64,000 nt of DNA from Methanomassiliicoccaceae archaeon (GCA_963827135.1 CAWGZX010000005.1:123435-187434); one strand, 5' to 3'. Shown: positions 1 to 64,000, numbered from the stretch's first letter. Numbers and translations: made by a program. Notes: a model not told the origin generated them from the letters alone.

Positions 1-202
1 CTGCCTTGTTATAGAGCGCAAGAACCTCCTCAACCTTGACCTTGGGGACCAGGGCCGCAGCCTCGGCCTTGAAGAAGTAGGCATCTGGGTTATTGGGGCT
101 CGCCTTGATGGCCTTGTCGAACTTGCCCAAGGCCTGCTGGTACTCCCCATCGCTCATCAATTGCTGTCCCTGCTGAATCAGCTTCTCAGCATCGTCTGCC
201 AT
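1..202 (-). CDS. TPR-repeat protein, N-terminal part (gene runs off left edge)
   Basis: ATG at 202..200 on minus strand. My translation is MADDAEKLIQQGQQLMSDGEYQQALGKFDKAIKASPNNPDAYFFKAEAA..., a TPR-like helix pair. Absent from the ORF track because it is truncated. Confidence 0.5.
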   Translation of the reverse strand, partial: MADDAEKLIQQGQQLMSDGEYQQALGKFDKAIKASPNNPDAYFFKAEAAALVPKVKVEEVLALYNKA

Positions 203-429
203 CTAAGCACCATCGCCAATGAAAGTGAGGGGCGCAGATAAACGTTTTCATGTGGATGCACTTTTTATGATTAGCATTCAGTAATGTTTTCTTTCAAGAG
301 GGGACTGGAATGGTGAAGGCATTGGAGGACGTCTCGATCAGCCGAATCAGCCAAGGATTTTATAGAACGGTGCGATAATCATCTCGTCCATCTCATCATG
401 CTTGTAAAACGATTCTGGAGGCGGCATTC

Positions 430-702
430 ATGGATATCGAGACGGTGCGAAAGGTAGCCCGGGTGGCAAGGCTCAGGCTCACTCCGAGCGAGGAACTTCA
501 ATTCGCACAGGACCTGGAGGAGGTTTTGCAATACTTCTCTTTGCTGGACGAGGCGCCTCAGGTCGAAACGCATGACTTCAATCCTGTGAGGGTGGCCGAT
601 GTCCTCAGGGAGGATGAGCCCTCCCAGGACGTGAACGCAGAAAAGCTGCGGGACTCCATGGACACTTACGAAGATATGGTCAGGGGGCCAAGGCTCTCAT
701 GA
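430..702 (+). CDS. gatC: Asp/Glu-tRNA amidotransferase subunit C
   Basis: 90-aa ORF with a GatC-like sequence. ATGA overlap with the gatA start at 699. GGAGG upstream. Confidence 0.85.
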   Translation: MDIETVRKVARVARLRLTPSEELQFAQDLEEVLQYFSLLDEAPQVETHDFNPVRVADVLREDEPSQDVNAEKLRDSMDTYEDMVRGPRLS

Positions 703-2036
703 GCTGCCTCCCTACGCCAGAGAGGTTGATTCGGCTCAACGAACGCTACGTGATCTTCAGCGAGCTGGCGCAGGACCTCACTGGCCTTCAGGAATACCCT
801 CCCAGGCCGACTTTCTCGGCCAAGGATAACCTGTGCGCCGATGGCTTTCAAGCCAGGGCAGGTTCGAGGATATTGGATGGTTACCGGCCTCCTTTCGACG
901 CTACCTCTGTCCATAAGATGCGGCAGGAGGGCATGCTGCTCATCGGCAAGACCAATATGGATGAGTTCGGATTCGGCACCTTCAGCACCAATTCTGGCTA
1001 TGGCGTCCCGCGTAACCCCTTCGATGAGGAGCGAGCCTGCGGAGGCAGCAGCGGAGGAGCGGCGGCCGCGACCAGCCTTCTAGAAGGGCATGTCGCCCTC
1101 GGAGTGTCCACAGGTGGCTCCATCTCCTGCCCGGCGAGCTTTTGCGGCGTTCTCGGTCTCACCCCCACCTACGGACGCGTGTCCAGATACGGTCTGATCG
1201 ACTACGGCAACTCCTTGGACAAGGTGGGCTTCATGACCAGGGACGCCGCCTCCTTGCGTACCTGGCTTCCGATAATCTCGGGGGCGGACCCCAAGGACCC
1301 AACTTCCTGCGTGCAGCCAGCGCTCGACCTCACCGCCAGAAACGTGGAGCGGGTCGCGGTCCCCAAGGAGGCGATGCAGAACCTCTCCAGCGGAGTGGAG
1401 TCCAAGTTTTCGGAGGCGCTCCGCTCGCTGCAGGAGGAGCATGACATCCTCATCGATGAGGTATCGATGCCCTCGCTGCGCTTCGCCCTCTCCGCCTACT
1501 ATGTGCTGGCCACGTCCGAGGCCTCGACCAACCTCGCCCGCTATTCCGGCATGAGGTACGGGGTGCGCAACAGCAACATCTCGCAGCACTTCAACGACTT
1601 TTTCACCGAGACCAGGAGCGCCAGTTTCGGGACCGAGGCCAAGCGGAGGATCCTTCTAGGGACCTACGCGCGCATGGTCGGTTTCCGCGACCGCTACTAC
1701 ATGAAGGCCTTGGCCGTGAGACAACTGGTGATCTCGGAGTACAAGCGCGTGCTCCAGGACCATGACCTCGTGCTCACCCCGACGATGCCGTTCATCGCCC
1801 CCAAGTTCTCGGAGATAGAGAGGATGAGGCCTTTGGAGGCGTACCAGGCCGACTTCCTTACCGTCCCGCCGAACCTTGCCGGGCTACCACATCTCAGCTT
1901 ACCATGCGGCTACGTAGAGGGCATGCCGGTGGGAATGCAAGCGGTCGCCTCTCATTGGGAGGAGAGGGGCTTGCTCGACATGGCGGACCGATGGACCTCC
2001 AAGTTCCAGATGAGGTTCCCGGAGGTGTCCGTATGA
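699..2036 (+). CDS. gatA: Asp/Glu-tRNA amidotransferase subunit A (amidase family)
   Basis: 445 aa with amidase signature GGSSGGAAAA. Coupled to gatC and gatB by ATGA overlaps. Confidence 0.93.
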   Translation: MSCLPTPERLIRLNERYVIFSELAQDLTGLQEYPPRPTFSAKDNLCADGFQARAGSRILDGYRPPFDATSVHKMRQEGMLLIGKTNMDEFGFGTFSTNSGYGVPRNPFDEERACGGSSGGAAAATSLLEGHVALGVSTGGSISCPASFCGVLGLTPTYGRVSRYGLIDYGNSLDKVGFMTRDAASLRTWLPIISGADPKDPTSCVQPALDLTARNVERVAVPKEAMQNLSSGVESKFSEALRSLQEEHDILIDEVSMPSLRFALSAYYVLATSEASTNLARYSGMRYGVRNSNISQHFNDFFTETRSASFGTEAKRRILLGTYARMVGFRDRYYMKALAVRQLVISEYKRVLQDHDLVLTPTMPFIAPKFSEIERMRPLEAYQADFLTVPPNLAGLPHLSLPCGYVEGMPVGMQAVASHWEERGLLDMADRWTSKFQMRFPEVSV

Positions 2037-3389
2037 GGATCGGGCTCGAAATCCATGTCCAGCTGCCGACGCGTTCCAAGCTCTTCTGCTCCTGCCCCAC
2101 CACGGCCGAGGAGCCTAACTCCGCGGTCTGCCCGACCTGCCTCGGCTTCCCGGGCTCGAGACCGGTGCTCAACCGAAAGGCGCTGGAGATGGCGGTGCAG
2201 ATCGCCCGCTTCCTGCAATGCCGCATGGCCTCGGAGATCTGGTTCTCAAGGAAGACCTATTTCTATCCCGACCTGCCGAAGCATTTCCAGATAACGCAGT
2301 ACGATTCGCCGGTGGGGGTGAACGGCAACTTCGTCGTCGGAGGGAGGCCGATAGGCATCTGGCGAGTGCACGTGGAGGAGGACCCGGGGAGGATCAAGCG
2401 CGTCGGCCGCCCCGGAGAGGAGGTCTCCCTGATCGACTACAACCGCTCCGGCATTCCTTTGGTGGAGATCGTCACCGCCCCCGACCTGAGCTCGCCGGAC
2501 GAGGCCCGCAACTTCCTCACCGAGCTGCTGGTCGAGCTCCGGCACATCATCGGGACCAGCGCCAGCGACGAGCAGAGCGTGCGAGCCGATGCCAACCTCT
2601 CCATCGGGGAGGAAAGGGTGGAGGTCAAGAACGTCCAGGGCCTGAGGAACCTGGAGAGGGCGCTCAAGTTCGAGGCCAGCCGTCAGCAGAAGCTGCTCGA
2701 GGCCGGCATGAAGGTCGTGCGCGAGACCCGGCGCTTCGACGAGGAGCGCAAGGTGACGCTGTCGGCCAGGGAGAAGGAGCTCGAGGAGGATTACGGTTAC
2801 ATAGGCAGAGCCGGACCTGGGGGTCTACGACCTGACCAAAATACTGGCCGCGCTTCCTGAGGTGGAGACCCCTCTGAGGAGGGCGCAGCGCATGTCCGCT
2901 CACTACGTCGTCGACTATGACAAGGCCAGGCAGGTGGTCCTGACCTCGATGGCCATGGCCGACCTGTTCGAGGCCTTAGCTAACGTGATCGAGCCGGAGG
3001 TGGCGATGAACTGGATCCTTGGCCCCATATCGGCGAGCTGGGGGCAGCTGCTGCCCCGCCTGAGCGACCAGGTCACCAAGGACGTGGTCGAGGTCGTGCA
3101 GCTGGTGGTCGGCAGGCAGATCACCGACTCCGAGGGGCGCAGGCGCATCGGGGCCATCGCCGCAGGCGAGTGCCCCACGGACATCTCCTGCGCCGTCCAG
3201 GACGAGCTCCTGGAATCGCTCATCTCCGAATACATTGACGCTCATCCACAGGTGCTGAAGGACTACTCTTCCAACCCCAAGGCGGCGAACGCGGTCATAG
3301 GGCATGTGATGAAGGTCGCCAAGGGCAAGTACAACTCGCAAGAGGTCGTCGAGGCGACGAAGAAAGAAATCGAGAGAAGGAAGGGTTGA
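2033..3389 (+). CDS. gatB: Asp/Glu-tRNA amidotransferase subunit B, interrupted by a 1-nt frame break near 2807
   Basis: ATG 2033 (MRIGLEIHVQLPT..CSCPT). Frame 2 reads ..EEDYGYIG to 2806. Homology continues in frame 0 from 2808 (EPDLGVYDLTK...) to TGA 3387-3389. Frame 0 has TAG at 2802-2804, so the break is pinned to 2805-2807. Confidence 0.88.
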
Positions 3390-5223
3390 TCACCCCTCCT
3401 TCTTCTCCTCCTCGGCGATGCTGATGAGCATGAGCTCCTGCAGCTTCGACTGATCCACCTTCGCCGGAGATCCATCCACCAACGATTGGAACTTCTTGTT
3501 CTTGGGGAAGGCGATCACGTCGCGTATGCTCTCGCACCCCAGGAGGATGGATACCACCCGGTCCATCCCCAAGGCGATTCCGCCGTGAGGCGGAGCTCCG
3601 AACTCTAAGGCCTCGAGGAAGAAGGAGAACTCGCGCTCCATGGCCTCCTCGCTCATCCCCAAGTGCTTGAAGACCTTCCTCTGGACGTTGGCATCGTGGT
3701 TGCGGATCGAGCCCGACCCGATCTCGCTGCCGTCGAGCACCAGGTCGTAGGAGAGCCCCATGACCTTGGTCATGTCGCCCGAGGATGGCAGGTCTCCCTC
3801 CACCGGCCTCACGAAGGGATGGTGGAAGGCGGAGAGCTTCCCGGTCACCGGGTCGGCTTGGAAGAGAGGGACAGTCGACGATCCAAACGAACTGGTGGCC
3901 TTTGCCCTCGAGTAGGGTGTTGTCGCGGGCCAGCTTCATGCGCAACGCGCCACCCGCCTTCAAGGTCGCCATCCTTGGGCCGGCCAGGAACAGCAATAGG
4001 TCCCCGACCTCAGCCCCCATCTTCTCCTGCAGCTTTCGGCGCACTTCCTCGGGGAAGTACTTGACGATGTTGGACTCCAGCCCTTGTGGGGTGCAGCGCA
4101 TCCAGGTCAGACCGCCCATCCCCTGCTGCTTGGACCAATCGATCAGACGGTCGACCTCCTTCCTCCCGACGCCGGCGAACTCTTGATCCTTCTCCTTGAC
4201 CAGTGAGGCCTTGAGGTTGATGCAGACCACCGCGGACCCTTTTTTCGAGAGGATCTTCTGGAAGATCTCATAGTGGGCATGGCGGACGATCTCCGTGACC
4301 TCCGCCAGCTCCAGCGCGAATCGGGTGTCTGGAGCGTCGGTCCCGAAACGCGCCATCGAATCATGGTACGAAAGGCGGGGGAAGGGAGTCGGCAGTTCCT
4401 CATTGTAAATGGACATCCAAACGCTCCTGAGCACCCTCTCCATGATCTCTTGGACGTCCCGCTCCTCCACGAAGGACATCTCCACGTCCATCTGGGTGAA
4501 CTCCGGCTGGCGATCGGCCCGGGAGTCCTCGTCGCGGAAGCAACGCGCGAACTGGTAGTAGCGCTCCACGCTCCCCACCATCAGCATCTGCTTGAAGAGC
4601 TGGGGGCTCTGGGGGAGGGCGTAGAAATGGCCAGGCTGGATCCTGGAAGGGACGAGGAAGTCCCTGGCGCCCTCGGCAGTGGACCGGGTGAGCATGGGCG
4701 TCTCCACATCCATGAACCCCATCCCGTTCAAGGCCTCCCTGGCCGCTGCGAAGAGCCGAGCCCGGAACCTGAGATTGCCCATCATCTGCGACCTTCTCAG
4801 GTCCAAGTAACGGTAGCGGATGCGCAGGTCCTCATTCGGCAGCATGGAGTTCTTCTGGTCGGCGACTTCGAACGGTATGGCCTTGGAAGTGCTGAGCACG
4901 ACGGCGTTCTCCATGAGCACCTCGACCATCCCGGTGGGATTGCGGGGGTCCTCCGTCCCGGGGACCCTCTCCCTGACCACCCCCATGGCCTGTACCACAT
5001 ACTCGCGACCTATGCTATTGAGAGTCTCCGAGAGGCTTTTCTGGTCAATCTCCTGCCTCAGGGCCTCGGGGTCGAACACCAGCTGGGTGGTGCCATTCGA
5101 GTCGGCCAGGTCGAAGAAGAGCACTCCGCCGTGATCGCGGCGGAATCGCACCCATCCGGCCAAGGTGACTCGCTTCCCGAGGTCCTCCGATCTTAGCTTG
5201 CCACAATCGTGCGTGCGCAACAT
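3390..5223 (-). CDS. aspS: Aspartyl-tRNA synthetase, long bacterial-type architecture, interrupted by a 1-nt frame break near 3868-3875
   Basis: ATG 5223 ([11 protein letters not shown]). Class II motifs [16 protein letters not shown]. Large insertion domain between motifs 2 and 3. After ..GHQFVWIVD the homologous frame ([19 protein letters not shown]...GGIALGMDR) is the 3390..3848 ORF frame. Confidence 0.88.
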
Positions 5224-5398
5224 CTTCACAGGCCTCTGGAAACTACGGTAGGCGTGGAAATATGGAGAGGATTATTAACACTTTGCCCACTGAAGGGCGC
5301 CTCCTACAGGAAGATGGCATCATGAGCCAGTTAAATCGCCACTTGTCAAGATTTCAATAAGTAATTGAAGGAAATCCAATTGTTCTAGGACATGCCCT

Positions 5399-5881
5399 TC
5401 ATCTTTCCATGTCGCTGGACTCCCCGAACCTAGGCATGAACTGGAATGGATCCTTTATCATGTTCAGCACGACATAGGTGTTGGTCTTCTTCACGCCCTT
5501 GATCTGGAGCATGGACTTGATGACGGCGCTGAACTCCTCACGGTTCTTGCACGCCACCCAGGCGATCGAATCGCATTCGCCAGTGACGTCGAACACCGCC
5601 ACGACGTCCTTGAGGGACTTTATCCTCTGCTGGATGTCCAGAAGGTCTCCCTCAACATAGACATGAACGATGGCCATGAACTCGTATCCTAACTTGAGAT
5701 AGTCGACATGGGCCCTGTATCCATGGATTATGCCCAGTTCCTCGAGGTTCTTCACTCTCTGGATCAATGTGGTGGGATGGATGCCAAGGCGTTTGGCTAT
5801 CTGACGGTACGACCCCTGGCTGGATGTGCACAACTCCTGGATGATTCGCTTGTCTAGGTCGTCTATGTTACTGCTGGACAT
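5399..5881 (-). CDS. Lrp/AsnC family transcriptional regulator
   Basis: HTH (SYRQIAKRLGIHPTTLIQRVKNLEELGII) plus a C-terminal RAM/AsnC domain. ATG at 5881; the ORF-track start at 5890 is TTG. Confidence 0.85.
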   Translation of the reverse strand: MSSSNIDDLDKRIIQELCTSSQGSYRQIAKRLGIHPTTLIQRVKNLEELGIIHGYRAHVDYLKLGYEFMAIVHVYVEGDLLDIQQRIKSLKDVVAVFDVTGECDSIAWVACKNREEFSAVIKSMLQIKGVKKTNTYVVLNMIKDPFQFMPRFGESSDMER

Positions 5882-5985
5882 CGGTCTCAACTCCCGAAAG
5901 AATGGTTAATGTAATGGAGCATTGGATATTTGTCTGTTTTTCTCAAGTACTCACGATACATTTGTCGAATACAAAATGAGCCAGC

Positions 5986-6540
5986 TCATTTTATTATATA
6001 ATTTTCCCATATAAAAATATGATTACAGTGGTTATCCCCTTGCATAATCGTCCTGGTCCTGGAAATTCGTAGGCGGGGGTTGTAGGCACGGACCATCTCG
6101 TGGTCGCAATTGCAGCACATTAGGTACCCAGCCTCGACATCCCCCAATTTCTTGAAGGTCTCAGCCCAAAGGCAACGGGTGACGCGCATGGAGAGGTGGT
6201 CAGTGCCCTCCTCGACTATCTCCGAATCCTGCGTACCTTCCCAAAGAGGGGTGGAGATGACCTTGTGCCAGAGGGCTTTGAAGTCCTGGAAGTTATCGAT
6301 CTTTCCGAACCTGGCCACGTGCCCCTCCCCAACCTTACGACCATAACGTTCGCCAGCACGCCTGAGGATTGCGAGTGCCTTCTCCCTTCCCATCTCCTGC
6401 TCCATCTGCGCAAATAGGTTGTAGGGGATTTCATGGATATCCTTAAGATAGTCCCGATAGGACATGCTCAGGAATTCCTTAGCATTACGATTGCCTTCCG
6501 ATCTTACCATGGGCTTCTCCGGGACAGAGGATTGGACCAT
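5986..6540 (-). CDS. ATC-hydrolase-like family protein (L-2-amino-thiazoline-4-carboxylate hydrolase fold), function unknown
   Basis: C-terminal pattern RCLWAETF..GYLMCCNCDHEMV..NPRL..RTRTIMQGDNHCNHIF recalls the ATC_hydrolase family. GC lower than neighbours. Confidence 0.5.
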   Translation of the reverse strand: MVQSSVPEKPMVRSEGNRNAKEFLSMSYRDYLKDIHEIPYNLFAQMEQEMGREKALAILRRAGERYGRKVGEGHVARFGKIDNFQDFKALWHKVISTPLWEGTQDSEIVEEGTDHLSMRVTRCLWAETFKKLGDVEAGYLMCCNCDHEMVRAYNPRLRISRTRTIMQGDNHCNHIFIWENYIIK

Positions 6541-6603
6541 CCTATGATATCACCTTTTTCATTCCCCAAGATGTTTTAGAAGGGGAGCGCCATTTGTGAG
6601 AGG

Positions 6604-7793
6604 ATGACGCGCCTGCTCTACGAGACCGACCCTTATCTAACGAAATTCGACGCCACGGTCGTAAAGGTTCAAGGCGAATGGGTCGTCCTGGACCGTTCAG
6701 CCTTCTTCCCTGGGGGTGGAGGTCAGGAGCATGACACAGGTTGGATGGGAGGATTCGAAGTCAGCTCGGTCAAGTCGCAGGTGGGAGAGGTTCTTCATCA
6801 AGTAACAGGGAACAACCTTGCCATCGGTGACAAAGTGGATTGCGAGATCGATTGGGAGCGAAGGTACGACCTCATGCGCGGTCATTCTGGCGAGCATCTC
6901 CTTTTTCCATCCTCGTAAGGCTGTGCCCAGATATCGAGCTGGTGAAGATTGCCATCACTCCTGGAAAGAAGAGCCTGGTGGTGAAGGGGATGCTCGACTG
7001 GCCGATGATGGCCCAAGCACAACAGCTCGTGAACGAATCCATCGCCGCACAGCTGCCGATCACCGAGGCATGGGTCTCGAAGGATTCTGACGCGATAAAA
7101 GAGATCAGGATCAAAATGGACCGGATCCACGGCGACAAGGTCCGCATAGTGAACATCGGGGATATCGATAAGGCCGCCTGCGCTGGGGTGCATATCCAGA
7201 ACACCCGAGAACTGAAGATGGTCCTGGTGACGAAACTCACCTCGGCGCGCCCCGTTGGCGATTACGAGATAGAGTTCGAGACCGGAAGGCGGGCCATGCA
7301 GACCGCACTATGGCTCTCCAACGTTGGCCTTCAAGCGGCAGAGCTGGTAAAGGCACAACCCGAGCACCTGGTTAACGCATTGGCCAATCTCAAGGGAGAG
7401 CTGCAGATCGCTAAGGATGCAGTAAGAGAATATGGAGAACAGGCGCTCGCCCGGCTTGAACCGGAGAAGGTCTCAGGAGTCCGCCTCTTCTCCGGCATCT
7501 TCCAGGGATTGGACAAGAGGACGCTGGTGGATGCGGTCAACGATCTTGTCAAAGGCGAAAGGACCGTCGCTATAATGGCCTCGGTCGATGAGCGGTTGAT
7601 GCTGGTGGTTGCCATCAGCAAGGACCTTGAACTTGACTGCCGCGAGCTGCTCGGGGATGGCCTGAGGGCGGTCGATGGGAAAGGGGGTGGTGGCAAGAAC
7701 TTCGCCTCTGGAGGAGCCGTCGATCCTACGAGGGCCAAGGATGCGTTGGATGCGGCCCGGAAAGGATTGCTGCAGAGGTTGAGCGGGGCATAA
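6604..7793 (+). CDS. alaX: Alanyl-tRNA editing protein AlaX, interrupted by a -1 frame break in a T5 run (6902-6906)
   Basis: The N-terminal 104-aa ORF ends ..MRGHSGEHLLF. It continues in the 6840..7793 frame as SILVRLCPD...CAGVHIQNT (HxxxH / CxxxH editing-site motifs). Confidence 0.85.
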
Positions 7794-7918
7794 TCACTTT
7801 TCTTAATATTCTTTATACAAATATCTAATAAAAGTATTATTTTTAATTCATTCGTCTAATAGTTTTCAAGAGTGTGCAATAGAAAGTTACTTTTATACCC
7901 TGTAAGATAGCCCAGGAC

Positions 7919-9271
7919 ATGACTTCACCGAAAGCCTTCAATGAGGTAAAGGAAGCCATCCTCAAGAAAGTCAAGGATGAGGATGTGCGCTTCATCGAGA
8001 TGCAGTTCTCGGACATCATCGGAATGGTAAAGAGCGTTTCGATACCTGTGACCAAGCTCGATAGGGCTATGGATGAGGGGGTCTTCATTGACGGGTCATC
8101 GATCCTTGGATACGCGACCATCGAAGAGAGCGATATGCGGGCTCAGCCCATCCTAGAGACCTTCCAGATATACCCATGGACCTGCGATTCACCCATGAAG
8201 ACGGCACGCTTCATGTGCAACATCTACGACCACAACGGCAACCGCTTCAAAGGCGATCCCCGCTGGGTATTGGAGAAGATGATCGACAAGGCCAAGGAGA
8301 AGGGCTGGACCTTCAACGTGGGGCCGGAGTTCGAGTTCTTCCTCTTCAACATGGACGAGAAGGGCAACCCCGTCCCAGAGCCAGCGGACTCAGGGGGCTA
8401 CTTCGACCTCATGCCGCTGGACATCGGAGAGATGGTGCGCAAGGACATCGTTCTGGCCTTCGACACCATGCACTTCGACATGGAGGCGTCGCACCATGAG
8501 GTGGCACCCGGACAGCTAGAGGTGGACCTGCGCTATCAGAACGCCCTGACCATGGCTGATCGCATGATGACCCTGAAGTTCGGGGTCAAGACCATCGCCG
8601 CCCAGTACGGCCTCTATGCCACCTTCATGCCCAAGCCCTTGTTCGGCGTGAACGGGTCGGGCATGCACGTGCACCAGAGCCTGGCACAGATAGAGGGAAA
8701 GAACGTGTTCGATGATCCTAGCGGAAAGTACGGACTAAGCGACGTGGCCATGAAGTATCTCGGCGGGCTGCTGACGCATGCTCAGGAGATCTGTGTGATC
8801 CTGGCATCCCATGTCAACTCCTACAAGCGCCTAGTGCCGGGGTATGAGGCTCCATGCTACATATCCTGGGCAAACATGAACAGGTCCGCCCTCATCCGCG
8901 TGCCAGCTGGTCGCGGGAGCCGGACCAGGGTCGAGCTGCGCAACCCCGACCCCTCAGGCAACCCCTACCTGCAATTCGCAGTGATGCTGGCTGCGGGCTT
9001 GGACGGGATCGAGAGGAACCTCGCTCCACCAGAACCCGTGGAGAAGGACATCTACCATATGACTAAGGACGAGCGCAAGAGGCTAGGCATCAACTCGCTC
9101 CCCGAGTCGCTAGGACAAGCGCTAGAGATCTTCTCCCAGAGCAAGCTGATGAAGGAGGTACTGGGCGACCACATCTTCTCCCACTATATGCATATCAAGA
9201 CCGCGGACTGGGACGAGTACCGCACCTGGGTCAGCGACTGGGAACAGAAGAAATATCTCAAGGTGCTGTAA
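7919..9271 (+). CDS. glnA: Glutamine synthetase type I
   Basis: 450 aa with typical GS-I sequence (..GSGMHVHQSL.., NPYL). Confidence 0.95.
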   Translation: MTSPKAFNEVKEAILKKVKDEDVRFIEMQFSDIIGMVKSVSIPVTKLDRAMDEGVFIDGSSILGYATIEESDMRAQPILETFQIYPWTCDSPMKTARFMCNIYDHNGNRFKGDPRWVLEKMIDKAKEKGWTFNVGPEFEFFLFNMDEKGNPVPEPADSGGYFDLMPLDIGEMVRKDIVLAFDTMHFDMEASHHEVAPGQLEVDLRYQNALTMADRMMTLKFGVKTIAAQYGLYATFMPKPLFGVNGSGMHVHQSLAQIEGKNVFDDPSGKYGLSDVAMKYLGGLLTHAQEICVILASHVNSYKRLVPGYEAPCYISWANMNRSALIRVPAGRGSRTRVELRNPDPSGNPYLQFAVMLAAGLDGIERNLAPPEPVEKDIYHMTKDERKRLGINSLPESLGQALEIFSQSKLMKEVLGDHIFSHYMHIKTADWDEYRTWVSDWEQKKYLKVL

Positions 9272-9316
9272 GGCGCTCAGGTTTCCAGCAAACCCCTTCC
9301 CTGCCCTTTCTCATAC

Positions 9317-9322
9317 TTTTTT
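9317..9322 (+). terminator. Oligo-T tract downstream of glnA (may double as an AT-rich promoter element for nac)
   Basis: TTTTTT followed by AAAAA, 46 nt after the glnA stop. Archaeal terminators are typically oligo-T. Confidence 0.3.
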
Positions 9323-9366
9323 AAAAAGGTTTAATAGACGCTGCTGTTTTGTCATTCCCCGTTACT

Positions 9367-9756
9367 ATGATGCCAGGGACGCGCGGGATGAACCAACGGC
9401 AGGTCAAACAGGCCATGAAGAAGATGGGCATCCAGACCGAGGAACTGAAGGATGTCGTCGAGGTCATCATCCGCACCAAGGACAAGCAGTATGTCATCAC
9501 GGACGCAGAGGTCACCATGATGAAGGTCCAAGGCCAGAAGACCTTCCAGGTTGTGGGGGAAGACAAGATCGTGCCATTGGATTATTCTTCCAAGCCCGCT
9601 GAGAGCAAATCCGCGCCCGCTCAGCCCACCATACCCGAAGAGGACGTGCAGCTGGTAATGAGCCAGACCGGGGCGACGAGAGAGAGGGCTTTGGAGGCCT
9701 TGAGCGCATGCGACGGCCAACCAGCAGAGGCCATCATCAAGCTGATGTCCTCATGA
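9367..9756 (+). CDS. nac: Nascent polypeptide-associated complex protein (NAC + UBA domains)
   Basis: MMPGTRGMNQRQVKQAMKKMGI.. NAC domain with a C-terminal UBA-like tail. ATG at 9367; the ORF-track start at 9349 is TTG. Confidence 0.88.
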   Translation: MMPGTRGMNQRQVKQAMKKMGIQTEELKDVVEVIIRTKDKQYVITDAEVTMMKVQGQKTFQVVGEDKIVPLDYSSKPAESKSAPAQPTIPEEDVQLVMSQTGATRERALEALSACDGQPAEAIIKLMSS

Positions 9757-9765
9757 GGTGTTAGC

Positions 9766-9993
9766 ATGTGTCTCGCGGTGCCAGGTAAGATTGTCTCGGT
9801 CAACGGCCAGAACGCCCTCATCGATTTCGGCGGGGTGCAAAGAGAGGCCAACGTCTCCCTGATCGAGCCCAAGGTGGGTGATTACGTCATTGTCCATGCC
9901 GGCTTCGCCATCCAGGTCGTGGACGAGGAGGAGGCCAAGGAGACGATAAAGCTCTGGGAGGAGCTCATGGCCTCGCAAGAGCAGGAAGGCTGA
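9766..9993 (+). CDS. hypC: Hydrogenase maturation chaperone HypC/HupF family
   Basis: 75 aa starting MCLAVPGKIV.., the canonical HypC N-terminus. Confidence 0.88.
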   Translation: MCLAVPGKIVSVNGQNALIDFGGVQREANVSLIEPKVGDYVIVHAGFAIQVVDEEEAKETIKLWEELMASQEQEG

Positions 9994-10110
9994 GAGGACA
10001 CGTCACGATATTCGCATCGTTCATTAGTCGCTCGATAAGTTTTATAGCGTGGGCGCTCCCCCATCCTATCCGCGTGCTTGCTTTCAGGTCGCTGGTTAGG
10101 AGGCAGAGAG

Positions 10111-10822
10111 ATGAAGACGATATATGGCCCGGTGACTTCTTGGCGGATCGGGGAGTGCTTCAACGTCGACCCCATCTGCCGCTCGCCCAAGGTCTGCAGC
10201 TTGGCCTGCACATATTGTAAGTTCGGTTCCTCTGGCTTCGTGACCATCAAGCGTTCGGACATGATCGATCCCGAGGAGTTCTCCGATGAGGTCTCGAGCC
10301 TCACGGTCAAGCAGAAGCGCATCCCAATGAGGTTCAGCGGTAGCGGGGAACCAACATTGGCGAGGAACCTGGGGGACCTGGTAGCCAAGGCCAAAACGGC
10401 GGGCGTGGACAACACTGTGGTGGTCACCAACTCCTCGCTGCTTCATCAATCAGATGTCCGTGAGGACCTCAAGGACGTGGACGTCGTCATCGCCAAGCTC
10501 GACTCCAGCGATGAAAAAGAGTTCCGCGAGATCAACCGCCCTCACCCCGACATCACCTACTCGAAGGTCCTGGAAGGCCTGCGGGCGATGCGCGCTTCGT
10601 TCAAAGGCAGCCTGAGGTTGCAGATCATGCTCATGGAGATCCAACCGTCGTAGCTTGGAAGGGCTGGGAGATGTCTGCAAGGACCTCGCTCCCGATGTCA
10701 TCTACATCAGCACCCCCACCCGGTCCATGAGCTGCGAGCCTCTCCACCGCAAGGTGCTCCTGGATGTAGCGAGGAGGCTTGAGCGCCAAGGTTGCAAGGT
10801 CGAGGTCGAGGGCAAGAAGTGA
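10111..10822 (+). CDS. Radical SAM protein (COG0731-like), interrupted by a +1 frame break near 10640-10650
   Basis: MKTIYGPVTSWRIGE.. with CSLACTYC (CxxxCxxC). Frame 1 stops at TAG 10651. A coherent C-terminus (NRRSLEGLGDVCKDLAPDVIYISTPTR...KVEVEGKK) continues in frame 2 to TGA 10820-10822. Confidence 0.75.
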
Positions 10823-10866
10823 GCCTTAGTTGAAAATGAAGAAGTGTAAGGGGTTTGGCGGTCCAC

Positions 10867-11817
10867 TCAGAGCTTGCACAGCTTGAGCAGCTCGTTCCAC
10901 TTGATGTCGACGTTGGCCTGTATCTCGTCAACGACGAACTTCCACTTATCCTTGGTGAGGTGACCGAACCTGCCTTGCGATTTCAGCCAATCCTGGATGG
11001 GGAGTTTCTGCCTTGACCCCTCGGCTATGCGCAGCGATTCGCCAGTCAACCTCCACGTCCCCCTCTCGAACTCGTAGAGAGGCCAGATGCAGGTCTCGAC
11101 CGCCAGCTTGGATATCTCGATGGTCTTCGCCGACTCGTGCCTCCATCCTCTCGGGCAGGGGGAGATGACGTTGATAAAGGCGGGGCCGTTGGCCTCGAAG
11201 CCCTTCGACGACTTCTCGATCATGTCCTTGTAGTTGTGGGGCGAGGCCTGGGCCGCATAGGGCAGATCGTGGGCGATGATTATCTTGGTGAGGTCCTTGG
11301 GGAACTCGCGCTTGCCTGGCACGCATGTGCCAGCGGGGCAGGTAGTGGTCTGCGCCCCCCTTCCGGTCGCGCCTGACCGCTGGATGCCGGTGTTCATATA
11401 GGCCTCGTTGTTGAGGCAGATGTAAAGGAAGTGGTGGCCTCTCTCTATCGCCCCCGAGATCGCCTGGAAGCCTATATCGTAGGTGGCTCCATCGCCTCCG
11501 AAGGTCACGAACCTGATGTCCTCGGTTATCTTGCCTTGGCGCTTGAGGGACAGGTACGCCGCTTCTACACCGGAGATGGTGGCCGCGGCGTTCTCAAACG
11601 CGCTATGGATCCAGGGCACGTTCCAGGAAGTGAACGGATAGATGGACGAGGACACCTCGAAGCAACCGGTGGCGTTGGAAACAACCACGGGCTTTTCGGT
11701 CGCCATGAGGATCTGGCGGGCGATGATTGGCTCGGCGCATCCGGCGCAGAGGCGATGGCCTTCAACGTAACGGTCTGGCCTCTCCGCAAGCACCTTCAGA
11801 TTGGTGACTGCGCTCAT
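10867..11817 (-). CDS. porB: Pyruvate:ferredoxin oxidoreductase beta subunit (TPP-binding)
   Basis: 316 aa with GDG..N TPP motif. ATGA overlap with porA. Confidence 0.92.
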   Translation of the reverse strand: MSAVTNLKVLAERPDRYVEGHRLCAGCAEPIIARQILMATEKPVVVSNATGCFEVSSSIYPFTSWNVPWIHSAFENAAATISGVEAAYLSLKRQGKITEDIRFVTFGGDGATYDIGFQAISGAIERGHHFLYICLNNEAYMNTGIQRSGATGRGAQTTTCPAGTCVPGKREFPKDLTKIIIAHDLPYAAQASPHNYKDMIEKSSKGFEANGPAFINVISPCPRGWRHESAKTIEISKLAVETCIWPLYEFERGTWRLTGESLRIAEGSRQKLPIQDWLKSQGRFGHLTKDKWKFVVDEIQANVDIKWNELLKLCKL

Positions 11818-12974
11818 GCCCTCACCCCCAGGAAGTTGACGAGCTCTCCCTCGTTGTAGATCAGCTGCTTGTACACGTGCTTCAGCTCCTCGGGCTTGAT
11901 GTCCCTCCCTCCCAGTCCGTAGATGTAATTCTTCAGCTTGGGCCTCTCTCTCGCGTCGTACAGAGCGCTCCTGACCTCGGGGAACAGGGGGCCTGAGGCG
12001 CCGATGCTCACTGCTCGGTCGAGGACCGCCACTCCCTTCAGGCCTTCCAACGTCTTGGCCAGCTCCTGGGCGGGGAAGGGCCGGAACAGGCGGAGCTTGA
12101 TGCTTCCCACTTTCTTGCCATCCGCCCTGAGCTCGTCCACGATGTCCTTCAGCGTGCCTGCGGTGGAACCCATGGCCACCACCGCATAGTCAGCGTCCTC
12201 CAGACGATAAGGCTCGATGATGTTGTACCTGCGCCCAGATACCTTGGCGAAGTCCTCCTGGACCTGATCTATCACCGGTATCACATGACGCATGGCGTCG
12301 ACCTGCTGGTACTTGTGCTCGAAGTAGTAATCGGTCCAGTCGAAGGGGCCGAAGGTGGTGGGGTTCTTGATGTCCAGCAAGGATCTCTTGTACTTGAATG
12401 GACCCACATACTTCTTTACCACCTCATCTGGCAGAGGCTCGAATCTCTCCAGCGAGTGGGTGAGGATGAACCCGTCCAAGCAGGTCATGGTCGGCAGGCG
12501 GATGTCCATGTGTTCGGCGATGCGGAAGGCCATGACGGCGTTGTCGTAGGACTCCTGCACGTTCTCCCCGAAAATCTGTATCCAGCCTGAGTCGCGGGCG
12601 CCCATGGCATCGCTGTGGTCGCAATGGATGTTGATCGGGCCGGAGAGGGCGCGGTTGGCCACTGCCATGACGATGGGGAGCCTCATTCCCGAGGCGATGT
12701 AGAGCATCTCCCACATGAAGGCAAGCCCGGCCGATGCCGTGGCCGTGGCCGTGCGGGCTCCTGCCGCTGAGGCCCCGATGCACATCGACATGGCGCTGTG
12801 CTCGGACTCGGCACACACATACTCAGTGTTCACTAGCCCGTCAGCTACGAACTCGGAGAATGCCTCCACGATAATCGTCTGCGGAGTTATGGGGTAGGCA
12901 GCCACCACGTCCGGGTCTATCTGCTTCCAGGCGAGGGCGATCACCTGGTCTCCGTTCATCGCGAATTTCTCCAT
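11814..12974 (-). CDS. porA: Pyruvate:ferredoxin oxidoreductase alpha subunit
   Basis: 386 aa, typical PorA. The start abuts the porD TAG stop. Confidence 0.92.
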   Translation of the reverse strand: MEKFAMNGDQVIALAWKQIDPDVVAAYPITPQTIIVEAFSEFVADGLVNTEYVCAESEHSAMSMCIGASAAGARTATATASAGLAFMWEMLYIASGMRLPIVMAVANRALSGPINIHCDHSDAMGARDSGWIQIFGENVQESYDNAVMAFRIAEHMDIRLPTMTCLDGFILTHSLERFEPLPDEVVKKYVGPFKYKRSLLDIKNPTTFGPFDWTDYYFEHKYQQVDAMRHVIPVIDQVQEDFAKVSGRRYNIIEPYRLEDADYAVVAMGSTAGTLKDIVDELRADGKKVGSIKLRLFRPFPAQELAKTLEGLKGVAVLDRAVSIGASGPLFPEVRSALYDARERPKLKNYIYGLGGRDIKPEELKHVYKQLIYNEGELVNFLGVRA

Positions 12975-13256
12975 CTACACTCCCTCCTCGACCATCTTTA
13001 TGCATTTTGCAGGGCACTGATTGGCGCAGATCCCGCACCCCTTGCAGTGCGTCAGCTTGAAACCGACCCTCTTGCCATCCTTGACGATGATGCTGTTGTC
13101 AGGACAGTAGATCCAGCAGACAAGGCAGTTGGTGCACTTGCTCTCGTCGCACACCGGTCGCATGGACCTCCAATCTCCGGTGTTGTACTTCCTGGAGGAC
13201 CCTGCCTCAAGGATCATACCACCCTCTGGCAGCTCCCCGGCCTTCTCACCCGCCAT
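12975..13256 (-). CDS. porD: Pyruvate:ferredoxin oxidoreductase delta subunit (2x[4Fe-4S])
   Basis: 93 aa with CTNCLVCWIYCP and CKGCGICANQCP. Confidence 0.9.
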   Translation of the reverse strand: MAGEKAGELPEGGMILEAGSSRKYNTGDWRSMRPVCDESKCTNCLVCWIYCPDNSIIVKDGKRVGFKLTHCKGCGICANQCPAKCIKMVEEGV

Positions 13257-13829
13257 CTACTGCACCTCCTCGTAAGCTCGGACAACCGCCCGTATGTTCT
13301 TGTTGACAACTTCCTGGTTGAACTTGCCCGCGAACCTCGCGGCAAGCTCGGCCGTGATGGTGTTGATGTCGACCATCTTAGACACTTTGACCAAGGCGCC
13401 CAGCATGGCCGTGTTGGCCATTGGCCGACCGATCTCTTCCGTCGAAATCTTCGTAGCGTTCACCGCATAGACATGATGGTTGCCGAACATCGCCTTGAGC
13501 TTCTCCTTGGTATCAGGATAGTTCACGATTACGCTGCTCTTCTCGGTAAGCCCCTCCTTGACCATAGGGTTGCTGAGCAGCGTATGGTCCAGAACGACCA
13601 CGAAATTTGGATAGTAAACCTGGCTGTGATTGTTGATGGGCTTATCCGAAATCCTGGCGAAAGCCCTGATGGGCGCGCCCATCCTCTCTGGACCGAACTC
13701 CGGGAAGGCCTTGATGTACTTGCCCTCCTTGAGCGCAGCACCGGCCAGTATCTCGTTCGCTGTTACGACACCTTGTCCGCCCCTGCCATGCCATCTGATC
13801 TCGACTGTGCTCACGTGAAACACTCTCAC
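13257..13829 (-). CDS. porG: Pyruvate:ferredoxin oxidoreductase gamma subunit
   Basis: EIRWHGRGGQGVVTA motif. All candidate starts are GTG (13871, 13829, 13814). 13829 is preferred because GGAGG lies 5 nt upstream and a TATA-like element is at about 13889-13898. Confidence 0.85.
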   Translation of the reverse strand: MRVFHVSTVEIRWHGRGGQGVVTANEILAGAALKEGKYIKAFPEFGPERMGAPIRAFARISDKPINNHSQVYYPNFVVVLDHTLLSNPMVKEGLTEKSSVIVNYPDTKEKLKAMFGNHHVYAVNATKISTEEIGRPMANTAMLGALVKVSKMVDINTITAELAARFAGKFNQEVVNKNIRAVVRAYEEVQ

Positions 13830-13878
13830 GCCTGCCTCCCAGTAACTAATGATATTATTTGAAGATTTCACTCGAATG

Positions 13879-13917
13879 CTACGAAAGACATAAAATTTCC
13901 TACGAAACTACGGAAAG
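13879..13917 (-). promoter_or_regulatory. por promoter region: three CTACGRAA(A) direct repeats flanking a TATA-like AAATTTTATG
   Basis: CTACGAAAG 13879-13887, CTACGAAAC 13900-13908, CTACGGAAAG 13908-17. The AT box lies at 13889-13898. Confidence 0.35.
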
Positions 13918-14287
13918 TGCCCTATGGAATACGATTCTCAGAGCATCTTTTATAATGAAAAGATTAGATTGAATGAAGTGAAACGGGAGCATAGGGAGGG
14001 CATTTCCTGCGATTTACCGCACAAATGCGCTGCGTTCGCCCTAACTTGTGCTCACGTGGCCTCTTGATCGTAGTACTTAAAGACAAAAGCAACCTTTCAG
14101 GCTTACAAGCAAGTCCTATCGGACTCTGAGCGATCGACATATGAAAACCTCTGGCAGTTCATCATCTCCTTCCGACCGCCAATAAGGTTAATACCGATGA
14201 GTTTATTCGACCATCGCGTCATGTCATCTGGGGGCTGCGGCACTCCGCAATCCTCGCGAAAACCCTTCTGACCACCTTGGTGAGGCA

Positions 14288-16588
14288 ATGAAGAGGATAA
14301 TGAACATCGCGGAATTGGGAGTGAACGACATACCTATCGCTGGCGGCAAGGCCGCTAACCTAGGGGAGCTCATGTCGGCCGGTTTCAACGTCCCTGGCGG
14401 TTTTGTATTGACCACGGTCGCCTATGACTACTTCTTGGAGAAGAACGACCTAATCTCGAAGATCTCACCCCTCCTCGAAAAGGTCGATGCCACCTCGGAG
14501 GCGTCATTGCAGGACTGCTCGCAGAGGATCCGCAAGGCCTTCGACGGAGCCAAGGTACCAGAGGACCTGGGGTTCGAGATCCTCAAGGAATTCCACTCCC
14601 TCTTCGAGTCCAAGAAGAAATTAGGCTTGGTTGCGGTGCGCTCCAGCGCCACCGCCGAGGACCTGCCCACCGCTTCTTTCGCTGGGCAGCAGGACACGTT
14701 CCTCAACGTCTATGAGCCGGACGATCTGATCGACAAGGTGAAGAAGTGCTGGTCCTCGCTCTTCACCCCCCGGGCCATCTCCTACCGCACCAGCAAGGGC
14801 TTCGAGCACTCGAAGGTGAAGCTCGCCGTTGTGGTGCAGAAGATGGTCAACTCGGAGGTGGCTGGAATCATGTTCACGGTCGACCCCAACTCGGAGCTGC
14901 CGCACATCATCGTCGAAGCGGGCTATGGATTGGGAGAGGCCATCGTCGGCGGCAAGGTTACACCTGACACCTACGTCGTGGACAAGTTCCACACCAAGAT
15001 CATCAACAAACGGGTGGCCAAGCAGACCTGGAAGCTCGTCCGTGGAAAAACTGGAGACACCGTCAAGGCGGACGTCGCCCCGAGCGACGCAGAGAAGCAG
15101 AAGCTCACCGACGAGCAGATCCTAGAGATCGCTGACGTCGGCAATCAGATCGAGCTCCATTACAACAAGCCCATGGATATCGAATGGTGCTTGGAGGATG
15201 GCGATTTCTACGTCGTCCAGGCGCGGCCTGTGACCACGCTCAGCAGCAATGGAGGTAAGAAGATGGCTGATAAGGGCAAAGAGCAGAAGGAGTCGGGCAA
15301 GATCATCCTCAAGGGCTTGGCGGCGAGCCCGGGCTTGGCCTCCGGTCCAGTGCGGCTCTATAAGGAGGAAGAGAGCCTGGACGTGGTGAAGAAGGGTGAC
15401 ATCCTGGTCACGGTGATGACCTCACCGGACATGGTCCCGGCCATGACCCGGGCGGCGGCCATCATCACGGACGAGGGAGGCATGACCTGCCATGCGGCCA
15501 TTGTCGCCAGGGAGTTGGGCACCCCTTGCATCGTGGGTGCCAAGGAGGCCACCGCCCTGCTCAAGGAAGGCATGATGGTCACGGTGGATGGTGCCCGCGG
15601 TGTGGTCATCGAGGGCGAGCTAGAGAAGAAAGAAGAGGAGAAGGCGACCGCGACAGTGGCCATGAGTGTGCCAGTGACGGCTACCAAGATCATGGTCAAC
15701 GTGGCCATCCCGCATAAGGCCGACGAATACTCCAAGTTGCCAGTGTCGGGCGTGGGCCTGATGCGCATCGAGTTCCTCTTCACCTCCTTCATCGGGGAGC
15801 ACCCCTCCCACATGGTGGAGCAGGGCCGCTCGAAGGAGCTCGTGGACAAGCTCTCAGATGGAATAGCCATCGTGGGCCGGGCGTTCTTCCCCCGCCCCAT
15901 CATCCTCAGGCTGAGCGACTTCAAGACCAACGAGTACAGGGATATGCCAGGTGGCGAGAAGTATGAGCCTCCAGAGCAGAACCCGATGATCGGATGGCGC
16001 GGATGCTCCCGCTATGTCAGCGACTCATACCGCGAGGCGTTCAAATGCGAGCTGCTTGCGGTCAAGAAGGTGCGCGAGGAGATGAACCTGAAGAACGTCT
16101 GGGTCATGCTGCCCTTCGTGCGCACCGTTGGGGAGGTCAAGGAGATCACCGCCATGATGGAGGTGATCGGCCTCAGGCGCGGTTACGACTTCAAGCTCTA
16201 CCTCATGGCCGAGGTCCCGGTAATCATCTTCATGGCCGAGGAGTTCGCCGATATCTGCGATGGCTTCTCCATCGGCTCCAACGACCTCACGCAGCTGATC
16301 ATGGGCGCCGACCGCGACTCGGACGTCTTGGCCAAGATGGGGTACTTCGATGAGAGGCAAGAGGCCATCAAACGCGCCATCGCGCACCTGATCGAGGCGG
16401 CGCACAAGAAGGGCGTCCCGGTCGGCATCTGTGGGCAGGCGCCCAGCGTCTACCCGGAGTTCACCGAGTTCCTGGTACGTTGCGGCATAGACTCGATATC
16501 GCTCAACCCCGATACCGTGGTCAAGACCATCGGCATGGTGGCCTCGGTGGAACAGCGCATCATCCTGGAATCGTTGAGGAAGCGCTGA
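14288..16588 (+). CDS. ppsA: Phosphoenolpyruvate synthase (pyruvate, water dikinase)
   Basis: 766 aa with ATP-grasp N-terminus, phosphohistidine motif GGMTCHAAIVARE and a PEP-utilizing C-terminus. Confidence 0.95.
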   Translation: MKRIMNIAELGVNDIPIAGGKAANLGELMSAGFNVPGGFVLTTVAYDYFLEKNDLISKISPLLEKVDATSEASLQDCSQRIRKAFDGAKVPEDLGFEILKEFHSLFESKKKLGLVAVRSSATAEDLPTASFAGQQDTFLNVYEPDDLIDKVKKCWSSLFTPRAISYRTSKGFEHSKVKLAVVVQKMVNSEVAGIMFTVDPNSELPHIIVEAGYGLGEAIVGGKVTPDTYVVDKFHTKIINKRVAKQTWKLVRGKTGDTVKADVAPSDAEKQKLTDEQILEIADVGNQIELHYNKPMDIEWCLEDGDFYVVQARPVTTLSSNGGKKMADKGKEQKESGKIILKGLAASPGLASGPVRLYKEEESLDVVKKGDILVTVMTSPDMVPAMTRAAAIITDEGGMTCHAAIVARELGTPCIVGAKEATALLKEGMMVTVDGARGVVIEGELEKKEEEKATATVAMSVPVTATKIMVNVAIPHKADEYSKLPVSGVGLMRIEFLFTSFIGEHPSHMVEQGRSKELVDKLSDGIAIVGRAFFPRPIILRLSDFKTNEYRDMPGGEKYEPPEQNPMIGWRGCSRYVSDSYREAFKCELLAVKKVREEMNLKNVWVMLPFVRTVGEVKEITAMMEVIGLRRGYDFKLYLMAEVPVIIFMAEEFADICDGFSIGSNDLTQLIMGADRDSDVLAKMGYFDERQEAIKRAIAHLIEAAHKKGVPVGICGQAPSVYPEFTEFLVRCGIDSISLNPDTVVKTIGMVASVEQRIILESLRKR

Positions 16589-16598
16589 GCCCAAACCA

Positions 16599-16628
16599 CT
16601 TAAAAAATCATTATTTTATATATTTTCT
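16599..16628. terminator. AT-rich bidirectional termination region between convergent ppsA and the CBS-ParB gene
   Basis: T-tracts occur on both strands within the 44-nt convergent spacer. Confidence 0.3.
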
Positions 16629-16632
16629 AATA

Positions 16633-17436
16633 TCACTGCCCTTCGTCCTTCAATAGGCGGGTGGTTATCTCCACCAGGGGATGGTGCGCACCTTCGATTA
16701 TCCTGACATCGTCCAAGGTCCTGAGGCCGTGCTCCCTTGCGGTCTTCTCCATGCCCAGGTCCACGTCCCGATCCGGTTGCAGGACCACGGCCGAGAACTG
16801 CTTCACACCCATCTGCTTGGCGCCCAGCACCCGGTGGTGTCCGTCGACCAGAAGGTAGTAGTCGGACTTCTGCACCACGATAATCGGCTCGACCAAGCCC
16901 CGGCGGATCTCCTCCTGGCGGCCGAGGAGCTCATCGGCGAAGACCTCCCATTGGGTTGGTCTCAGTTCATCGATAGGGATCACGCGCCGCTTGACCGTGA
17001 TGTTGATCCCGTGCTTCTTCTCCAGGAAGGTCTTGACCATGAGCACCTTGTTGGGCGTGGCCCTCTCGATGTGCGACCTGACCACATCAAGGTTGGAGAT
17101 GATTCCGATGAGGGTGCCCCTCTCGTTGATCACGGGGACGTTGCGCAACCCATAACGGAAGAGGATCCTGGCCGCGTCGTCCAGATCCATTTCCGGGCTC
17201 ACCGAGTAGGTCCCCTTGCGGATGATGGCGCGTATCTTGGCCTCTGGCTTGGTTATGTTCCTGAGCAGCTCCTTGGCCGTGATGAAGCCGATCAGCCGGC
17301 CCTTGTCTGTGACAGGGAGCCCGTGGAACTCGGTATTGATTAGCTTGTCGATGGCCTGCTGAACGGTGAAATCCCCGGGTATGGAGATGACGTCCCGGAT
17401 CATGTAGTCCTCGACCTTGAGCTTCCTGTCCTCCAT
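16633..17436 (-). CDS. CBS-pair domain protein fused to a ParB/sulfiredoxin-like domain
   Basis: Two CBS repeats at the N-terminus. The C-terminus has ..IPIDELRPTQ.. and LLVDGHHRVLGA (DGHHR ParB/Srx motif). Confidence 0.75.
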   Translation of the reverse strand: MEDRKLKVEDYMIRDVISIPGDFTVQQAIDKLINTEFHGLPVTDKGRLIGFITAKELLRNITKPEAKIRAIIRKGTYSVSPEMDLDDAARILFRYGLRNVPVINERGTLIGIISNLDVVRSHIERATPNKVLMVKTFLEKKHGINITVKRRVIPIDELRPTQWEVFADELLGRQEEIRRGLVEPIIVVQKSDYYLLVDGHHRVLGAKQMGVKQFSAVVLQPDRDVDLGMEKTAREHGLRTLDDVRIIEGAHHPLVEITTRLLKDEGQ

Positions 17437-17561
17437 GCCGGACTCGATTGCTTACATCGATAAAGAGTTTGCATTCAACCTATCACATGAGAGAATGCCC
17501 CCAGGGAGGCGGATCGAGCACCGACCAGAGAGGCAGGCACCGCGCCGTCATACCTCAACTG

Positions 17562-17569
17562 ATAAATAG
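17562..17569 (+). promoter_or_regulatory. TATA-like box for tRNA-Asp
   Basis: ATAAATAG is centred about 32 nt upstream of the mature tRNA 5' end. A second AT box lies at 17573-17580. Confidence 0.35.
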
Positions 17570-17597
17570 GACTAATTTATTCTGGAGACCACCGCAT

Positions 17598-17670
17598 GCC
17601 CTGGTAGTGTAGCGGCCTATCATGAAGCCCTGTCGAGGCTTCGACTCGGGTTCAAATCCCGACCAGGGCG
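17598..17670 (+). tRNA. tRNA-Asp (anticodon GTC); CCA follows at 17671-17673
   Basis: Hand-folded. Acceptor GCCCTGG/CCAGGGC, anticodon stem AAGCC/GGCTT with loop CTGTCGA, T-arm TCGGG-TTCAAAT-CCCGA. Confidence 0.9.
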
Positions 17671-17714
17671 CCATTCTTTTTCCCCATTCTGATGGAGGCC
17701 TTCGATCCTTGAGC

Positions 17715-18797
17715 TCACTTGATGAGCGGCAGGACCTCGTCCTTCAACCGGCGGATGGTCTCGTCGACCTCTCCAGGGACCTCCTCGGGTTCTGGCATCC
17801 CCTGACGGTCGTGCAGCGCCTCCCAGGCCTGCCTATCCTTGGGGTAGATGCCGGAGATGGTGCAGAACATGATGGCCCAGCAGCGCGGGACCGCCTCCAG
17901 ATTGTAGCCGCCCCCGCCCACCACCATGTACTGGCCATGACAGAGCTTGTGCGCTGCGTCGTGGGTCATCTTGGCGACGCCCTCGTAGGCGTGGGTGGTC
18001 AGGCCAAGCCCGACCAGCGGGTCGGAGAAGTGAGCGTCGACCCCGAACTGGTGCACGATCATGTCCGGACGATACTCTTCCAAGGCCGCGAGCACGATCT
18101 CCCTGTATGCCTTCAGGTAGGTCTGGTCCCCGGTGCGCAAGGGCAGCGGCACGTTGATGGCGTATCCCTTCCCGAAGCCCTCGCCCACCTCCTTGGTCTT
18201 GCCCGTTCCAGGGTAGAAGCCGGTGCTTAGATGGTGCAAGGAGACGGTGAGTATCTTCTCGTTGTAGAAGACGGATTGCGTCCCGTCTCCATGATGCCCG
18301 TCTATGTCGATGATGGCCACACGCTCCTTCTTGAAGCGGCGCTGCAGCGCCCTCACCGCCACCGCGATGTCGTTGAAGACGCAGAAGCCTGATGAGCACT
18401 CGGAGCGAGCGTGGTGCAGGCCCCCGGCAGGATTGAAGGCGTGGAGGAACCTTCCATTGACGATCCCCTCCACCCCGTCCAGGGTGGCCCCGACGGCGGC
18501 CAGGCTGCCTTCGAACAAGGTCTCGGTGGCTGGGGTGTCTCCCCGGTCGAGGAGCCCTCCGCCCGATTTGCAGCGCGTCTTGACGAAGTCGATGTGCTGC
18601 TGGCTATGGACCATGAGCAGGTCCTGCTCCGTGGCCGGATGGGTCTTGTAGATGATGGCGCTTTCACCGAAGATGCCCATGCCCTTCAACAGTTGCATGG
18701 TCTTCCAGTCGCGCTGAGGCTGCCAGGGGTGGTTTTCCCCGAAGTAGTACTTGGGGAATTCCTCGTTGTACAGGAAAGCGCAATGGTCCCCGGTCAT
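17715..18797 (-). CDS. Histone deacetylase family protein (AcuC/acetylpolyamine amidohydrolase-like)
   Basis: GGLHHA, DIDGHHGDG and other HDAC Zn-site motifs. ATG 18797 preceded by GGTGG; the ORF-track start 18806 is GTG within that SD. Confidence 0.88.
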   Translation of the reverse strand: MTGDHCAFLYNEEFPKYYFGENHPWQPQRDWKTMQLLKGMGIFGESAIIYKTHPATEQDLLMVHSQQHIDFVKTRCKSGGGLLDRGDTPATETLFEGSLAAVGATLDGVEGIVNGRFLHAFNPAGGLHHARSECSSGFCVFNDIAVAVRALQRRFKKERVAIIDIDGHHGDGTQSVFYNEKILTVSLHHLSTGFYPGTGKTKEVGEGFGKGYAINVPLPLRTGDQTYLKAYREIVLAALEEYRPDMIVHQFGVDAHFSDPLVGLGLTTHAYEGVAKMTHDAAHKLCHGQYMVVGGGGYNLEAVPRCWAIMFCTISGIYPKDRQAWEALHDRQGMPEPEEVPGEVDETIRRLKDEVLPLIK

Positions 18798-18866
18798 AGG
18801 AGCCACCTTAAAGTTAGGGTAATATAAATCCCTGAGGGAGGCTTAAGACAATCGTCGAAGCCCCCC

Positions 18867-19196
18867 TTATTCGACGAAATGCATACAGAGGGACCTCTTC
18901 TTCAAGGCCAGGGACCTGGAGATCATGCCGAGCTCGACCCAGGCGCAGTTCATTATCGCTGTGGGCACCAGGCAGGTGGTGGTGAGCCCTGAGCGCGAGG
19001 CCAGATCGAAGATGCGATTGTTGTTCCATTCGGTCAGGTCGTCCATGTTGGCCTCCTTCAGCAGCTTGGCGAAGTGGGCCACGCTCGGGCACTCCGAATC
19101 GATCTCGACGGAGACCCTGCCCTCGCCGATGTCCTTCACGGTTATCAGAGTGGTATGCGTGCATATGGGCACCTCCACCCTTACCTTGGAGACCAT
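18867..19196 (-). CDS. Hypothetical small Cys-containing protein (109 aa), last gene of the ABC uptake operon
   Basis: ATG with GGTG upstream, on the same strand 53 nt after the ATPase gene. No domain recognised. Confidence 0.45.
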   Translation of the reverse strand: MVSKVRVEVPICTHTTLITVKDIGEGRVSVEIDSECPSVAHFAKLLKEANMDDLTEWNNNRIFDLASRSGLTTTCLVPTAIMNCAWVELGMISRSLALKKRSLCMHFVE

Positions 19197-19249
19197 TCCA
19201 GCACCTGGATTGGGAACGTGGTCCCGGATATAAAGAATCGCTCGAGCCC

Positions 19250-20053
19250 TCAGCCACCGTGGCCCGGCACCGTCCCCAATATCGTCAGGCTGTAGGCCTC
19301 GATGCGCACATCGTACTGCACCAAGGACCTTATCCTGAAGACCTTCTCCACATTGTCCTGGGTAAGAACATCAGGCACCGATCCGGCGGAGAGGACGCTC
19401 CCCTCGCTCAGAAGGATGAGCTTGTCGCAATAGCGCGCTGCCAGGTTAAGGTCGTGGGAGACCATGATCACCGTCAGCTTCTCCCGGCGAGCCAGCTCGC
19501 GCACCAGCTCCATGATCTCCATCTGGTGGTTGACGTCGAGGTGCAGGGTCGGCTCGTCCAGAAGCAGGATCTTCGGCTGCTGGGCCAGGGCCCGGGCGAT
19601 GATCACCCGTTGCCGCTCGCCCCCGGAGAGCTGGTTCATCGACCGCCCGGCGAGATGGGTCACGCTGGTCGCCTCCATGGCCCTCCTGACGATCTCGATG
19701 TCGCCCCTGGTCTCGCGCTGGAAGCGGTCCATGGAGGGGTTCCGGCCCATCATGACGATCTCCAGGGCGGTGAAGGGGAAGGTGATTATGCAGTTCTGCG
19801 GGACCACGGCCATCTCGTTAGCGATCTCCTTGCGGCTGAGGGAGCCGATCTCCTTGTCCTCGACCAGGACGGTCCCTTTCGAAGGGGATAGGGCACGGTT
19901 CATGCATCGTAGCAGAGTGGTCTTGCCTGAACCATTAGGTCCCAGGATGCCGATGATCTCGCCCTCCTTGGCCTCGAAGGCCACGTCCTTGAGCACAGGG
20001 ACGGAGTTGTAGGCGAACTCGATGCCCTGCACCCTCAGACGCAGGTTCACCAT
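19250..20053 (-). CDS. ABC transporter ATP-binding protein (FepC/BtuD-type)
   Basis: Walker A GPNGSGKTT, signature LSGGERQR, Walker B LLLDEP. True start is MVNLRL at 20053, overlapping the permease stop (ATGGTGA). Confidence 0.92.
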   Translation of the reverse strand: MVNLRLRVQGIEFAYNSVPVLKDVAFEAKEGEIIGILGPNGSGKTTLLRCMNRALSPSKGTVLVEDKEIGSLSRKEIANEMAVVPQNCIITFPFTALEIVMMGRNPSMDRFQRETRGDIEIVRRAMEATSVTHLAGRSMNQLSGGERQRVIIARALAQQPKILLLDEPTLHLDVNHQMEIMELVRELARREKLTVIMVSHDLNLAARYCDKLILLSEGSVLSAGSVPDVLTQDNVEKVFRIRSLVQYDVRIEAYSLTILGTVPGHGG

Positions 20054-21105
20054 TCGGTCGCCTCCCTCTTCCTCCTTAGCAGGTAGAGGAAGAATGGCCC
20101 GCCCATGAGGGCGGTGATTATCCCCACCGGCAGCTCCTGGGGCGCCATTATGGTCCTGGCCACGGTATCGGTGAGGATCAGGAAGATGGCCCCGGCGAAC
20201 AGCGAGGCGGGGAACAAGATCCGGTTGTCGGGCCCGATGAGCATGCGCATTATGTGGGGGACGATTAGTCCTACGAATGCTATGACACCGGTGAAGGCCA
20301 CCGCCGCACCGGTGACCAGGGCGGATCCGAAGAGCATGACCTTGGTCGTGGTCTTCGGGTCCACCCCGAGGCTGGTGGCATGGGTCTCCCCCACGATCAT
20401 CGCGTTCAAGTCCCGGGAGAAGGCGAAGAGCAAGAGGAACCCGGGAACGAGGAACGCGAGCACGATCCAGAACTGAGACCAATTGGCCATGCTAAGGCTG
20501 CCCATCATCCAGAAGACCACCCTCTCCATCGTACCGGTGGAGCCTTGGGCCGCCAGTATCTGCAGCAGGGACACCAAGGCCGAGAAGAAGGCGCCGACGG
20601 CTATGCCCGCCAGCAACAAAGTGGTCGTGGGCAATGCCCCCTCGACCTTGCCAAGCATGTAGACCAGGAAGAGCGTGAACATGGCGAAAATGAAGGCGGA
20701 TACCGGAATGGCGAAGTCTCCCTGGGCAAGCGTGAACCCGAGCACGATGGTAAGGGAGGCGCCGAAGGCCGCCCCTTGCGAGATGCCGATGACCGACGGG
20801 GAGGCCATCGGGTTCTTGAAGATGCCCTGGAGAGCCACGCCTGCGATCGATAAGCAAGCGCCCACTACTCCGGCCATCAATATCCTCGGCAGCCTGACCT
20901 GCTGTATTATGACGACCTCGGTCGGGGGGATGCCCTCGGTGTTCCCCATCAGGATGGAAAGGACGCGGCCAGGAGGAATGTAGACCGTCCCTAAGCAGAT
21001 GCAGATGATGATGGTCGCGAACAATGCCACGACCAGCAAAACCATGGCCAGCGTCCATTTGCCGAGCTTGTCTGCATGCAATTGCTCGATCGGCTTCGCC
21101 TCCAT
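20047..21105 (-). CDS. FecCD/BtuC-family ABC permease
   Basis: Polytopic FecCD-like sequence. ATG at 21105 (MEAKPIEQL), 2 nt after the upstream radical SAM stop. Confidence 0.88.
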   Translation of the reverse strand: MEAKPIEQLHADKLGKWTLAMVLLVVALFATIIICICLGTVYIPPGRVLSILMGNTEGIPPTEVVIIQQVRLPRILMAGVVGACLSIAGVALQGIFKNPMASPSVIGISQGAAFGASLTIVLGFTLAQGDFAIPVSAFIFAMFTLFLVYMLGKVEGALPTTTLLLAGIAVGAFFSALVSLLQILAAQGSTGTMERVVFWMMGSLSMANWSQFWIVLAFLVPGFLLLFAFSRDLNAMIVGETHATSLGVDPKTTTKVMLFGSALVTGAAVAFTGVIAFVGLIVPHIMRMLIGPDNRILFPASLFAGAIFLILTDTVARTIMAPQELPVGIITALMGGPFFLYLLRRKREATEW

Positions 21106-21107
21106 GC

Positions 21108-21783
21108 TCAAGCCCCCTGTTGACCGTAATGGAGCGAGTCCCTCTCGGACATGGAGAGGTACTCTCTGACGCTGAGGATGGAGCACGTCACCCGGGACAT
21201 GTGCTTCTTGGCGGCGATCACCGCATCCGCCATCTCGTCCCGGTTCGGCCTCCTCCAAGGGAGACCGGGCACGGGTATATAGCCAGTGATGTGGAGCGGG
21301 ACGTCGCTTCCCACCCCGGAGACGAACTTGGCGATGTCCTCGATCTCCTTGGCGTCGATCATCTCGGGGATGAGTATGGTGGTGACCTTCAACCTGATGC
21401 CCTTGTCATGCATGCGATAGATGTTGCTCAGCACCTTCGAGTTCTGCGCCCCGGTGAGCTGCTGGTGCTTGCGCTTGCTGAAGGCCCTGAGGCTCACTCC
21501 CACATCGTCCACCCCCTCTGGGGGCATGATGGAGGCGTTAGAGTGCGCGATCCGAACCTTGGCCCGCCTCTCCACTTTGGCATACCTTACCATCTTATCG
21601 AGGTCGGGGACGGCCATCGGCTCGCCTCCGATCAAGTTCACTGTCTCGAGATGGTAGGAGGATAGTCTCTCCAGGACCTCCTCCAGGCTGAGGAATCTGC
21701 TCGGCTTGAAGTCCTCCCTGAGCCTGTAGGAGCAGATGCTGCAGTCCCAATTGCACCCATGATTGCACAGGGTGGCTGCGCAT
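21108..21783 (-). CDS. Small radical SAM protein (PflA-like), start codon out of frame by 1 nt
   Basis: CNWDCSIC cluster motif, ..NLIGGEPMAV.. The only start signal is ATG 21783 with a perfect GGAGGAGGG SD. It is +1 out of frame with the domain frame, which opens directly after the SBP TAG stop and has no ATG/GTG/TTG. Confidence 0.7.
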
Positions 21784-21830
21784 CCCTCCTCCTGGAAAGT
21801 TATCCTGAAGATTGGCGTATCGTGGCCCTC

Positions 21831-23273
21831 CTAGCTGGGGAAGAAATAGTCGGCCAACTGCTCCACGGCATCGACCATGCGCGGGGTGGACGAGACCAAC
21901 TCGCCATTGATGCGCAATATGTGATGCTCCTGGACCGCGGCGATGGTCCCCCATCCTGCCGTAGCCTCGATCTGAGCGTTGGCCTTGGTGCTCTGATCCT
22001 CAATCACGATGACGTCTGGGTTGGAGCTGATGATGTACTCGCTGTTGAACAGTGGGTACTTCACCGCCGAAGTGGCGTAGATATTATTGCCCCCAGCCAA
22101 GGCTATCAGCTCGTTGGCGATCGTGCCCATGCCTACGGACTTGGTGCTGCGGAGCTCGAAGTATACGTCGGGGCGCTGCTCTACAGGTATGCTAGCTACG
22201 CGCTGCGAGACGGCCTCGAAGCGGGACTCCATGCTGTCGATCAGCCCCTTGGCGCCAGACTCATGCGCGGTAAGGTTCCCGATCGAGTTTATCACGCTCA
22301 GAACGCCGCTGACACTACCTGGGTTGTAACAGACGACATTCAGGCCTTTGGCCTCCAAGGTGCTGACCGTGGCCGTGGCGAAGGTCCAGGTCACGATACA
22401 ATCCGGATTGGTCGCCAGCACCGCTTCGAGGTTGAGGGTATAGAAGCTGCCTACGTTGGTCTTCTGGCTCACCTCGGCTGGATACTTGGAGCTGCTGTCC
22501 ACTCCGATCAGGTGCCCATCGGCACCGATGGCGTAGAAGATCTCAGTGAACGATCCTCCCATGGAGAGAATCCTTGTTGGAACCGCATCGAAGGAGATCG
22601 ATTTCCCCCTCTCGTCAACGATGACGAATGGGTTGTTGAATGTGACGTTGCTCCATGATTCCGCCTTCATCCCTAGCCTATCCATTGTCCTCGCGGTCAT
22701 GAGGTGGTCCCCATTGGAGTACGCCTCCGTCTGAATGGACCAGGTGTATGGAGCCTCGGTGGAGTTCCCGACCTCCTGACCGTCGATGCTGACTGCCACA
22801 TAGCTTATCCCTCTCGGGCTGGCAGCGTCCACGCGGATCTCCATATCTCCCGAGATCACCGAACCATCGAGCGGGGAGCGGATGGTGACAACGGTGCCTC
22901 CGTTATTGATGATTGTATCCGCCTGGGCGGTCCCGAACCTGCCCTTTTCCGTCTTGACGATGACGTTCAACTCATGAGGCCCATCGAGGAAGTCCCTGGT
23001 GTTTAGCTCGAACTCGAATGGCGGCTCGACGCTGTTAGCGACGGTCTCACCATCGACCTGCAATGTGGCCATCTGCCCCTCGCTGTTGCCCTCGAACTCC
23101 ACTTCCACTACGACCTCGCCCGAGATGATGGCCCCATCCTCAGGCGCAACGATCTCCACGTGGACCTCATAATAGTCCTCGCCATCCTGCGTAACGGCCA
23201 ATGCTCCCATCACCGCAGCGAGGATCAACAGAAGCACCACGCCAATTGCTATCAGAACTTTATCACGATTCAT
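21831..23273 (-). CDS. ABC substrate-binding protein (cobalamin/Fe-siderophore type) with N-terminal TM anchor and two Ig-like repeats
   Basis: MNRDKVLIAIGVVLLLIL.. anchor. Two approx. 85-aa related repeats (VEIVAPEDGAIISGEV.. / VTIRSPLDGSVISGDM..). Then a periplasmic-binding-protein fold (..ILSMGGSFTEIFYAIGA..). Confidence 0.8.
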   Translation of the reverse strand: MNRDKVLIAIGVVLLLILAAVMGALAVTQDGEDYYEVHVEIVAPEDGAIISGEVVVEVEFEGNSEGQMATLQVDGETVANSVEPPFEFELNTRDFLDGPHELNVIVKTEKGRFGTAQADTIINNGGTVVTIRSPLDGSVISGDMEIRVDAASPRGISYVAVSIDGQEVGNSTEAPYTWSIQTEAYSNGDHLMTARTMDRLGMKAESWSNVTFNNPFVIVDERGKSISFDAVPTRILSMGGSFTEIFYAIGADGHLIGVDSSSKYPAEVSQKTNVGSFYTLNLEAVLATNPDCIVTWTFATATVSTLEAKGLNVVCYNPGSVSGVLSVINSIGNLTAHESGAKGLIDSMESRFEAVSQRVASIPVEQRPDVYFELRSTKSVGMGTIANELIALAGGNNIYATSAVKYPLFNSEYIISSNPDVIVIEDQSTKANAQIEATAGWGTIAAVQEHHILRINGELVSSTPRMVDAVEQLADYFFPS

Positions 23274-23308
23274 CCTCGAACCCCTCTGACTTATCAAATC
23301 AATCATAA

Positions 23309-23328
23309 CACGTTTTTTTAAAAACGTG
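23309..23328. promoter_or_regulatory. Perfect palindrome CACGTTTTT-TT-AAAAACGTG overlapping the presumed TATA box of the SBP operon
   Basis: Lies 36-55 nt upstream of the SBP ATG (23273). The AT core fits a TATA box; the CACG/CGTG arms suggest an operator. Confidence 0.4.
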
Positions 23329-23521
23329 CTACTGTACACTGTGATGGGGTCATCATCTCCAAGGTTTATGTACTCTTCGCCCTCTTGCCAGAATAATGAA
23401 CGATAGTTATCATCCTCTGGATGAAAGATTAATTGGATGGATTATCCATCCACTTAGCATCCAACCTGAGAATCGACTCACGACGAATGAGAACAGGGAA
23501 AAGTTCTTGAACAGGTCGCAT

Positions 23522-23875
23522 ATGCATAGGCCGATGAGGTGCCTCTTAAGGGCGAAAATCCACCGGGCGACGGTGACAGACGCCAACCCGGATTACGTCG
23601 GAAGCATCACCATAGATGACGAGCTCCTCCAAAGGGCGGACATATGGCCTGGGGAGAAGGTCCTGGTGGCGGACGTTGACAACGGGGCTAGGTTCGAGAC
23701 CTACGCCGTTAAGGCGAAGGCCGGATCGGGCACCATATGCGTTAATGGAAGCGCGGCAAGGTTGACCAAGAAGGGTGACAAGATCATCATCATGGCCTTC
23801 GAATACACCGACAAGCCAGTGGACCATAAGGTGGTCCTGGTGGACGAGAAGAATCGCTTTGTCAGGAACTTGTAG
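23522..23875 (+). CDS. panD: Aspartate 1-decarboxylase (pyruvoyl-dependent, bacterial type)
   Basis: ..LLRAKIHRATVTDANPDYVGSITID.. includes the Gly-Ser self-cleavage site. ATG 23522, or 23534 (MRCLL). Confidence 0.88.
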   Translation: MHRPMRCLLRAKIHRATVTDANPDYVGSITIDDELLQRADIWPGEKVLVADVDNGARFETYAVKAKAGSGTICVNGSAARLTKKGDKIIIMAFEYTDKPVDHKVVLVDEKNRFVRNL

Positions 23876-23890
23876 TCCATTTCGCCTCGT

Positions 23891-23899
23891 TTTTTATAT
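23891..23899 (+). promoter_or_regulatory. TATA box upstream of rnhA
   Basis: TTTTTATAT sits about 35-40 nt before the first conserved RNase H codons. Confidence 0.4.
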
Positions 23900-23932
23900 C
23901 GATCCAACGTTCTCCATTCGAGGAGAGATACC

Positions 23933-24379
23933 ATCAAACTCCAAATATTCACCGATGCTGGATCCAGGGGAAACCCGGGACCTTCTGCCTATGCCATCGT
24001 AGTCTGCTCCGGTGATGGAAAACGATTGAAGGAGAAAGCCCGGTTCATAGGGCTCGGCACCAATAACGAAGCGGAGTACCGTGGAATGTTGGCTGCATTG
24101 GAAGAGGGGAGGGCGATGGGCGCCGAGGAGCTCGAGATAACATCTGACAGCGAGCTAATGGTGAGGCAGATCAACCGCCAATATCGCGTCAAGGCAGAGA
24201 ATCTCCGACCCATGGTCGAGGAGGTTTGGCAGAAGATGGCGGATTTCAAGGATGTGAGGTTGAGGCACGCCCCCCGTGAGCACCCAATGATCCAACGGGC
24301 CGACGAGCTCGTCAACCAGGAATTGGACATGATGGCTTTCGCCAAGAAGTTGCACAAGCCCGAGACAAATCATTATTAG
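23933..24379 (+). CDS. rnhA: Ribonuclease HI (type 1), no canonical start codon
   Basis: IKLQIFTDAGSRGNPGPSAYA..NNEAEY..TSDSEL..RADELV (DEDD residues). The frame is open from 23876, but no ATG/GTG/TTG exists in any frame in 23876-23950. AGGAGAG precedes ATC at 23933. The ORF-track TTG at 24026 would delete the first catalytic Asp. Confidence 0.75.
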   Translation: MKLQIFTDAGSRGNPGPSAYAIVVCSGDGKRLKEKARFIGLGTNNEAEYRGMLAALEEGRAMGAEELEITSDSELMVRQINRQYRVKAENLRPMVEEVWQKMADFKDVRLRHAPREHPMIQRADELVNQELDMMAFAKKLHKPETNHY

Positions 24380-24411
24380 CCGGTACTGGCTATTTTGACA
24401 GGGGCGAGTCT

Positions 24412-24612
24412 ATGGTACAGAAGATAATCGAGATCCTTGGGACAAGCGAGGAGAGCTTCTCGCGAGCTACGGACAACGCGATTCAGGTCGCGGCCCAGAC
24501 CGTGCGCGGGATAACCTCGGCGAAGGTCATAGAAATGGACTGCAAGGTCGATAACGGAAGGGTAGCGGAATACAGGGCGATCCTCCGCATCTTCTTCGAG
24601 GTCGAGCGCTGA
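24412..24612 (+). CDS. Dodecin family flavin-binding protein
   Basis: 66 aa with typical dodecin sequence (MVQKIIEILGTSEESFSRATDNAI...). Confidence 0.8.
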   Translation: MVQKIIEILGTSEESFSRATDNAIQVAAQTVRGITSAKVIEMDCKVDNGRVAEYRAILRIFFEVER

Positions 24613-24820
24613 GGTTCGGACCGGAATGAGACGGCCTCGGCTCTTGCCTTTCTATTAGAGCCTAGGCAATTTTCCGCGACGAACTTTTTTGAGTATAGAT
24701 TAATATAGTGCGAGATGCACACATAAAATATTGGTGTCCGAGGTCGGTGGCTCAACTCTCCTCCTGAGCCGAAGTTGACCTAGTTTTCCCCACCACATCG
24801 GCCGAGGACACCGCACCCCT

Positions 24821-26065
24821 TTATTTCACCTGATCTGCTAGAATCTCAACCTTGACCAGCGTCTGCTCACCGCTCGAGAGGTCGCGAACCGTGACCGCCC
24901 CTTGCGCATCCTCCTTCTCACCGACGATTATGACGTATCGGGCGCTGATCGAATCCGCATACTTGAGGTTCTTGCCGACGCTGCGCCGCATCAGGTCGAC
25001 ATCGGCTGAAATGCCTTGCCTCCTTAGCAAGTTGACCACGGAGAATGCCTTGTGCCTCATCGCCTCGGATGTCGGAACGACGTATGCATCGAGCCGGACC
25101 TTGGCCGGTGTCAGCCCCTCCCTCTCCAGGGCCAGCAAGGTCCGGTCGAAGCCGATGGCGAAGCCGGTGGAGAAAGCCTTCTCCCCTCCGAACAGCTCGG
25201 TGAGGGAGTACGAGCCCCCGCCACAGATCTGCTTCTCCGCTCCCAGGCATGGGGCGTCGATCTCGAAGACAATGCCTGAATAATAGTCGAGGCCGCGCAC
25301 CACCCCCAGATCGACCTGGACGTTGGTGATGCCATAGTCCGCTAGGATGGCGAAGACCTCACGGAGATAGTCGCTGGCCTCGCCTGGGTGCTTCTCCAGG
25401 AGGTCTGGAGGTCCGATGATTTGCGTGGTCCTGACTATTTCCTCCACCGCCTCCTCGCTTAGCCCAGAGTCCCTCATCAAGGGCCTCGCCTCTTCGTAGA
25501 GGCGCTTATCCAATTTTTGCAAGATGGGCGAAGCCTTCTCGGATGTGACCCCTCCCCGCGAGAGCATGCCCCTCAGGACGCCGATATGCCCGATGCGGAT
25601 GTTGTAGTTGGTCAGACCGCTCCTTCGGATCAGGTCAGCCGCCAGCCCAATGACCTCTGCATCGGACTCCGGATTGGGAGCTCCGATCAACTCTGCCCCG
25701 AACTGGAAGAACTCGCGGTACCGGCCGCTCTGCGGTCGCTCATAGCGGAAACATTGCCCGAAGTAGAAGACCTTCAGCGGCCTGGGGTAATTGGTGAGCT
25801 CGTTGACGAAGAAGCGTATGGAGGGGGCAGTCAGCTCCGGCCTGAGAGCTATTTGGCGGCCTCCCTTGTCCTCGAAAGCGTACATCTCGTCGATGATGTT
25901 AGGGCCTGACTTCAATGTGAAGAGTTCAGAGTGCTCGAAAATTGGGGTGGCTATCTCCCCGAAGCCATGAACAACGGCCTCCTTACGGAACAGGCCCTCC
26001 AAATACCGTCTGGTCTCCATCTCTTGGGGCGTGAAGTCCCTGGTCCCCCTAGGGCGCTGAATCAT
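24821..26065 (-). CDS. hisS: Histidyl-tRNA synthetase
   Basis: MIQRPRGTRDFTPQEM.. start at 26065. Class II motifs (..ALRPELTAP.., YFGQCFRYERPQSGRYREF). Confidence 0.93.
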   Translation of the reverse strand: MIQRPRGTRDFTPQEMETRRYLEGLFRKEAVVHGFGEIATPIFEHSELFTLKSGPNIIDEMYAFEDKGGRQIALRPELTAPSIRFFVNELTNYPRPLKVFYFGQCFRYERPQSGRYREFFQFGAELIGAPNPESDAEVIGLAADLIRRSGLTNYNIRIGHIGVLRGMLSRGGVTSEKASPILQKLDKRLYEEARPLMRDSGLSEEAVEEIVRTTQIIGPPDLLEKHPGEASDYLREVFAILADYGITNVQVDLGVVRGLDYYSGIVFEIDAPCLGAEKQICGGGSYSLTELFGGEKAFSTGFAIGFDRTLLALEREGLTPAKVRLDAYVVPTSEAMRHKAFSVVNLLRRQGISADVDLMRRSVGKNLKYADSISARYVIIVGEKEDAQGAVTVRDLSSGEQTLVKVEILADQVK

Positions 26066-26209
26066 CGGTTCAGCAATATGGTGTGTTTTAATATAGCTTT
26101 CCCAGAGGTGGCTCGGGCGCTCTGCACGCTTGGAAAGAGGACGAGGCGATGCTCCGGCAGTTATGCTAAAATAGCATTTAGACATCGGACCGTCCAAAGG
26201 TGAAAATCA

Positions 26210-26947
26210 ATGGATGAGGACCTATTATATCAAGCGATATTCAGGCGCAAGTCCGTGAGGAAGTTCGAGAGCTCCCCACTGGATCAAGATACCATCGCCA
26301 GCATAACCTCCCAATTCTCCTCGCTCACACCGATGCTGGAAGGCATCCGTACCGAGGTCACGCTCATGACCAGCGAACAGGTCCATGGGCTATTCAAGGT
26401 GGATGCCCCCCATTTCATCGCCTTATTTTCCGAGCCCAAGGAAGGATACCTGCTCAATGCAGGATTCATGGTGCAGCAGCTGGACCTGTTCCTCTCCGCC
26501 AAAGGTATCGGGAGCTGCTGGCAGGGCGGGCCGAAGCCTACGAAGATGGCACGGGCGGCATCGGGTTTGGAGTTCGTTGTCCTGCTGGCCTTCGGGAAGC
26601 CGGCGGAGAAGGTGCATCGCGAAAGCATATCCGAGTTCAAGCGGGACCCTATGTCCAAGATCACCAGCATCAAGGGGATGGACGACCTGCTGGAGCCTGC
26701 TAGGATTGCTCCTTCCGGGATGAACGGACAGCCTTGGTTCTTCAACGACGGCAACGGGATGATCAACGCCTACTGCCACAAGGCGGTCGTCGGCAACCAT
26801 ATGAACCAAATTGGAGTCGGGATCGCCCTTAGCCATATCTGGCTGGCGGCTAGGCATAAGGGAGGGTCCGCCCAGCTCTCGATATCTCCGGGCTCAGGGG
26901 ATGGGCCGAGGCGATATGCTTATGCGGCCTCGCTCAAGCTGAAGTAG
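26210..26947 (+). CDS. Nitroreductase family protein
   Basis: N-terminal RRKSVRKF and C-terminal ..PSGMNGQPWFF motifs. Confidence 0.8.
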   Translation: MDEDLLYQAIFRRKSVRKFESSPLDQDTIASITSQFSSLTPMLEGIRTEVTLMTSEQVHGLFKVDAPHFIALFSEPKEGYLLNAGFMVQQLDLFLSAKGIGSCWQGGPKPTKMARAASGLEFVVLLAFGKPAEKVHRESISEFKRDPMSKITSIKGMDDLLEPARIAPSGMNGQPWFFNDGNGMINAYCHKAVVGNHMNQIGVGIALSHIWLAARHKGGSAQLSISPGSGDGPRRYAYAASLKLK

Positions 26948-26973
26948 ATCGACCAAGGCGGCCGTGAGAGCGT

Positions 26974-28056
26974 TCATAGATGATGGCGAGCCGTGGCTTC
27001 CTTGAGCCGATGGATGTTCTCAAGGGGGGTCTTGTAGGGCAGCTCGCAGCCCGGCGCGACCACCAGCCCCGGAGCCTTGCCCCAGAGGCCCATCACCCTC
27101 TTCACCTCCGCCTCCACCTCGTTGGGGCTCTTCTTGAAGAGCAGTACCATGTGGTCTATGCCGGCCATGACGCATAGCCGGCCTCTGGTCTCATCGAAGA
27201 ACTTGGCGACGTCCACGGCCGTGAGGTGGACATGCAACGCGCTCGGCCCGAGCTTGACCTGGGCCTCGTAGAAAGGCTCCGCCGAATCGTTGTGGATGAT
27301 GGTCCGCAGACCTAGCTTCCTCCAATGCGACATGACATCAAGCAGGTAGCTGGAATCGAAGGTCTCATACATCTCCAGGGAGACCATCTCCTTACCAGCA
27401 CCGCTATCGTCCACGAATATCTCCTCCACCCCGATCTCGTGCACCCTTTCTCCGTAGGCCTTGCAGGATTCCACGAACGTGCGCAACATGGCGTGCACCA
27501 GGTCCGGCTGCTGGAAGTAGGCCATAAAAAGGTTCTCCATGCCGACGGTCTCGCTCGCTATCCAGGTCGGAGAGATGCAGGACCCCACCACGGCCACCTC
27601 GCTGCCCAGCCTCTCCATTACGATCCTCCCGGCCTTAAGCTGCACCGACCAGAAGGGGTCGTTGGCGGGATCGACCGAACGTATCTCTGATGCCCTGCTC
27701 ATCGGCAGGTATGTGTCCGGTCTGGGGTAGAAGCGGGGGTCGGTGAACTTCCACTTCATGCCATGTGCCTGGGATTCGGTCAGAAGGTCCCCCCATCCGA
27801 CCATGACGTTGTCGTACCCGAATTGCCTGTATGAGGCGCTCACAAGGTCAGCGTACTTCTCGGGGTCGGAGAAGGCGTCCTTGACAGTAATGCCTAGCGC
27901 GCCTTGGAGGTAGCTCGATGCTCCCAGGTGCTGGTAGAAGACCGGCGGCCGGTCGACATCCCTCAAATCGAGTGCGGACTGAAACCTCTCCTTCGGCGTC
28001 ACGCGCACTGAATGGCCATGCCGGTTGAATATATTGTCGCCCTCAGGAGAGGGCAT
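26974..28056 (-). CDS. Uroporphyrinogen decarboxylase (URO-D/MtaA-like) family protein, divergent
   Basis: 360 aa URO-D fold. Lacks both the HemE RQAGR motif and the MtaA-type HxC zinc motif (has IIHNDS). Overlaps the upstream PLP enzyme gene by 14 nt. Confidence 0.65.
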   Translation of the reverse strand: MPSPEGDNIFNRHGHSVRVTPKERFQSALDLRDVDRPPVFYQHLGASSYLQGALGITVKDAFSDPEKYADLVSASYRQFGYDNVMVGWGDLLTESQAHGMKWKFTDPRFYPRPDTYLPMSRASEIRSVDPANDPFWSVQLKAGRIVMERLGSEVAVVGSCISPTWIASETVGMENLFMAYFQQPDLVHAMLRTFVESCKAYGERVHEIGVEEIFVDDSGAGKEMVSLEMYETFDSSYLLDVMSHWRKLGLRTIIHNDSAEPFYEAQVKLGPSALHVHLTAVDVAKFFDETRGRLCVMAGIDHMVLLFKKSPNEVEAEVKRVMGLWGKAPGLVVAPGCELPYKTPLENIHRLKEATARHHL

Positions 28057-29224
28057 CGTTGAGGTCCTGGATCAGGTCCTCGGCGTCCTCGATCCCCAGA
28101 GAGAGGCGAACCAGCTCGTCCCTTATCCCCAGGCGGTCGCGCTCCTCGGGGGTGAGCGAGGAATGGGAGGAGTTCAACGGCATGCTCGCCAAGGAGTCCA
28201 CGCCCCCGAGGCTGGTGGCCATCTTGATGATCTTGAAGGAGCGCAGGACCTTCTCGGCAGCCTTCCTTCCGCCCTTGACCTCGAAGCTCACCATCCCCCC
28301 GAAGCCGGTCATCTGCTCTTTCGCTAGAACATGCTGGGGGTGGCTGACCAGGCCAGGATAGAGGACCCTATCAACCCTTGGATGGGACTCCAGGAACCTT
28401 GCGACCTCGGTTCCGTTGCGATTATGCCTCTCCATCCTCAGTGCCAGAGTCTTGATCCCACGTAAAAGCAGGAACGCTCCCATCGGGTCCATGGAGCCCC
28501 CGTAGAGGATCCTCCTCCTCGATATCGATTCGATGTCCGCCCCCTTGCCTAGGACGGCTCCAGCGATCAGGTCGGTGTGGCCATTCAAGTACTTGGTACA
28601 GGAGTGCGCGACCAGGTCTACGCCCATATCCAGGGGCCTTTGGTTGATGGGTGTGGCAAAGGTAGAATCGATCATGCTCTTGATGCCATGGACCTTGGCC
28701 ACTCTGGCCGCCGCCTTGATGTCAACCAGCTTCAGGAGAGGATTGGTTGGGGACTCCAGATAGATGAGCTTAGTGTTGGGCCGAATGGCCCTCTCGATGG
28801 CCCCTGGGTCGGTGGTATCAACGAAAGTGAAGTCGACGCCGAGGCGGGGCAGCTCGGAGCGTATGAAGGAATACGTCCCGCCGTAGATGTCCTCCACCGA
28901 TACCAGGTGGTCGCCCTTGCCCACGAAGGACAGGATCGTAGAGGTGATCGCGGCCATTCCAGATGAGAACAGGAGCCCTCGCTCCGCTCCCTCCAAGGCG
29001 GCCAGCTTATCCTCGGTCGCCCTAATCGTGGGATTGCCCCAACGGGTGTAGATGTATGATCCGTCTGGAACCTTTCCCTCCCAGGTTAAGGGGTCCTGGG
29101 TGGGGAAATAGAACGTGGAAGTCTGATAGATCGGGGTAACGACCTCTCCTTGGCTCGGTGCCAGCTCCCCAGCGTGGACTGCGGTCGTCGACTTGCCCTT
29201 GTACCTCGCCCTCTTATCGGCCAT
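28043..29224 (-). CDS. Cys/Met-metabolism PLP-dependent enzyme (cystathionine gamma-synthase/lyase or O-acylhomoserine sulfhydrylase)
   Basis: 393 aa with ..HSCTKYLNGHTD.. PLP-lysine motif. Confidence 0.88.
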   Translation of the reverse strand: MADKRARYKGKSTTAVHAGELAPSQGEVVTPIYQTSTFYFPTQDPLTWEGKVPDGSYIYTRWGNPTIRATEDKLAALEGAERGLLFSSGMAAITSTILSFVGKGDHLVSVEDIYGGTYSFIRSELPRLGVDFTFVDTTDPGAIERAIRPNTKLIYLESPTNPLLKLVDIKAAARVAKVHGIKSMIDSTFATPINQRPLDMGVDLVAHSCTKYLNGHTDLIAGAVLGKGADIESISRRRILYGGSMDPMGAFLLLRGIKTLALRMERHNRNGTEVARFLESHPRVDRVLYPGLVSHPQHVLAKEQMTGFGGMVSFEVKGGRKAAEKVLRSFKIIKMATSLGGVDSLASMPLNSSHSSLTPEERDRLGIRDELVRLSLGIEDAEDLIQDLNDALS

Positions 29225-29272
29225 TTTCTCCCTCGGAAGACGGATTGGGCGAGCGCTCGATAATCCTTGCTC

Positions 29273-30389
29273 TCAGCCGCCCCTCTTCTTGATGATGCTT
29301 AGAATGTCGCCGTCCATCAGAACATGGTCCAATCCCACGGTCTGACCTGGGAACTTGGCGCTCCTGCCCCATACCACGGCATAGCGGAAGTTGGGCCGAA
29401 TGGAGCGATGCAGGGAGTCGCAGACGTCCCCCACCGTCGCCCCGTTCCTGATCACCAAAGGCACCTCCATGTCCGCCTCCTTCCCTTGGGGCTTGAGGTA
29501 CACGCTGATGAGGTCCAGGTTCTCGTAGATGGTCTCCTTGAGCTCGGGGGTGCCTTGGTCCCTCTCCGCCGAGATGAAGACCACGTCGTAGCCCTTGAAC
29601 TTCTGGCGCAGCCCCTTCATGTAGTCCTTGTCCTTGACCAGGTCGATCTTGTTGACGGCCACCATGGCCTTGGCGTAGACCCGGTTGCCGGCGAGCACGT
29701 CGATCAGCTGGTCCACGTCCACGTCCTCGCGTATCACCACATCGGCGTTGATGTAGCCGTACTCGGAGACGATGCTACGGGCCATCTCCTCGTCCATCTT
29801 GATCATCTTCACCGTGCTCCGCACATCCACGCCCCCGATCTCGGTCTTGGATATGACCACGTCAGCAGGATGGGTGTTGATGCGTATCCCCACGGCCTCC
29901 AGCTCGCGGATGAGGATATGGATGTTGGTGTCGAAGGCGTCGATGACGAAGATGATCAGATCGGCTGCCCGGACCACGGAAAGGACCTCCCTGCCCCTGC
30001 CCTTGCCCTTGGATGCGTCCTTGATCAATCCGGGAAGATCCAAGACCTGGATCTTGGCGAACTTGTAATCCATCACGCCCGGGACGACGTCCAGAGTGGT
30101 GAAGTCGTATGCCCCTACCTCACTCTCCGCGTCCGTTAGCCGGTTGAGGATGGTGGACTTGCCCACCGATGGGAAACCAACGAGCGCGACCGTGGCGTTG
30201 CCCGATTTCTTGACCGCAAACGTCAGCCCTGCCTTCCCGCCGCTGGTGCGCCTCTTTATCCTGCTCCTCCTTGAGCCGAGCTATCTTGGCCTTGAGCTTG
30301 CCGATGTGGTACTCGGTATGCTTGTTCTTCTGCGTCTTGAAGATCTCGTCCTCGAGGGCCTTGATCTGCTCTTCGATGGTGGTGGACAA
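29273..30389 (-). CDS. Developmentally regulated GTP-binding protein (DRG/Obg-family, TGS domain), interrupted by a 1-nt frame break (30215-30266)
   Basis: N-terminal 89-aa ORF (TTG 30389, MSTTIEEQIKALEDEI..HIGKLKAKIARLKEEQDK). The G domain continues in another frame (..GGKAGLTFAVKKSGNATVALVGFPSVGKSTILN..). A CCC/GGG run at 30236-30238 is a likely break site. Confidence 0.85.
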
Positions 30390-30400
30390 CCGGCGCTCAC

Positions 30401-31351
30401 CTACCTCAAAATCAGGGTCCCAGCCCTGCCTTCCAATGCCTGGTCTATCTTCTCCGTAGAGGTGATGATCACCCTTTCTCCCCCATTATCGAGGAAGTAG
30501 AGGGCCGCCTCCACCTTCGGTGCCATGCTGCCCGCGCCGAACTGCCCGTTTTCTAGGTGCGTTGCCATCTCCGCGGCGCTCACCTTTCCTAGAGGCTTGG
30601 GCGCATCTGAGTTGAAATCGAGGAATACGTTGTCGACGTCGGTGAGCATGACGAAGAGTTTCTCCTGCACCTTGACCGCTAGCACCGCGGCCGCCAGGTC
30701 CTTGTCCACCACGGCATCGACTCCCAGGTAGGCGCCATCCCTCTCTACCACCGGGATGCCCCCTCCTCCCGAGGCTATCACGACCTCCGCCTGGTTCTCC
30801 CCGCCGAAGACCAGGCGCCTGATGCCGCTGAACTCCACGATGCCTATCGGTCTCGGCGACGGCACCACCCTTCTCTGTCCTCCTCGCTTGATGTCGACGG
30901 CAAAGTCCCAATTGTGGGTGGCCTTGAGCTCCGCCACCTCCTCCTCGTCATAAAACGGCCCAACAGGCTTCGTGGGCTGCTCGAAGGCCGGGTCGTCCGG
31001 GTCGACGATTACTCGGGTTAGGACGCAGGTCACCACTTTCCTCACGCCCTCCTTGGCCAAGGCTTCGGTCAGCGCCTGCTGGATCATGTAGCCGAGCTGG
31101 CCCTGGGACTCGGCCACGCAAACATCGAGCGGCATGGACGGGACCTTCTTGCGGGCAAGGTCGTTCTGGATCAGGATGTTACCGACCTGGGGCCCATTGC
31201 CGTGGGTGAGGACTATGTCATAACCGGAGCGGATCATGCGCGCCAAGTGACGGCAAGTCGACTGGAGGTTGCGCATCTGGTTGGTGAAGGTGGCTTCCTC
31301 ACCAGCCTTCAAGATGGCGTTGCCGCCTATGGCCACGACAGCCGTCTTCAT
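30401..31351 (-). CDS. arcC: Carbamate kinase
   Basis: 316 aa: MKTAVVAIGGNAIL..THGNGPQVG.. Confidence 0.92.
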   Translation of the reverse strand: MKTAVVAIGGNAILKAGEEATFTNQMRNLQSTCRHLARMIRSGYDIVLTHGNGPQVGNILIQNDLARKKVPSMPLDVCVAESQGQLGYMIQQALTEALAKEGVRKVVTCVLTRVIVDPDDPAFEQPTKPVGPFYDEEEVAELKATHNWDFAVDIKRGGQRRVVPSPRPIGIVEFSGIRRLVFGGENQAEVVIASGGGGIPVVERDGAYLGVDAVVDKDLAAAVLAVKVQEKLFVMLTDVDNVFLDFNSDAPKPLGKVSAAEMATHLENGQFGAGSMAPKVEAALYFLDNGGERVIITSTEKIDQALEGRAGTLILR

Positions 31352-31497
31352 TCTCTTCGTTCACCTGGTCGGGATTTTTGACACAAGATTGATAATATTT
31401 AACCTTGACGGATGCCCCGCACCAAGGACTGGTCGACTGGAGCCGTTCGGTTCGGAAGGAAGGAAACATTTAAACAAGATAGCGAGATTCCTTGGCA

Positions 31498-32469
31498 ATG
31501 GCCGCACCTTCTTCCAACCTTAAATGGCAGGAGTTCCGCAAGAGCAAGCTTGGGTTAGCTTTCGGCATAGTCCTGGCGTTTCTGCTCTCTTACGTGCTAC
31601 TGCTCTACGGTGGGCTATTAATCTGCTTGCCCACGATCCTTGTGGCCGTCATCCTATACTTCGTCCCAAGGTACTTTGGACTGGTGAGCAGGAAGAAGCT
31701 GGTGGTGGTGGGCTTGATCATGATGGTCCTATTGGGAATGGTGTCCGGATACACCGTGTTCCTGGTGGTCAAGGACATCCAACCTGAGCCAGTGTCCGCT
31801 GATGATTTCCTCACCCAAGGCACGGTGACCCCTTTCAGAGGGAGCGGCTCGGACATCTACAACTTCACCGTGACGGTGACCAGCGAGAACGTCTCCGTAT
31901 CATCGGAGGTCTGGGTCAATTTATACGATTACTTCAACACCAATTATCTCAAGCGCATCAATCTCACCCACTCATTTAATGGAACGAGCGAAGGCAGCAT
32001 GGTCTTCTATGAGCGGGTCGAGCTCTCCGATAGCATCTATCGGCACACCTTCAATTATAACCAGAGCGCGGACAATGTGGTGACGACCAGAACTGGCTGG
32101 GGTCCGACCATGCTCTCCGAGAGCGAGCTCCTCGGGCTTGAGCTCTACTACAACACGTTGTACGTGGTCGTCAATGTTGGCCTTTGGTTCGCCTTCGTCA
32201 TAATGGCCACCTGGTGGATGGAGTCCTCCAAGAAGAAGGTGGAGGCCGTCCAGAAGCAGAAGAAAGAGGCCGAGGCCAAGGTGAGTCAAGAGAAGTTCGT
32301 CTGCTCAGAGTGTGGGGCTGACGTGCCCATCGATGCCAAGGAATGCCCGCAATGCGGAGAGAAGTTCGAGGACGAGGCTCGGGGCCCGGAGAAATGCCCC
32401 TCCTGCGGCAAAGAGGCGGCACCCGGAGCCACCAACTGTTGGAACTGCGGAAAGGAGCTCAAGAAATAG
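31498..32469 (+). CDS. Membrane protein with extracellular sequon-rich domain and C-terminal double zinc ribbon
   Basis: Three N-terminal TMs. Loop with NFT/NVS/NLT/NGT/NQS sequons, then a TM and a K/E-rich helix. Then CSECG..CPQCG..CPSCG..CWNCG. Confidence 0.6.
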   Translation: MAAPSSNLKWQEFRKSKLGLAFGIVLAFLLSYVLLLYGGLLICLPTILVAVILYFVPRYFGLVSRKKLVVVGLIMMVLLGMVSGYTVFLVVKDIQPEPVSADDFLTQGTVTPFRGSGSDIYNFTVTVTSENVSVSSEVWVNLYDYFNTNYLKRINLTHSFNGTSEGSMVFYERVELSDSIYRHTFNYNQSADNVVTTRTGWGPTMLSESELLGLELYYNTLYVVVNVGLWFAFVIMATWWMESSKKKVEAVQKQKKEAEAKVSQEKFVCSECGADVPIDAKECPQCGEKFEDEARGPEKCPSCGKEAAPGATNCWNCGKELKK

Positions 32470-32556
32470 GTCTGGCTCCTTGCCAAGCTTTAATAAATCG
32501 CGCTGGCATACCCTCCATGGGGATGCACTTTCACCACAGAGAGGTGAGCCTTTAGC

Positions 32557-34560
32557 ATGACTTCGATGGCGGAGCAGCTGGCCAAGAAGCAGAAGGAGAT
32601 ATCGGTCTCAGAGTTCTTCGAGCGCAACCGCCAGATCCTGGGATTCGATTCGCCCACAAAAGCCTTGCTCATGGCGGTCAAGGAGGCGGTGGACAACTCC
32701 TTGGACGCTTGCGAGGAGGCCGGGATCCTACCGGACATCGTCGTCAAGCTGGAGAGGGTGGACGACAAGGAGTTCAGGATGACCGTGGAGGACAACGGCC
32801 CCGGCATCGTGCCCACCATGATCCCGAACGTCTTCGGGCGGCTTCTGTTCGGGTCCAGGTTCCATGCCATCAGGCAGTCGAGGGGTCAGCAGGGGATAGG
32901 GATCTCGGCCACGGTCATGTATGGCCAGATCACCACAGGAAAGCCCGCCCGCATCACCTCGAAGACGGAGAGCGACAAGCCCGCCGCGGTCAAGCTCATA
33001 ATGATCAACACCAAGCACAACTCCCCCGATGTGGTCGGGCCCTCGCCCCCTAACGATTACATCATGTGGGACGAGAAGGAGCACGGTACCAGGGTGGAGA
33101 TCAACCTAAACGGGCGCTACATCTCAAACAAGCAGTCGGTATATGAGTACCTCAGGCAGACAGCGATCGTCAACCCCCATGCCAGCCTGACCTTCGTGGA
33201 TCCTGAGGGCAAGGCGACCACCTTCGCCCGGGCATATGAGAAGTTACCGCCCACGACCAAGGAGATCAGGCCCCACCCGGAAGGCCTGGAGCTCGGCACG
33301 TTGATGAACCTTGGCCGGGCGACGAGGGTCAAGAACCTTAAGGAGTTCCTGAAGGCGGACTTCTGCCGCATCTCCGATCGCTTGGCCAAGGAGATCGTCG
33401 AGCGTTCCGGGCTCAAAGAGACCGCCAAGACCACCCAGCTGGACCTCGACCAGTACAAGGCCCTCCTTGGAGCGATGCAGTCTGCGAAATACCTCCCTCC
33501 GCCCACGGACTGTCTGTCGCCCATCGGGGAAGCGCTCATCCGCAAGGGGCTGAAGAACGTCCTGGACGACATGAGGCCGGAGTTCTACAGCCCGCCGGTC
33601 ACACGTTCCCCCCGGGTCTACTCCGGAAACCCGTTCCAGGTGGAGGTGGGCATCGTCTACGGCGGCAACCTCCCCGCGGAACAGCAGGTCTCCATCCTGC
33701 GCTTCGCCAATCGCGTGCCGCTCCTCTATCAGCAGGGGGCGTGCGTGCTCACCAAGTCCGTGGAGAACGTGGACTGGCGCCGCTATGGCCTGGAGCAGCG
33801 TGGAGGATCGGGCATACCATTCGGACCGGCGATCATCCTTGTGCACCTGGCATCGACCAAGGTGCCCTTCACCTCCGAGGCCAAGGAGGCGGTGGCGTCG
33901 ATCCCCGAGATCCAGGCGGAGATCGAGCTCGCCCTGCGCGAATGCGGGCGCCGCCTCAAGATCCACCTTAATAAGAAGGACACCAAGGTGCGGACGAAGG
34001 CCAAGTTCGAGATCGTACAGGAGATACTGCCTCTAATCGCGGAGAAGAGCGCCAAGATCGTCAAGAAGCCGGTGCCGCAGCTTTCGGGCACCATCACCAA
34101 GATCATGAACGTAGTCTGGATCGATGACTCGGTGGTGTACGAGAAGAAGCGCCACCGGGTCAAGGTGGACATCTACAACTACACGCCCAAGCAGCTCAGG
34201 TTCAATCTGCACGCGGTGGTGCCCTCGACGGCCATAGAGCTGTTGCGCTCAGAGCCGAGACCGGTGCAGGTCAAAGAGGACGGGAAGATCACTTGGGAGC
34301 TCAAACCCATCCGCTCCACTGAGAAGTTCACCGTGGCGTTGGAGCTGGAGGGGCTCGAACCGGAGCTCTACGACGAGAACGAGCTCTATGCGAGCGGCAT
34401 CGACCCGTCGATGATCATCGGCGCCGACCCCCTACCAGGGGATTGGGACGTGGCCCGCCTGAAGGTGACCGAGGAGGCTGCGGACGCCGCCCCTCCCGCC
34501 GATGAGGAAGAGGAGGAAGTGGACTATGACGAGCAGACGGAGGCACTGAGCGATGACTGA
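32557..34560 (+). CDS. top6B: DNA topoisomerase VI subunit B
   Basis: Bergerat ATPase motifs (EAVDNSLDA, DNGPGI, GQQGIG). Acidic C-terminal tail. Confidence 0.95.
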   Translation: MTSMAEQLAKKQKEISVSEFFERNRQILGFDSPTKALLMAVKEAVDNSLDACEEAGILPDIVVKLERVDDKEFRMTVEDNGPGIVPTMIPNVFGRLLFGSRFHAIRQSRGQQGIGISATVMYGQITTGKPARITSKTESDKPAAVKLIMINTKHNSPDVVGPSPPNDYIMWDEKEHGTRVEINLNGRYISNKQSVYEYLRQTAIVNPHASLTFVDPEGKATTFARAYEKLPPTTKEIRPHPEGLELGTLMNLGRATRVKNLKEFLKADFCRISDRLAKEIVERSGLKETAKTTQLDLDQYKALLGAMQSAKYLPPPTDCLSPIGEALIRKGLKNVLDDMRPEFYSPPVTRSPRVYSGNPFQVEVGIVYGGNLPAEQQVSILRFANRVPLLYQQGACVLTKSVENVDWRRYGLEQRGGSGIPFGPAIILVHLASTKVPFTSEAKEAVASIPEIQAEIELALRECGRRLKIHLNKKDTKVRTKAKFEIVQEILPLIAEKSAKIVKKPVPQLSGTITKIMNVVWIDDSVVYEKKRHRVKVDIYNYTPKQLRFNLHAVVPSTAIELLRSEPRPVQVKEDGKITWELKPIRSTEKFTVALELEGLEPELYDENELYASGIDPSMIIGADPLPGDWDVARLKVTEEAADAAPPADEEEEEVDYDEQTEALSDD

Positions 34561-35647
34561 TTACTCCAAGGAGGCGGTGCTGCGCCTTTACGAGATCGCC
34601 GAGTCCATCTACGACCAGATCGACGGCGGCAAGGTCCCGAAAATGGTCATACCGCTCAGGACCAAGTCAAACATCCGCTTCGACCCTAAGCACTCCGTTT
34701 GGAAATATGGGCCGGCCAAGGGCGCCCGGACGGCGAAGAAGACCCAGGGGGCGCTGATGCTCCTGCGCACCATGTACGTGATGGAGCTCATCGAGGACAT
34801 GATCAAGGAGAGCAAGTCCTCGACCCTGAGGGAGATGTATTACATCTCCGAGGGCTGGGGCAAGGGCAAGTTCCATTCCCAGGATGAGAGCAACCTGCTC
34901 GCAGAGGACCTGGAGATAGTCACCGGCCTGATGCGCGAGGACTTCAAGCTCCGCCCGGAGGAGAACGGTGCCAGCGTCATCGGGGACATCACCATCCAGG
35001 AGACCGACCGCAAGGGCAAGAGCAAGAAGATCAACTGCCTAGACGATGTCGGGGACTCGGGCTATGGCATCCCCTACAACGTGGAGAGCGACAAGGTGAA
35101 GCTGCTGGAGACCGGGGCGGACTTCATCATCGCCATCGAGACCGGCGGTATGTTCGACCGCCTGGTGGAGAACGGCTTCGCCGAGGACTTCAACTCCGTG
35201 CTCGTGCACCTGAAAGGGCAACCGGCCCGGTCCACCCGCCGCTTCATCAAGCGCGCGAACGAGGAGATGAAGCTGCCGGTCGTGGTCTTCACCGACGGAG
35301 ACCCCTGGTCCTTCCGCATCTTCGCCTCGGTGGCGTACGGTGCCATCAAGACCGCGCACATCTCCGAGTTCCTGGCTACTCCCACTGCCGAGTACGTGGG
35401 CATCACCGCCTCGGACATCGAGAACTACAAGCTTCCCACGGACAAGCTGACCGAGAGAGACACCAAGGCGCTGGAGGCGGAGCTCAAGGACCCGCGCTTC
35501 AACGACGAGTTCTGGAGGAACGAGATCGAGCTCATGCTCAAGCTGAACAAGAAATCGGAACAGCAGGCCCTGGCCAAGTACGGGCTGGACTACGTGACCG
35601 ATAAGTACCTGCCAGAGAAGCTAGGGGAGATGGGCGTCCTGAGGTGA
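34553..35647 (+). CDS. top6A: DNA topoisomerase VI subunit A (Spo11 family)
   Basis: 364 aa with ..STLREMYYISE.. catalytic Tyr region and a Toprim domain. 8-nt overlap with top6B. Confidence 0.95.
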   Translation: MTDYSKEAVLRLYEIAESIYDQIDGGKVPKMVIPLRTKSNIRFDPKHSVWKYGPAKGARTAKKTQGALMLLRTMYVMELIEDMIKESKSSTLREMYYISEGWGKGKFHSQDESNLLAEDLEIVTGLMREDFKLRPEENGASVIGDITIQETDRKGKSKKINCLDDVGDSGYGIPYNVESDKVKLLETGADFIIAIETGGMFDRLVENGFAEDFNSVLVHLKGQPARSTRRFIKRANEEMKLPVVVFTDGDPWSFRIFASVAYGAIKTAHISEFLATPTAEYVGITASDIENYKLPTDKLTERDTKALEAELKDPRFNDEFWRNEIELMLKLNKKSEQQALAKYGLDYVTDKYLPEKLGEMGVLR

Positions 35648-35696
35648 CGCCAGGAGACTATTTTTATCCCGCCGCAGCATTTCATAGCGCGGAACG

Positions 35697-36287
35697 ATGT
35701 CGAGAAGGCACCTCGAGATAGGCGCCTGTGGCTTGGATTGCGGCCTGTGCCCAAGGCGTTTCACGGAAGGCAAGTCCAGATGCGAAGGATGCGGCACCGA
35801 GTACTCGTTCGCCGCGGTCGGATGCAAGATCTACAGATGCTGCGTCTCCGAGAAAGGCTTAGAGACTTGTGCGGCCTGCGGTGACTTCCCCTGCCCCATG
35901 CTCGAAGGTGCGACCGATGCCGACTCCTTTGTAACGCATGTGGCTATGATCTCCAATTTGAGTTTTATCGCTCGGTCTGGCATAGATGAATACCTGTGGG
36001 AGCAGGATCTGAGGAGACGTGCCCTGGAGCAGATGCTCAGCGAATTCAACGACGGCCGATCAAAAAGCTATTATTGCTTGGCCGCGAGATTGTTATCTGT
36101 CGATGCGCTGATCGATGCTCTGGACAAGGCCACTGCGAGAGCTGGAAACGGAGGTGGCGATGAGGGGAACCGAGCCAAAATGAGAAGAATCCTCAAGGAT
36201 GAGCTGGATATCGCTGCCACCAGGGAGAAGGTCGACCTCCATCTGAGGAAGGCAGATTCGAGAAGGAGAAGGGACGGGGCTCCTTAG
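35697..36287 (+). CDS. DUF3795-like Cys-rich protein
   Basis: N-terminal ACGLDCGLCPR..CEGCG..CAACGDFPC pattern with a helical C-terminus. Confidence 0.6.
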   Translation: MSRRHLEIGACGLDCGLCPRRFTEGKSRCEGCGTEYSFAAVGCKIYRCCVSEKGLETCAACGDFPCPMLEGATDADSFVTHVAMISNLSFIARSGIDEYLWEQDLRRRALEQMLSEFNDGRSKSYYCLAARLLSVDALIDALDKATARAGNGGGDEGNRAKMRRILKDELDIAATREKVDLHLRKADSRRRRDGAP

Positions 36288-36315
36288 GCGCGATAGTAGG
36301 CCGATGACGCCCCGT

Positions 36316-36792
36316 TCATTCTAGAAGCCTCTCCATGTTCATGCTCTTGACCACGAAGCCTGACCCCTGATAGAGATGGATGGCCACCGGATTGTGAACG
36401 AACACGTGGAGGTAAAGCACCCTCACCGCCCTCTCCTTCGCGAGCTTCTCCAATGCACGTATGGTCGCCTTGCCCAGCCCCTGCCCCCTATGCTCCTCCT
36501 CGATGAAGAGGTCATAGATGAAGCCTGAACGGCTTCCATCCTCTTCGAACTTGACCCAGAGAGCACCGACCTGGTCCCCGCTGGCCGGGTCTTTGATGAC
36601 GAATAGGTGATTGAGCGGCGTGTCCAAGCCATTATGAAGTAGCCGGAGATGGTCCTCCTTGGACTTGCTCTCAGCGTCCTCTTCGGTGCGATAACCAGCC
36701 TTGATGTTCTCCAGGGCATATCGATGGACGGCCTGTTCAAGGTAGCTTTGGAACTGTTCCTCGATCATTGGTACGAGAATTACATCCCTCAT
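36316..36792 (-). CDS. GNAT family N-acetyltransferase
   Basis: RGQGLGKA acetyl-CoA motif. 158 aa. Confidence 0.85.
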   Translation of the reverse strand: MRDVILVPMIEEQFQSYLEQAVHRYALENIKAGYRTEEDAESKSKEDHLRLLHNGLDTPLNHLFVIKDPASGDQVGALWVKFEEDGSRSGFIYDLFIEEEHRGQGLGKATIRALEKLAKERAVRVLYLHVFVHNPVAIHLYQGSGFVVKSMNMERLLE

Positions 36793-36980
36793 CCGTAGCG
36801 ATTACCGTCATTTCCTACGATAAGCTCTCCCCCGCACTGCTTCTTAAGACTAAGGTCATGATGAACCGATGCGAGAGCCGAGTTACCTTGGGCCATGGCA
36901 GCAATGCTCAGCCAGATGCTGTCATTGGTAGAAGAGCGCCACCAAAAAGCGGCAGTATTAGGGAGAGAAAAGAGCCTCAT
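36789..36980 (-). CDS. Possible small ORF (63 aa) coupled to the GNAT gene
   Basis: ATG at 36980. The TGA stop overlaps the GNAT ATG (ATGA, 36789-36792). No recognisable domain, so it may be non-coding. Confidence 0.2.
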   Translation of the reverse strand: MRLFSLPNTAAFWWRSSTNDSIWLSIAAMAQGNSALASVHHDLSLKKQCGGELIVGNDGNRYG

Positions 36981-37020
36981 TTTTCCTAAATTCCTTCTAA
37001 TTCAATCTTTTCCCGTATGA

Positions 37021-38499
<1,479 letters not shown>

Positions 38500-38659
38500 C
38501 GAGCGAGCCTGTTGAAACCCTTTCGACCGGGGGCATCACCTCCGGTCCGATTTCATTATCTCCCCAGGTGTCATCTTCAGCATCCGTATTACCCAACGGA
38601 CCTAACGATTTGAATTGCGAACAATCTAAATGAGGGGATATCACAACCAAGGTGTGGTC

Positions 38660-39181
38660 ATGAAACATGAACACAGGAACAAGTGCCTCGATGTCGAGAA
38701 GAGGTGCGTCCCAGAGGATACGGCCAAGAGATTATCCGCCATCTTCCTGAAATACCGCAAGGACAAGGACGATCTGCTATCCATTTTACAAGATATCCAG
38801 GATGAGTTCGGATACTTACCCGAGGATGCCCTATATCTTCTATCCAAGGAAATCAAGGTTCCAGAGAATGAGATCTATGGAGTAGCGACATTCTATGCCA
38901 TCTTCAGATTCGAAAGGCCTGCCAAGCACAGGATCACCGTCTGCCTAGGCACCGCGTGCTACGTCAATGGGTCAACGAGGATCCTGGATGAGGCGGAGAG
39001 GAAGCTGGGCATAAAGGTAGGCCAGACCACAGAGGATGGTCAGATCAGCTTAGATCACGTATTCTGCAACGGCTGTTGCGGTCACGCCCCGGTTGTGATC
39101 GTCGACAACGATGTCTCCGGGGGATGGTCCGCAACCAAGCTAAGCGAGACCATCGATAAATTCAAAGAGGGGTCTCCTTGA
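38660..39181 (+). CDS. NuoE/HydC-like [2Fe-2S] thioredoxin-fold subunit
   Basis: CLGTAC...CNGCCGHAP cluster motifs. The stop overlaps the next start (TTGA). Confidence 0.85.
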   Translation: MKHEHRNKCLDVEKRCVPEDTAKRLSAIFLKYRKDKDDLLSILQDIQDEFGYLPEDALYLLSKEIKVPENEIYGVATFYAIFRFERPAKHRITVCLGTACYVNGSTRILDEAERKLGIKVGQTTEDGQISLDHVFCNGCCGHAPVVIVDNDVSGGWSATKLSETIDKFKEGSP

Positions 39182-41058
39182 GCGATGACATCTGGTCTAA
39201 GGCCAAGGTAACCCTAGATGGGCTCAGGAACAGGGATAAGCCTGTGATATACCTTGGATCGGCCTCTTGTGGTCGAGCCGCGGGAGCACTCGCTGTCAGA
39301 CGGGAAATCCAAAGCGAGCTGAAGAGCCATTCGGTCGATGCCGAGGTTGTGAATGTCGGATGCATTGGCCCGTGTTACATGGAGCCACTGGTCTATATCC
39401 AACTCCCTGGTGAGCCGGCGGTTGTCTACAATAACGTGACGGTCGCCGAGGTGAAGGATCTCATCCAGAAGGTAATCGTAGAAAGGATCCATATGAAAGA
39501 CAAGGCCGTTGGCGTCCTGGCCGAATCCCCGGAATTGGGCATGCCGCGGTTCTTCGAACACCCCATGCTCTCGCCTCAGACCAGACTGGTCATGAGGAAT
39601 TGCGGGCTAATCGACCCCTCCAACATCGACCATTATCTCGCCAGCGGCGGCTATCTCGGCCTAAAAAGAGCTCTAGAAATTGGGCCAGAGAAGGTCATCG
39701 AAGAGGTCAAGGGATCTGGGCTTAGGGGAAGGGGGGGAGCGGGCTTCTCCACGGGCATGAAATGGAAGCTGTGCCGTGATGCCCCAGGAGATGTGAAATA
39801 CCTCATCTGCAACGCCGACGAGGGCAACCCAGGGACCTTTGTCAACCGCATTCTGCTCGAGGGCGACCCCCACGCTGTCCTGGAGGGAATGGTCATCGCC
39901 GCCTATGCGATTGGGGCTTCTCAGGGCTTCATCTACATCAGGCACGAATACCCGCTGGTCCGAGAGTACATTCACAAGGCGACCTTGGACATGAGGCGGC
40001 TGGGTCTGCTAGGCGAGAACATATTGGACAGCGGTTTCGATTTCGACATCCAGATAAGGAGAGGGGCGCTGGCTTTCGTCTGTGGCGAGGAGACGGCATT
40101 GATGGCCTCGATAATGGGCCACAGAGGCATGCCCAAGCCCAGGCCGCCCTTCCCGGCCACTTCCGGGCTTTGGGGCAGGCCGACGAACATCAATAACACC
40201 GAGACCATGGGCACAGTCCCGCTTGTCCTCCGCATGGGCGGGCCCAATTATGCCAAGTACGGGATCAAAGGGTCCTCAGGCACGAAGACCTTCTCCCTCG
40301 GTGGCAAGGTGAGACGGACTGGTTGCATCGAGGTCCCCATGGGCACCCCGCTCAGCACCATAGTCTACGATATCGGCGGCGGAATGGTGGACGGCAAGAA
40401 GTTCAAGGCCGTCCAGACAGGGGGGCCGTCCGGAGGTTGCGTCCCAGACTATTTGCTTGATACGGGCGTGGATTACGAGCAGTTGACCAACCTGGGGGCA
40501 ATAATGGGGTCGGGTGGGCTCATTGTGATGGATGAGGACACCTGCATGGTTGACATGGCCAGGTATTTTCTCAGCTTCACCCAAGATGAATCTTGCGGTA
40601 AATGCGTGCCCTGCAGGATAGGCACAAGGCGAATGCTCGATGTGTTGGAGAGGATCACCCAGGGCGATGGCGAGATGGACGACCTGCTGCGGCTGGAGGA
40701 GCTTTGCGAGACAATCAACAAAGGTTCGCTCTGCGGTCTGGGCCAGACCGCCCCAAACCCGATCCTTACCACCCTGAAGTACTTCAGGAACGAGTATGAG
40801 GCACACATCGTCGAGAGGAGGTGCCCGGCCAAGTCCTGCAAGGCGCTGATGCACTTCGAGATCGTTCCAGAGAAGTGTGTCGGCTGTGGGGAGTGCAAGG
40901 AGAAGTGCCTCTCGGCAGCCATCTCGGGATCCGCCAACGCGCCTCATCTGATCGACCAGTCGAAATGCACCAAATGCGGCATCTGCCTGCAGGTCTGCCC
41001 GACAAAAGCCTCGGCCGTGGCCAAGCTCGATGGCGACGGCAAAGGGGTGAGGGCATGA
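39178..41058 (+). CDS. NuoF/HydB-like FMN/NAD(H)-binding subunit with extra N-terminal thioredoxin-like and C-terminal 2x[4Fe-4S] domains
   Basis: GLRGRGGAGFSTG, NADEGNPG, CGKCVPCR. C-terminal CVGCGECKEKC and CTKCGICLQVCP. TTG start. Confidence 0.88.
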   Translation: MSDDIWSKAKVTLDGLRNRDKPVIYLGSASCGRAAGALAVRREIQSELKSHSVDAEVVNVGCIGPCYMEPLVYIQLPGEPAVVYNNVTVAEVKDLIQKVIVERIHMKDKAVGVLAESPELGMPRFFEHPMLSPQTRLVMRNCGLIDPSNIDHYLASGGYLGLKRALEIGPEKVIEEVKGSGLRGRGGAGFSTGMKWKLCRDAPGDVKYLICNADEGNPGTFVNRILLEGDPHAVLEGMVIAAYAIGASQGFIYIRHEYPLVREYIHKATLDMRRLGLLGENILDSGFDFDIQIRRGALAFVCGEETALMASIMGHRGMPKPRPPFPATSGLWGRPTNINNTETMGTVPLVLRMGGPNYAKYGIKGSSGTKTFSLGGKVRRTGCIEVPMGTPLSTIVYDIGGGMVDGKKFKAVQTGGPSGGCVPDYLLDTGVDYEQLTNLGAIMGSGGLIVMDEDTCMVDMARYFLSFTQDESCGKCVPCRIGTRRMLDVLERITQGDGEMDDLLRLEELCETINKGSLCGLGQTAPNPILTTLKYFRNEYEAHIVERRCPAKSCKALMHFEIVPEKCVGCGECKEKCLSAAISGSANAPHLIDQSKCTKCGICLQVCPTKASAVAKLDGDGKGVRA

Positions 41059-43232
41059 TCACCATCAACGGCAAGCAATACCCTTTCAAGGCTGGCCAGA
41101 CCGTGCTTGAGGCCGCTACCGCGGCGGGGATCTACATCCCCACGCTGTGCAACCATCCGCACCTAACCGCGTTCGGCGCCTGCCGGCTATGCCTCGTCCA
41201 GATCGACAACGTTCGCGGGCTGCCCACTGCCTGCACCATCCCGCTCGCGGACGGCATGAACATCCGCACCGAGAGCGAGGACATCCAGAGGCTGAGGCGT
41301 GAGATCATGCTCCTGATGCTGTCGGAGCATCCCTACAGCTGCCTGGTCTGCAAGGACAAGGAGCTGTGCGTGAAGTACAACAGCTGCACCACCAAGGCCG
41401 GGAAGATCACAGGATGCAACCTCTGCTCCTGGAAGGAGGGATGCGAGGTGCGCAAGGTGGTCGACTACCTCAAGATCGACGAGATCACCTACCCCATCCA
41501 TTACCATGACTATCCGTTGGAGAGGGACGAGCCCTTCTTCGACCGGGACTACAACCTCTGCGTGCTCTGTGGCCGTTGCGTGCGCGTATGCGAGGACATC
41601 CGAGGGATAGGCGCCATCGCATTCCTGAACCGCGGGCACGAGACCAGGATAGGGACCGCCTTCGGCATGTCCAACATCGATGCGGGCTGCGTTTTCTGCG
41701 GCGCCTGCCTCGACGTGTGCCCGACCGCGGCCTTGACGGGAAGGGCTACGAAATGGCTGGCGAAGACCGAGAAGAGGACCAAAACCACCTGCAACTTCTG
41801 CAGCGTGGGATGCGCCATGGTCATGGAGGGGCGTAGGGAGACGGTTATGCGAGCCCAGGCCGACCTTGACGGGGCGGCCAACAAGGGACAGGCCTGCGTG
41901 CTCGGTCGCTTCTGCATACCTTCCTTCTTCAACGCCATCGGCCGGCTTCGCTATCCTATGGTACGCAAGGAGGGCGTGCTCACGCCCGTCCAATGGGACG
42001 AGGCCTTGAAGGCTGCAGCGGAGGGCCTAAGCATGTACGACCCGGGCGATGTGCGCATCGTGGTCTCTCCTCAGTTGACCAACGAGACCGCCTACCTGCT
42101 CTTTCGGCTCTCCAAGGAGGTTCTCCCCGGGTCCACCATGGAGCTTGACTCTCCTTTCGATTCATTGGCCTTGGGCGTCTCCAGGGAACTGCTCGGCCAC
42201 ACAGGGTCGAGCGGGATGCTCGCGGCCATCAGCAACGCGGGCACCATCCTCATCGTCGGTGAGGACCTGCGCATCGACCACAGCGTGCTCAGGGTGCGGA
42301 TCAACGCGGCCCACAAGAGAGGCGCCAAGGTCATCTGGCTGGGCCCGATGCCACAAGGCGAGGACCGGCTGGTGGACTATCATTACCCTGGCACGGACTA
42401 CCTTGACAAGCTGGCCGGCCTGCTGCGCAAGATGGCCCACGATGCGCACAACTTCGAGGGAGCAAATGAGTTCCTGGAATCCCTGGTCATGTTCAAGGAC
42501 AGCAAGGAGTCGAGCGAGATGGCCAAGAACATCAGGGGGAGAAGCCTGTGCGTCCTGATAGGCAAGGGCGTGCTGGTCGACCGTCCTGAGGCTGTGCTCA
42601 CCGCGGCTTACAACCTGTTGGTCCTTACGCGCAGCCCTCGCGGCCTGATCCTATTGCTGGAATCGAACTCGCAGGGCATCAGCGATATCACCGATCTTCC
42701 CATGACCACTCCAGGGCCGATGCCTGATGCTAAAGCCTACTACGTGACCTCCGGCAACGCCGAGGTGCCGAAGGACGCTGGCTTCCTGGTGCTTCAGGAC
42801 ATATTCGAGAGCCCGCTGATGGAGAGGGCCAACGTGGTCCTTCCTGGGACAGGCATGCCAGAGGACGCTGGCACCATCACCTCGCTGGAGGGCAGAGTCC
42901 AGGCACTGGACCCGATAGCCCAGCCGCCTGGGATGGCCAAGCCCGATTGGCAGATCGTAGCCAAACTGGCCGGAGAGATGGGCAGCGGCAGTTTCGCTTA
43001 CGACAGCGCGGAGCAGGTGACCTTCGAGCTCTTCAGGGCGACCAGGGTCAAGTCCCTAGGGCTGATGGCCAAGGACAGCATGCCCTTGAAGCTCCACGCC
43101 ATGCCGGAGGTCGGTCCAGCACCTGATCCACCTTACTGCGCGAAGCATGTCCATGTCTATCGGGGGGCGGACATAGTCCATAAGGTCGACGACCTGCGCC
43201 GTCTCTACAAGCTATGGGGGGTGGTGAAGTGA
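41055..43232 (+). CDS. NuoG/FdhA-like Fe-S protein with molybdopterin-oxidoreductase-fold domain lacking an obvious catalytic Cys/Sec
   Basis: MITINGKQYPF.. 2Fe-2S ferredoxin N-terminus, several 4Fe-4S motifs and CNFCSVGC. ATGA overlap with the previous gene. The upstream part of the ORF-track 803-aa ORF is an artefact. Confidence 0.8.
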   Translation: MITINGKQYPFKAGQTVLEAATAAGIYIPTLCNHPHLTAFGACRLCLVQIDNVRGLPTACTIPLADGMNIRTESEDIQRLRREIMLLMLSEHPYSCLVCKDKELCVKYNSCTTKAGKITGCNLCSWKEGCEVRKVVDYLKIDEITYPIHYHDYPLERDEPFFDRDYNLCVLCGRCVRVCEDIRGIGAIAFLNRGHETRIGTAFGMSNIDAGCVFCGACLDVCPTAALTGRATKWLAKTEKRTKTTCNFCSVGCAMVMEGRRETVMRAQADLDGAANKGQACVLGRFCIPSFFNAIGRLRYPMVRKEGVLTPVQWDEALKAAAEGLSMYDPGDVRIVVSPQLTNETAYLLFRLSKEVLPGSTMELDSPFDSLALGVSRELLGHTGSSGMLAAISNAGTILIVGEDLRIDHSVLRVRINAAHKRGAKVIWLGPMPQGEDRLVDYHYPGTDYLDKLAGLLRKMAHDAHNFEGANEFLESLVMFKDSKESSEMAKNIRGRSLCVLIGKGVLVDRPEAVLTAAYNLLVLTRSPRGLILLLESNSQGISDITDLPMTTPGPMPDAKAYYVTSGNAEVPKDAGFLVLQDIFESPLMERANVVLPGTGMPEDAGTITSLEGRVQALDPIAQPPGMAKPDWQIVAKLAGEMGSGSFAYDSAEQVTFELFRATRVKSLGLMAKDSMPLKLHAMPEVGPAPDPPYCAKHVHVYRGADIVHKVDDLRRLYKLWGVVK

Positions 43233-44083
43233 ACAAGGTCGTCGAGCGCACGGAGCTGGTCCCTAACGTGCACAAGATGGTCATAGAGGCGCCCTTGCTG
43301 GCCAAGAAGGTTAGGCCGGGCCAGTTCCTTATCGTCATGGCCGACGAGAAGGGCGAGCGCATACCCATCTCCATCGGCGATTGGGACGAGAAGGCTGGAA
43401 CCGTCACCATCTTCTTCCTGGAGGCGGGCGTCTCCACCATGAAGCTGGCGCAGAAGAAGGCCGGGGACGACCTCTTCGCGGTGGTGGGGCCGCTGGGCCA
43501 TCCGGCCAAGATCGCGAAGTATGGGACGGTCCTACTTGGAGGAGGGTGTTATGGCATCGGAGGCATCACGTCCATAGCCAAGGCCATGAAGGCCGCTGGT
43601 AACAAGGTCATCGTGGTCATCGAGGCGCGGTCCAAGTACCTGCTCTATAACAAGGAGGTCCTCCGCAAAATCGCCGACGAGTACCTCGAGACCACCTCCG
43701 ACGGCAGCAGCGGGGTAAGGGGCAAGGTCCAGGACGTCGTGCAATTCATCACCAGCCAGCAGAAGGTGGACCTAGCCTACTTCATCGGCTGCTCGTTCAT
43801 GATGATGAACTGCTCAAATGCCACCAAGGGGAGGCATCTGAAGACCATGGTCTCGCTCAACGCCCTCATGCTCGATGGCACGGGCATGTGTGGCGTGTGC
43901 CGCGTCAGCGTGGGCGGGCACACGAAGTTCGCCTGCGTGGACGGCCCGGAGTTCGACGGCCATCAGGTGGACTGGCTGCAGATGATCCAGCGCAAGTCCA
44001 TGTACCTCCAGGAGGAGATGCTGGCATACCAATACCACACCTGCCGGGCGCTGGCGAAGAAGGCGCAGGAGGAGGGCGACTGA
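43214..44083 (+). CDS. NfnA/SudB-like subunit (ferredoxin-NADP reductase fold, [2Fe-2S])
   Basis: ..ERTELVPNVHKMVIEAP.. and C-terminal GTGMCGVCRV...FACVDGP. Start is ATG 43214 or GTG 43229. Confidence 0.82.
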   Translation: MGGGEVNKVVERTELVPNVHKMVIEAPLLAKKVRPGQFLIVMADEKGERIPISIGDWDEKAGTVTIFFLEAGVSTMKLAQKKAGDDLFAVVGPLGHPAKIAKYGTVLLGGGCYGIGGITSIAKAMKAAGNKVIVVIEARSKYLLYNKEVLRKIADEYLETTSDGSSGVRGKVQDVVQFITSQQKVDLAYFIGCSFMMMNCSNATKGRHLKTMVSLNALMLDGTGMCGVCRVSVGGHTKFACVDGPEFDGHQVDWLQMIQRKSMYLQEEMLAYQYHTCRALAKKAQEEGD

Positions 44084-44084
44084 C

Positions 44085-45530
44085 ATGGCGGAAGGGTCGC
44101 AGGAAAAGGTCAAGGCCCCCCGGCAGAGGATGCCCGAGCAGCACCCCTTGGTCCGGGCGAGGAACTTCAACGAGGTGCCCACTGGCTACTCCCCCGAGAC
44201 GGCGCAGCTCGAAGCTAGCCGCTGCCTTCAGTGCAAGAAGCCCTCCTGCATGGAGGGCTGCCCGGTGGGCGTCAAAATACCCGAGTTCATCAAGCTTATC
44301 CGCGAGGGTGACTTCGTGGCCGCCGCCCGCAAGATCAAGGAGACCAACGCCCTGCCTGCGGTCTGCGGGCGGGTGTGCCCACAGGAGGTCCAATGCGAGG
44401 GTTCCTGCATCCTTAGCAAGAAGGGCGATCCGGTGGCCATAGGCCATTTGGAGCGCTTTTGCGCCGACTTCGAGAGGGGCGCGCATCAGGTATGCGTTCC
44501 AGTGAAGGCCGCCCCTAACGGCAAGAGGGTAGCGGTGGTCGGCTCGGGGCCGGCCGGACTGACCGTGGCCGGCGATCTGATCCTTCTTGGCTACCAGGTA
44601 ACCATCTTCGAGGCGCTGCACAAGCCTGGTGGTGTGCTGGTCTACGGCATCCCTGAGTTCCGCCTGCCCAAGGACATCGTGGAGGCGGAGGTGAGGTACC
44701 TGCAGAGCCTCGGGGTGGACCTGAAATTGAACATGGTGATCGGAGCGGTGTGGAGCATCAAGGAGCTCATGGAGGTCGATGGGTACGACGCCGTGTTCAT
44801 AGGTGTCGGGGCCGGGACCCCGCAGTTCCTGAACATGCCAGGGGAGAACCTCTGCGGCGTGTACTCGGCCAATGAGTACCTGACCAGGGCCAACCTGCTG
44901 AAGTCCTACCAGTTCCCCAGGTACGACACCCCCCTGGCCAAGGGGAGGAGCGTGGCGGTGGTAGGGGGAGGCAACGTGGCCATGGACAGCGTGAGGACCG
45001 CGCTCAGGCTCGGCGCGGACAACGCCTTCATCGTCTATCGTCGCTCCGTCGAGGAGATGCCCGCTCGCAGGGAGGAGATCCATCACGCGCAGCAGGAAGG
45101 GGTGCAGTTCAAGATCCTCACCAACCCGGAGGAGGTCATCGGCGACGAGCGCGGATGGGCCAAGGCCTTGAAATGCATCAAGATGGAGCTGGGAGAGCCA
45201 GATGCCAAGGGGCGCAGGAAGCCGGTGCCTGTGAAGGGCTCCTGGTTCGACATCCCTGTGGACCTTGTGATCGTGGCCATCGGAACCAACGCCAACCCGC
45301 TCCTCACGGCCAACGTGCCGGACCTGAAGCTGAACGAGAGGGGCTACATCCTAACTGATGAGCACGGGCGCACCAGTGTGCCCCGGGTCTATGCCGGGGG
45401 GGACATCGTGACCGGCTCGGCCACGGTCATCCAGGCCATGGGAGCTGGGAGGAGGGCGGCGAACGCCATCCACAAGGACCTCACCGGAAAGGACGCCGAA
45501 CGGCCAGACGCCTGCAGCGCCACAATGTGA
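44085..45530 (+). CDS. NfnB/SudA/GltD-like subunit (2x[4Fe-4S], FAD, NAD(P)H)
   Basis: CLQCKKPSCMEGCPV..ICGRVCPQE..C, plus GSGPAGL and GGGNVAMD dinucleotide motifs. Confidence 0.88.
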   Translation: MAEGSQEKVKAPRQRMPEQHPLVRARNFNEVPTGYSPETAQLEASRCLQCKKPSCMEGCPVGVKIPEFIKLIREGDFVAAARKIKETNALPAVCGRVCPQEVQCEGSCILSKKGDPVAIGHLERFCADFERGAHQVCVPVKAAPNGKRVAVVGSGPAGLTVAGDLILLGYQVTIFEALHKPGGVLVYGIPEFRLPKDIVEAEVRYLQSLGVDLKLNMVIGAVWSIKELMEVDGYDAVFIGVGAGTPQFLNMPGENLCGVYSANEYLTRANLLKSYQFPRYDTPLAKGRSVAVVGGGNVAMDSVRTALRLGADNAFIVYRRSVEEMPARREEIHHAQQEGVQFKILTNPEEVIGDERGWAKALKCIKMELGEPDAKGRRKPVPVKGSWFDIPVDLVIVAIGTNANPLLTANVPDLKLNERGYILTDEHGRTSVPRVYAGGDIVTGSATVIQAMGAGRRAANAIHKDLTGKDAERPDACSATM

Positions 45531-45539
45531 TAGGCTCCA

Positions 45540-47099
45540 TCATGCGAGGGCGCAAGAGGAACTGAAAGCCTCCTCAATCCTGCCGAGCACGAAGGACCTG
45601 TCCAAGGTAGAGAGGAAGTATCCCAATCGGGGGCCTTGCCTCTTGTTGATGAAGATGCCGTACATGACCTGGAACCCGCCCTTGGCCCCCAATCCCGAGG
45701 CCTTGGCGCATTCGTAGACCAGGTCGTGGATCCTGTCCCCGCTCCATTCCACCTGGGTAAGCTTGGCGTGGACCTCACGGAGGAAGCGCAGCTCGCTGGC
45801 GGATATCTCGCACGTGGGCAGGGCGGGCGAGATGTGGAACTTGACATCCTCCGGGGCGAAGTTCTCCAGCCAGAAGCGGACGCATCCCGCCCTCTGCCTG
45901 AGCCTCTCCGCGTCCTCCTCCTTGATCTCAGTGATGCGCTCCGAGCGCTTCAGGATCTCCAGCATCATGTCGAAGGAGGAGGTTATCTGCACTATCTGGA
46001 CCAGGTGGCGATAGGGGACCTGGAGGGGCATCTGCCCGCTCACGCCGCTCGGCTGGGCGAGCTCATAGGCTCGCAGCAGGTCCTTGTCCCTCTCCTCCAC
46101 GCCCCCTTTGTAGTACCATGATTCCACCTTGTCGTATTCGTCGACCACGTCCAGCACCCCCAGGCCTGAGTCGTAGTCGATGTGGCGGTCGGCGTTGTAG
46201 CGCAGGAAGGAGTAGTTGAAGACCGGGGCAGGGGTGATGGCCAAGGCGTCCAGTCCCGTGACCTCGACCCCTTTGGACTTATGCATCTGGCCCTTGCCCT
46301 TCAGCTGCACGAACTCGTAGGGGATCGGATGAGGCGGCGGATCGAGGAAGACCTCGTTGGCGAAGCGCACGCCGGTGTCGTACGAGCCTCCCGCGGCGGC
46401 GTGGTCCTTGCCGAAGGGCTCGCAGGTCACCCCGAACAGCTTCCACTTGGCGGCCCATTCGACCCTCCAGGGCATCTTGCCCTCGGCCTTGCGCACGTCC
46501 GCTCTGCCCTCGTGGCCGCAGTGGCAAACGTAGCTAACGAATGGAAACTCGTACCCCAGGATCTTGCCCGCGGAGAACTTGCCGCACTCAGAGCACTTCG
46601 GCGTGTAGGGGAAGAAGTCGGCAGGCACGTCCCTCCCGGTCACCTCATGCAGGATCTGGGCGATCTTGTCCTTGTTCCTTATCGCCGTGTCGGTGATCTC
46701 GGCAAGCTTGCCTTGGGCATAGAGCTCGTGCGTCCAGTGGAGCTTGGGAGCGAGCCCCATCTGCTTTATGGCCTCGAGGAAGGGCTCCCCGAAGTGATGC
46801 ACATAGCTTTGGTGCTCCCCACATGGGCACGGTATCTCGGACAAGGGCCTCTGTATCTGCTCGTCATAGCTCTCGTCAAGGAAGGGATAGCGCTTGCGAA
46901 GCGGGTCGAAGGAATCGATGATATAGATGAACTCGACGTCGGCTTTAAGGTCCTTAAGGGCCTGGTAGACGCCTCTGGCGGTGACAGCCTCCCTAAGGCT
47001 GCCCACGTGGATGAAACCCGAGGGGGTTATGCCTGTGGAGATGAGGTTTCTCACGTTCTTGGCCATCAACTCCTTGGCGATGACTTCGGCCCAATGCAT
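45540..47099 (-). CDS. lysS: Lysyl-tRNA synthetase, class I
   Basis: 519 aa with ..GITPSGFIHVGSLRE.. (HIGH-like) and a Zn-ribbon CSECG..CHCG. KMSKS-like ..MHKSKG.. Confidence 0.92.
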   Translation of the reverse strand: MHWAEVIAKELMAKNVRNLISTGITPSGFIHVGSLREAVTARGVYQALKDLKADVEFIYIIDSFDPLRKRYPFLDESYDEQIQRPLSEIPCPCGEHQSYVHHFGEPFLEAIKQMGLAPKLHWTHELYAQGKLAEITDTAIRNKDKIAQILHEVTGRDVPADFFPYTPKCSECGKFSAGKILGYEFPFVSYVCHCGHEGRADVRKAEGKMPWRVEWAAKWKLFGVTCEPFGKDHAAAGGSYDTGVRFANEVFLDPPPHPIPYEFVQLKGKGQMHKSKGVEVTGLDALAITPAPVFNYSFLRYNADRHIDYDSGLGVLDVVDEYDKVESWYYKGGVEERDKDLLRAYELAQPSGVSGQMPLQVPYRHLVQIVQITSSFDMMLEILKRSERITEIKEEDAERLRQRAGCVRFWLENFAPEDVKFHISPALPTCEISASELRFLREVHAKLTQVEWSGDRIHDLVYECAKASGLGAKGGFQVMYGIFINKRQGPRLGYFLSTLDRSFVLGRIEEAFSSSCALA

Positions 47100-47234
47100 G
47101 CTAATCAGGGCGCGTCAAGGATGTATCGGATATTAAGGTTGCTAGCCGGCTTGGACGAGAGGTTCGGATGACGTTTCCCAAAGATATCAACTAAAGGTTG
47201 ATAACTATCAATCACCATGATTAAATAGTGGCAC

Positions 47235-47762
47235 ATGGCTCGATGGGGAGCAATGGTAGTTCCTTCGTTCGAATCTAGGTTGGATGGCGCCAAGGATATC
47301 CCGGACATCTTTGAGCTGGTCAAGCTGGCAGTGCGCAAGACCACGGGCAGGGAGCGCTCCGGGCTGATGCTCGGGCTCTCCAATCTCGGCGGGGGGCCGG
47401 ACGGGTTCGTGGGCGCGTATTACCCGGTCGCGACCAACATCATCGTCATGAACACGATGCCCCTAGATCGGATCAAGCAGACCGACCCCTCTCTCTATAA
47501 GCCATACATCTTCCACATCCTGTTGCACGAGTACATCCACGCTTTGGGAACCATCGACGAGGAGGCGACGCGGGAGAAGGCGAGCGAGATAAGCGCTAAG
47601 GTGCTGGGCTCGGGGCACCCCGCCACCGAACTGGCTAAGGACATGTCGAGGTACCTGCCCAAGCTCGTCTATCCAGTGTATGGATGGAAGCCAGAGGCCA
47701 AGCCGACGCTGCAGCTGGTGAAGGGCTTCGACCGCTCTTCCACGGACCTTTACATTAACTGA
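47235..47762 (+). CDS. Hypothetical HExxH-motif protein (putative zinc metallopeptidase-like)
   Basis: 175 aa with ILLHEYIHALG. Confidence 0.5.
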   Translation: MARWGAMVVPSFESRLDGAKDIPDIFELVKLAVRKTTGRERSGLMLGLSNLGGGPDGFVGAYYPVATNIIVMNTMPLDRIKQTDPSLYKPYIFHILLHEYIHALGTIDEEATREKASEISAKVLGSGHPATELAKDMSRYLPKLVYPVYGWKPEAKPTLQLVKGFDRSSTDLYIN

Positions 47763-47827
47763 GCCCTTTGGCGGGGCGGGCGCGCAAAGATTATATAAGG
47801 GCGCTGGGGATTCGTGGCTCGAAGACT

Positions 47828-47998
47828 ATGCCCAAAGAGAGCAAGAAGGGTTCCGGTTTCCAATCCGCGGCAGGCCTCATCCGCTATTTCGATTCCGAGG
47901 ATGAGAAGGCGCCAAAGATTAGTCCATACCTGGTGCTGGTATTCGCGGTCGTGCTCGTCTTCGTTGTTGAGATTGCCAAGGTCATCTGGCCATATTGA
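47828..47998 (+). CDS. Protein translocase Sec61-beta (archaeal SecG) subunit
   Basis: MPKESKKGSGFQSAAGLIRYFDSE.. plus a single C-terminal TM. 56 aa. Confidence 0.85.
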   Translation: MPKESKKGSGFQSAAGLIRYFDSEDEKAPKISPYLVLVFAVVLVFVVEIAKVIWPY

Positions 47999-48002
47999 TT
48001 TC

Positions 48003-49253
48003 TCAGATTTCCTTGAACTTCGTTGGGCTCCCTTTGAAAGCCCCCTTCCAATCGCCCTTCCGCTTAATGGCCCAACGCATGAGGTAGGGCGCGACGAGCG
48101 TCGTGGCCAAAGCCATGAAGACAACTGTGGCAAAGAGACTGTCCGAGAGAACCCCAGTAGTCAGACCGATGGAGGCGACGATGATGCCCACTTCACCTCT
48201 GGGTATCATGCCCATAGCCACGATGTTGGCACTGCCTTGACCCATTGACCTTGCACCTAGCCAGGATCCTCCATATTTAGTAATGATCGCAAGGAGCGTC
48301 AACATTACGGCTATAATTAAGACCCCCTCTCCTGTCATTGAGTCTATGCTCACCATGAACCCAATTTGAAGGAAGAAGAAGGGGACGAGGAACTCGTTGA
48401 TGGGCTCGAGCTTCTCCTCAGCAGGCCAGATGTCCTTGAACTCGGCGAAGAGCATCCCTGCGAGGAACGCTCCAATGATTGCTGCGAGGTTCAGGTAAGA
48501 AGCAAGTGCGGAAATCCCGAAACACACGATTAGTGCAAATGGGAGTGGGGTGATGTGCTTGTGCCAATGCTTGGTCGGTTTGATTTCCTTTGCCTTGGAG
48601 CGAGACTTAGGGATAAGATAGGTCACAAATATGACCAATAGCACGAATGCCACTGCCAATATTGCTACCGCGGCGATGTCAATGAGGCTGGTCCCGCTTC
48701 CTTGGGCTATACCTGAGATCATGGAGAGGATAATTAAACCGAGGACATCGTCGATTACCGCCGCGCCAAGTATTGTCTTGGCTTCGATGGTCTCGATCAT
48801 ACCCATATCTTTGAGCACATAAGCAGTGATGCCAATACTCGTCGCGACCAGGGCTGAGGCGATGAAAAGGCTCTCCAGAAGCTCAAACTGGAGCACTAGC
48901 ATGAAGGCCAGACCGCCGAAGAAGGGTATTACTACTCCGAGGATCGCTACCATAGCTGCGACCTTCCCCACTTTCCTCAGTTCATGCAATGGCGTCTCCA
49001 ATCCCACTATGAAAAGCAGGAAGATGACCCCCAACTCGGCAAATACCTCGAAGACAGCCTTATTCTCCTCATTGTTCAACTGCAGCATGGAGTAGATCGA
49101 CTGCCCGTCTATCGTGATATTGCTAATAGCAATCCCAACGAGCACCACTCCCACGACCACTGGCACTTCAAGGCGTTTGCAGATTACGCTAGCTATGCTC
49201 GCCAAGAGGACGAGGACGAATAGCTCGAATAGGACAACTTCCAAGTTGACCAT
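48003..49253 (-). CDS. Cation:proton antiporter (CPA2/Kef-type)
   Basis: 416 aa, polytopic, Na_H_Exchanger-like sequence. Confidence 0.85.
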   Translation of the reverse strand: MVNLEVVLFELFVLVLLASIASVICKRLEVPVVVGVVLVGIAISNITIDGQSIYSMLQLNNEENKAVFEVFAELGVIFLLFIVGLETPLHELRKVGKVAAMVAILGVVIPFFGGLAFMLVLQFELLESLFIASALVATSIGITAYVLKDMGMIETIEAKTILGAAVIDDVLGLIILSMISGIAQGSGTSLIDIAAVAILAVAFVLLVIFVTYLIPKSRSKAKEIKPTKHWHKHITPLPFALIVCFGISALASYLNLAAIIGAFLAGMLFAEFKDIWPAEEKLEPINEFLVPFFFLQIGFMVSIDSMTGEGVLIIAVMLTLLAIITKYGGSWLGARSMGQGSANIVAMGMIPRGEVGIIVASIGLTTGVLSDSLFATVVFMALATTLVAPYLMRWAIKRKGDWKGAFKGSPTKFKEI

Positions 49254-49396
49254 AGCGCATCCCAGTCGATAATTGACCCGGTCTTATTTAAATCCTGGCC
49301 ATTTCCTCCGGGATGCTGGTAGACCGAGCTGTCGGGTCCGGTCGCCTACAAAAAGAATAAATATTCAGTCTGGTTCGCATGGTTTGAGAGAGAGCA

Positions 49397-49933
49397 ATGT
49401 CGCTTTGGAAGAAGGTCCCATCCGGACGCAACCCGCCGGAGATCATCAATGTCATCATCGAGACGCCCCGTGGAAGCAAGAACAAGTACGAGATTTCCAA
49501 GGAGCACGACTTCATACTCCTTGACCGGGTCTTGCATTCCAGCGTCGTGTTCCCGCATTCCTATGGACTTATCCCACGGACATACTATGACGACGACGAC
49601 CCAATGGACATCATGGTGCTGCTGAGCGAGACCACTTTCCCCGGTTGCGTGGTCGAGGCCCGTCCCATCGGCATGCTGAAGATCAAGGACGAGAAGGGAA
49701 AGGACGACAAGGTCCTGGCGGTGGCTACGAACGACCCCAGGGTCAAGGACTACCATGAGCTAGAGGACGTGCCCAAACATTACTTGGACGAGATCGCCGA
49801 GTTCTTCAAGACCTACAAGACCTTGGAGGAGGGAAAGCACACCGAGGTCCAAGGCTGGGTGGGAAGGGAGGAGGCTATCGTCGCCATTTCCTATGGCTTA
49901 AGCCTCTTCCGTGAGAAGTTCGCCTACAAGTGA
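49397..49933 (+). CDS. ppa: Inorganic pyrophosphatase (family I)
   Basis: ..EIPRGSKNKYE.., DDDPMD, DDKV motifs. Confidence 0.93.
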   Translation: MSLWKKVPSGRNPPEIINVIIETPRGSKNKYEISKEHDFILLDRVLHSSVVFPHSYGLIPRTYYDDDDPMDIMVLLSETTFPGCVVEARPIGMLKIKDEKGKDDKVLAVATNDPRVKDYHELEDVPKHYLDEIAEFFKTYKTLEEGKHTEVQGWVGREEAIVAISYGLSLFREKFAYK

Positions 49934-49961
49934 GCTCGCGCCTCGTCTAGGGCAAAAGTCA

Positions 49962-50345
49962 CTAGGACTGAACGAACTTGACATAGTCGATCTGATCGTC
50001 CTTCTGGAAGGAGGCGATCATTTCCTGGACCGGCAGGGCAGGGCCTCGCACGATGAACACCTCCAGGCACTTGTGGTTGCGAAGGTGGGAATGTATCTGC
50101 GTGGCCACCACCTCCTGAAAGGAGTGGCTGATGTCCCCCAGGTCGGGTGCCCCGTGGGAGCCATGGACCACGATGAGGACCCCTTCCACCTCTCCCTTGA
50201 GGCTCTCGCGGTCCCGCACCTCGGCCTCGGCCGAACGGAGGCAGACTCGCATGGCCTCGCTTCGCCCGCTCAGGCCATGGGCTCTTTGCACCTTGTCCAA
50301 GGCCTTGATGTTATCATCGCTCAGGGAGATGGAGACGATCGGCAT
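49962..50345 (-). CDS. nikR: NikR-family nickel-responsive regulator (RHH + ACT-like metal-binding domain)
   Basis: N-terminal RHH (ISLSDDNIKALD..). C-terminal His/Cys pattern HGSH..H.H..HKC. Confidence 0.8.
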   Translation of the reverse strand: MPIVSISLSDDNIKALDKVQRAHGLSGRSEAMRVCLRSAEAEVRDRESLKGEVEGVLIVVHGSHGAPDLGDISHSFQEVVATQIHSHLRNHKCLEVFIVRGPALPVQEMIASFQKDDQIDYVKFVQS

Positions 50346-50435
50346 GAATACCGAATCGGGAAGCGTGTGTAAGTTCTTTGCTCTCGTTCCGAGGAAACGA
50401 TTTAATGAGGAAAGGCGATTCCAGGGCGTTCAGGG

Positions 50436-51800
50436 ATGGGTAAACCGATGGATGATGCCACTTCTTTCCAGAGCGTAGTGCAACTTTTCCTCTTGAGATA
50501 TCATGGTTGCGCGGCCAGTGCTAGCTCGAGCCAAGATGAGGGGGAGTTCCTGAAGGTCCAAGAGAGGAACTACCGCCTGCTCCTAAGCTACGGTCTCGAT
50601 CCTGAGTTCAGGCTCGCGATAACCAAGGAGATCGCTTCCACCCCTTCAAGCGGTGAATGGCGGGAGGAGTTGGGCTTCGTCCTCGGCCTGGAGCTCGTAC
50701 TATCTAAGAATGGTAACTGGCTCTACAGACGCATAATCTCAGAGGAGAGGAAAAAAGAGCTAGAGGAAGCGTATCCAGAGGTCCTCGGGCAGGCCAAAGG
50801 CAGCATGTCCTCGATCGATGAGCTGCTTTCCGCGACCACCTCGGCAAGAAGGAGCGCGGAGCCCGAGTTCGCGCCTCTCAAAACCGCGGTGGACAAACTG
50901 TTCCCCGAAGGCTTCGAGGTGACCAGCGCCATTCAAGCCCTACGCCTGCACGGCTCCTTCCTCGATCTCGAGCCAGGGTGGATCGAAGATCTCGATGACT
51001 TCCAGCGCGCCCTGGCCGAGAACATGCGCCAAATCATGCTGAAGCTCGGTGACAGGTCGGAGGTGGACAGTAACCAGTTGGAGCAGGTGCAAGGCTGCAC
51101 CGTCTCCGTGGAGCTGATGTTCTGCATCGCCAATGAGGCGGTGGCCTTGCGTTGGTTCCGGGGGTTGAGCCCGGAGGAGCAGGAGAAGGTCCTGGCCTCA
51201 ACGATGGAGCTGACATGGGACGAGGAGAGATTGACCAAGGCCCTTGAAAGACGCTTCGCATGGTGCAAGGACCCTGTCCAAGGTTCTCGGGCGGCGATGG
51301 ATGCCGCGGAGTCCTATAGGCAGTACGGCGTGAGCGATGCTGCCATCTATATATATCAAAAGTTGCTGGACGACGCCAGGGTCGAGGACCGGGAGAGGGC
51401 GGAGTCGCACAATCGAATGGCCGTCATCCATCGCGAGGAGGGTCGGCAGCACGATGCTTTCCTTGAATTCCAAGAGGCGGGCATCATCTGGGAGGCGCTC
51501 AAAGCGCCATGGGAGGGGGCGGTGACCTCAGCCTTCGTCGCCGAGGGGTACAGCACAGAGGAGAAGAAGGAGAAGGCGAACAAGTACCTGGAAGAGGCTT
51601 TCGTGATCATGTCAAGGGCCACGGAGGGCAAGGAGAAGATGGCCCGGGGGTACTTCTATCTGGCAGGCTGCGCCAATTCCACCGGTCGTTTGGACCTGGA
51701 GAGGCTCGCGCTGGAGAAGGGGCTGGCGTTCGCCCAATCCCTTGAGGATGGAGAGCTGTTCATCGAGATGAACCACCGTTTGATGAGCCTGCCGAGCTAG
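50436..51800 (+). CDS. Hypothetical protein (454 aa) with TPR-like helical C-terminal region
   Basis: Long ORF with good coding composition, divergent from nikR. No catalytic motif recognised. Confidence 0.5.
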   Translation: MGKPMDDATSFQSVVQLFLLRYHGCAASASSSQDEGEFLKVQERNYRLLLSYGLDPEFRLAITKEIASTPSSGEWREELGFVLGLELVLSKNGNWLYRRIISEERKKELEEAYPEVLGQAKGSMSSIDELLSATTSARRSAEPEFAPLKTAVDKLFPEGFEVTSAIQALRLHGSFLDLEPGWIEDLDDFQRALAENMRQIMLKLGDRSEVDSNQLEQVQGCTVSVELMFCIANEAVALRWFRGLSPEEQEKVLASTMELTWDEERLTKALERRFAWCKDPVQGSRAAMDAAESYRQYGVSDAAIYIYQKLLDDARVEDRERAESHNRMAVIHREEGRQHDAFLEFQEAGIIWEALKAPWEGAVTSAFVAEGYSTEEKKEKANKYLEEAFVIMSRATEGKEKMARGYFYLAGCANSTGRLDLERLALEKGLAFAQSLEDGELFIEMNHRLMSLPS

Positions 51801-51853
51801 CACTTCCAACGCTTATAATTAGTTCAGAGCCCAAATTACCTACAGGGGCCGAC

Positions 51854-52762
51854 ATGGGAGAGAAGGATTCGAAGCAATTGATCGAGAGGATCAGGGTAGA
51901 GCCGGGCAAGAGGATCGACCTTAAAGATTTCCCAACTAACTGGGAGGACACTGAGAGGTTCTCCATGAACGGAGCTAGGCTGTCCAAGGAGAGTGCCGAC
52001 GAGCTTATGGCCAAGAGCCAAAAGGAGCTTGCCAAGATGCAGGACGTGCTCTGGGCCAGCAACAAGTACTCGCTACTGATCATCCTTCAAGGTATGGACG
52101 CCGCGGGAAAGGACGGCATCATCAAGCACGTAATGTCCGGGGTGAACCCGCAGGGGTGCGAGGTCACCTCTTTCAAGGCACCCACCGCCGAAGAGCTGGA
52201 TCATGACTTCCTCTGGCGCTGCTTTAAGGTCATGCCCGGCAGGGGGAAGATCGGCATCTTCAACCGCTCCTACTATGAGGAGGTCCTCGTGGTCAGGGTC
52301 CATCCCGACTTCCTGGTAGGGCAAAGGCTTCCTTACAAGGACTATGGGCAGGACTTCTGGAATGAGCGCTATCACAGCATAAACGAGCTGGAGAAGCACC
52401 TATCCCGAAATGGGACAGTGATCATCAAATTCTTCCTCAACGTGTCGCAGGAAGAGCAAAGGACCCGCCTCTTGGAGAGAATCGAGACCCCGGAGAAGAG
52501 ATGGAAGTTCAACCCCAATGACGTCAAGGAGAGGGACCTATGGCTAAGGTATAAGGACGCCTATCAGGAGATGCTTGAAAGGACCAGCACGGAATCCGCT
52601 CCTTGGTATGTCCTGCCAGCAGATCAAAAATGGCTCTCCCGAGTCCTAGCGGCCCAGGTCATCATGTCCGAGATCAAGAGGCTGGGCCTGGAATACCCGG
52701 AACTGCCCAAGGAGTACCTGAAGTCCGTGGAGGACGCCAAGGCAAAGCTCCAGAAGGGGTAA
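51854..52762 (+). CDS. ppk2: Polyphosphate kinase 2 family (polyphosphate:nucleotide phosphotransferase)
   Basis: Walker A GMDAAGKDG, FNRSYYE motif. Confidence 0.9.
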   Translation: MGEKDSKQLIERIRVEPGKRIDLKDFPTNWEDTERFSMNGARLSKESADELMAKSQKELAKMQDVLWASNKYSLLIILQGMDAAGKDGIIKHVMSGVNPQGCEVTSFKAPTAEELDHDFLWRCFKVMPGRGKIGIFNRSYYEEVLVVRVHPDFLVGQRLPYKDYGQDFWNERYHSINELEKHLSRNGTVIIKFFLNVSQEEQRTRLLERIETPEKRWKFNPNDVKERDLWLRYKDAYQEMLERTSTESAPWYVLPADQKWLSRVLAAQVIMSEIKRLGLEYPELPKEYLKSVEDAKAKLQKG

Positions 52763-52827
52763 GGCGCCTTGGTGCACTGGCATTTAATATTCATTCTACC
52801 AATACCAGCCGGACCAACAGTGAAAAT

Positions 52828-53565
52828 ATGAAGCTGCCATTGCCGGACGTCGGATCGATCGTTGGCAGAGAAAACCAACCACCGAAGCAGATGATCGCTT
52901 TCGTGGGCGAGACCCTATCGCTCGGGGACCGCCTTTCCGAGCTGCTCTACGGCGTCCTGATGGTAACCTCGATATCGGGCCTGGTCCTGATCGGCGAGCC
53001 TGGCGGAGAGAACGACCTGTATTACATGCTGGTCGTGCTCTTCATCACCATCGTCATGTGGGGCTTGCTCGATGGGATATCCTATGCTTTGCTGAGCTCG
53101 GCAAATAGGGCTGAGCGCGAGAGCCTCATGGAATCTCTTGAGACGGAAAAAGACCAATTGAAGCGTAAGCAGGCGATCGAAGAGGACCTGGATGGAACAC
53201 TGGTATCCAGGCTGGACGAGGATTCCAAGCAGAAGATCATAGACATTGTCAGCAACGGATTGCCTCGGAACGGGGAGAGGATGACGAAGAACAGGCTGAC
53301 CAGCTACGAGAAGAGCATCGTCCTCGCCGCGTTCCTGCTGGACTTCATACCCTTGATCATCCTGGTCTTCCCATACCTCTTCTTCGACAACGTCAAGACC
53401 GCTGCGCTTACTTCACACATAATTGCCTTGGGAATGTTCGTCATAATTGGATTCTACTACGCAAAATACGCGCACTTGAACAAATGGAAAGGGGCTTTCA
53501 TTTGCGGGCTCCTTGGCCTGATTCTGGTGATATTCGCAGAATCGACCAACATGGTATTGATCTAG
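52828..53565 (+). CDS. Five-TM membrane protein, distant VIT1/CCC1-like topology (paralog 1)
   Basis: ATG 52828. Two TMs, an acidic helical cytoplasmic insert, then three TMs. Paralogous to the next gene. Confidence 0.45.
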   Translation: MKLPLPDVGSIVGRENQPPKQMIAFVGETLSLGDRLSELLYGVLMVTSISGLVLIGEPGGENDLYYMLVVLFITIVMWGLLDGISYALLSSANRAERESLMESLETEKDQLKRKQAIEEDLDGTLVSRLDEDSKQKIIDIVSNGLPRNGERMTKNRLTSYEKSIVLAAFLLDFIPLIILVFPYLFFDNVKTAALTSHIIALGMFVIIGFYYAKYAHLNKWKGAFICGLLGLILVIFAESTNMVLI

Positions 53566-53576
53566 GAGGCGAAGAT

Positions 53577-54251
53577 ATGGCCCTGCCCTCATACCGGAAC
53601 TTCCTGGGCGCGTACACGTCCGCGAGCGAGAGGTATGCTGAGGCCTTCTATGGCATCATCATGGTGACAGGCTGTACCGGAATGGTCAGCCTGGGGGTGC
53701 CAAAGGAGGAGGCTGGGGTCCAGTTCATGCTCTGGACGGCGTTGTTCGTGAACATACTCTGGGGCCTCATCGACGGTTTCACGGTGGTTTACGGGTCGAT
53801 GGTGGACGAGGTCGCCTCCGATGTGGCGGTGGGGGACGTCAGGTCGGGCAAGGATAAGGAGCGGGCTACTGACGAGGTCCTAGGAGCCTTGGATGATTCG
53901 CTCATCGGCAAGCTGAGCGCCCAGGACAAGGCGAAGGTGGTCGAGGTCATTCGCACCGCCAAGAGCTATAGCCCTTTCGCCAATAAGCTGGGTTGGCAGG
54001 AGATCAAGAGGATCCTGGCCATCTTCTCGATAGATTTCATAACGGTGTTCCCAGTCTCCATACCCTTCATCTTCATGACCGACATCACCGACGCGGTCAG
54101 GGTTTCCTTCATCATCGCCACTTTCCTGATGGCCTATCTCGGCTACCAATGGGCCAAGTACGCGCGGATGAGGAGATGGAGGATCGCCGTGTACTTCTCA
54201 TCGTTCACCATCTTCCTGCTGATCATCTCATTCATCCTGGGCGGGATCTAG
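53577..54251 (+). CDS. Five-TM membrane protein, distant VIT1/CCC1-like topology (paralog 2)
   Basis: ATG 53577 with GGAGG upstream. Same architecture and shared motifs (YG..MVT, LWGL[IL]DG). Confidence 0.45.
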   Translation: MALPSYRNFLGAYTSASERYAEAFYGIIMVTGCTGMVSLGVPKEEAGVQFMLWTALFVNILWGLIDGFTVVYGSMVDEVASDVAVGDVRSGKDKERATDEVLGALDDSLIGKLSAQDKAKVVEVIRTAKSYSPFANKLGWQEIKRILAIFSIDFITVFPVSIPFIFMTDITDAVRVSFIIATFLMAYLGYQWAKYARMRRWRIAVYFSSFTIFLLIISFILGGI

Positions 54252-54344
54252 GCTGGGTCGTCACCCTGTCAAGGCCATGCGGCATTCTCTAAGGTACGGT
54301 CATTTCCAGACCTCACAGTGGCACTATGTTAGATAGTGGAGTAC

Positions 54345-55565
54345 TCAACTTCGCCCTTCCTCTGCCAAAGCCCGGTCAACGAAGTTACGCTTGCGTAGGG
54401 CGACGCGCGTGGAATCGAGCAATATGGTGATGACCATAAGCTGCAGAAGGACGCCCACTACCCATCCCCACTCCCAATCGATGAAGGGTTCCCCGATGGA
54501 GTTGTTATTGGTGAAAAGGAGGCTGAACAGTAGAGGGAGGTAGATGACCAGGCACCTTATCACCAGCCATCGGTTCTCAACGCCCCAGATGAGCAGGAGG
54601 GCGATAGGTAACGTGTAGTAACTGGCAGTGGTTCGAGGATAGGTCAAGATGAAGGCGGTTAGGACGATCAGCATGCCTTCCAAGAGGGTGTGTTTTCTCT
54701 TCAATCCGATGTAGTATGCGAGGATGAGGGCCCCGATGGTCAGCACGAGGTAGAACCATGAGGGGAGCTGAAGCCCGCCCATGCTCAAGAAGTCCCATAT
54801 GTTCAGGTTGGAAGTGGGTGCATCATCCGGTCCAGAATTGAGGAAATAATAAAAGGGGAAGCTTAGGAATTCCACGGGGCAGACTATCAGGAAGGGCAGA
54901 CATACCAAGAGGGACAATCCGACGACAATCCCCAATAAAACCAACCTCTCTCTCCTGGACCTCGCAGCCCTCCACTGAAAAGGGAACAAGAAGCCGTTGA
55001 TCAGCTTGGTCCATATCCCGATCGTCATGGCCACGGCGCTCCAACGCAGCCTACCTATGACGGCAAGGAGGATGGAAAGGACGAATACCCAGACCACGAT
55101 CGCCTCGTCCTCGATGGCGAACACGGTCTCTATGGTGCTCACCGGGATGAAAATGAAGATCAGCGCGACCCAGAAAGCCTTGGCATCATCGTAGCGGCGA
55201 AGGGCCCAGTAGAGCGAGAGCGAGGTCAGAAGGATGAACACCGAGAACCATGTCTGGTAGGCCAATTCGCTTCCGCCCGCCAGCTGCGCCGGGATCATGA
55301 GGTAGACTATCAGGGGCGGGGATTCGCAAGGTATGTCGCGGTACAGCCAAAGGCCGTCGAGTATGCCTTGGGTCCTCTCCCTGTAGAAGGAGATGTCGAT
55401 CGGGGCACCGACGTGGGCGTCGAGGAAATCGCGGAGGAAGAGTGCGTCAAAGGCGATTAGCGCTCCGAAGAAGAGGGCCCAGACCAGTATCAGAACATAG
55501 GCTCGTCTGCCGGGCGGAATCGAGCCTAGCCTGTCGTTCAGTCCTTGGAGGAGGCCCTGTGGCAT
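54345..55565 (-). CDS. Polytopic membrane protein, GT-C/DUF2029-like glycosyltransferase (tentative)
   Basis: 406 aa with more than 10 predicted TMs. The early loop resembles GT-C enzymes. Confidence 0.4.
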   Translation of the reverse strand: MPQGLLQGLNDRLGSIPPGRRAYVLILVWALFFGALIAFDALFLRDFLDAHVGAPIDISFYRERTQGILDGLWLYRDIPCESPPLIVYLMIPAQLAGGSELAYQTWFSVFILLTSLSLYWALRRYDDAKAFWVALIFIFIPVSTIETVFAIEDEAIVVWVFVLSILLAVIGRLRWSAVAMTIGIWTKLINGFLFPFQWRAARSRRERLVLLGIVVGLSLLVCLPFLIVCPVEFLSFPFYYFLNSGPDDAPTSNLNIWDFLSMGGLQLPSWFYLVLTIGALILAYYIGLKRKHTLLEGMLIVLTAFILTYPRTTASYYTLPIALLLIWGVENRWLVIRCLVIYLPLLFSLLFTNNNSIGEPFIDWEWGWVVGVLLQLMVITILLDSTRVALRKRNFVDRALAEEGRS

Positions 55566-55712
55566 CCCTGATGGATTCCCAAGGCGTTATTTCAACGTTT
55601 CCGGAAGAATAGGGGGCGGGGGCTGTTCTTCAGAGAAAGGAAGCTAGCGCCCTATCGGTCGCTCCATGTTCCAAAGCCGAATGGTACGAAGGTAGCCTCG
55701 TCCCATCGTCGG

Positions 55713-56480
55713 TCATTTCCGAGGGGGGTAATCCATCATCCTGGCTACCGAGGACTTCGACCCCGCGATCCCCTCTGGAGATGACGTCTCCAAGGGATCG
55801 GGCACCTCAGGAGCCTGGTCGACCGGGACGGGGCGCCTTTCTTTACCAGATCGTGAGACGAAACGCTTGAGCGAAGGGTGCAGCTCGAGGTCCTCGATGA
55901 ACCCCTCGCAGGTATGGCGCTTGAGATAGAACCTCGCGGACACGGTTACGATGAGGGCAGCGGCCGAGTTGCAGACCATGTCCCTGATGGTGTCCCAGGG
56001 ACTATACTGCATGTTGATCCCTGTTAAATTGTCGACGACGAGCTCGAGGACCTCCCAATAGATGCTGAACGTCATCACGATCAGGGCGATGAACAACGGG
56101 ATCCATCTCGGGGTGAAGTGCGTCTCCTTGTCGAAATGCTCGACCGCCATGAGGGAATAGAAGACCAGGAGGGCGATGGTAATCGTCGAAATCGTGTGGG
56201 TGATGGTGTCATACCACACGATGTCGTCGTACCTCATTAGAAGGACGCCGTACGCATGGACGAATATCGACGCCTCGATCATCAGGATCAATGCCAGCGG
56301 CAACCTCATGACACCGGCATGGCGGAAGAGCATCGGTATTAGGCAGAACAGGGCGCAGAGCACCCCGGTCCAAAGCTTGTACGCGGTGCGGTCGGTCCCG
56401 ACTGCCGAAAGTACCGTCATGAGGAGGAGCACCCCCGCAGCGAACATGCAGACGAGGTCGGAGAGGTCGATCTTCCTCAT
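55713..56480 (-). CDS. Membrane protein, possibly VanZ-like
   Basis: ATG 56480 overlaps the upstream stop (ATGA). WYDTITHT.. and YWEVLE..SPWDTIRDMVCNSAAA resemble VanZ motifs. Confidence 0.35.
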   Translation of the reverse strand: MRKIDLSDLVCMFAAGVLLLMTVLSAVGTDRTAYKLWTGVLCALFCLIPMLFRHAGVMRLPLALILMIEASIFVHAYGVLLMRYDDIVWYDTITHTISTITIALLVFYSLMAVEHFDKETHFTPRWIPLFIALIVMTFSIYWEVLELVVDNLTGINMQYSPWDTIRDMVCNSAAALIVTVSARFYLKRHTCEGFIEDLELHPSLKRFVSRSGKERRPVPVDQAPEVPDPLETSSPEGIAGSKSSVARMMDYPPRK

Positions 56481-57094
56481 GCCTCTCCTCCAGGGCACAA
56501 CCGGGACAGTTCCAGGGAATCGACGCGCTTCAAGTACTCATTGAAAACCACGGCATAGACGATCGTGGTGAAGGTCGTCACCGCCATCGGAAGCATGAGC
56601 ATCATGTTGACCACGTCGTTCTCCAAGGTGTTGCTGAAGTCGCCATTGTATAATGGGTAACCAGTGGAGGCCATCCAATAGATGGTGGAGAACGTCCACA
56701 GCACCGAAATCGAGCAGGCGAAGGTCAATGCGAACAGGACCACCCACCTTCTCGGCAGCGAGAGCTCAGTCCTGGCGTTCATGAAAACGGCAATCATCAT
56801 TCCCAATGCCATGCTGGCACACGCCTGGATCGCCAAAGATACCTGATAGTAGTACTCGAAATCGACGAACTGGCCCGCAATGATCAGGACGACGAAGGCG
56901 ACCAGCGGAATGATGGCGATGCCCATCAGATGCCGGTCGTACCCTTTGTTTGGGTCGCCCGTCGCGACCATGGGCGCGCACACCACCGCGATGCCTATGA
57001 CAGGAACGATCAGGCTATCCCAATCGCCTTTCCACACGGACATCGCCGCTATGGCGAAGGAGAGGATGATGATGACAAGGCTGTACCGGTTCAT
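56477..57094 (-). CDS. Hypothetical polytopic membrane protein
   Basis: 205 aa with about 6 TMs. Coupled to the downstream gene. Confidence 0.5.
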   Translation of the reverse strand: MNRYSLVIIILSFAIAAMSVWKGDWDSLIVPVIGIAVVCAPMVATGDPNKGYDRHLMGIAIIPLVAFVVLIIAGQFVDFEYYYQVSLAIQACASMALGMMIAVFMNARTELSLPRRWVVLFALTFACSISVLWTFSTIYWMASTGYPLYNGDFSNTLENDVVNMMLMLPMAVTTFTTIVYAVVFNEYLKRVDSLELSRLCPGGEA

Positions 57095-57310
57095 CTGGAT
57101 TCTCTTCGATTCAATAAAATCTACATATAATAACTTTTACTCTTTGTTCAACCCACCCCAAGACGCCCATGAAATTCAATCCATTCGAAGGCCATTCTAG
57201 TAATATCTAAGAAGATAATATTAAAGAAACACGCAGGGCTGGTATTGTAGCACCACCGCTTCAACGACCATCCATCATTTTAATAAGCTACAACGCACAA
57301 TCGATTCCCG

Positions 57311-57643
57311 ATGGCATACTGTCCCAAGTGCGGCAGGATGAATCCAGATGACGCCGTGTATTGCAATAACTGCGGGACCTCCTTAAGGACCGGCAAGAAG
57401 GACATGAACAGGGAATGCGATGATACCTGCTCAGGTCGCAGCCGGACGGGGCTCATCTTTTGGGGAATCATCGTGATCCTCCTTGGGATATGGGTCCTGA
57501 TCGAGTTCGGCCTCAGCAACATCGAGGGACTTCCCGAATGGCTCTACAGCATGGATTGGGGCTGGATCTTCGGCGTGGTGATAGGCATCGCCATACTGAT
57601 GGGCGGCATCGTCCTCATCATGAGAGCGGTCAGGCGTCAATAG
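57311..57643 (+). CDS. Zinc-ribbon membrane protein
   Basis: MAYCPKCG..YCNNCG followed by two TMs. Confidence 0.6.
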   Translation: MAYCPKCGRMNPDDAVYCNNCGTSLRTGKKDMNRECDDTCSGRSRTGLIFWGIIVILLGIWVLIEFGLSNIEGLPEWLYSMDWGWIFGVVIGIAILMGGIVLIMRAVRRQ

Positions 57644-58329
57644 AACCCACAGCCACGACCGCAGGCGCGGCAGGTCCTCGCGTGCCTCCAGTCGGAGATT
57701 TGTATCCTCGCATCCAGCCATAGGAAACACAGAATGACCGCTACCAGACTGTAGGCGGCGCTGCCCGTGGCGCTGAGCGTTCCCATGGTCACGAGGAAGA
57801 ACCCGATCACCAGCAGGGCATTGGCCAGGAGGTGGGAATGGTTGCTGCCCCGCCTCGACCCGATCCCCGCCAGGCAAAATGCGACGATGACCATGCCTAG
57901 GACTGTGGTAATCAGGCCCTCCCTGACATCCAAATCCAGGCCGAGTAGGTAGAGCAAGGACAATGCTAAGGCGACGGCTGAGCCGACCATGAGCCCTAGG
58001 CAACCGCCGCAATAACTTATTCCACGCATCGAGACGATGCGTTCCTGGAACGAGCCGCAGTCCGGATGGTGTGCCACATATCTCGGCCGGTCAGCCCCTT
58101 CCGGAGGTTCGGTGGGACGGCCTTTCTTCTTTCCTCCAAAGAACCTCGGCCTCGCGCTTAGGACTATTCCCAGGAGGCAGCTCGCCATGAATACCATGCA
58201 CACTATCGCTTTATCAGAAAAGGAAGGTCGGCTTGGCTGCATCGAACCTTCCCATGCCAGTAACAGGAGCAGGGCTGCTGCCGAGCTGGAAAGGAGGACG
58301 TAGACCAGGAGAACACCTTTTTTGTTCAA
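57637..58329 (-). CDS. Cys-rich polytopic membrane protein, DUF2085-like
   Basis: HHPDCGSF...SYCGGCLG motif and C-terminal CRACGRGCGFY. Candidate TTG start 58329 overlaps the rSAM TGA (58326-58328); alternative is ATG 58383. Confidence 0.5.
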   Translation of the reverse strand: MNKKGVLLVYVLLSSSAAALLLLLAWEGSMQPSRPSFSDKAIVCMVFMASCLLGIVLSARPRFFGGKKKGRPTEPPEGADRPRYVAHHPDCGSFQERIVSMRGISYCGGCLGLMVGSAVALALSLLYLLGLDLDVREGLITTVLGMVIVAFCLAGIGSRRGSNHSHLLANALLVIGFFLVTMGTLSATGSAAYSLVAVILCFLWLDARIQISDWRHARTCRACGRGCGFY

Positions 58330-59750
58330 ACCATCTGCCTCAGGGTGGAGATTATCCTCTGGCTGGCCATATGCCGGAAGCATCTCTTCGTGATCTCGTT
58401 GCTCGAGAAGATCCCTTTCACGGCCTTGACCGGGGAGCTGTAGAAGTCCTTGTAGCAGGCGAGCAGCTCTGCCTGCACCTCGCTTCGCTTCAGAGACTCG
58501 GTGGGCATGATGGCGTGCGCCATGTCGTAATGGCTGAGGTTTTGGTCCTCGAGCCACCCGTTCCTCTGGGCTTCTTGAAATATCTCGGTCCCGGGGAGGG
58601 GCGTGAGCACGGTGAACACTACGATATGAGGATCCAGCTCCTTGGCGAAGTCCCTGAGCCCCTGGATAGAAGCATGATCGTCCTTCCTGGAACCAATGAT
58701 CATCATGGCCTGGGCGAAGATGTCGTTCCGCCTCAGGATGCGCACCGCCTCCATGGAGTCCTTCACGGTCTCGTCCTTCCTGAAGGCATCGAGCGTCTGG
58801 GGGTTGCCGTTCTCCACCCCTATGAGCTGCCAGTTGTTGCCCACCTTCCGCAGCTTGGCCACGGTCTCCGGGTTCTTGACGATCTCGTCGGTCCGGGACT
58901 GGAAGAACCAGTTCACCGAGTCTTGGAAGCCCCTCGCGCTCAGCTCTTTGACCAGATCCTCGCCCCGGCCTTGGTATTCGAAGTTGTCGTCGGTGAGCCA
59001 GATGAAGCCCGCACCTAGGTCGTCCCTAAGGTGCGCCATCTCCTCGGCGAGGCGGCGGGGGGACTTGCTGCGCCAAGTGCCGTTCCAATGGCGCCACTGC
59101 GTGCAGAAGGAGCAGCGGTGATGGCATCCCCTGGAGCCTTCGAGGATGAGATAGCGCTTCCTCCCAGCCATCATCGTGAAGTGGTACTTGCCAAGGTTCT
59201 TCTCCACCAGATGATAGGCGGGGAACGGGAGCGTGTCCAGGTCCGCGATGAGCTCGCGGGGCGGGGTGCGAACGATGTCGCCGCCTTTCCTGAAGCTGAG
59301 GCCTTTCACCTCGCCGAGGTCTCCTCCTCTTTGGATCGCTTTGATGAGCTCCACCAGTGTCCTCTCTCCCTCTCCCCTGACGATGATATCTATCTCCGGG
59401 AAGGAGGAGAGGCTCTCCGCGTCCATGAAGGAGAAGTGCTGGCCACCGAGCACGGTCACGATATCGGGATCGACCTTCTTCGCTGTCTCAGCCAGCCTCG
59501 CGCACACGTACGCATTGCATGTGAGCCCCGATGACGCCACGATGTTCGGCGAGTAGGAGGAGATGCAGCATTCCACATCCTTCCAGTCCTTGCTCTCCGC
59601 CTGACAGTCCAGGACGCTGACTTCCACGTCCTGCATCTCCTGCTCGACATACGCAGCCAGAGCAAGCAAGCCAGTGGGTGGTGGCAGGTACTCGCCCATG
59701 AGGAACCAGTAATTCTTCGGCGGTTCCACGAAGAGAAGTTTGGTCTTCAT
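58326..59750 (-). CDS. B12-binding-domain radical SAM enzyme (class B)
   Basis: N-terminal cobalamin-binding Rossmann-like domain, then CHHRCSFC. ATG 59750; the ORF-track GTG is at 59756. Confidence 0.85.
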   Translation of the reverse strand: MKTKLLFVEPPKNYWFLMGEYLPPPTGLLALAAYVEQEMQDVEVSVLDCQAESKDWKDVECCISSYSPNIVASSGLTCNAYVCARLAETAKKVDPDIVTVLGGQHFSFMDAESLSSFPEIDIIVRGEGERTLVELIKAIQRGGDLGEVKGLSFRKGGDIVRTPPRELIADLDTLPFPAYHLVEKNLGKYHFTMMAGRKRYLILEGSRGCHHRCSFCTQWRHWNGTWRSKSPRRLAEEMAHLRDDLGAGFIWLTDDNFEYQGRGEDLVKELSARGFQDSVNWFFQSRTDEIVKNPETVAKLRKVGNNWQLIGVENGNPQTLDAFRKDETVKDSMEAVRILRRNDIFAQAMMIIGSRKDDHASIQGLRDFAKELDPHIVVFTVLTPLPGTEIFQEAQRNGWLEDQNLSHYDMAHAIMPTESLKRSEVQAELLACYKDFYSSPVKAVKGIFSSNEITKRCFRHMASQRIISTLRQMV

Positions 59751-60024
59751 TCGCACCAGTGATTAACTGGCATCGGACGGTGATAAAGGTTGCCTGACCC
59801 GGGGAAGGTTTGTTTGCGGGCTAATTATTCGCCTCAGTGAGGTCAGACGGCCATCCTTGTGCTCAAGATGTTTGGCGCATTCCATACTAAACGAATATTT
59901 GTATTCATTATACTATATAAAATAAAAGGTACCGTTTGGAATCGGTTCGGTCAATTCGTCAAGCTCGGTATCTGGTGAACGCAACACATCGAGCCTTTTC
60001 GACCCGCAGGATAATAATAAAGAG

Positions 60025-60097
60025 TGCTCCCGTCGGGATTTGAACCCGAGTCGAAGCCTCGAGAGGGCTTCATGATTGGCCGCTACACTACGGGAGC
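60025..60097 (-). tRNA. tRNA-Glu (anticodon CTC)
   Basis: Hand-folded. Acceptor GCTCCCG/CGGGAGC, anticodon loop CTCTCGA, T-arm identical to tRNA-Asp. No encoded CCA. Confidence 0.88.
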
Positions 60098-60122
60098 GTG
60101 GTAAGGGCACAATAAAAACCCC

Positions 60123-60131
60123 TTTATTAAA
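60123..60131 (-). promoter_or_regulatory. TATA box for tRNA-Glu
   Basis: TTTAATAAA (minus strand) at -34..-26 from the mature 5' end. Confidence 0.4.
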
Positions 60132-60219
60132 CCTTTTTCTCCAGGAGGGGACCAAGCCGATTGCGGAACCTACGTTCACTAGGAAAGCATAATTACCGCC
60201 CCAGTGGACTGTGGTGACG

Positions 60220-60738
60220 ATGGCGATATCGATATTGAGGTATCGAAAGACGACGTTCTTCCCTACATTGGTGCTGCTATCGATCGCGCTCACCTTTCTC
60301 AACATATTCCTAGGGCTGACATTCTTCCAGGAGACGGAGGTCCTGATCTTCGCAATCCTAGCCTCCGTTGCGCTCCTACTGGTCCTAGGCATATCGCCAT
60401 TCCTCACTTACCATTCCCTCGATGACATGGACCTCCAGCTCAGGCAAGGCTGGTACTTCAAGGCGACTATCACTTTGACCAATATTGAGCGAGCCCAGGT
60501 CGTGGAGCGAGGTCCGATGCGCACAGGCATATTCTTCGAGGTGACTGGCAAGTCGCTCTATGTCACCACCCAAAGGAATGACCTGATCCTTCTTTCTCTC
60601 AAGAGCCCACAGAGATTCGGCTTCGCCTGGGGAAAGAGGGCTGACAAGGTCTACTTCGACACCCTGGATAAGAACCTGCTTCTGAGACGGTTGGCGGATA
60701 AGTTCCTCATTCCCTCCAATCAAGGCCAATCGTTCTGA
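60220..60738 (+). CDS. Membrane-anchored bacterial-PH (bPH_2/YdbS-like) domain protein
   Basis: Two TMs then an approx. 100-aa soluble domain. Start is ATG 60220 or GTG 60211. 3' end overlaps convergent nadE by 32 nt. Confidence 0.45.
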   Translation: MAISILRYRKTTFFPTLVLLSIALTFLNIFLGLTFFQETEVLIFAILASVALLLVLGISPFLTYHSLDDMDLQLRQGWYFKATITLTNIERAQVVERGPMRTGIFFEVTGKSLYVTTQRNDLILLSLKSPQRFGFAWGKRADKVYFDTLDKNLLLRRLADKFLIPSNQGQSF

Positions 60739-61507
60739 GGCCTATCTTGGGTATCAGAGGTGTCTTTCGCTTGTGCACGCTGGAACGATGCATGGCCCAC
60801 ACCTTCTCCACCTTCTCCAGGTCGATCTTGGTGCGCGAGGCTATGTCCTCGTTGGAAAGGTTGAGCTCGATCCCGACCAGAATCTGGTCCAGCTCCTCGT
60901 AGGTGATACCTATCTCCCCTTCGTCCGTCTGCCCCTCCCAAAGTCCCGCTGACGGCGCCTTCTCCAATATTGGGGCTGGGACGTCGAGCCTTCTAGCCAG
61001 CTCTCGCACCTCGGTCTTATAAAGGTCCCCCAGCGGACAGAAGTCCGCGCCCCCGTCGCCGAACTTGGTGAAGTACCCTATGAGCAGCTCGGACTTGTTG
61101 CTCGTGCCCATGACCACCCGGTCCAGCATCTTGGCGTGATGGAAGAGCGCGATCATCCGGAGGCGGGCGGTGGCATTGCCCATCAGCCTTTTGTCCTCGG
61201 AGCCCGGCAAAGCTTTCCTCGTCGCATCCCCCATGGCCGAGATGTCCACTACCTTGAGCTCCATGCCGAAGTGCCTACAGAAGGCCTCCACGACCTCTTT
61301 ATCGCCCGATGGTGTGGACCTCGAGGGAAGGAAGATGTTCAGCACCTTCTCAGGTCCGAGCGCCTTGGCACATAGGAGGGAGGTGACCGCGGAATCTATG
61401 CCTCCGCTCAGACCGATCACTACCCCCTTAGCCCTGCTCTCCCTTACCTTCTCGGAGATGAACTCCAATATCACTTCCTCGGTGAGATCGCGCAGTTGGG
61501 GGGCCAT
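60707..61507 (-). CDS. nadE: NH3-dependent NAD+ synthetase (no fused glutaminase domain)
   Basis: GVVIGLSGGIDSAV PP-loop. Start at M 61507 gives the usual approx. 25-aa lead-in; the upstream part of the ORF-track ORF is probably not coding. Confidence 0.88.
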   Translation of the reverse strand: MAPQLRDLTEEVILEFISEKVRESRAKGVVIGLSGGIDSAVTSLLCAKALGPEKVLNIFLPSRSTPSGDKEVVEAFCRHFGMELKVVDISAMGDATRKALPGSEDKRLMGNATARLRMIALFHHAKMLDRVVMGTSNKSELLIGYFTKFGDGGADFCPLGDLYKTEVRELARRLDVPAPILEKAPSAGLWEGQTDEGEIGITYEELDQILVGIELNLSNEDIASRTKIDLEKVEKVWAMHRSSVHKRKTPLIPKIGLRTIGLDWRE

Positions 61508-61552
61508 GGAGCGGTGTATGTTGCTGCCCTGACTTATCGTTTCCCGTGGCTT

Positions 61553-61562
61553 CATATATATG
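61553..61562. promoter_or_regulatory. Palindromic CATATATATG element, candidate bidirectional TATA box for nadE and the C-N hydrolase gene
   Basis: Centre is about 35 nt from ATG 61593 (+) and about 50 nt from ATG 61507 (-). Confidence 0.4.
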
Positions 61563-61592
61563 GCAGAGGTTAGCATCCTCGAGCGTGCCTGA

Positions 61593-62372
61593 ATGAGGGT
61601 GGCCATCGCGCAGACGCCTAACGAGCTCGGGGACAAGTTAGAGAATCTCAGGCGCATGGAAAAGTGCCTTGACGAGCAGGAGGCCGATGTCTACGTCTTC
61701 GGCGAGCTGTTCGTGACCGGGTACATGTGCCGGGACATGCTTCCCCGCTTGGCCGAGAACATGGACGGAAAGAGCCTTAGGCGCGTCCAGGCTATGGCCG
61801 AGGAGCGTTCCTGCTCCATCGTGTTCGGGATGCCGATCTGGAGCGACGAGGTCCCCGGTTTGCTGCACAACTGCGCCGTGGCCGTGGGGCCGGATGGCTC
61901 GATGCAGAAGTACGAGAAGGTGAACCTGGCCAACTTCGGACCGTTCGAGGAGAGGTTCTACTTCACCCCCGGACAGACCCCGGTCATGTTCGATATCCAG
62001 GGTACGCAGTTCGGGGTCTGCATCTGCTATGACGTATTCTTCCCGGAGCTGGTCAAGAGCTATGCAGTCCAAGGGGCGAAGGGACTGATCTGCATCTCCG
62101 CCTCGCCGTCCACCTCCAGGGAGCAGTTCGAGCGCGTCCTTCCAGCGAGGGCCACGGAGAACACCATGTACACGATCTACTCCAACCTGGTCGGGGCGCA
62201 GCTGAACATGATCTTCTTCGGCGGAGGGCAGGCTTACGGCCCCCGAGGAAACCTGCTGGTCCGCAGCCCGTACTTCAAGCACCATGTCAGCGTCATAGAG
62301 TACGACCCCAAGGAGATCGAGATCGCCAGAAGGATGAGGCCGACGCTTAGGGACACATTGGGTGGGAGCTGA
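61593..62372 (+). CDS. Carbon-nitrogen hydrolase (nitrilase superfamily)
   Basis: Glu-Lys-Cys triad contexts FGELF, KYEKVNL, GVCICYD. Confidence 0.88.
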   Translation: MRVAIAQTPNELGDKLENLRRMEKCLDEQEADVYVFGELFVTGYMCRDMLPRLAENMDGKSLRRVQAMAEERSCSIVFGMPIWSDEVPGLLHNCAVAVGPDGSMQKYEKVNLANFGPFEERFYFTPGQTPVMFDIQGTQFGVCICYDVFFPELVKSYAVQGAKGLICISASPSTSREQFERVLPARATENTMYTIYSNLVGAQLNMIFFGGGQAYGPRGNLLVRSPYFKHHVSVIEYDPKEIEIARRMRPTLRDTLGGS

Positions 62373-62398
62373 GGCTGCCTGGCCTTGGCTCAGGGCAA

Positions 62399-62407
62399 CT
62401 TTTAAGT
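62399..62407 (+). promoter_or_regulatory. TATA-like box for tRNA-Ser
   Basis: CTTTTAAGT centred about 31 nt upstream of the tRNA 5' end. Confidence 0.3.
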
Positions 62408-62433
62408 CTCATTAGGCGGTAGGGGCGAGAGAA

Positions 62434-62537
62434 GCCGAGGTGGCCCAGACCGGTAAGGCGCAAGCCTGGAAAACTTCTGGTGATTCCAGCAAGCTTGTGT
62501 CCGCAAGGACTCGGGAGTTCAAATCTCCCCCTCGGCG
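62434..62537 (+). tRNA. tRNA-Ser (anticodon GGA) with 20-nt intron at the canonical 37/38 position (62472-62491)
   Basis: Acceptor GCCGAGG/CCTCGGC. Anticodon stem CAAGC/GCTTG, loop CTGGAA|intron|A. Long variable arm GTCC-GCAA-GGAC. T-arm GGGAG-TTCAAAT-CTCCC. The intron's TTCCAG pairs with CTGGAA. Confidence 0.85.
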
Positions 62538-62637
62538 CTTTCTCTTTCCTTCGATCTGACAGCATTTCCCGCCCTGCCGTGTCATTGCGAGTGTTTTCTT
62601 ACCTAATAAGGATAATATTAACCTGTTAAGGATACAA

Positions 62638-62646
62638 TTATAAATA
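62638..62646 (+). promoter_or_regulatory. TATA box giving a leaderless transcript for the first Zn-ribbon miniprotein
   Basis: TTATAAATA centred 26 nt upstream of ATG 62668. Confidence 0.45.
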
Positions 62647-62667
62647 CCAGCTAGGTTCTTAGAACAA

Positions 62668-62937
62668 ATGGTGATCACTGTGCCTTGGAGCAGCTGGGAG
62701 ACGGTCAAGCCGAAACCTATGTGCGAGAGATGCGGCTGGCAGGGGGAGAAGAGGGACCTTATCTGCGAGGAGATCGAGCTCAAGGTGCCGGACGAGGTCT
62801 TCTCTGGCATCCATCATCTCTTTGGGACCACGCCTTCGCATTGCATCGAGTATCATTGCCCCATCTGCCAGGAGAGGCTGGCAAGTGACCTGAGGTTCCA
62901 CAAGCCCTTCTTCGATCAGGAGACCTTCGCAGACTGA
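62668..62937 (+). CDS. Small Zn-ribbon protein (paralog 1)
   Basis: CERCGW.G...DL ... HCPICQ. 89 aa; internal ATG at 62719. Confidence 0.55.
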   Translation: MVITVPWSSWETVKPKPMCERCGWQGEKRDLICEEIELKVPDEVFSGIHHLFGTTPSHCIEYHCPICQERLASDLRFHKPFFDQETFAD

Positions 62938-62995
62938 GGCGGCCGATGAAAGAAGGATTAAGCTTTATGCCGCCTTTAGTCGGACCTCGAAGCAG

Positions 62996-63190
62996 ATGAA
63001 ATGCTACAATTGCGGCTGGGAAGGAAAGGAGGAGGACCTGGTGGAAGGGCCGGGCAACCTCCAATTCTATGACTACGTGGTGGCGAACAGCATGAAGATA
63101 GACGTGGCCCGATCCGACCACCGATGCCCCAAGTGCGACACCACGTTGAAGAGCCATCGCTTGATCGGTGGCATGGTCTTCGACCAGTGA
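62996..63190 (+). CDS. Small Zn-ribbon protein (paralog 2)
   Basis: MKCYNCGWEGKEEDL ... RCPKCD. 64 aa. Both paralogs share the (F)FDQ motif near the C-terminus (it ends paralog 2; paralog 1 has five further residues). TATA-like GCTTTATG lies about 30 nt upstream. Confidence 0.55.
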   Translation: MKCYNCGWEGKEEDLVEGPGNLQFYDYVVANSMKIDVARSDHRCPKCDTTLKSHRLIGGMVFDQ

Positions 63191-63294
63191 TGCTCATTCT
63201 TGGGGCTAGAGCGATGGGAATAATTATGAAGTGACATATACGGAATCCTCGGGCTTGGCGAGGCTTGGCCCGCGCTTATCATGGGAGGAACGAG

Positions 63295-63792
63295 ATGCGA
63301 GTTCACGCCGACCTAAGGCTCAAGGACGTCCCGGGACAGCTGGTAAGGGCCTTAGAGCCGATTTCGACCAGCGAAGGGAACATCGTGGGAGTGGTGCACC
63401 ACCATGATGCGATGATCGGAGGGCGCATCACGGTCAACGTCACCTTCGAGGTCAAGTCGCAGAAGCAGCTGGAGCGCATCCTCTCCGATTGGAAGGAGAG
63501 GGACGTGGACGTCGCCCGCCTGTCCTCGATGTTCGAGACCTTCGAGTTCGAGTACCTCATCGTTGGCGACATCCCCCCCGCCGAGCTTCGGGAGCTCACG
63601 GACGGGATCGAGTCGGTCGAGGACCTGGACTCGGTCGACATACGATATTCCGTCTCGCCGGCGACGGGCGAGAAGGCGGCCATGATCTTCGGCAAGGTCA
63701 AGCAGAAGAGCGCCATCAGCAGGGTGGAGGACTTCCTGCGCCAGAGGTCGATGCAGGCCGGGTTCCTGTTGATCAGTGGACTGGGGGATTGA
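63295..63792 (+). CDS. ACT-domain protein (typical partner upstream of archaeal homoserine dehydrogenase)
   Basis: MRVHADLRLKDVPGQLVRALEPIS.. GGGAGG lies 6 nt upstream of ATG 63295. Confidence 0.7.
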   Translation: MRVHADLRLKDVPGQLVRALEPISTSEGNIVGVVHHHDAMIGGRITVNVTFEVKSQKQLERILSDWKERDVDVARLSSMFETFEFEYLIVGDIPPAELRELTDGIESVEDLDSVDIRYSVSPATGEKAAMIFGKVKQKSAISRVEDFLRQRSMQAGFLLISGLGD

Positions 63793-63794
63793 GA

Positions 63795-64000
63795 ATGGAC
63801 ATCGTCATCGTCGGATTCGGAACGGTCGGACAAGGAGTGGCCGAGGCGTTGTCCAGGAAGTCCCCGGCACTGCAATCCGCCTTCAAGGAGAAGGTCAGGG
63901 TGGTGGGGGTCTTCGACAGCAAGTCCTACGACCTCTCGCCCAAGGGCCTCGACCCTCGGGAGATAGCGGCGCGCAAGCAGAAGCTGGGGAAGGTGGGACC
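63795..64000 (+). CDS. hom: Homoserine dehydrogenase, N-terminal part (runs off right edge)
   Basis: MDIVIVGFGTVGQGVAEAL.. NAD(P)-binding GxGxxG. My own translation. Confidence 0.75.
   Translation, partial: MDIVIVGFGTVGQGVAEALSRKSPALQSAFKEKVRVVGVFDSKSYDLSPKGLDPREIAARKQKLGKVG

Follow-up and report, generated by a model that had tools for sequence, protein, structure and literature searches.

Do the five consecutive genes at positions 38660 to 45530 (+ strand) of the 64,000-nucleotide stretch of Methanomassiliicoccaceae archaeon DNA analyzed here (hereafter, the window) encode two neighboring enzymes or a single one? Public annotation divides this set among three unrelated enzymes. A preliminary description of the locus had proposed that a NuoE/F/G-like module and an NfnA/B-like module are joined in one operon, an assignment borne out by the subunit identities and the recurrent gene order reported below. 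Together, the five genes seem to specify a single iron-sulfur flavoprotein machine in which two different electron-bifurcating enzyme types are united.

Five coupled genes form a widespread unit

Inspection of the sequence confirmed five same-strand ORFs with the junctions originally reported: three overlaps (TTGA, ATGA, and GTGA) and one gap of a single nucleotide. The first gene, bfuC (38660 to 39181), encodes a NuoE/HoxE/HydC-like thioredoxin-fold [2Fe-2S] subunit of 173 aa. It is followed by bfuB (39178 to 41058), whose 626-aa NuoF-like product is a HydB/NfnB/StnB-type FMN flavoprotein, and by bfuA* (41055 to 43232), encoding a 725-aa NuoG/Fdh-alpha-like Fe-S connector with a cofactor-less molybdopterin fold. 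The last two genes are nfnS* (43229 to 44083), for a 284-aa NfnA/NfnS (PyrK-like) FAD/[2Fe-2S] subunit with a remodeled nucleotide pocket, and nfnL (44085 to 45530), for a 481-aa NfnB/NfnL (GltD-like) subunit that carries FAD and two [4Fe-4S] clusters and binds NADP(H).

The TTGA at 39178 to 39181 combines the bfuC stop with the TTG start of bfuB and is preceded by GAGGGG; an exact 626-aa entry for the TTG-start protein exists in a public protein collection. The ATGA at 41055 to 41058, with GGGGTGAGGG just 5′, joins the bfuB stop to the bfuA start. The bfuA stop (TGA, 43230 to 43232) is overlapped by an in-frame GTG at 43229 (GTGA), an alternative in-frame ATG lying at 43214, and the nfnS stop (TGA, 44081 to 44083) is separated by one C from the nfnL ATG at 44085. 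The bfuC start is most likely the ATG at 38660 rather than 38630, given the conserved AAGGTGnGGnCATG SD/ATG context and the 173-aa call for its homologue in the related locus L084. Similarly, GTG 43229 is most likely the nfnS start, because the L084 homologue has 284 aa and the NCBIfam model alignment begins at residue 7 of the longer form.

The unit is bounded at its 3′ side by a convergent class-I LysRS gene ending 9 nt past nfnL and at its 5′ side by a conserved, terminator-like hairpin (38525 to 38547, + strand) with a 9-pair stem and a T-rich tail. Paired bases of this hairpin, which lies between gdhA and bfuC, are maintained through substitutions in L084, and its presence suggests that, in this lineage, the five genes are transcribed from a separate promoter. 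Long antisense ORFs within the region matched no Pfam family.

The gene directly upstream had been called an NADP-type gdhA, and the NF006929 score of 762 bits (cutoff 536) for the NADP-specific glutamate dehydrogenase at 37165 to 38499 (+ strand) supports that call; translation of gdhA probably begins at the ATG found at residue 40 of the ORF as listed. A gdh gene is also directly upstream in L084, L087 (gap 20 nt), one JGI contig, L003, L005, and L007. In Thermoplasmatota, gdhA is a conserved upstream neighbor that lies outside the complex. An AlaDH-like gene overlaps the bfuC start in Aminicenantes-type loci, such that amino-acid dehydrogenases are neighbors in two unrelated lineages, a pattern taken as further support for the complex proposed below. 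As had also been observed, genes for POR alpha/beta (10867 to 12974) are in the window, and there is no hydrogenase or intact formate dehydrogenase within ~10 kb.

A survey of gene order, which had been suggested as a check, revealed that the arrangement is a widespread, conserved module rather than a peculiarity of this archaeon. Of 82 related loci, 53 have the complete order C-B-A-S-L and 71 have S and/or L on the 3′ side of A; median gaps along the series are -4, -1, -1, and +37 nt. At least a dozen phyla harbor this gene set; the loci belong to Desulfobacterota, Thermoplasmatota, Asgard archaea, Nitrospirota, Aminicenantes, Chloroflexota, Planctomycetota, Zixibacteria, Bacteroidota, Bacillota, and others. 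Judged from sequence, the recurrence of the same order and overlapping junctions in 53 complete loci from many phyla places the arrangement far beyond chance. Five loci (L007, L037, L056, L068, and L082) have C-B-A without S-L downstream despite enough flanking sequence, which weighs against a single five-subunit complex.

BfuB and BfuC form a bifurcating-type core

BfuC matches PF01257 (4.5e-44); its closest NCBIfam models are HoxE and NuoE, each scoring under its cutoff. Its cluster ligands C95, C100, C136, and C140 are invariant in all 54 members of the set of cluster-associated sequences used for counts of residue invariance. BfuB comprises PF01512, PF10589, and a C terminus with two [4Fe-4S] clusters, and its residues 23 to 615 align end to end with NfnB, StnB, and HydB chains of known structure (E 1e-222 to 1e-182). 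Full-length matches include 9bov_B (Csac NfnB, 1.1e-221), 9n5u_B (Tsi NfnB, 3.9e-217), 8oh5_B (StnB, 1.8e-212), and 7t2r_B (NiFe-HydB, 1.8e-206), which places BfuB closest to subunits of the NADP-linked Bfu enzymes (Nfn-Bfu/Stn). In contrast, NuoF chains align only with the core (residues ~145 to 545, ~1e-105), in agreement with the earlier assignment of the flavoprotein to the HydB/BfuB type rather than to respiratory NuoF. Ligands for B1 (C473/476/479/519), the B2/Zn site (C456, H543, C549, and C554), and B3/B4 (C567/570/573/577 and C597/600/603/607) are invariant. We conclude that BfuB and BfuC make up a core of the HydBC/StnAB type, which contains FMN, an NAD(H) site, B1, Zn/B2, C1, and the ferredoxin-side B3/B4 clusters. 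The window BfuB nevertheless has the lineage-specific sequences DEGNPGTFVNRI and GALAFVCGEE where 53 of the 54 family members have DEGDPGAFMDRS and GAGAFVCGEE. NAD(H) use is less certain in this lineage because these are near-invariant residues of the NADH/FMN pocket.

These findings bear on the proposal that the first three genes encode a NuoEFG NADH-input (N) module for an Fpo- or Nuo-like membrane complex, with NfnSL as the point of NADPH entry. NuoEFG is missing from many 11-subunit Nuo/Fpo-like complexes of archaea and bacteria (PMC5736913, PMC9723677), and a Nuo-Bfu type has been predicted (PMC9304861). However, BfuABC genes of that type lie within the nuo operon (PMC9304861), and neither the window nor any surveyed locus has nuo or fpo genes beside the cluster. 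Moreover, the N- and C-terminal extensions of BfuB are of the soluble bifurcating type, nearest to NfnB/StnB. We therefore regard an N-module as very improbable.

BfuA* is an Fe-S connector without a pterin site

BfuA matches PF13510, PF10588 (partially), Fer4, PF04879, and PF00384. It aligns with residues 6 to 102 and 559 to 1100 of Csac NfnA (9bov_A) and with residues 573 to 1088 of StnC; by these alignments, it matches NfnA/StnC minus the inserted GltD/NfnL domain. Six ligand sets are invariant: C32/43/46/60, H92/C96/99/105, K114...C121/124/130, C169/172/175/179, C212/215/218/222, and C246/249/253/281. A conserved C-terminal YRGxxI...VxDL motif marks the point at which NfnS is attached in fused homologues.

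Automatic annotation (JGI names for the identical protein) calls BfuA a "formate dehydrogenase (NADP+) alpha subunit", and its N-terminal 430 residues do align best with the NAD-Fdh alpha subunits 9wxb_B and 6tg9_A. We nonetheless find it hardly credible that the operon encodes an electron-bifurcating or NADP-dependent formate dehydrogenase beside an Nfn. The cap domain PF01568 was not found in BfuA by Pfam, although one related fusion (P0186) keeps it, and the catalytic Cys-His of R. capsulatus FdsA is replaced by Asp-Ser in columns that are not conserved in the family. The homologous domain of Csac NfnA and StnC is likewise pterin-less (PMC11829005, PMC10482914). The inference that the NuoG-like protein has no intact formate dehydrogenase site thus holds, and BfuA* is established as the Fe-S wire and Fdh-like domain of Nfn-Bfu/Stn without the NADPH-binding GltD insert or a pterin site.

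NfnL is canonical, and NfnS* forms a discrete subfamily

The NfnA/NfnB-like identities assigned to genes 4 and 5 are upheld by the closeness of both products to characterized NfnAB/NfnSL. NfnL scores 588 bits with TIGR01316 (cutoff 472), matches 4ylf_B (1.2e-168) and 5jca_L (2.2e-151), and is 58% identical to T. maritima NfnB. R193, the Arg at FAD N5, is present in 54/54 sequences, the Glu cluster ligand E105 in 53/54, and both Cys clusters in 53/54, with position 94 as the exception (Cys in 43/54, Thr in 10). The significance of such residues has been established elsewhere (PMC12018979, PMC10482914). NfnL is accordingly a canonical NADP(H)-binding subunit with the hallmarks of a bifurcating FAD. 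For a simple Stn-like linear path, the retained Arg and Glu of the bifurcating type would be superfluous, as would the two [4Fe-4S] clusters, a point that weighs against the single-complex reading below.

NfnS scores 338 bits with PRK06222 (cutoff 220) and matches 5jca_S (3.9e-72) and 4ylf_A (2.3e-67). It keeps the ERIP FAD motif and invariant D216, C221, C224, and C236. In all 54 cluster-associated NfnS proteins, C107 (GGGC[YF]G) and C188 (GC[TS]xMM) are invariant, with an aromatic Y/F108 after C107 in every member, whereas ten stand-alone NfnS proteins have GGGVGVAP and VGPxxMM at these sites and no Cys pair. Among the top 150 representatives from an exhaustive search of 1.84 billion proteins, positions 107/188 covary (Cys/Cys in 23, Gly/Pro in 74, and Cys/Pro in 3), and 12 of the 23 Cys/Cys representatives carry an N-terminal extension. 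NfnS* therefore constitutes a subfamily of its own, marked by a covarying Cys pair in place of the two NAD(H)-binding motifs and by frequent fusion to the BfuA C terminus.

Fusions and a covarying Cys pair suggest a link between the two modules

Could the operon simply encode two independent enzymes, an ordinary NfnSL and a BfuABC-type enzyme whose third substrate module is elsewhere or absent? NfnS and NfnL are 42 to 58% identical to characterized NfnAB, and metagenomic papers name the halves separately as "FdhA-HydBC" and "NfnAB". In a neighbor-joining tree, stand-alone NfnL paralogues nest among cluster-associated NfnL proteins, which retain every bifurcation hallmark and give no sign of specialization. 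This lack of specialization, with the fact that T. maritima NfnB works without Bfu partners, was counted against a single complex.

Against two separate enzymes, natural BfuA-NfnS fusions are common, mostly in Asgard archaea. PF10418 and BfuA-type domains are combined in ~75 of the 120 90%-identity clusters listed, 36 of which are 983 to 1102 aa with at least 94% query coverage; these listed fusions belong to Asgard archaea and Deltaproteobacteria, and the sequences derive from four source databases. Locus L018 encodes a 1090-aa A-S fusion in the order C, B, A-S, L, and the window BfuA and NfnS are 39% and 49% identical to the two halves of another fusion (P0194). An AlphaFold model of one fusion protein has a pTM of 0.60, but without coordinates it provides no geometry. 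In many phyla, the A-S junction is typically a 1- to 4-nt overlap, and pairwise identities of BfuA and NfnS have the highest correlation among the ten subunit pairs (r = 0.874). The NfnL-like domain fused into the BfuA scaffold of Stn/NfnABC is an independent link between the two folds. A second, canonical NfnS-NfnL pair lies within 10 kb in at least five loci, with canonical NfnS at the contig end in two more; this coexistence indicates that the pair in the cluster does not merely duplicate ordinary Nfn. Finally, BfuA* alone has no catalytic site, and the Cys pair that replaces the NAD(H) motifs tracks association with BfuA.

The fusions, the Cys pair, and the identity correlation favor one complex over two neighboring enzymes, which we consider quite unlikely. 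In the reading we hold to be moderately probable, BfuC-BfuB-BfuA*-NfnS*-NfnL is a single soluble Fe-S flavoprotein complex that is related to Nfn-Bfu/Stn but is unfused and retains NfnS, although there are no biochemical, transcript, or structural data for any member. The preliminary description did not contain these fusions and the subunit-specific signature, which are positive evidence for a tie between the modules through BfuA and NfnS.

A possible route for electrons

In such a complex, NfnS*L is predicted to dock via NfnS* onto the Fdh-like C-terminal domain (A5/A4 arm) of BfuA*. The A5/A4 arm is a dead remnant in Stn. Docking of a GltD-type subunit on an Fdh-type scaffold has a precedent in the Moorella NADP-Fdh, which consists of an Fdh alpha and a GltD-like beta subunit. 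NfnS* itself would no longer reduce NAD+ but would relay electrons between the FAD of NfnL and the chain in BfuA, and onward to the BfuB FMN, the putative place of NAD(H) and ferredoxin handling. If so, the complex would interconvert NADPH, NADH, and ferredoxin in the manner of an unfused Nfn-Bfu/Stn transhydrogenase, with NfnL as a second potential bifurcation center and second possible ferredoxin site. The link to NADP-glutamate dehydrogenase in Thermoplasmatota may mean that the complex supplies or disposes of NADPH, the direction being undetermined. Strictly serial double bifurcation (4 NADPH -> 6 Fd- + NADH) is endergonic with the E′ values of Table 1 in PMC9304861, and thus the chemistry cannot be the simple sum of two known enzymes. 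The caution voiced originally, that sequence does not reveal the donors and acceptors, still applies to stoichiometry.

The same thermodynamic awkwardness of double bifurcation with only NADPH, NADH, and ferredoxin leaves room for a fourth, non-nicotinamide substrate, in which case the NfnS* Cys pair would be a redox dithiol/disulfide or metal site and the enzyme not a plain transhydrogenase. Candidates are a disulfide, polysulfide, thioredoxin-like protein, or other acceptor. The strict covariation of C107 and C188, which lie in the two loops used by canonical NfnS for NAD(H) binding, and the adjacent aromatic residue are consistent with this, as is the original isolation of a Pyrococcus NfnI homologue as a "sulfide dehydrogenase" (PMC6405883). 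However, no thioredoxin or sulfur-carrier gene recurs next to the cluster in the surveyed loci, and the two Cys could equally be structural or lie within the BfuA interface, Cys-Cys and Cys-FAD distances being unavailable without coordinates. A fourth substrate is accordingly unlikely.

Comparison with known systems

Neither a description of the five-gene arrangement as one unit nor a biochemical characterization, which would have refuted the preliminary description, was found in the searchable literature. The closest relatives of the proposed complex are the Nfn-Bfu/Stn enzymes (C. saccharolyticus NfnABC, 9bov; T. sibiricus, 9n5u; Sporomusa ovata StnABC, 8oh5). These share the most similar BfuB (E 1e-222 to 1e-212), a NuoE/HydC-type BfuC, and a BfuA with an N-terminal [2Fe-2S] domain, Fe-S domains, and a pterin-less Fdh/NuoG-like domain, and NADP(H) is implied as third substrate via an NfnL-type flavin module. 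In the window, however, this module is a separate NfnL with an NfnS partner rather than a BfuA insert, whereas "there is no NfnA homologue in Stn" (PMC10482914). Its NfnL has the bifurcating-type Glu-ligated cluster and N5 Arg, the Glu ligand being Lys in Nfn-Bfu (PMC12018979), and its BfuA has a tandem second N5-like motif. Fusions point to the Fdh-like C-terminal domain, non-functional in Stn, as the attachment site.

NfnSL/NfnAB (T. maritima, 4ylf/4yry; P. furiosus NfnI, 5jca) share the NfnS fold, FAD motif, and Asp+3Cys [2Fe-2S] site, and their NfnL subunits (58% and 54% identical, respectively) share all cofactor ligands and bifurcation hallmarks. NfnS* differs in having C107/C188 in place of the GGGVGVAP and VGP NAD(H) motifs and in that its gene accompanies bfuA and is frequently fused to it; a HydBC homologue is absent from canonical Nfn (PMC10482914). 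FdsABG (R. capsulatus, 6tg9) shares the NuoE/NuoF/NuoG-like trio, which aligns well, as do the alpha-subunit Fe-S domains, but the window BfuA lacks the Mo/W active site and cap domain, and the N- and C-terminal domains of bifurcating type in BfuB have no counterpart in FdsB.

Bfu Types 2 and 3 (NiFe-HydABCSL, 7t2r; Wor-Bfu; Fdh-Bfu) also connect a BfuBC core through a BfuA wire to add-on subunits (Schut et al. 2022, PMC9304861). Supplementary Table 1 of that study contains no NfnSL add-on type, its only Nfn type being the fused, three-subunit Type 1, whereas the add-on in the window itself belongs to another bifurcating family. A precedent for hard-wiring a HydBC-type module to a second, unrelated bifurcation module is the class II benzoyl-CoA reductase BamB-I (bioRxiv 10.64898/2026.04.10.717634). 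There, the second module is HdrA-type and benzoyl-CoA is the substrate at a tungsten site, whereas here the second module is NfnSL-type and there is no further catalytic subunit.

Organization of the five-gene unit

The five genes lie on the forward strand as bfuC (38630 or 38660 to 39181), bfuB (39178 to 41058, with a TTG start), bfuA (41055 to 43232, within a longer GTG-initiated ORF), nfnS (43214 or 43229 to 44083), and nfnL (44085 to 45530). The start/stop couplings proposed for these genes in the preliminary description are present in the window sequence exactly as claimed, with TTGA at 39178 to 39181, ATGA at 41055 to 41058, and TGAcATG at 44081 to 44087. The fourth gene does begin inside the end of bfuA, where GTGA is found at 43229 to 43232 and an ATG at 43214 is also in frame. 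A purine-rich stretch resembling a Shine-Dalgarno sequence is located ahead of every junction. The ATG at 38660 and the GTG at 43229 are favored as the true starts on the basis of the gene calls of 173 and 284 amino acids in L084, an 85%-related locus, and comparison of the two loci reveals that the AAGGTGnGGnCATG context is conserved between them. BfuB as translated from its TTG start is an exact entry in public protein sets.

The unit is bounded on both sides. Directly 3′ of gdhA is a hairpin (38525 to 38547) that is GC-rich and followed by a T-rich tail, and that is kept in L084 via changes that preserve pairing. This hairpin is likely an archaeal terminator or RNA element. Such a hairpin would not fit in L087, a more distant Methanomassiliicoccales locus in which only 20 nt separate gdh from bfuC. 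At the 3′ boundary, a convergent gene for class-I lysyl-tRNA synthetase (LysRS) ends 9 nt past nfnL. An Rfam scan of the region returned no RNA element, and a σ70 promoter scan yielded one site versus 2.3 expected, which is uninformative for an archaeon. The long antisense ORFs at 43905 to 45086, 41187 to 41993, and 40276 to 40947 had no match in Pfam, and we regard them as ORFs that arose by chance in GC-rich DNA.

The upstream neighbors encode topoisomerase VI B and A, a DUF3795 protein, a GNAT acetyltransferase, and NADP-specific GdhA, and LysRS is followed downstream by genes for an Na+/H+ exchanger and a pyrophosphatase. Elsewhere in the window are glnA, the genes for POR alpha and beta, and a PEP synthase gene that is ordinary and far from the cluster (14288 to 16588). 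Genes for a hydrogenase, nuo/fpo genes, and a gene for an intact formate dehydrogenase are all absent from the window. Homologues with 65 to 87% identity bear the name Methanomassiliicoccales, and the window holds topoisomerase VI, class-I LysRS, and an intron-containing tRNA, the last presumably being the 104-nt Rfam match at 62434 to 62537 (+ strand, 43.9 bits) that ARAGORN did not report. Two further features were observed at some remove from the cluster. The gatB gene is seemingly split, with GatB_N and GatB_Yqey domains in adjacent ORFs of different frames (1904 to 2860 and 2862 to 3389) located downstream of gatA (699 to 2036); a frameshift, a sequencing error, or a true split gene are all possible. 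In addition, ORFs of 454, 320, 255, 406, 261, and 205 amino acids without a Pfam family (E ≤ 1e-6) occupy 50436 to 51800 and 52603 to 57094, adjoining a PPK2 gene (51854 to 52762).

BfuC and BfuB resemble the core of bifurcating enzymes

BfuC is a PF01257 [2Fe-2S] protein whose invariant Cys set corresponds to the C1 cluster expected of the Bfu family. Its partner BfuB had been proposed to be a HydB-type flavoprotein rather than a respiratory NuoF, and this assignment is upheld by both the presence of the extra terminal domains and an end-to-end match to bifurcating chains. Residues 23 to 615 align with flavoprotein subunits from bifurcating enzymes of known structure, including Csac NfnB (1e-221), Tsi NfnB (4e-217), StnB (2e-212), NiFe-HydB (2e-206), and FeFe-HydB (1e-201 to 1e-182), whereas respiratory NuoF and FdsB cover the BfuB core only (1e-105 to 1e-122). 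The NuoF core is flanked by an N-terminal thioredoxin-like domain and a C-terminal domain for two [4Fe-4S] clusters, as expected for a Bfu-family member. The NuoE-, NuoF-, and NuoG-like subunits might alternatively constitute the N-module of a respiratory complex I (NuoEFG). This possibility was rejected because the NCBIfam models for NuoE, NuoF, and NuoG all score below their cutoffs, BfuB carries the additional domains, and no nuo or fpo genes are nearby.

The Fer4 C terminus of BfuB includes two invariant CxxCxxCxxxC motifs, and its N-terminal domain carries C31, C62, and C66. Position 31 is a Cys in only 31 of 54 sequences, a variability that resembles enzymes wherein Zn replaces cluster B5 (PMC11829005). 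The ligands of the B2/Zn site, three Cys and one His, are shared by all 1,558 Bfu sequences and are missing from the non-bifurcating homologues (Schut et al., PMC9304861, Suppl. Fig. 9). The window protein has this diagnostic feature of the family as C456, H543, C549, and C554, all of which are invariant (54/54).

One region of BfuB departs from the family. The NADH/FMN-pocket consensus of Bfu enzymes is DEGDPGAFMDR and GAGAFVCGEE (PMC9304861, Suppl. Fig. 10), and 53 of 54 family members carry DEGDPGAFMDRS and GAGAFVCGEE. In the window BfuB (39178 to 41058), residues 214 to 226 read DEGNPGTFVNRI and residues 296 to 305 read GALAFVCGEE. The window protein and the BfuB of L084 (7124 to 9004; 79% identity) have in common a pocket of the form DEGNPGTFVNR, in which Phe is kept and the substitutions, including that in the second motif, are Asp to Asn, Ala to Thr, Met to Val, and Gly to Leu; the L087 protein is canonical. 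The variant residues are part of the lining of the NADH/FMN pocket (PMC9304861, Suppl. Fig. 10), and the window lineage may therefore differ in its nucleotide specificity or in the tuning of its flavin, although this is predicted solely from the residues themselves. A conserved Asp near FMN N5 (“Asp219” of BamH) is thought to stabilize the semiquinone. It is plausible that this residue is the equivalent of N217 in the window BfuB, a correspondence that lacks residue-by-residue support.

BfuA retains Fe-S clusters without a pterin site

BfuA includes a [2Fe-2S] domain (PF13510), several Fe-S motifs, and the domains PF04879 and PF00384. The preliminary description held that no intact formate dehydrogenase site exists nearby, and this remains the case. 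The cap domain PF01568 was not found in BfuA by Pfam search, and an Asp-Ser pair occupies the positions aligned to the catalytic residues of Rhodobacter capsulatus FdsA, which we take to be Cys-His. These columns are not conserved in the family. A formate dehydrogenase of the Fdh-Bfu, FdsABG, or NADP-Fdh types was rejected on the absence of both PF01568 and a catalytic Cys/Sec-His pair.

The Fe-S ligands are preserved in the form of invariant sets. These are the A1 ligands (C32, C43, C46, and C60), an N5-type His cluster (H92, C96, C99, and C105), a second tandem motif (K114…C121-x2-C124-x5-C130), the ligand sets of two ferredoxin-type clusters, and A5 of the Fdh-like domain (C246, C249, C253, and C281). 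On the strength of these Cys sets and PF13510, BfuA has the A1 and [4Fe-4S] clusters feeding B1 that characterize the Bfu family. The single FS4C motif of HydA-type proteins aligns to the second tandem motif, and that of NuoG and FdsA aligns to the first.

BfuA aligns to residues 6 to 102 and 559 to 1100 of Csac NfnA and to residues 573 to 1088 of StnC. The alignment skips an insert, and therefore BfuA corresponds to Csac NfnA/StnC minus the inserted GltD/NfnL-like domain. In Csac NfnA, the NfnL insertion falls between the positions of the two tandem motifs of BfuA. The Fdh-like domain of Csac NfnA/StnC lacks a pterin, and its A2-A4-A5 branch has been regarded as a remnant (PMC11829005; PMC10482914).

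NfnS carries a distinctive Cys pair, whereas NfnL is canonical

NfnS scores above the PRK06222 cutoff and NfnL above the TIGR01316 cutoff of NCBIfam, with matches of 4e-72 to Pyrococcus furiosus NfnI and 1e-168 to Thermotoga maritima NfnAB (4ylf_B), respectively. The FAD motif and the Asp and three Cys ligands of a [2Fe-2S] cluster are present in NfnS as in NfnSL/NfnAB. The GxGxxP-type loop and VGP element typical of NfnSL are not, since GGGCYGIG and GC[TS]xMM take the place of both NAD(H) motifs. The resulting residues Cys107 (GGGC[YF]GIG) and Cys188 (GC[TS]xMM) occur in 54 of 54 cluster-associated NfnS proteins. Instead, GGGVGVAP and VGPxxMM, which are the two NAD(P)-binding motifs of the FNR type, are found in T. 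maritima NfnA, in both NfnS proteins of P. furiosus, and in seven stand-alone paralogues from the same loci.

When 1.84 billion representatives were searched exhaustively with HMMER, Cys/Cys was present in 17 of the 18 first matches and lower matches were almost all Gly/Pro. Among the best 150 matches, the two positions covaried, being Cys/Cys in 23, Gly/Pro in 74, and Cys/Pro in three, and 12 of the 23 Cys/Cys representatives are N-terminally extended. We accept from these comparisons that the nucleotide pocket of NfnS is remodeled; loss of NAD(H) binding would be an inference, for which no binding data exist. The signature was also observed in P0186 (1229 amino acids, JGI), an Fdh-alpha-like protein that retains the PF01568 cap and is fused to an NfnS domain with the Cys pair (GGCYGIG and GCNFMM). 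The cluster type of NfnS may also serve real or near-real formate dehydrogenases.

NfnL has all the features of its family, including FAD and NADP(H) Rossmann domains, two [4Fe-4S] clusters of which one has a Glu ligand, and an Arg at FAD N5. Residue E105 is conserved in 53 of 54 sequences and R193 in 54 of 54. The Glu cluster ligand and the N5 Arg set bifurcating NfnL apart from its non-bifurcating counterpart, the NfnL-like domain of Stn/Nfn-Bfu (PMC12018979; PMC10482914). In the latter, Lys ligates the proximal cluster (A7) and the N5 Arg is displaced; the window NfnL has neither trait, where the Arg was judged by sequence and not by geometry. The existence of a dedicated clade of cluster-associated NfnL proteins was considered and rejected because stand-alone paralogues interleave with them in a neighbor-joining (NJ) tree. 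It is NfnS that is specialized.

The five-gene module is widespread

To define the distribution of the module, one genome per GTDB species was scanned with a BfuA-like alignment and then searched by tblastn with the five window proteins. The gene-neighborhood survey suggested in the preliminary description was thereby carried out, and the same order recurs: all five genes are complete, in the order C-B-A-S-L, and on one strand in 53 of the 82 loci analyzed. S and/or L directly follow A in 71 loci, and most of the other loci are cut off by the end of a contig; C-B-A without S-L was observed in five (L007, L037, L056, L068, and L082). Median intergenic distances are −4 (C-B), −1 (B-A), −1 (A-S), and +37 nt (S-L). 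By record title, the carriers include Desulfobacteraceae and other Desulfobacterota, Syntrophorhabdus, Thermoplasmatota, Thor-, Prometh-, and Hodarchaeal Asgard archaea, Nitrospirota, Aminicenantes, Dehalococcoidia, Anaerolineales, Planctomycetota, Zixibacteria, WOR-3, Bacteroidales, Ignavibacteria, Holophagales, Clostridia, and Ammonifex. The module thus occurs in Asgard archaea and at least a dozen other lineages, and its completeness at so many loci establishes that it is a widespread conserved module that is not particular to the window archaeon.

No universal sixth gene, such as one for a ferredoxin or hydrogenase, was found among the surveyed loci, and the recurrent neighbors are lineage-specific. 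NADP-specific gdhA is directly upstream of the cluster in the window, L084, a JGI contig, and L087, and is also near the cluster in the Thermoplasmatales loci L003, L005, and L007. In approximately 15 Aminicenantes-type loci, a gene resembling that for alanine dehydrogenase (AlaDH) is directly upstream of bfuC to form a six-gene unit. The representative in one such gene arrangement (L013, 5488 to 6612) overlaps the bfuC start and matches TIGR00518 with 333 bits, below the cutoff of 392. A PntA-like gene is a recurrent neighbor in two Nitrospirota loci. The gdh and AlaDH-like neighbors hint at a tie to pyridine-nucleotide-dependent amino-acid metabolism, the direction of which they do not fix.

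Several variants were also noted. In L086 (5879 to 9004, 1041 amino acids), L042, L049, L061, and L074, BfuB ends in a fused GltD/NfnL-like domain in place of its C-terminal ferredoxin domain, and BfuA, NfnS, and NfnL still follow, giving two NADPH-type modules per cluster. In the Chloroflexota loci L022 (7581 to 9470) and L048 (11825 to 13597), BfuA is followed not by NfnS and NfnL but by a second fusion of the Stn/NfnA-like kind, comprising a BfuA N terminus and an NfnL-like domain (~41% identity). A PPDK_N (PEP-utilizing) protein of ~1000 amino acids, with a faint response-regulator match, adjoins the five-gene cluster in the distantly related loci L003 (2455 to 5526) and L086 (905 to 3856, − strand).

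One complex or two enzymes

The two modules could function as a single complex or as separate enzymes. In the Promethearchaeota locus L018, BfuA and NfnS are a single ORF of 1090 amino acids, and the gene order is C, B, A-S, L. A search with this fusion protein revealed that ~75 of the 120 listed 90%-identity clusters combine PF10418 with BfuA domains, where 36 of these span 983 to 1102 amino acids with at least 94% query coverage and others span ~830 to 900 amino acids. The fusions derive from Loki-, Thor-, Hel-, and Promethearchaeota and from Deltaproteobacteria, as represented in NCBI, JGI, ENA, and Logan assemblies. BfuA was N-terminal and NfnS C-terminal in all six fusion proteins inspected, and the window BfuA and NfnS align to the two halves of the bacterial fusion P0194 with 39% and 49% identity. 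An AlphaFold2 model of the natural fusion P0122 (36 homologues; mean pLDDT 76, pTM 0.60) has confident halves joined by a disordered linker, and does not provide cofactor distances. Foldseek matched its N-terminal part to Fdh/NuoG folds and its C-terminal part to 5jca_S.

Moreover, a second, canonical NfnS and NfnL pair is located within 10 kb of the cluster in at least five loci, and a canonical NfnS is found at the contig end in two more. The cluster NfnS and NfnL are not redundant with these pairs, which favors one complex. Pairwise identities of BfuA and NfnS correlate with r = 0.874 across 54 sets, compared to 0.839 for NfnS and NfnL and values lower than 0.874 for every pair within BfuCBA. 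This apparent co-evolution offers support only, because shared phylogeny feeds all r values.

The properties of NfnL count against a single complex. This subunit is unspecialized, in that stand-alone paralogues nest among its cluster-associated versions, and it retains the bifurcation-type R193 and E105. Nevertheless, because of four independent results, namely the fusions, the NfnS signature, the non-redundancy, and the co-evolution, we lean toward the view that the five proteins would form one NADP(H)-linked Bfu-type complex. The earlier proposal of a candidate electron-bifurcating complex built from two modules is supported, and is strengthened by how widely the module is distributed, by the fusions of BfuA with NfnS, and by the signature of a covarying Cys pair in NfnS.

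Possible routes of electron flow

We regard the bifurcating-type BfuBC core, the pterin-less BfuA wire, and the canonical NADP(H) flavoprotein NfnL as established in their composition, with their activity being inferred, and we likewise regard NfnS as physically tied to BfuA. In the resulting model, the A3 arm of BfuA would be extended by one cluster, and NfnS would sit on the other arm, the Fdh-like C-terminal domain, a placement taken from the fusions. In the absence of structural data, the NfnS-NfnL pair could contact one BfuA arm or both. Presumably, NfnS would no longer reduce NAD+ and would relay electrons between the FAD of NfnL and the BfuA chain, and NAD(H) and ferredoxin would be handled at BfuBC. 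The whole would be an unfused Nfn-Bfu/Stn-like NADPH:NAD+/ferredoxin oxidoreductase, whose stoichiometry and coupled reduction of NAD+ and ferredoxin are not established.

A more elaborate possibility, which we consider doubtful, is that two different bifurcation centers, formed by the flavin of NfnL and by the FMN of BfuBC plus neighboring Fe-S clusters, are wired together in an unfused precursor of Stn/Nfn-Bfu with a converted NfnS pocket. As part of this same doubtful proposal, the Cys pair would turn the NAD(H) pocket of NfnS into either a gate onto the Fdh-like arm of BfuA or a dithiol site for a fourth substrate. If true, the stoichiometry or acceptor would be unlike those of both Nfn and Stn, and the module would represent the unfused evolutionary intermediate behind the Stn/Nfn-Bfu fusion. 

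For the stoichiometry of the complex in general, a serial case can be considered, in which the NfnL flavin would bifurcate to ferredoxin and the other branch would be bifurcated again by BfuBC, such that 4 NADPH would yield 6 Fd(red) and NADH. The mean acceptor potential would be approximately −445 mV versus −380 mV for NADPH (E′ values from PMC9304861, Table 1), and therefore this serial reaction could run only toward NADPH. Coupled bifurcation modules have a precedent in class II benzoyl-CoA reductase (bioRxiv 10.64898/2026.04.10.717634).

Implications and relation to known systems

Anaerobes that live at the thermodynamic limit rely on electron bifurcation to keep NADH, NADPH, and ferredoxin in balance. 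The carriers of the module include many uncultured lineages that dominate anoxic sediments, among them Asgard archaea, Thermoplasmatota, Aminicenantes, Dehalococcoidia, and Desulfobacterota. The exact window proteins bear the public names “formate dehydrogenase (NADP+) alpha subunit,” “NADH-quinone oxidoreductase subunit F,” and “glutamate synthase (NADPH) small chain,” and genome-centric papers give “FdhA-HydBC” and “NfnAB” as separate items. If the five proteins are one enzyme, metabolic reconstructions that use “formate dehydrogenase,” “NuoF,” and “glutamate synthase small chain” are wrong for all those lineages, as are the separate “FdhA-HydBC” and “NfnAB” listings. In Methanomassiliicoccales, the module is a candidate for supplying NADPH to the NADP-glutamate dehydrogenase encoded next to it. 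Questions that become testable include the origin of the Stn fusion, electron transfer by the “remnant” Fdh arm of BfuA, and the coupling of two bifurcation modules outside benzoyl-CoA reductase.

We found neither the five-gene unit nor BfuA-NfnS fusions described in the open-access literature, a scope that does not exclude a description in a subscription journal. The Nfn review mentions no such neighbors (PMC6405883), and the only Nfn type in the published Bfu classification is the fused three-subunit Nfn-Bfu, with none having NfnSL subunits (PMC9304861 supplement). Stn lacks an NfnA homologue and Nfn lacks a HydBC homologue (PMC10482914). NfnSL and Stn/Nfn-Bfu have been treated in the literature as alternatives with no shared partners, whereas the module described here unites a complete NfnSL-type pair with a complete Stn-type core, and gene fusions and a signature specific to one subunit connect the two. 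In Nfn-Bfu/Stn, a GltD-like NADPH domain is inserted in BfuA, there are three subunits, and NfnS is absent. In contrast, the window encodes NfnL and NfnS as separate genes and a BfuA without the insert, and we classify the unit as an enzyme of the Bfu family that has an NfnSL-type heterodimer as its add-on module.
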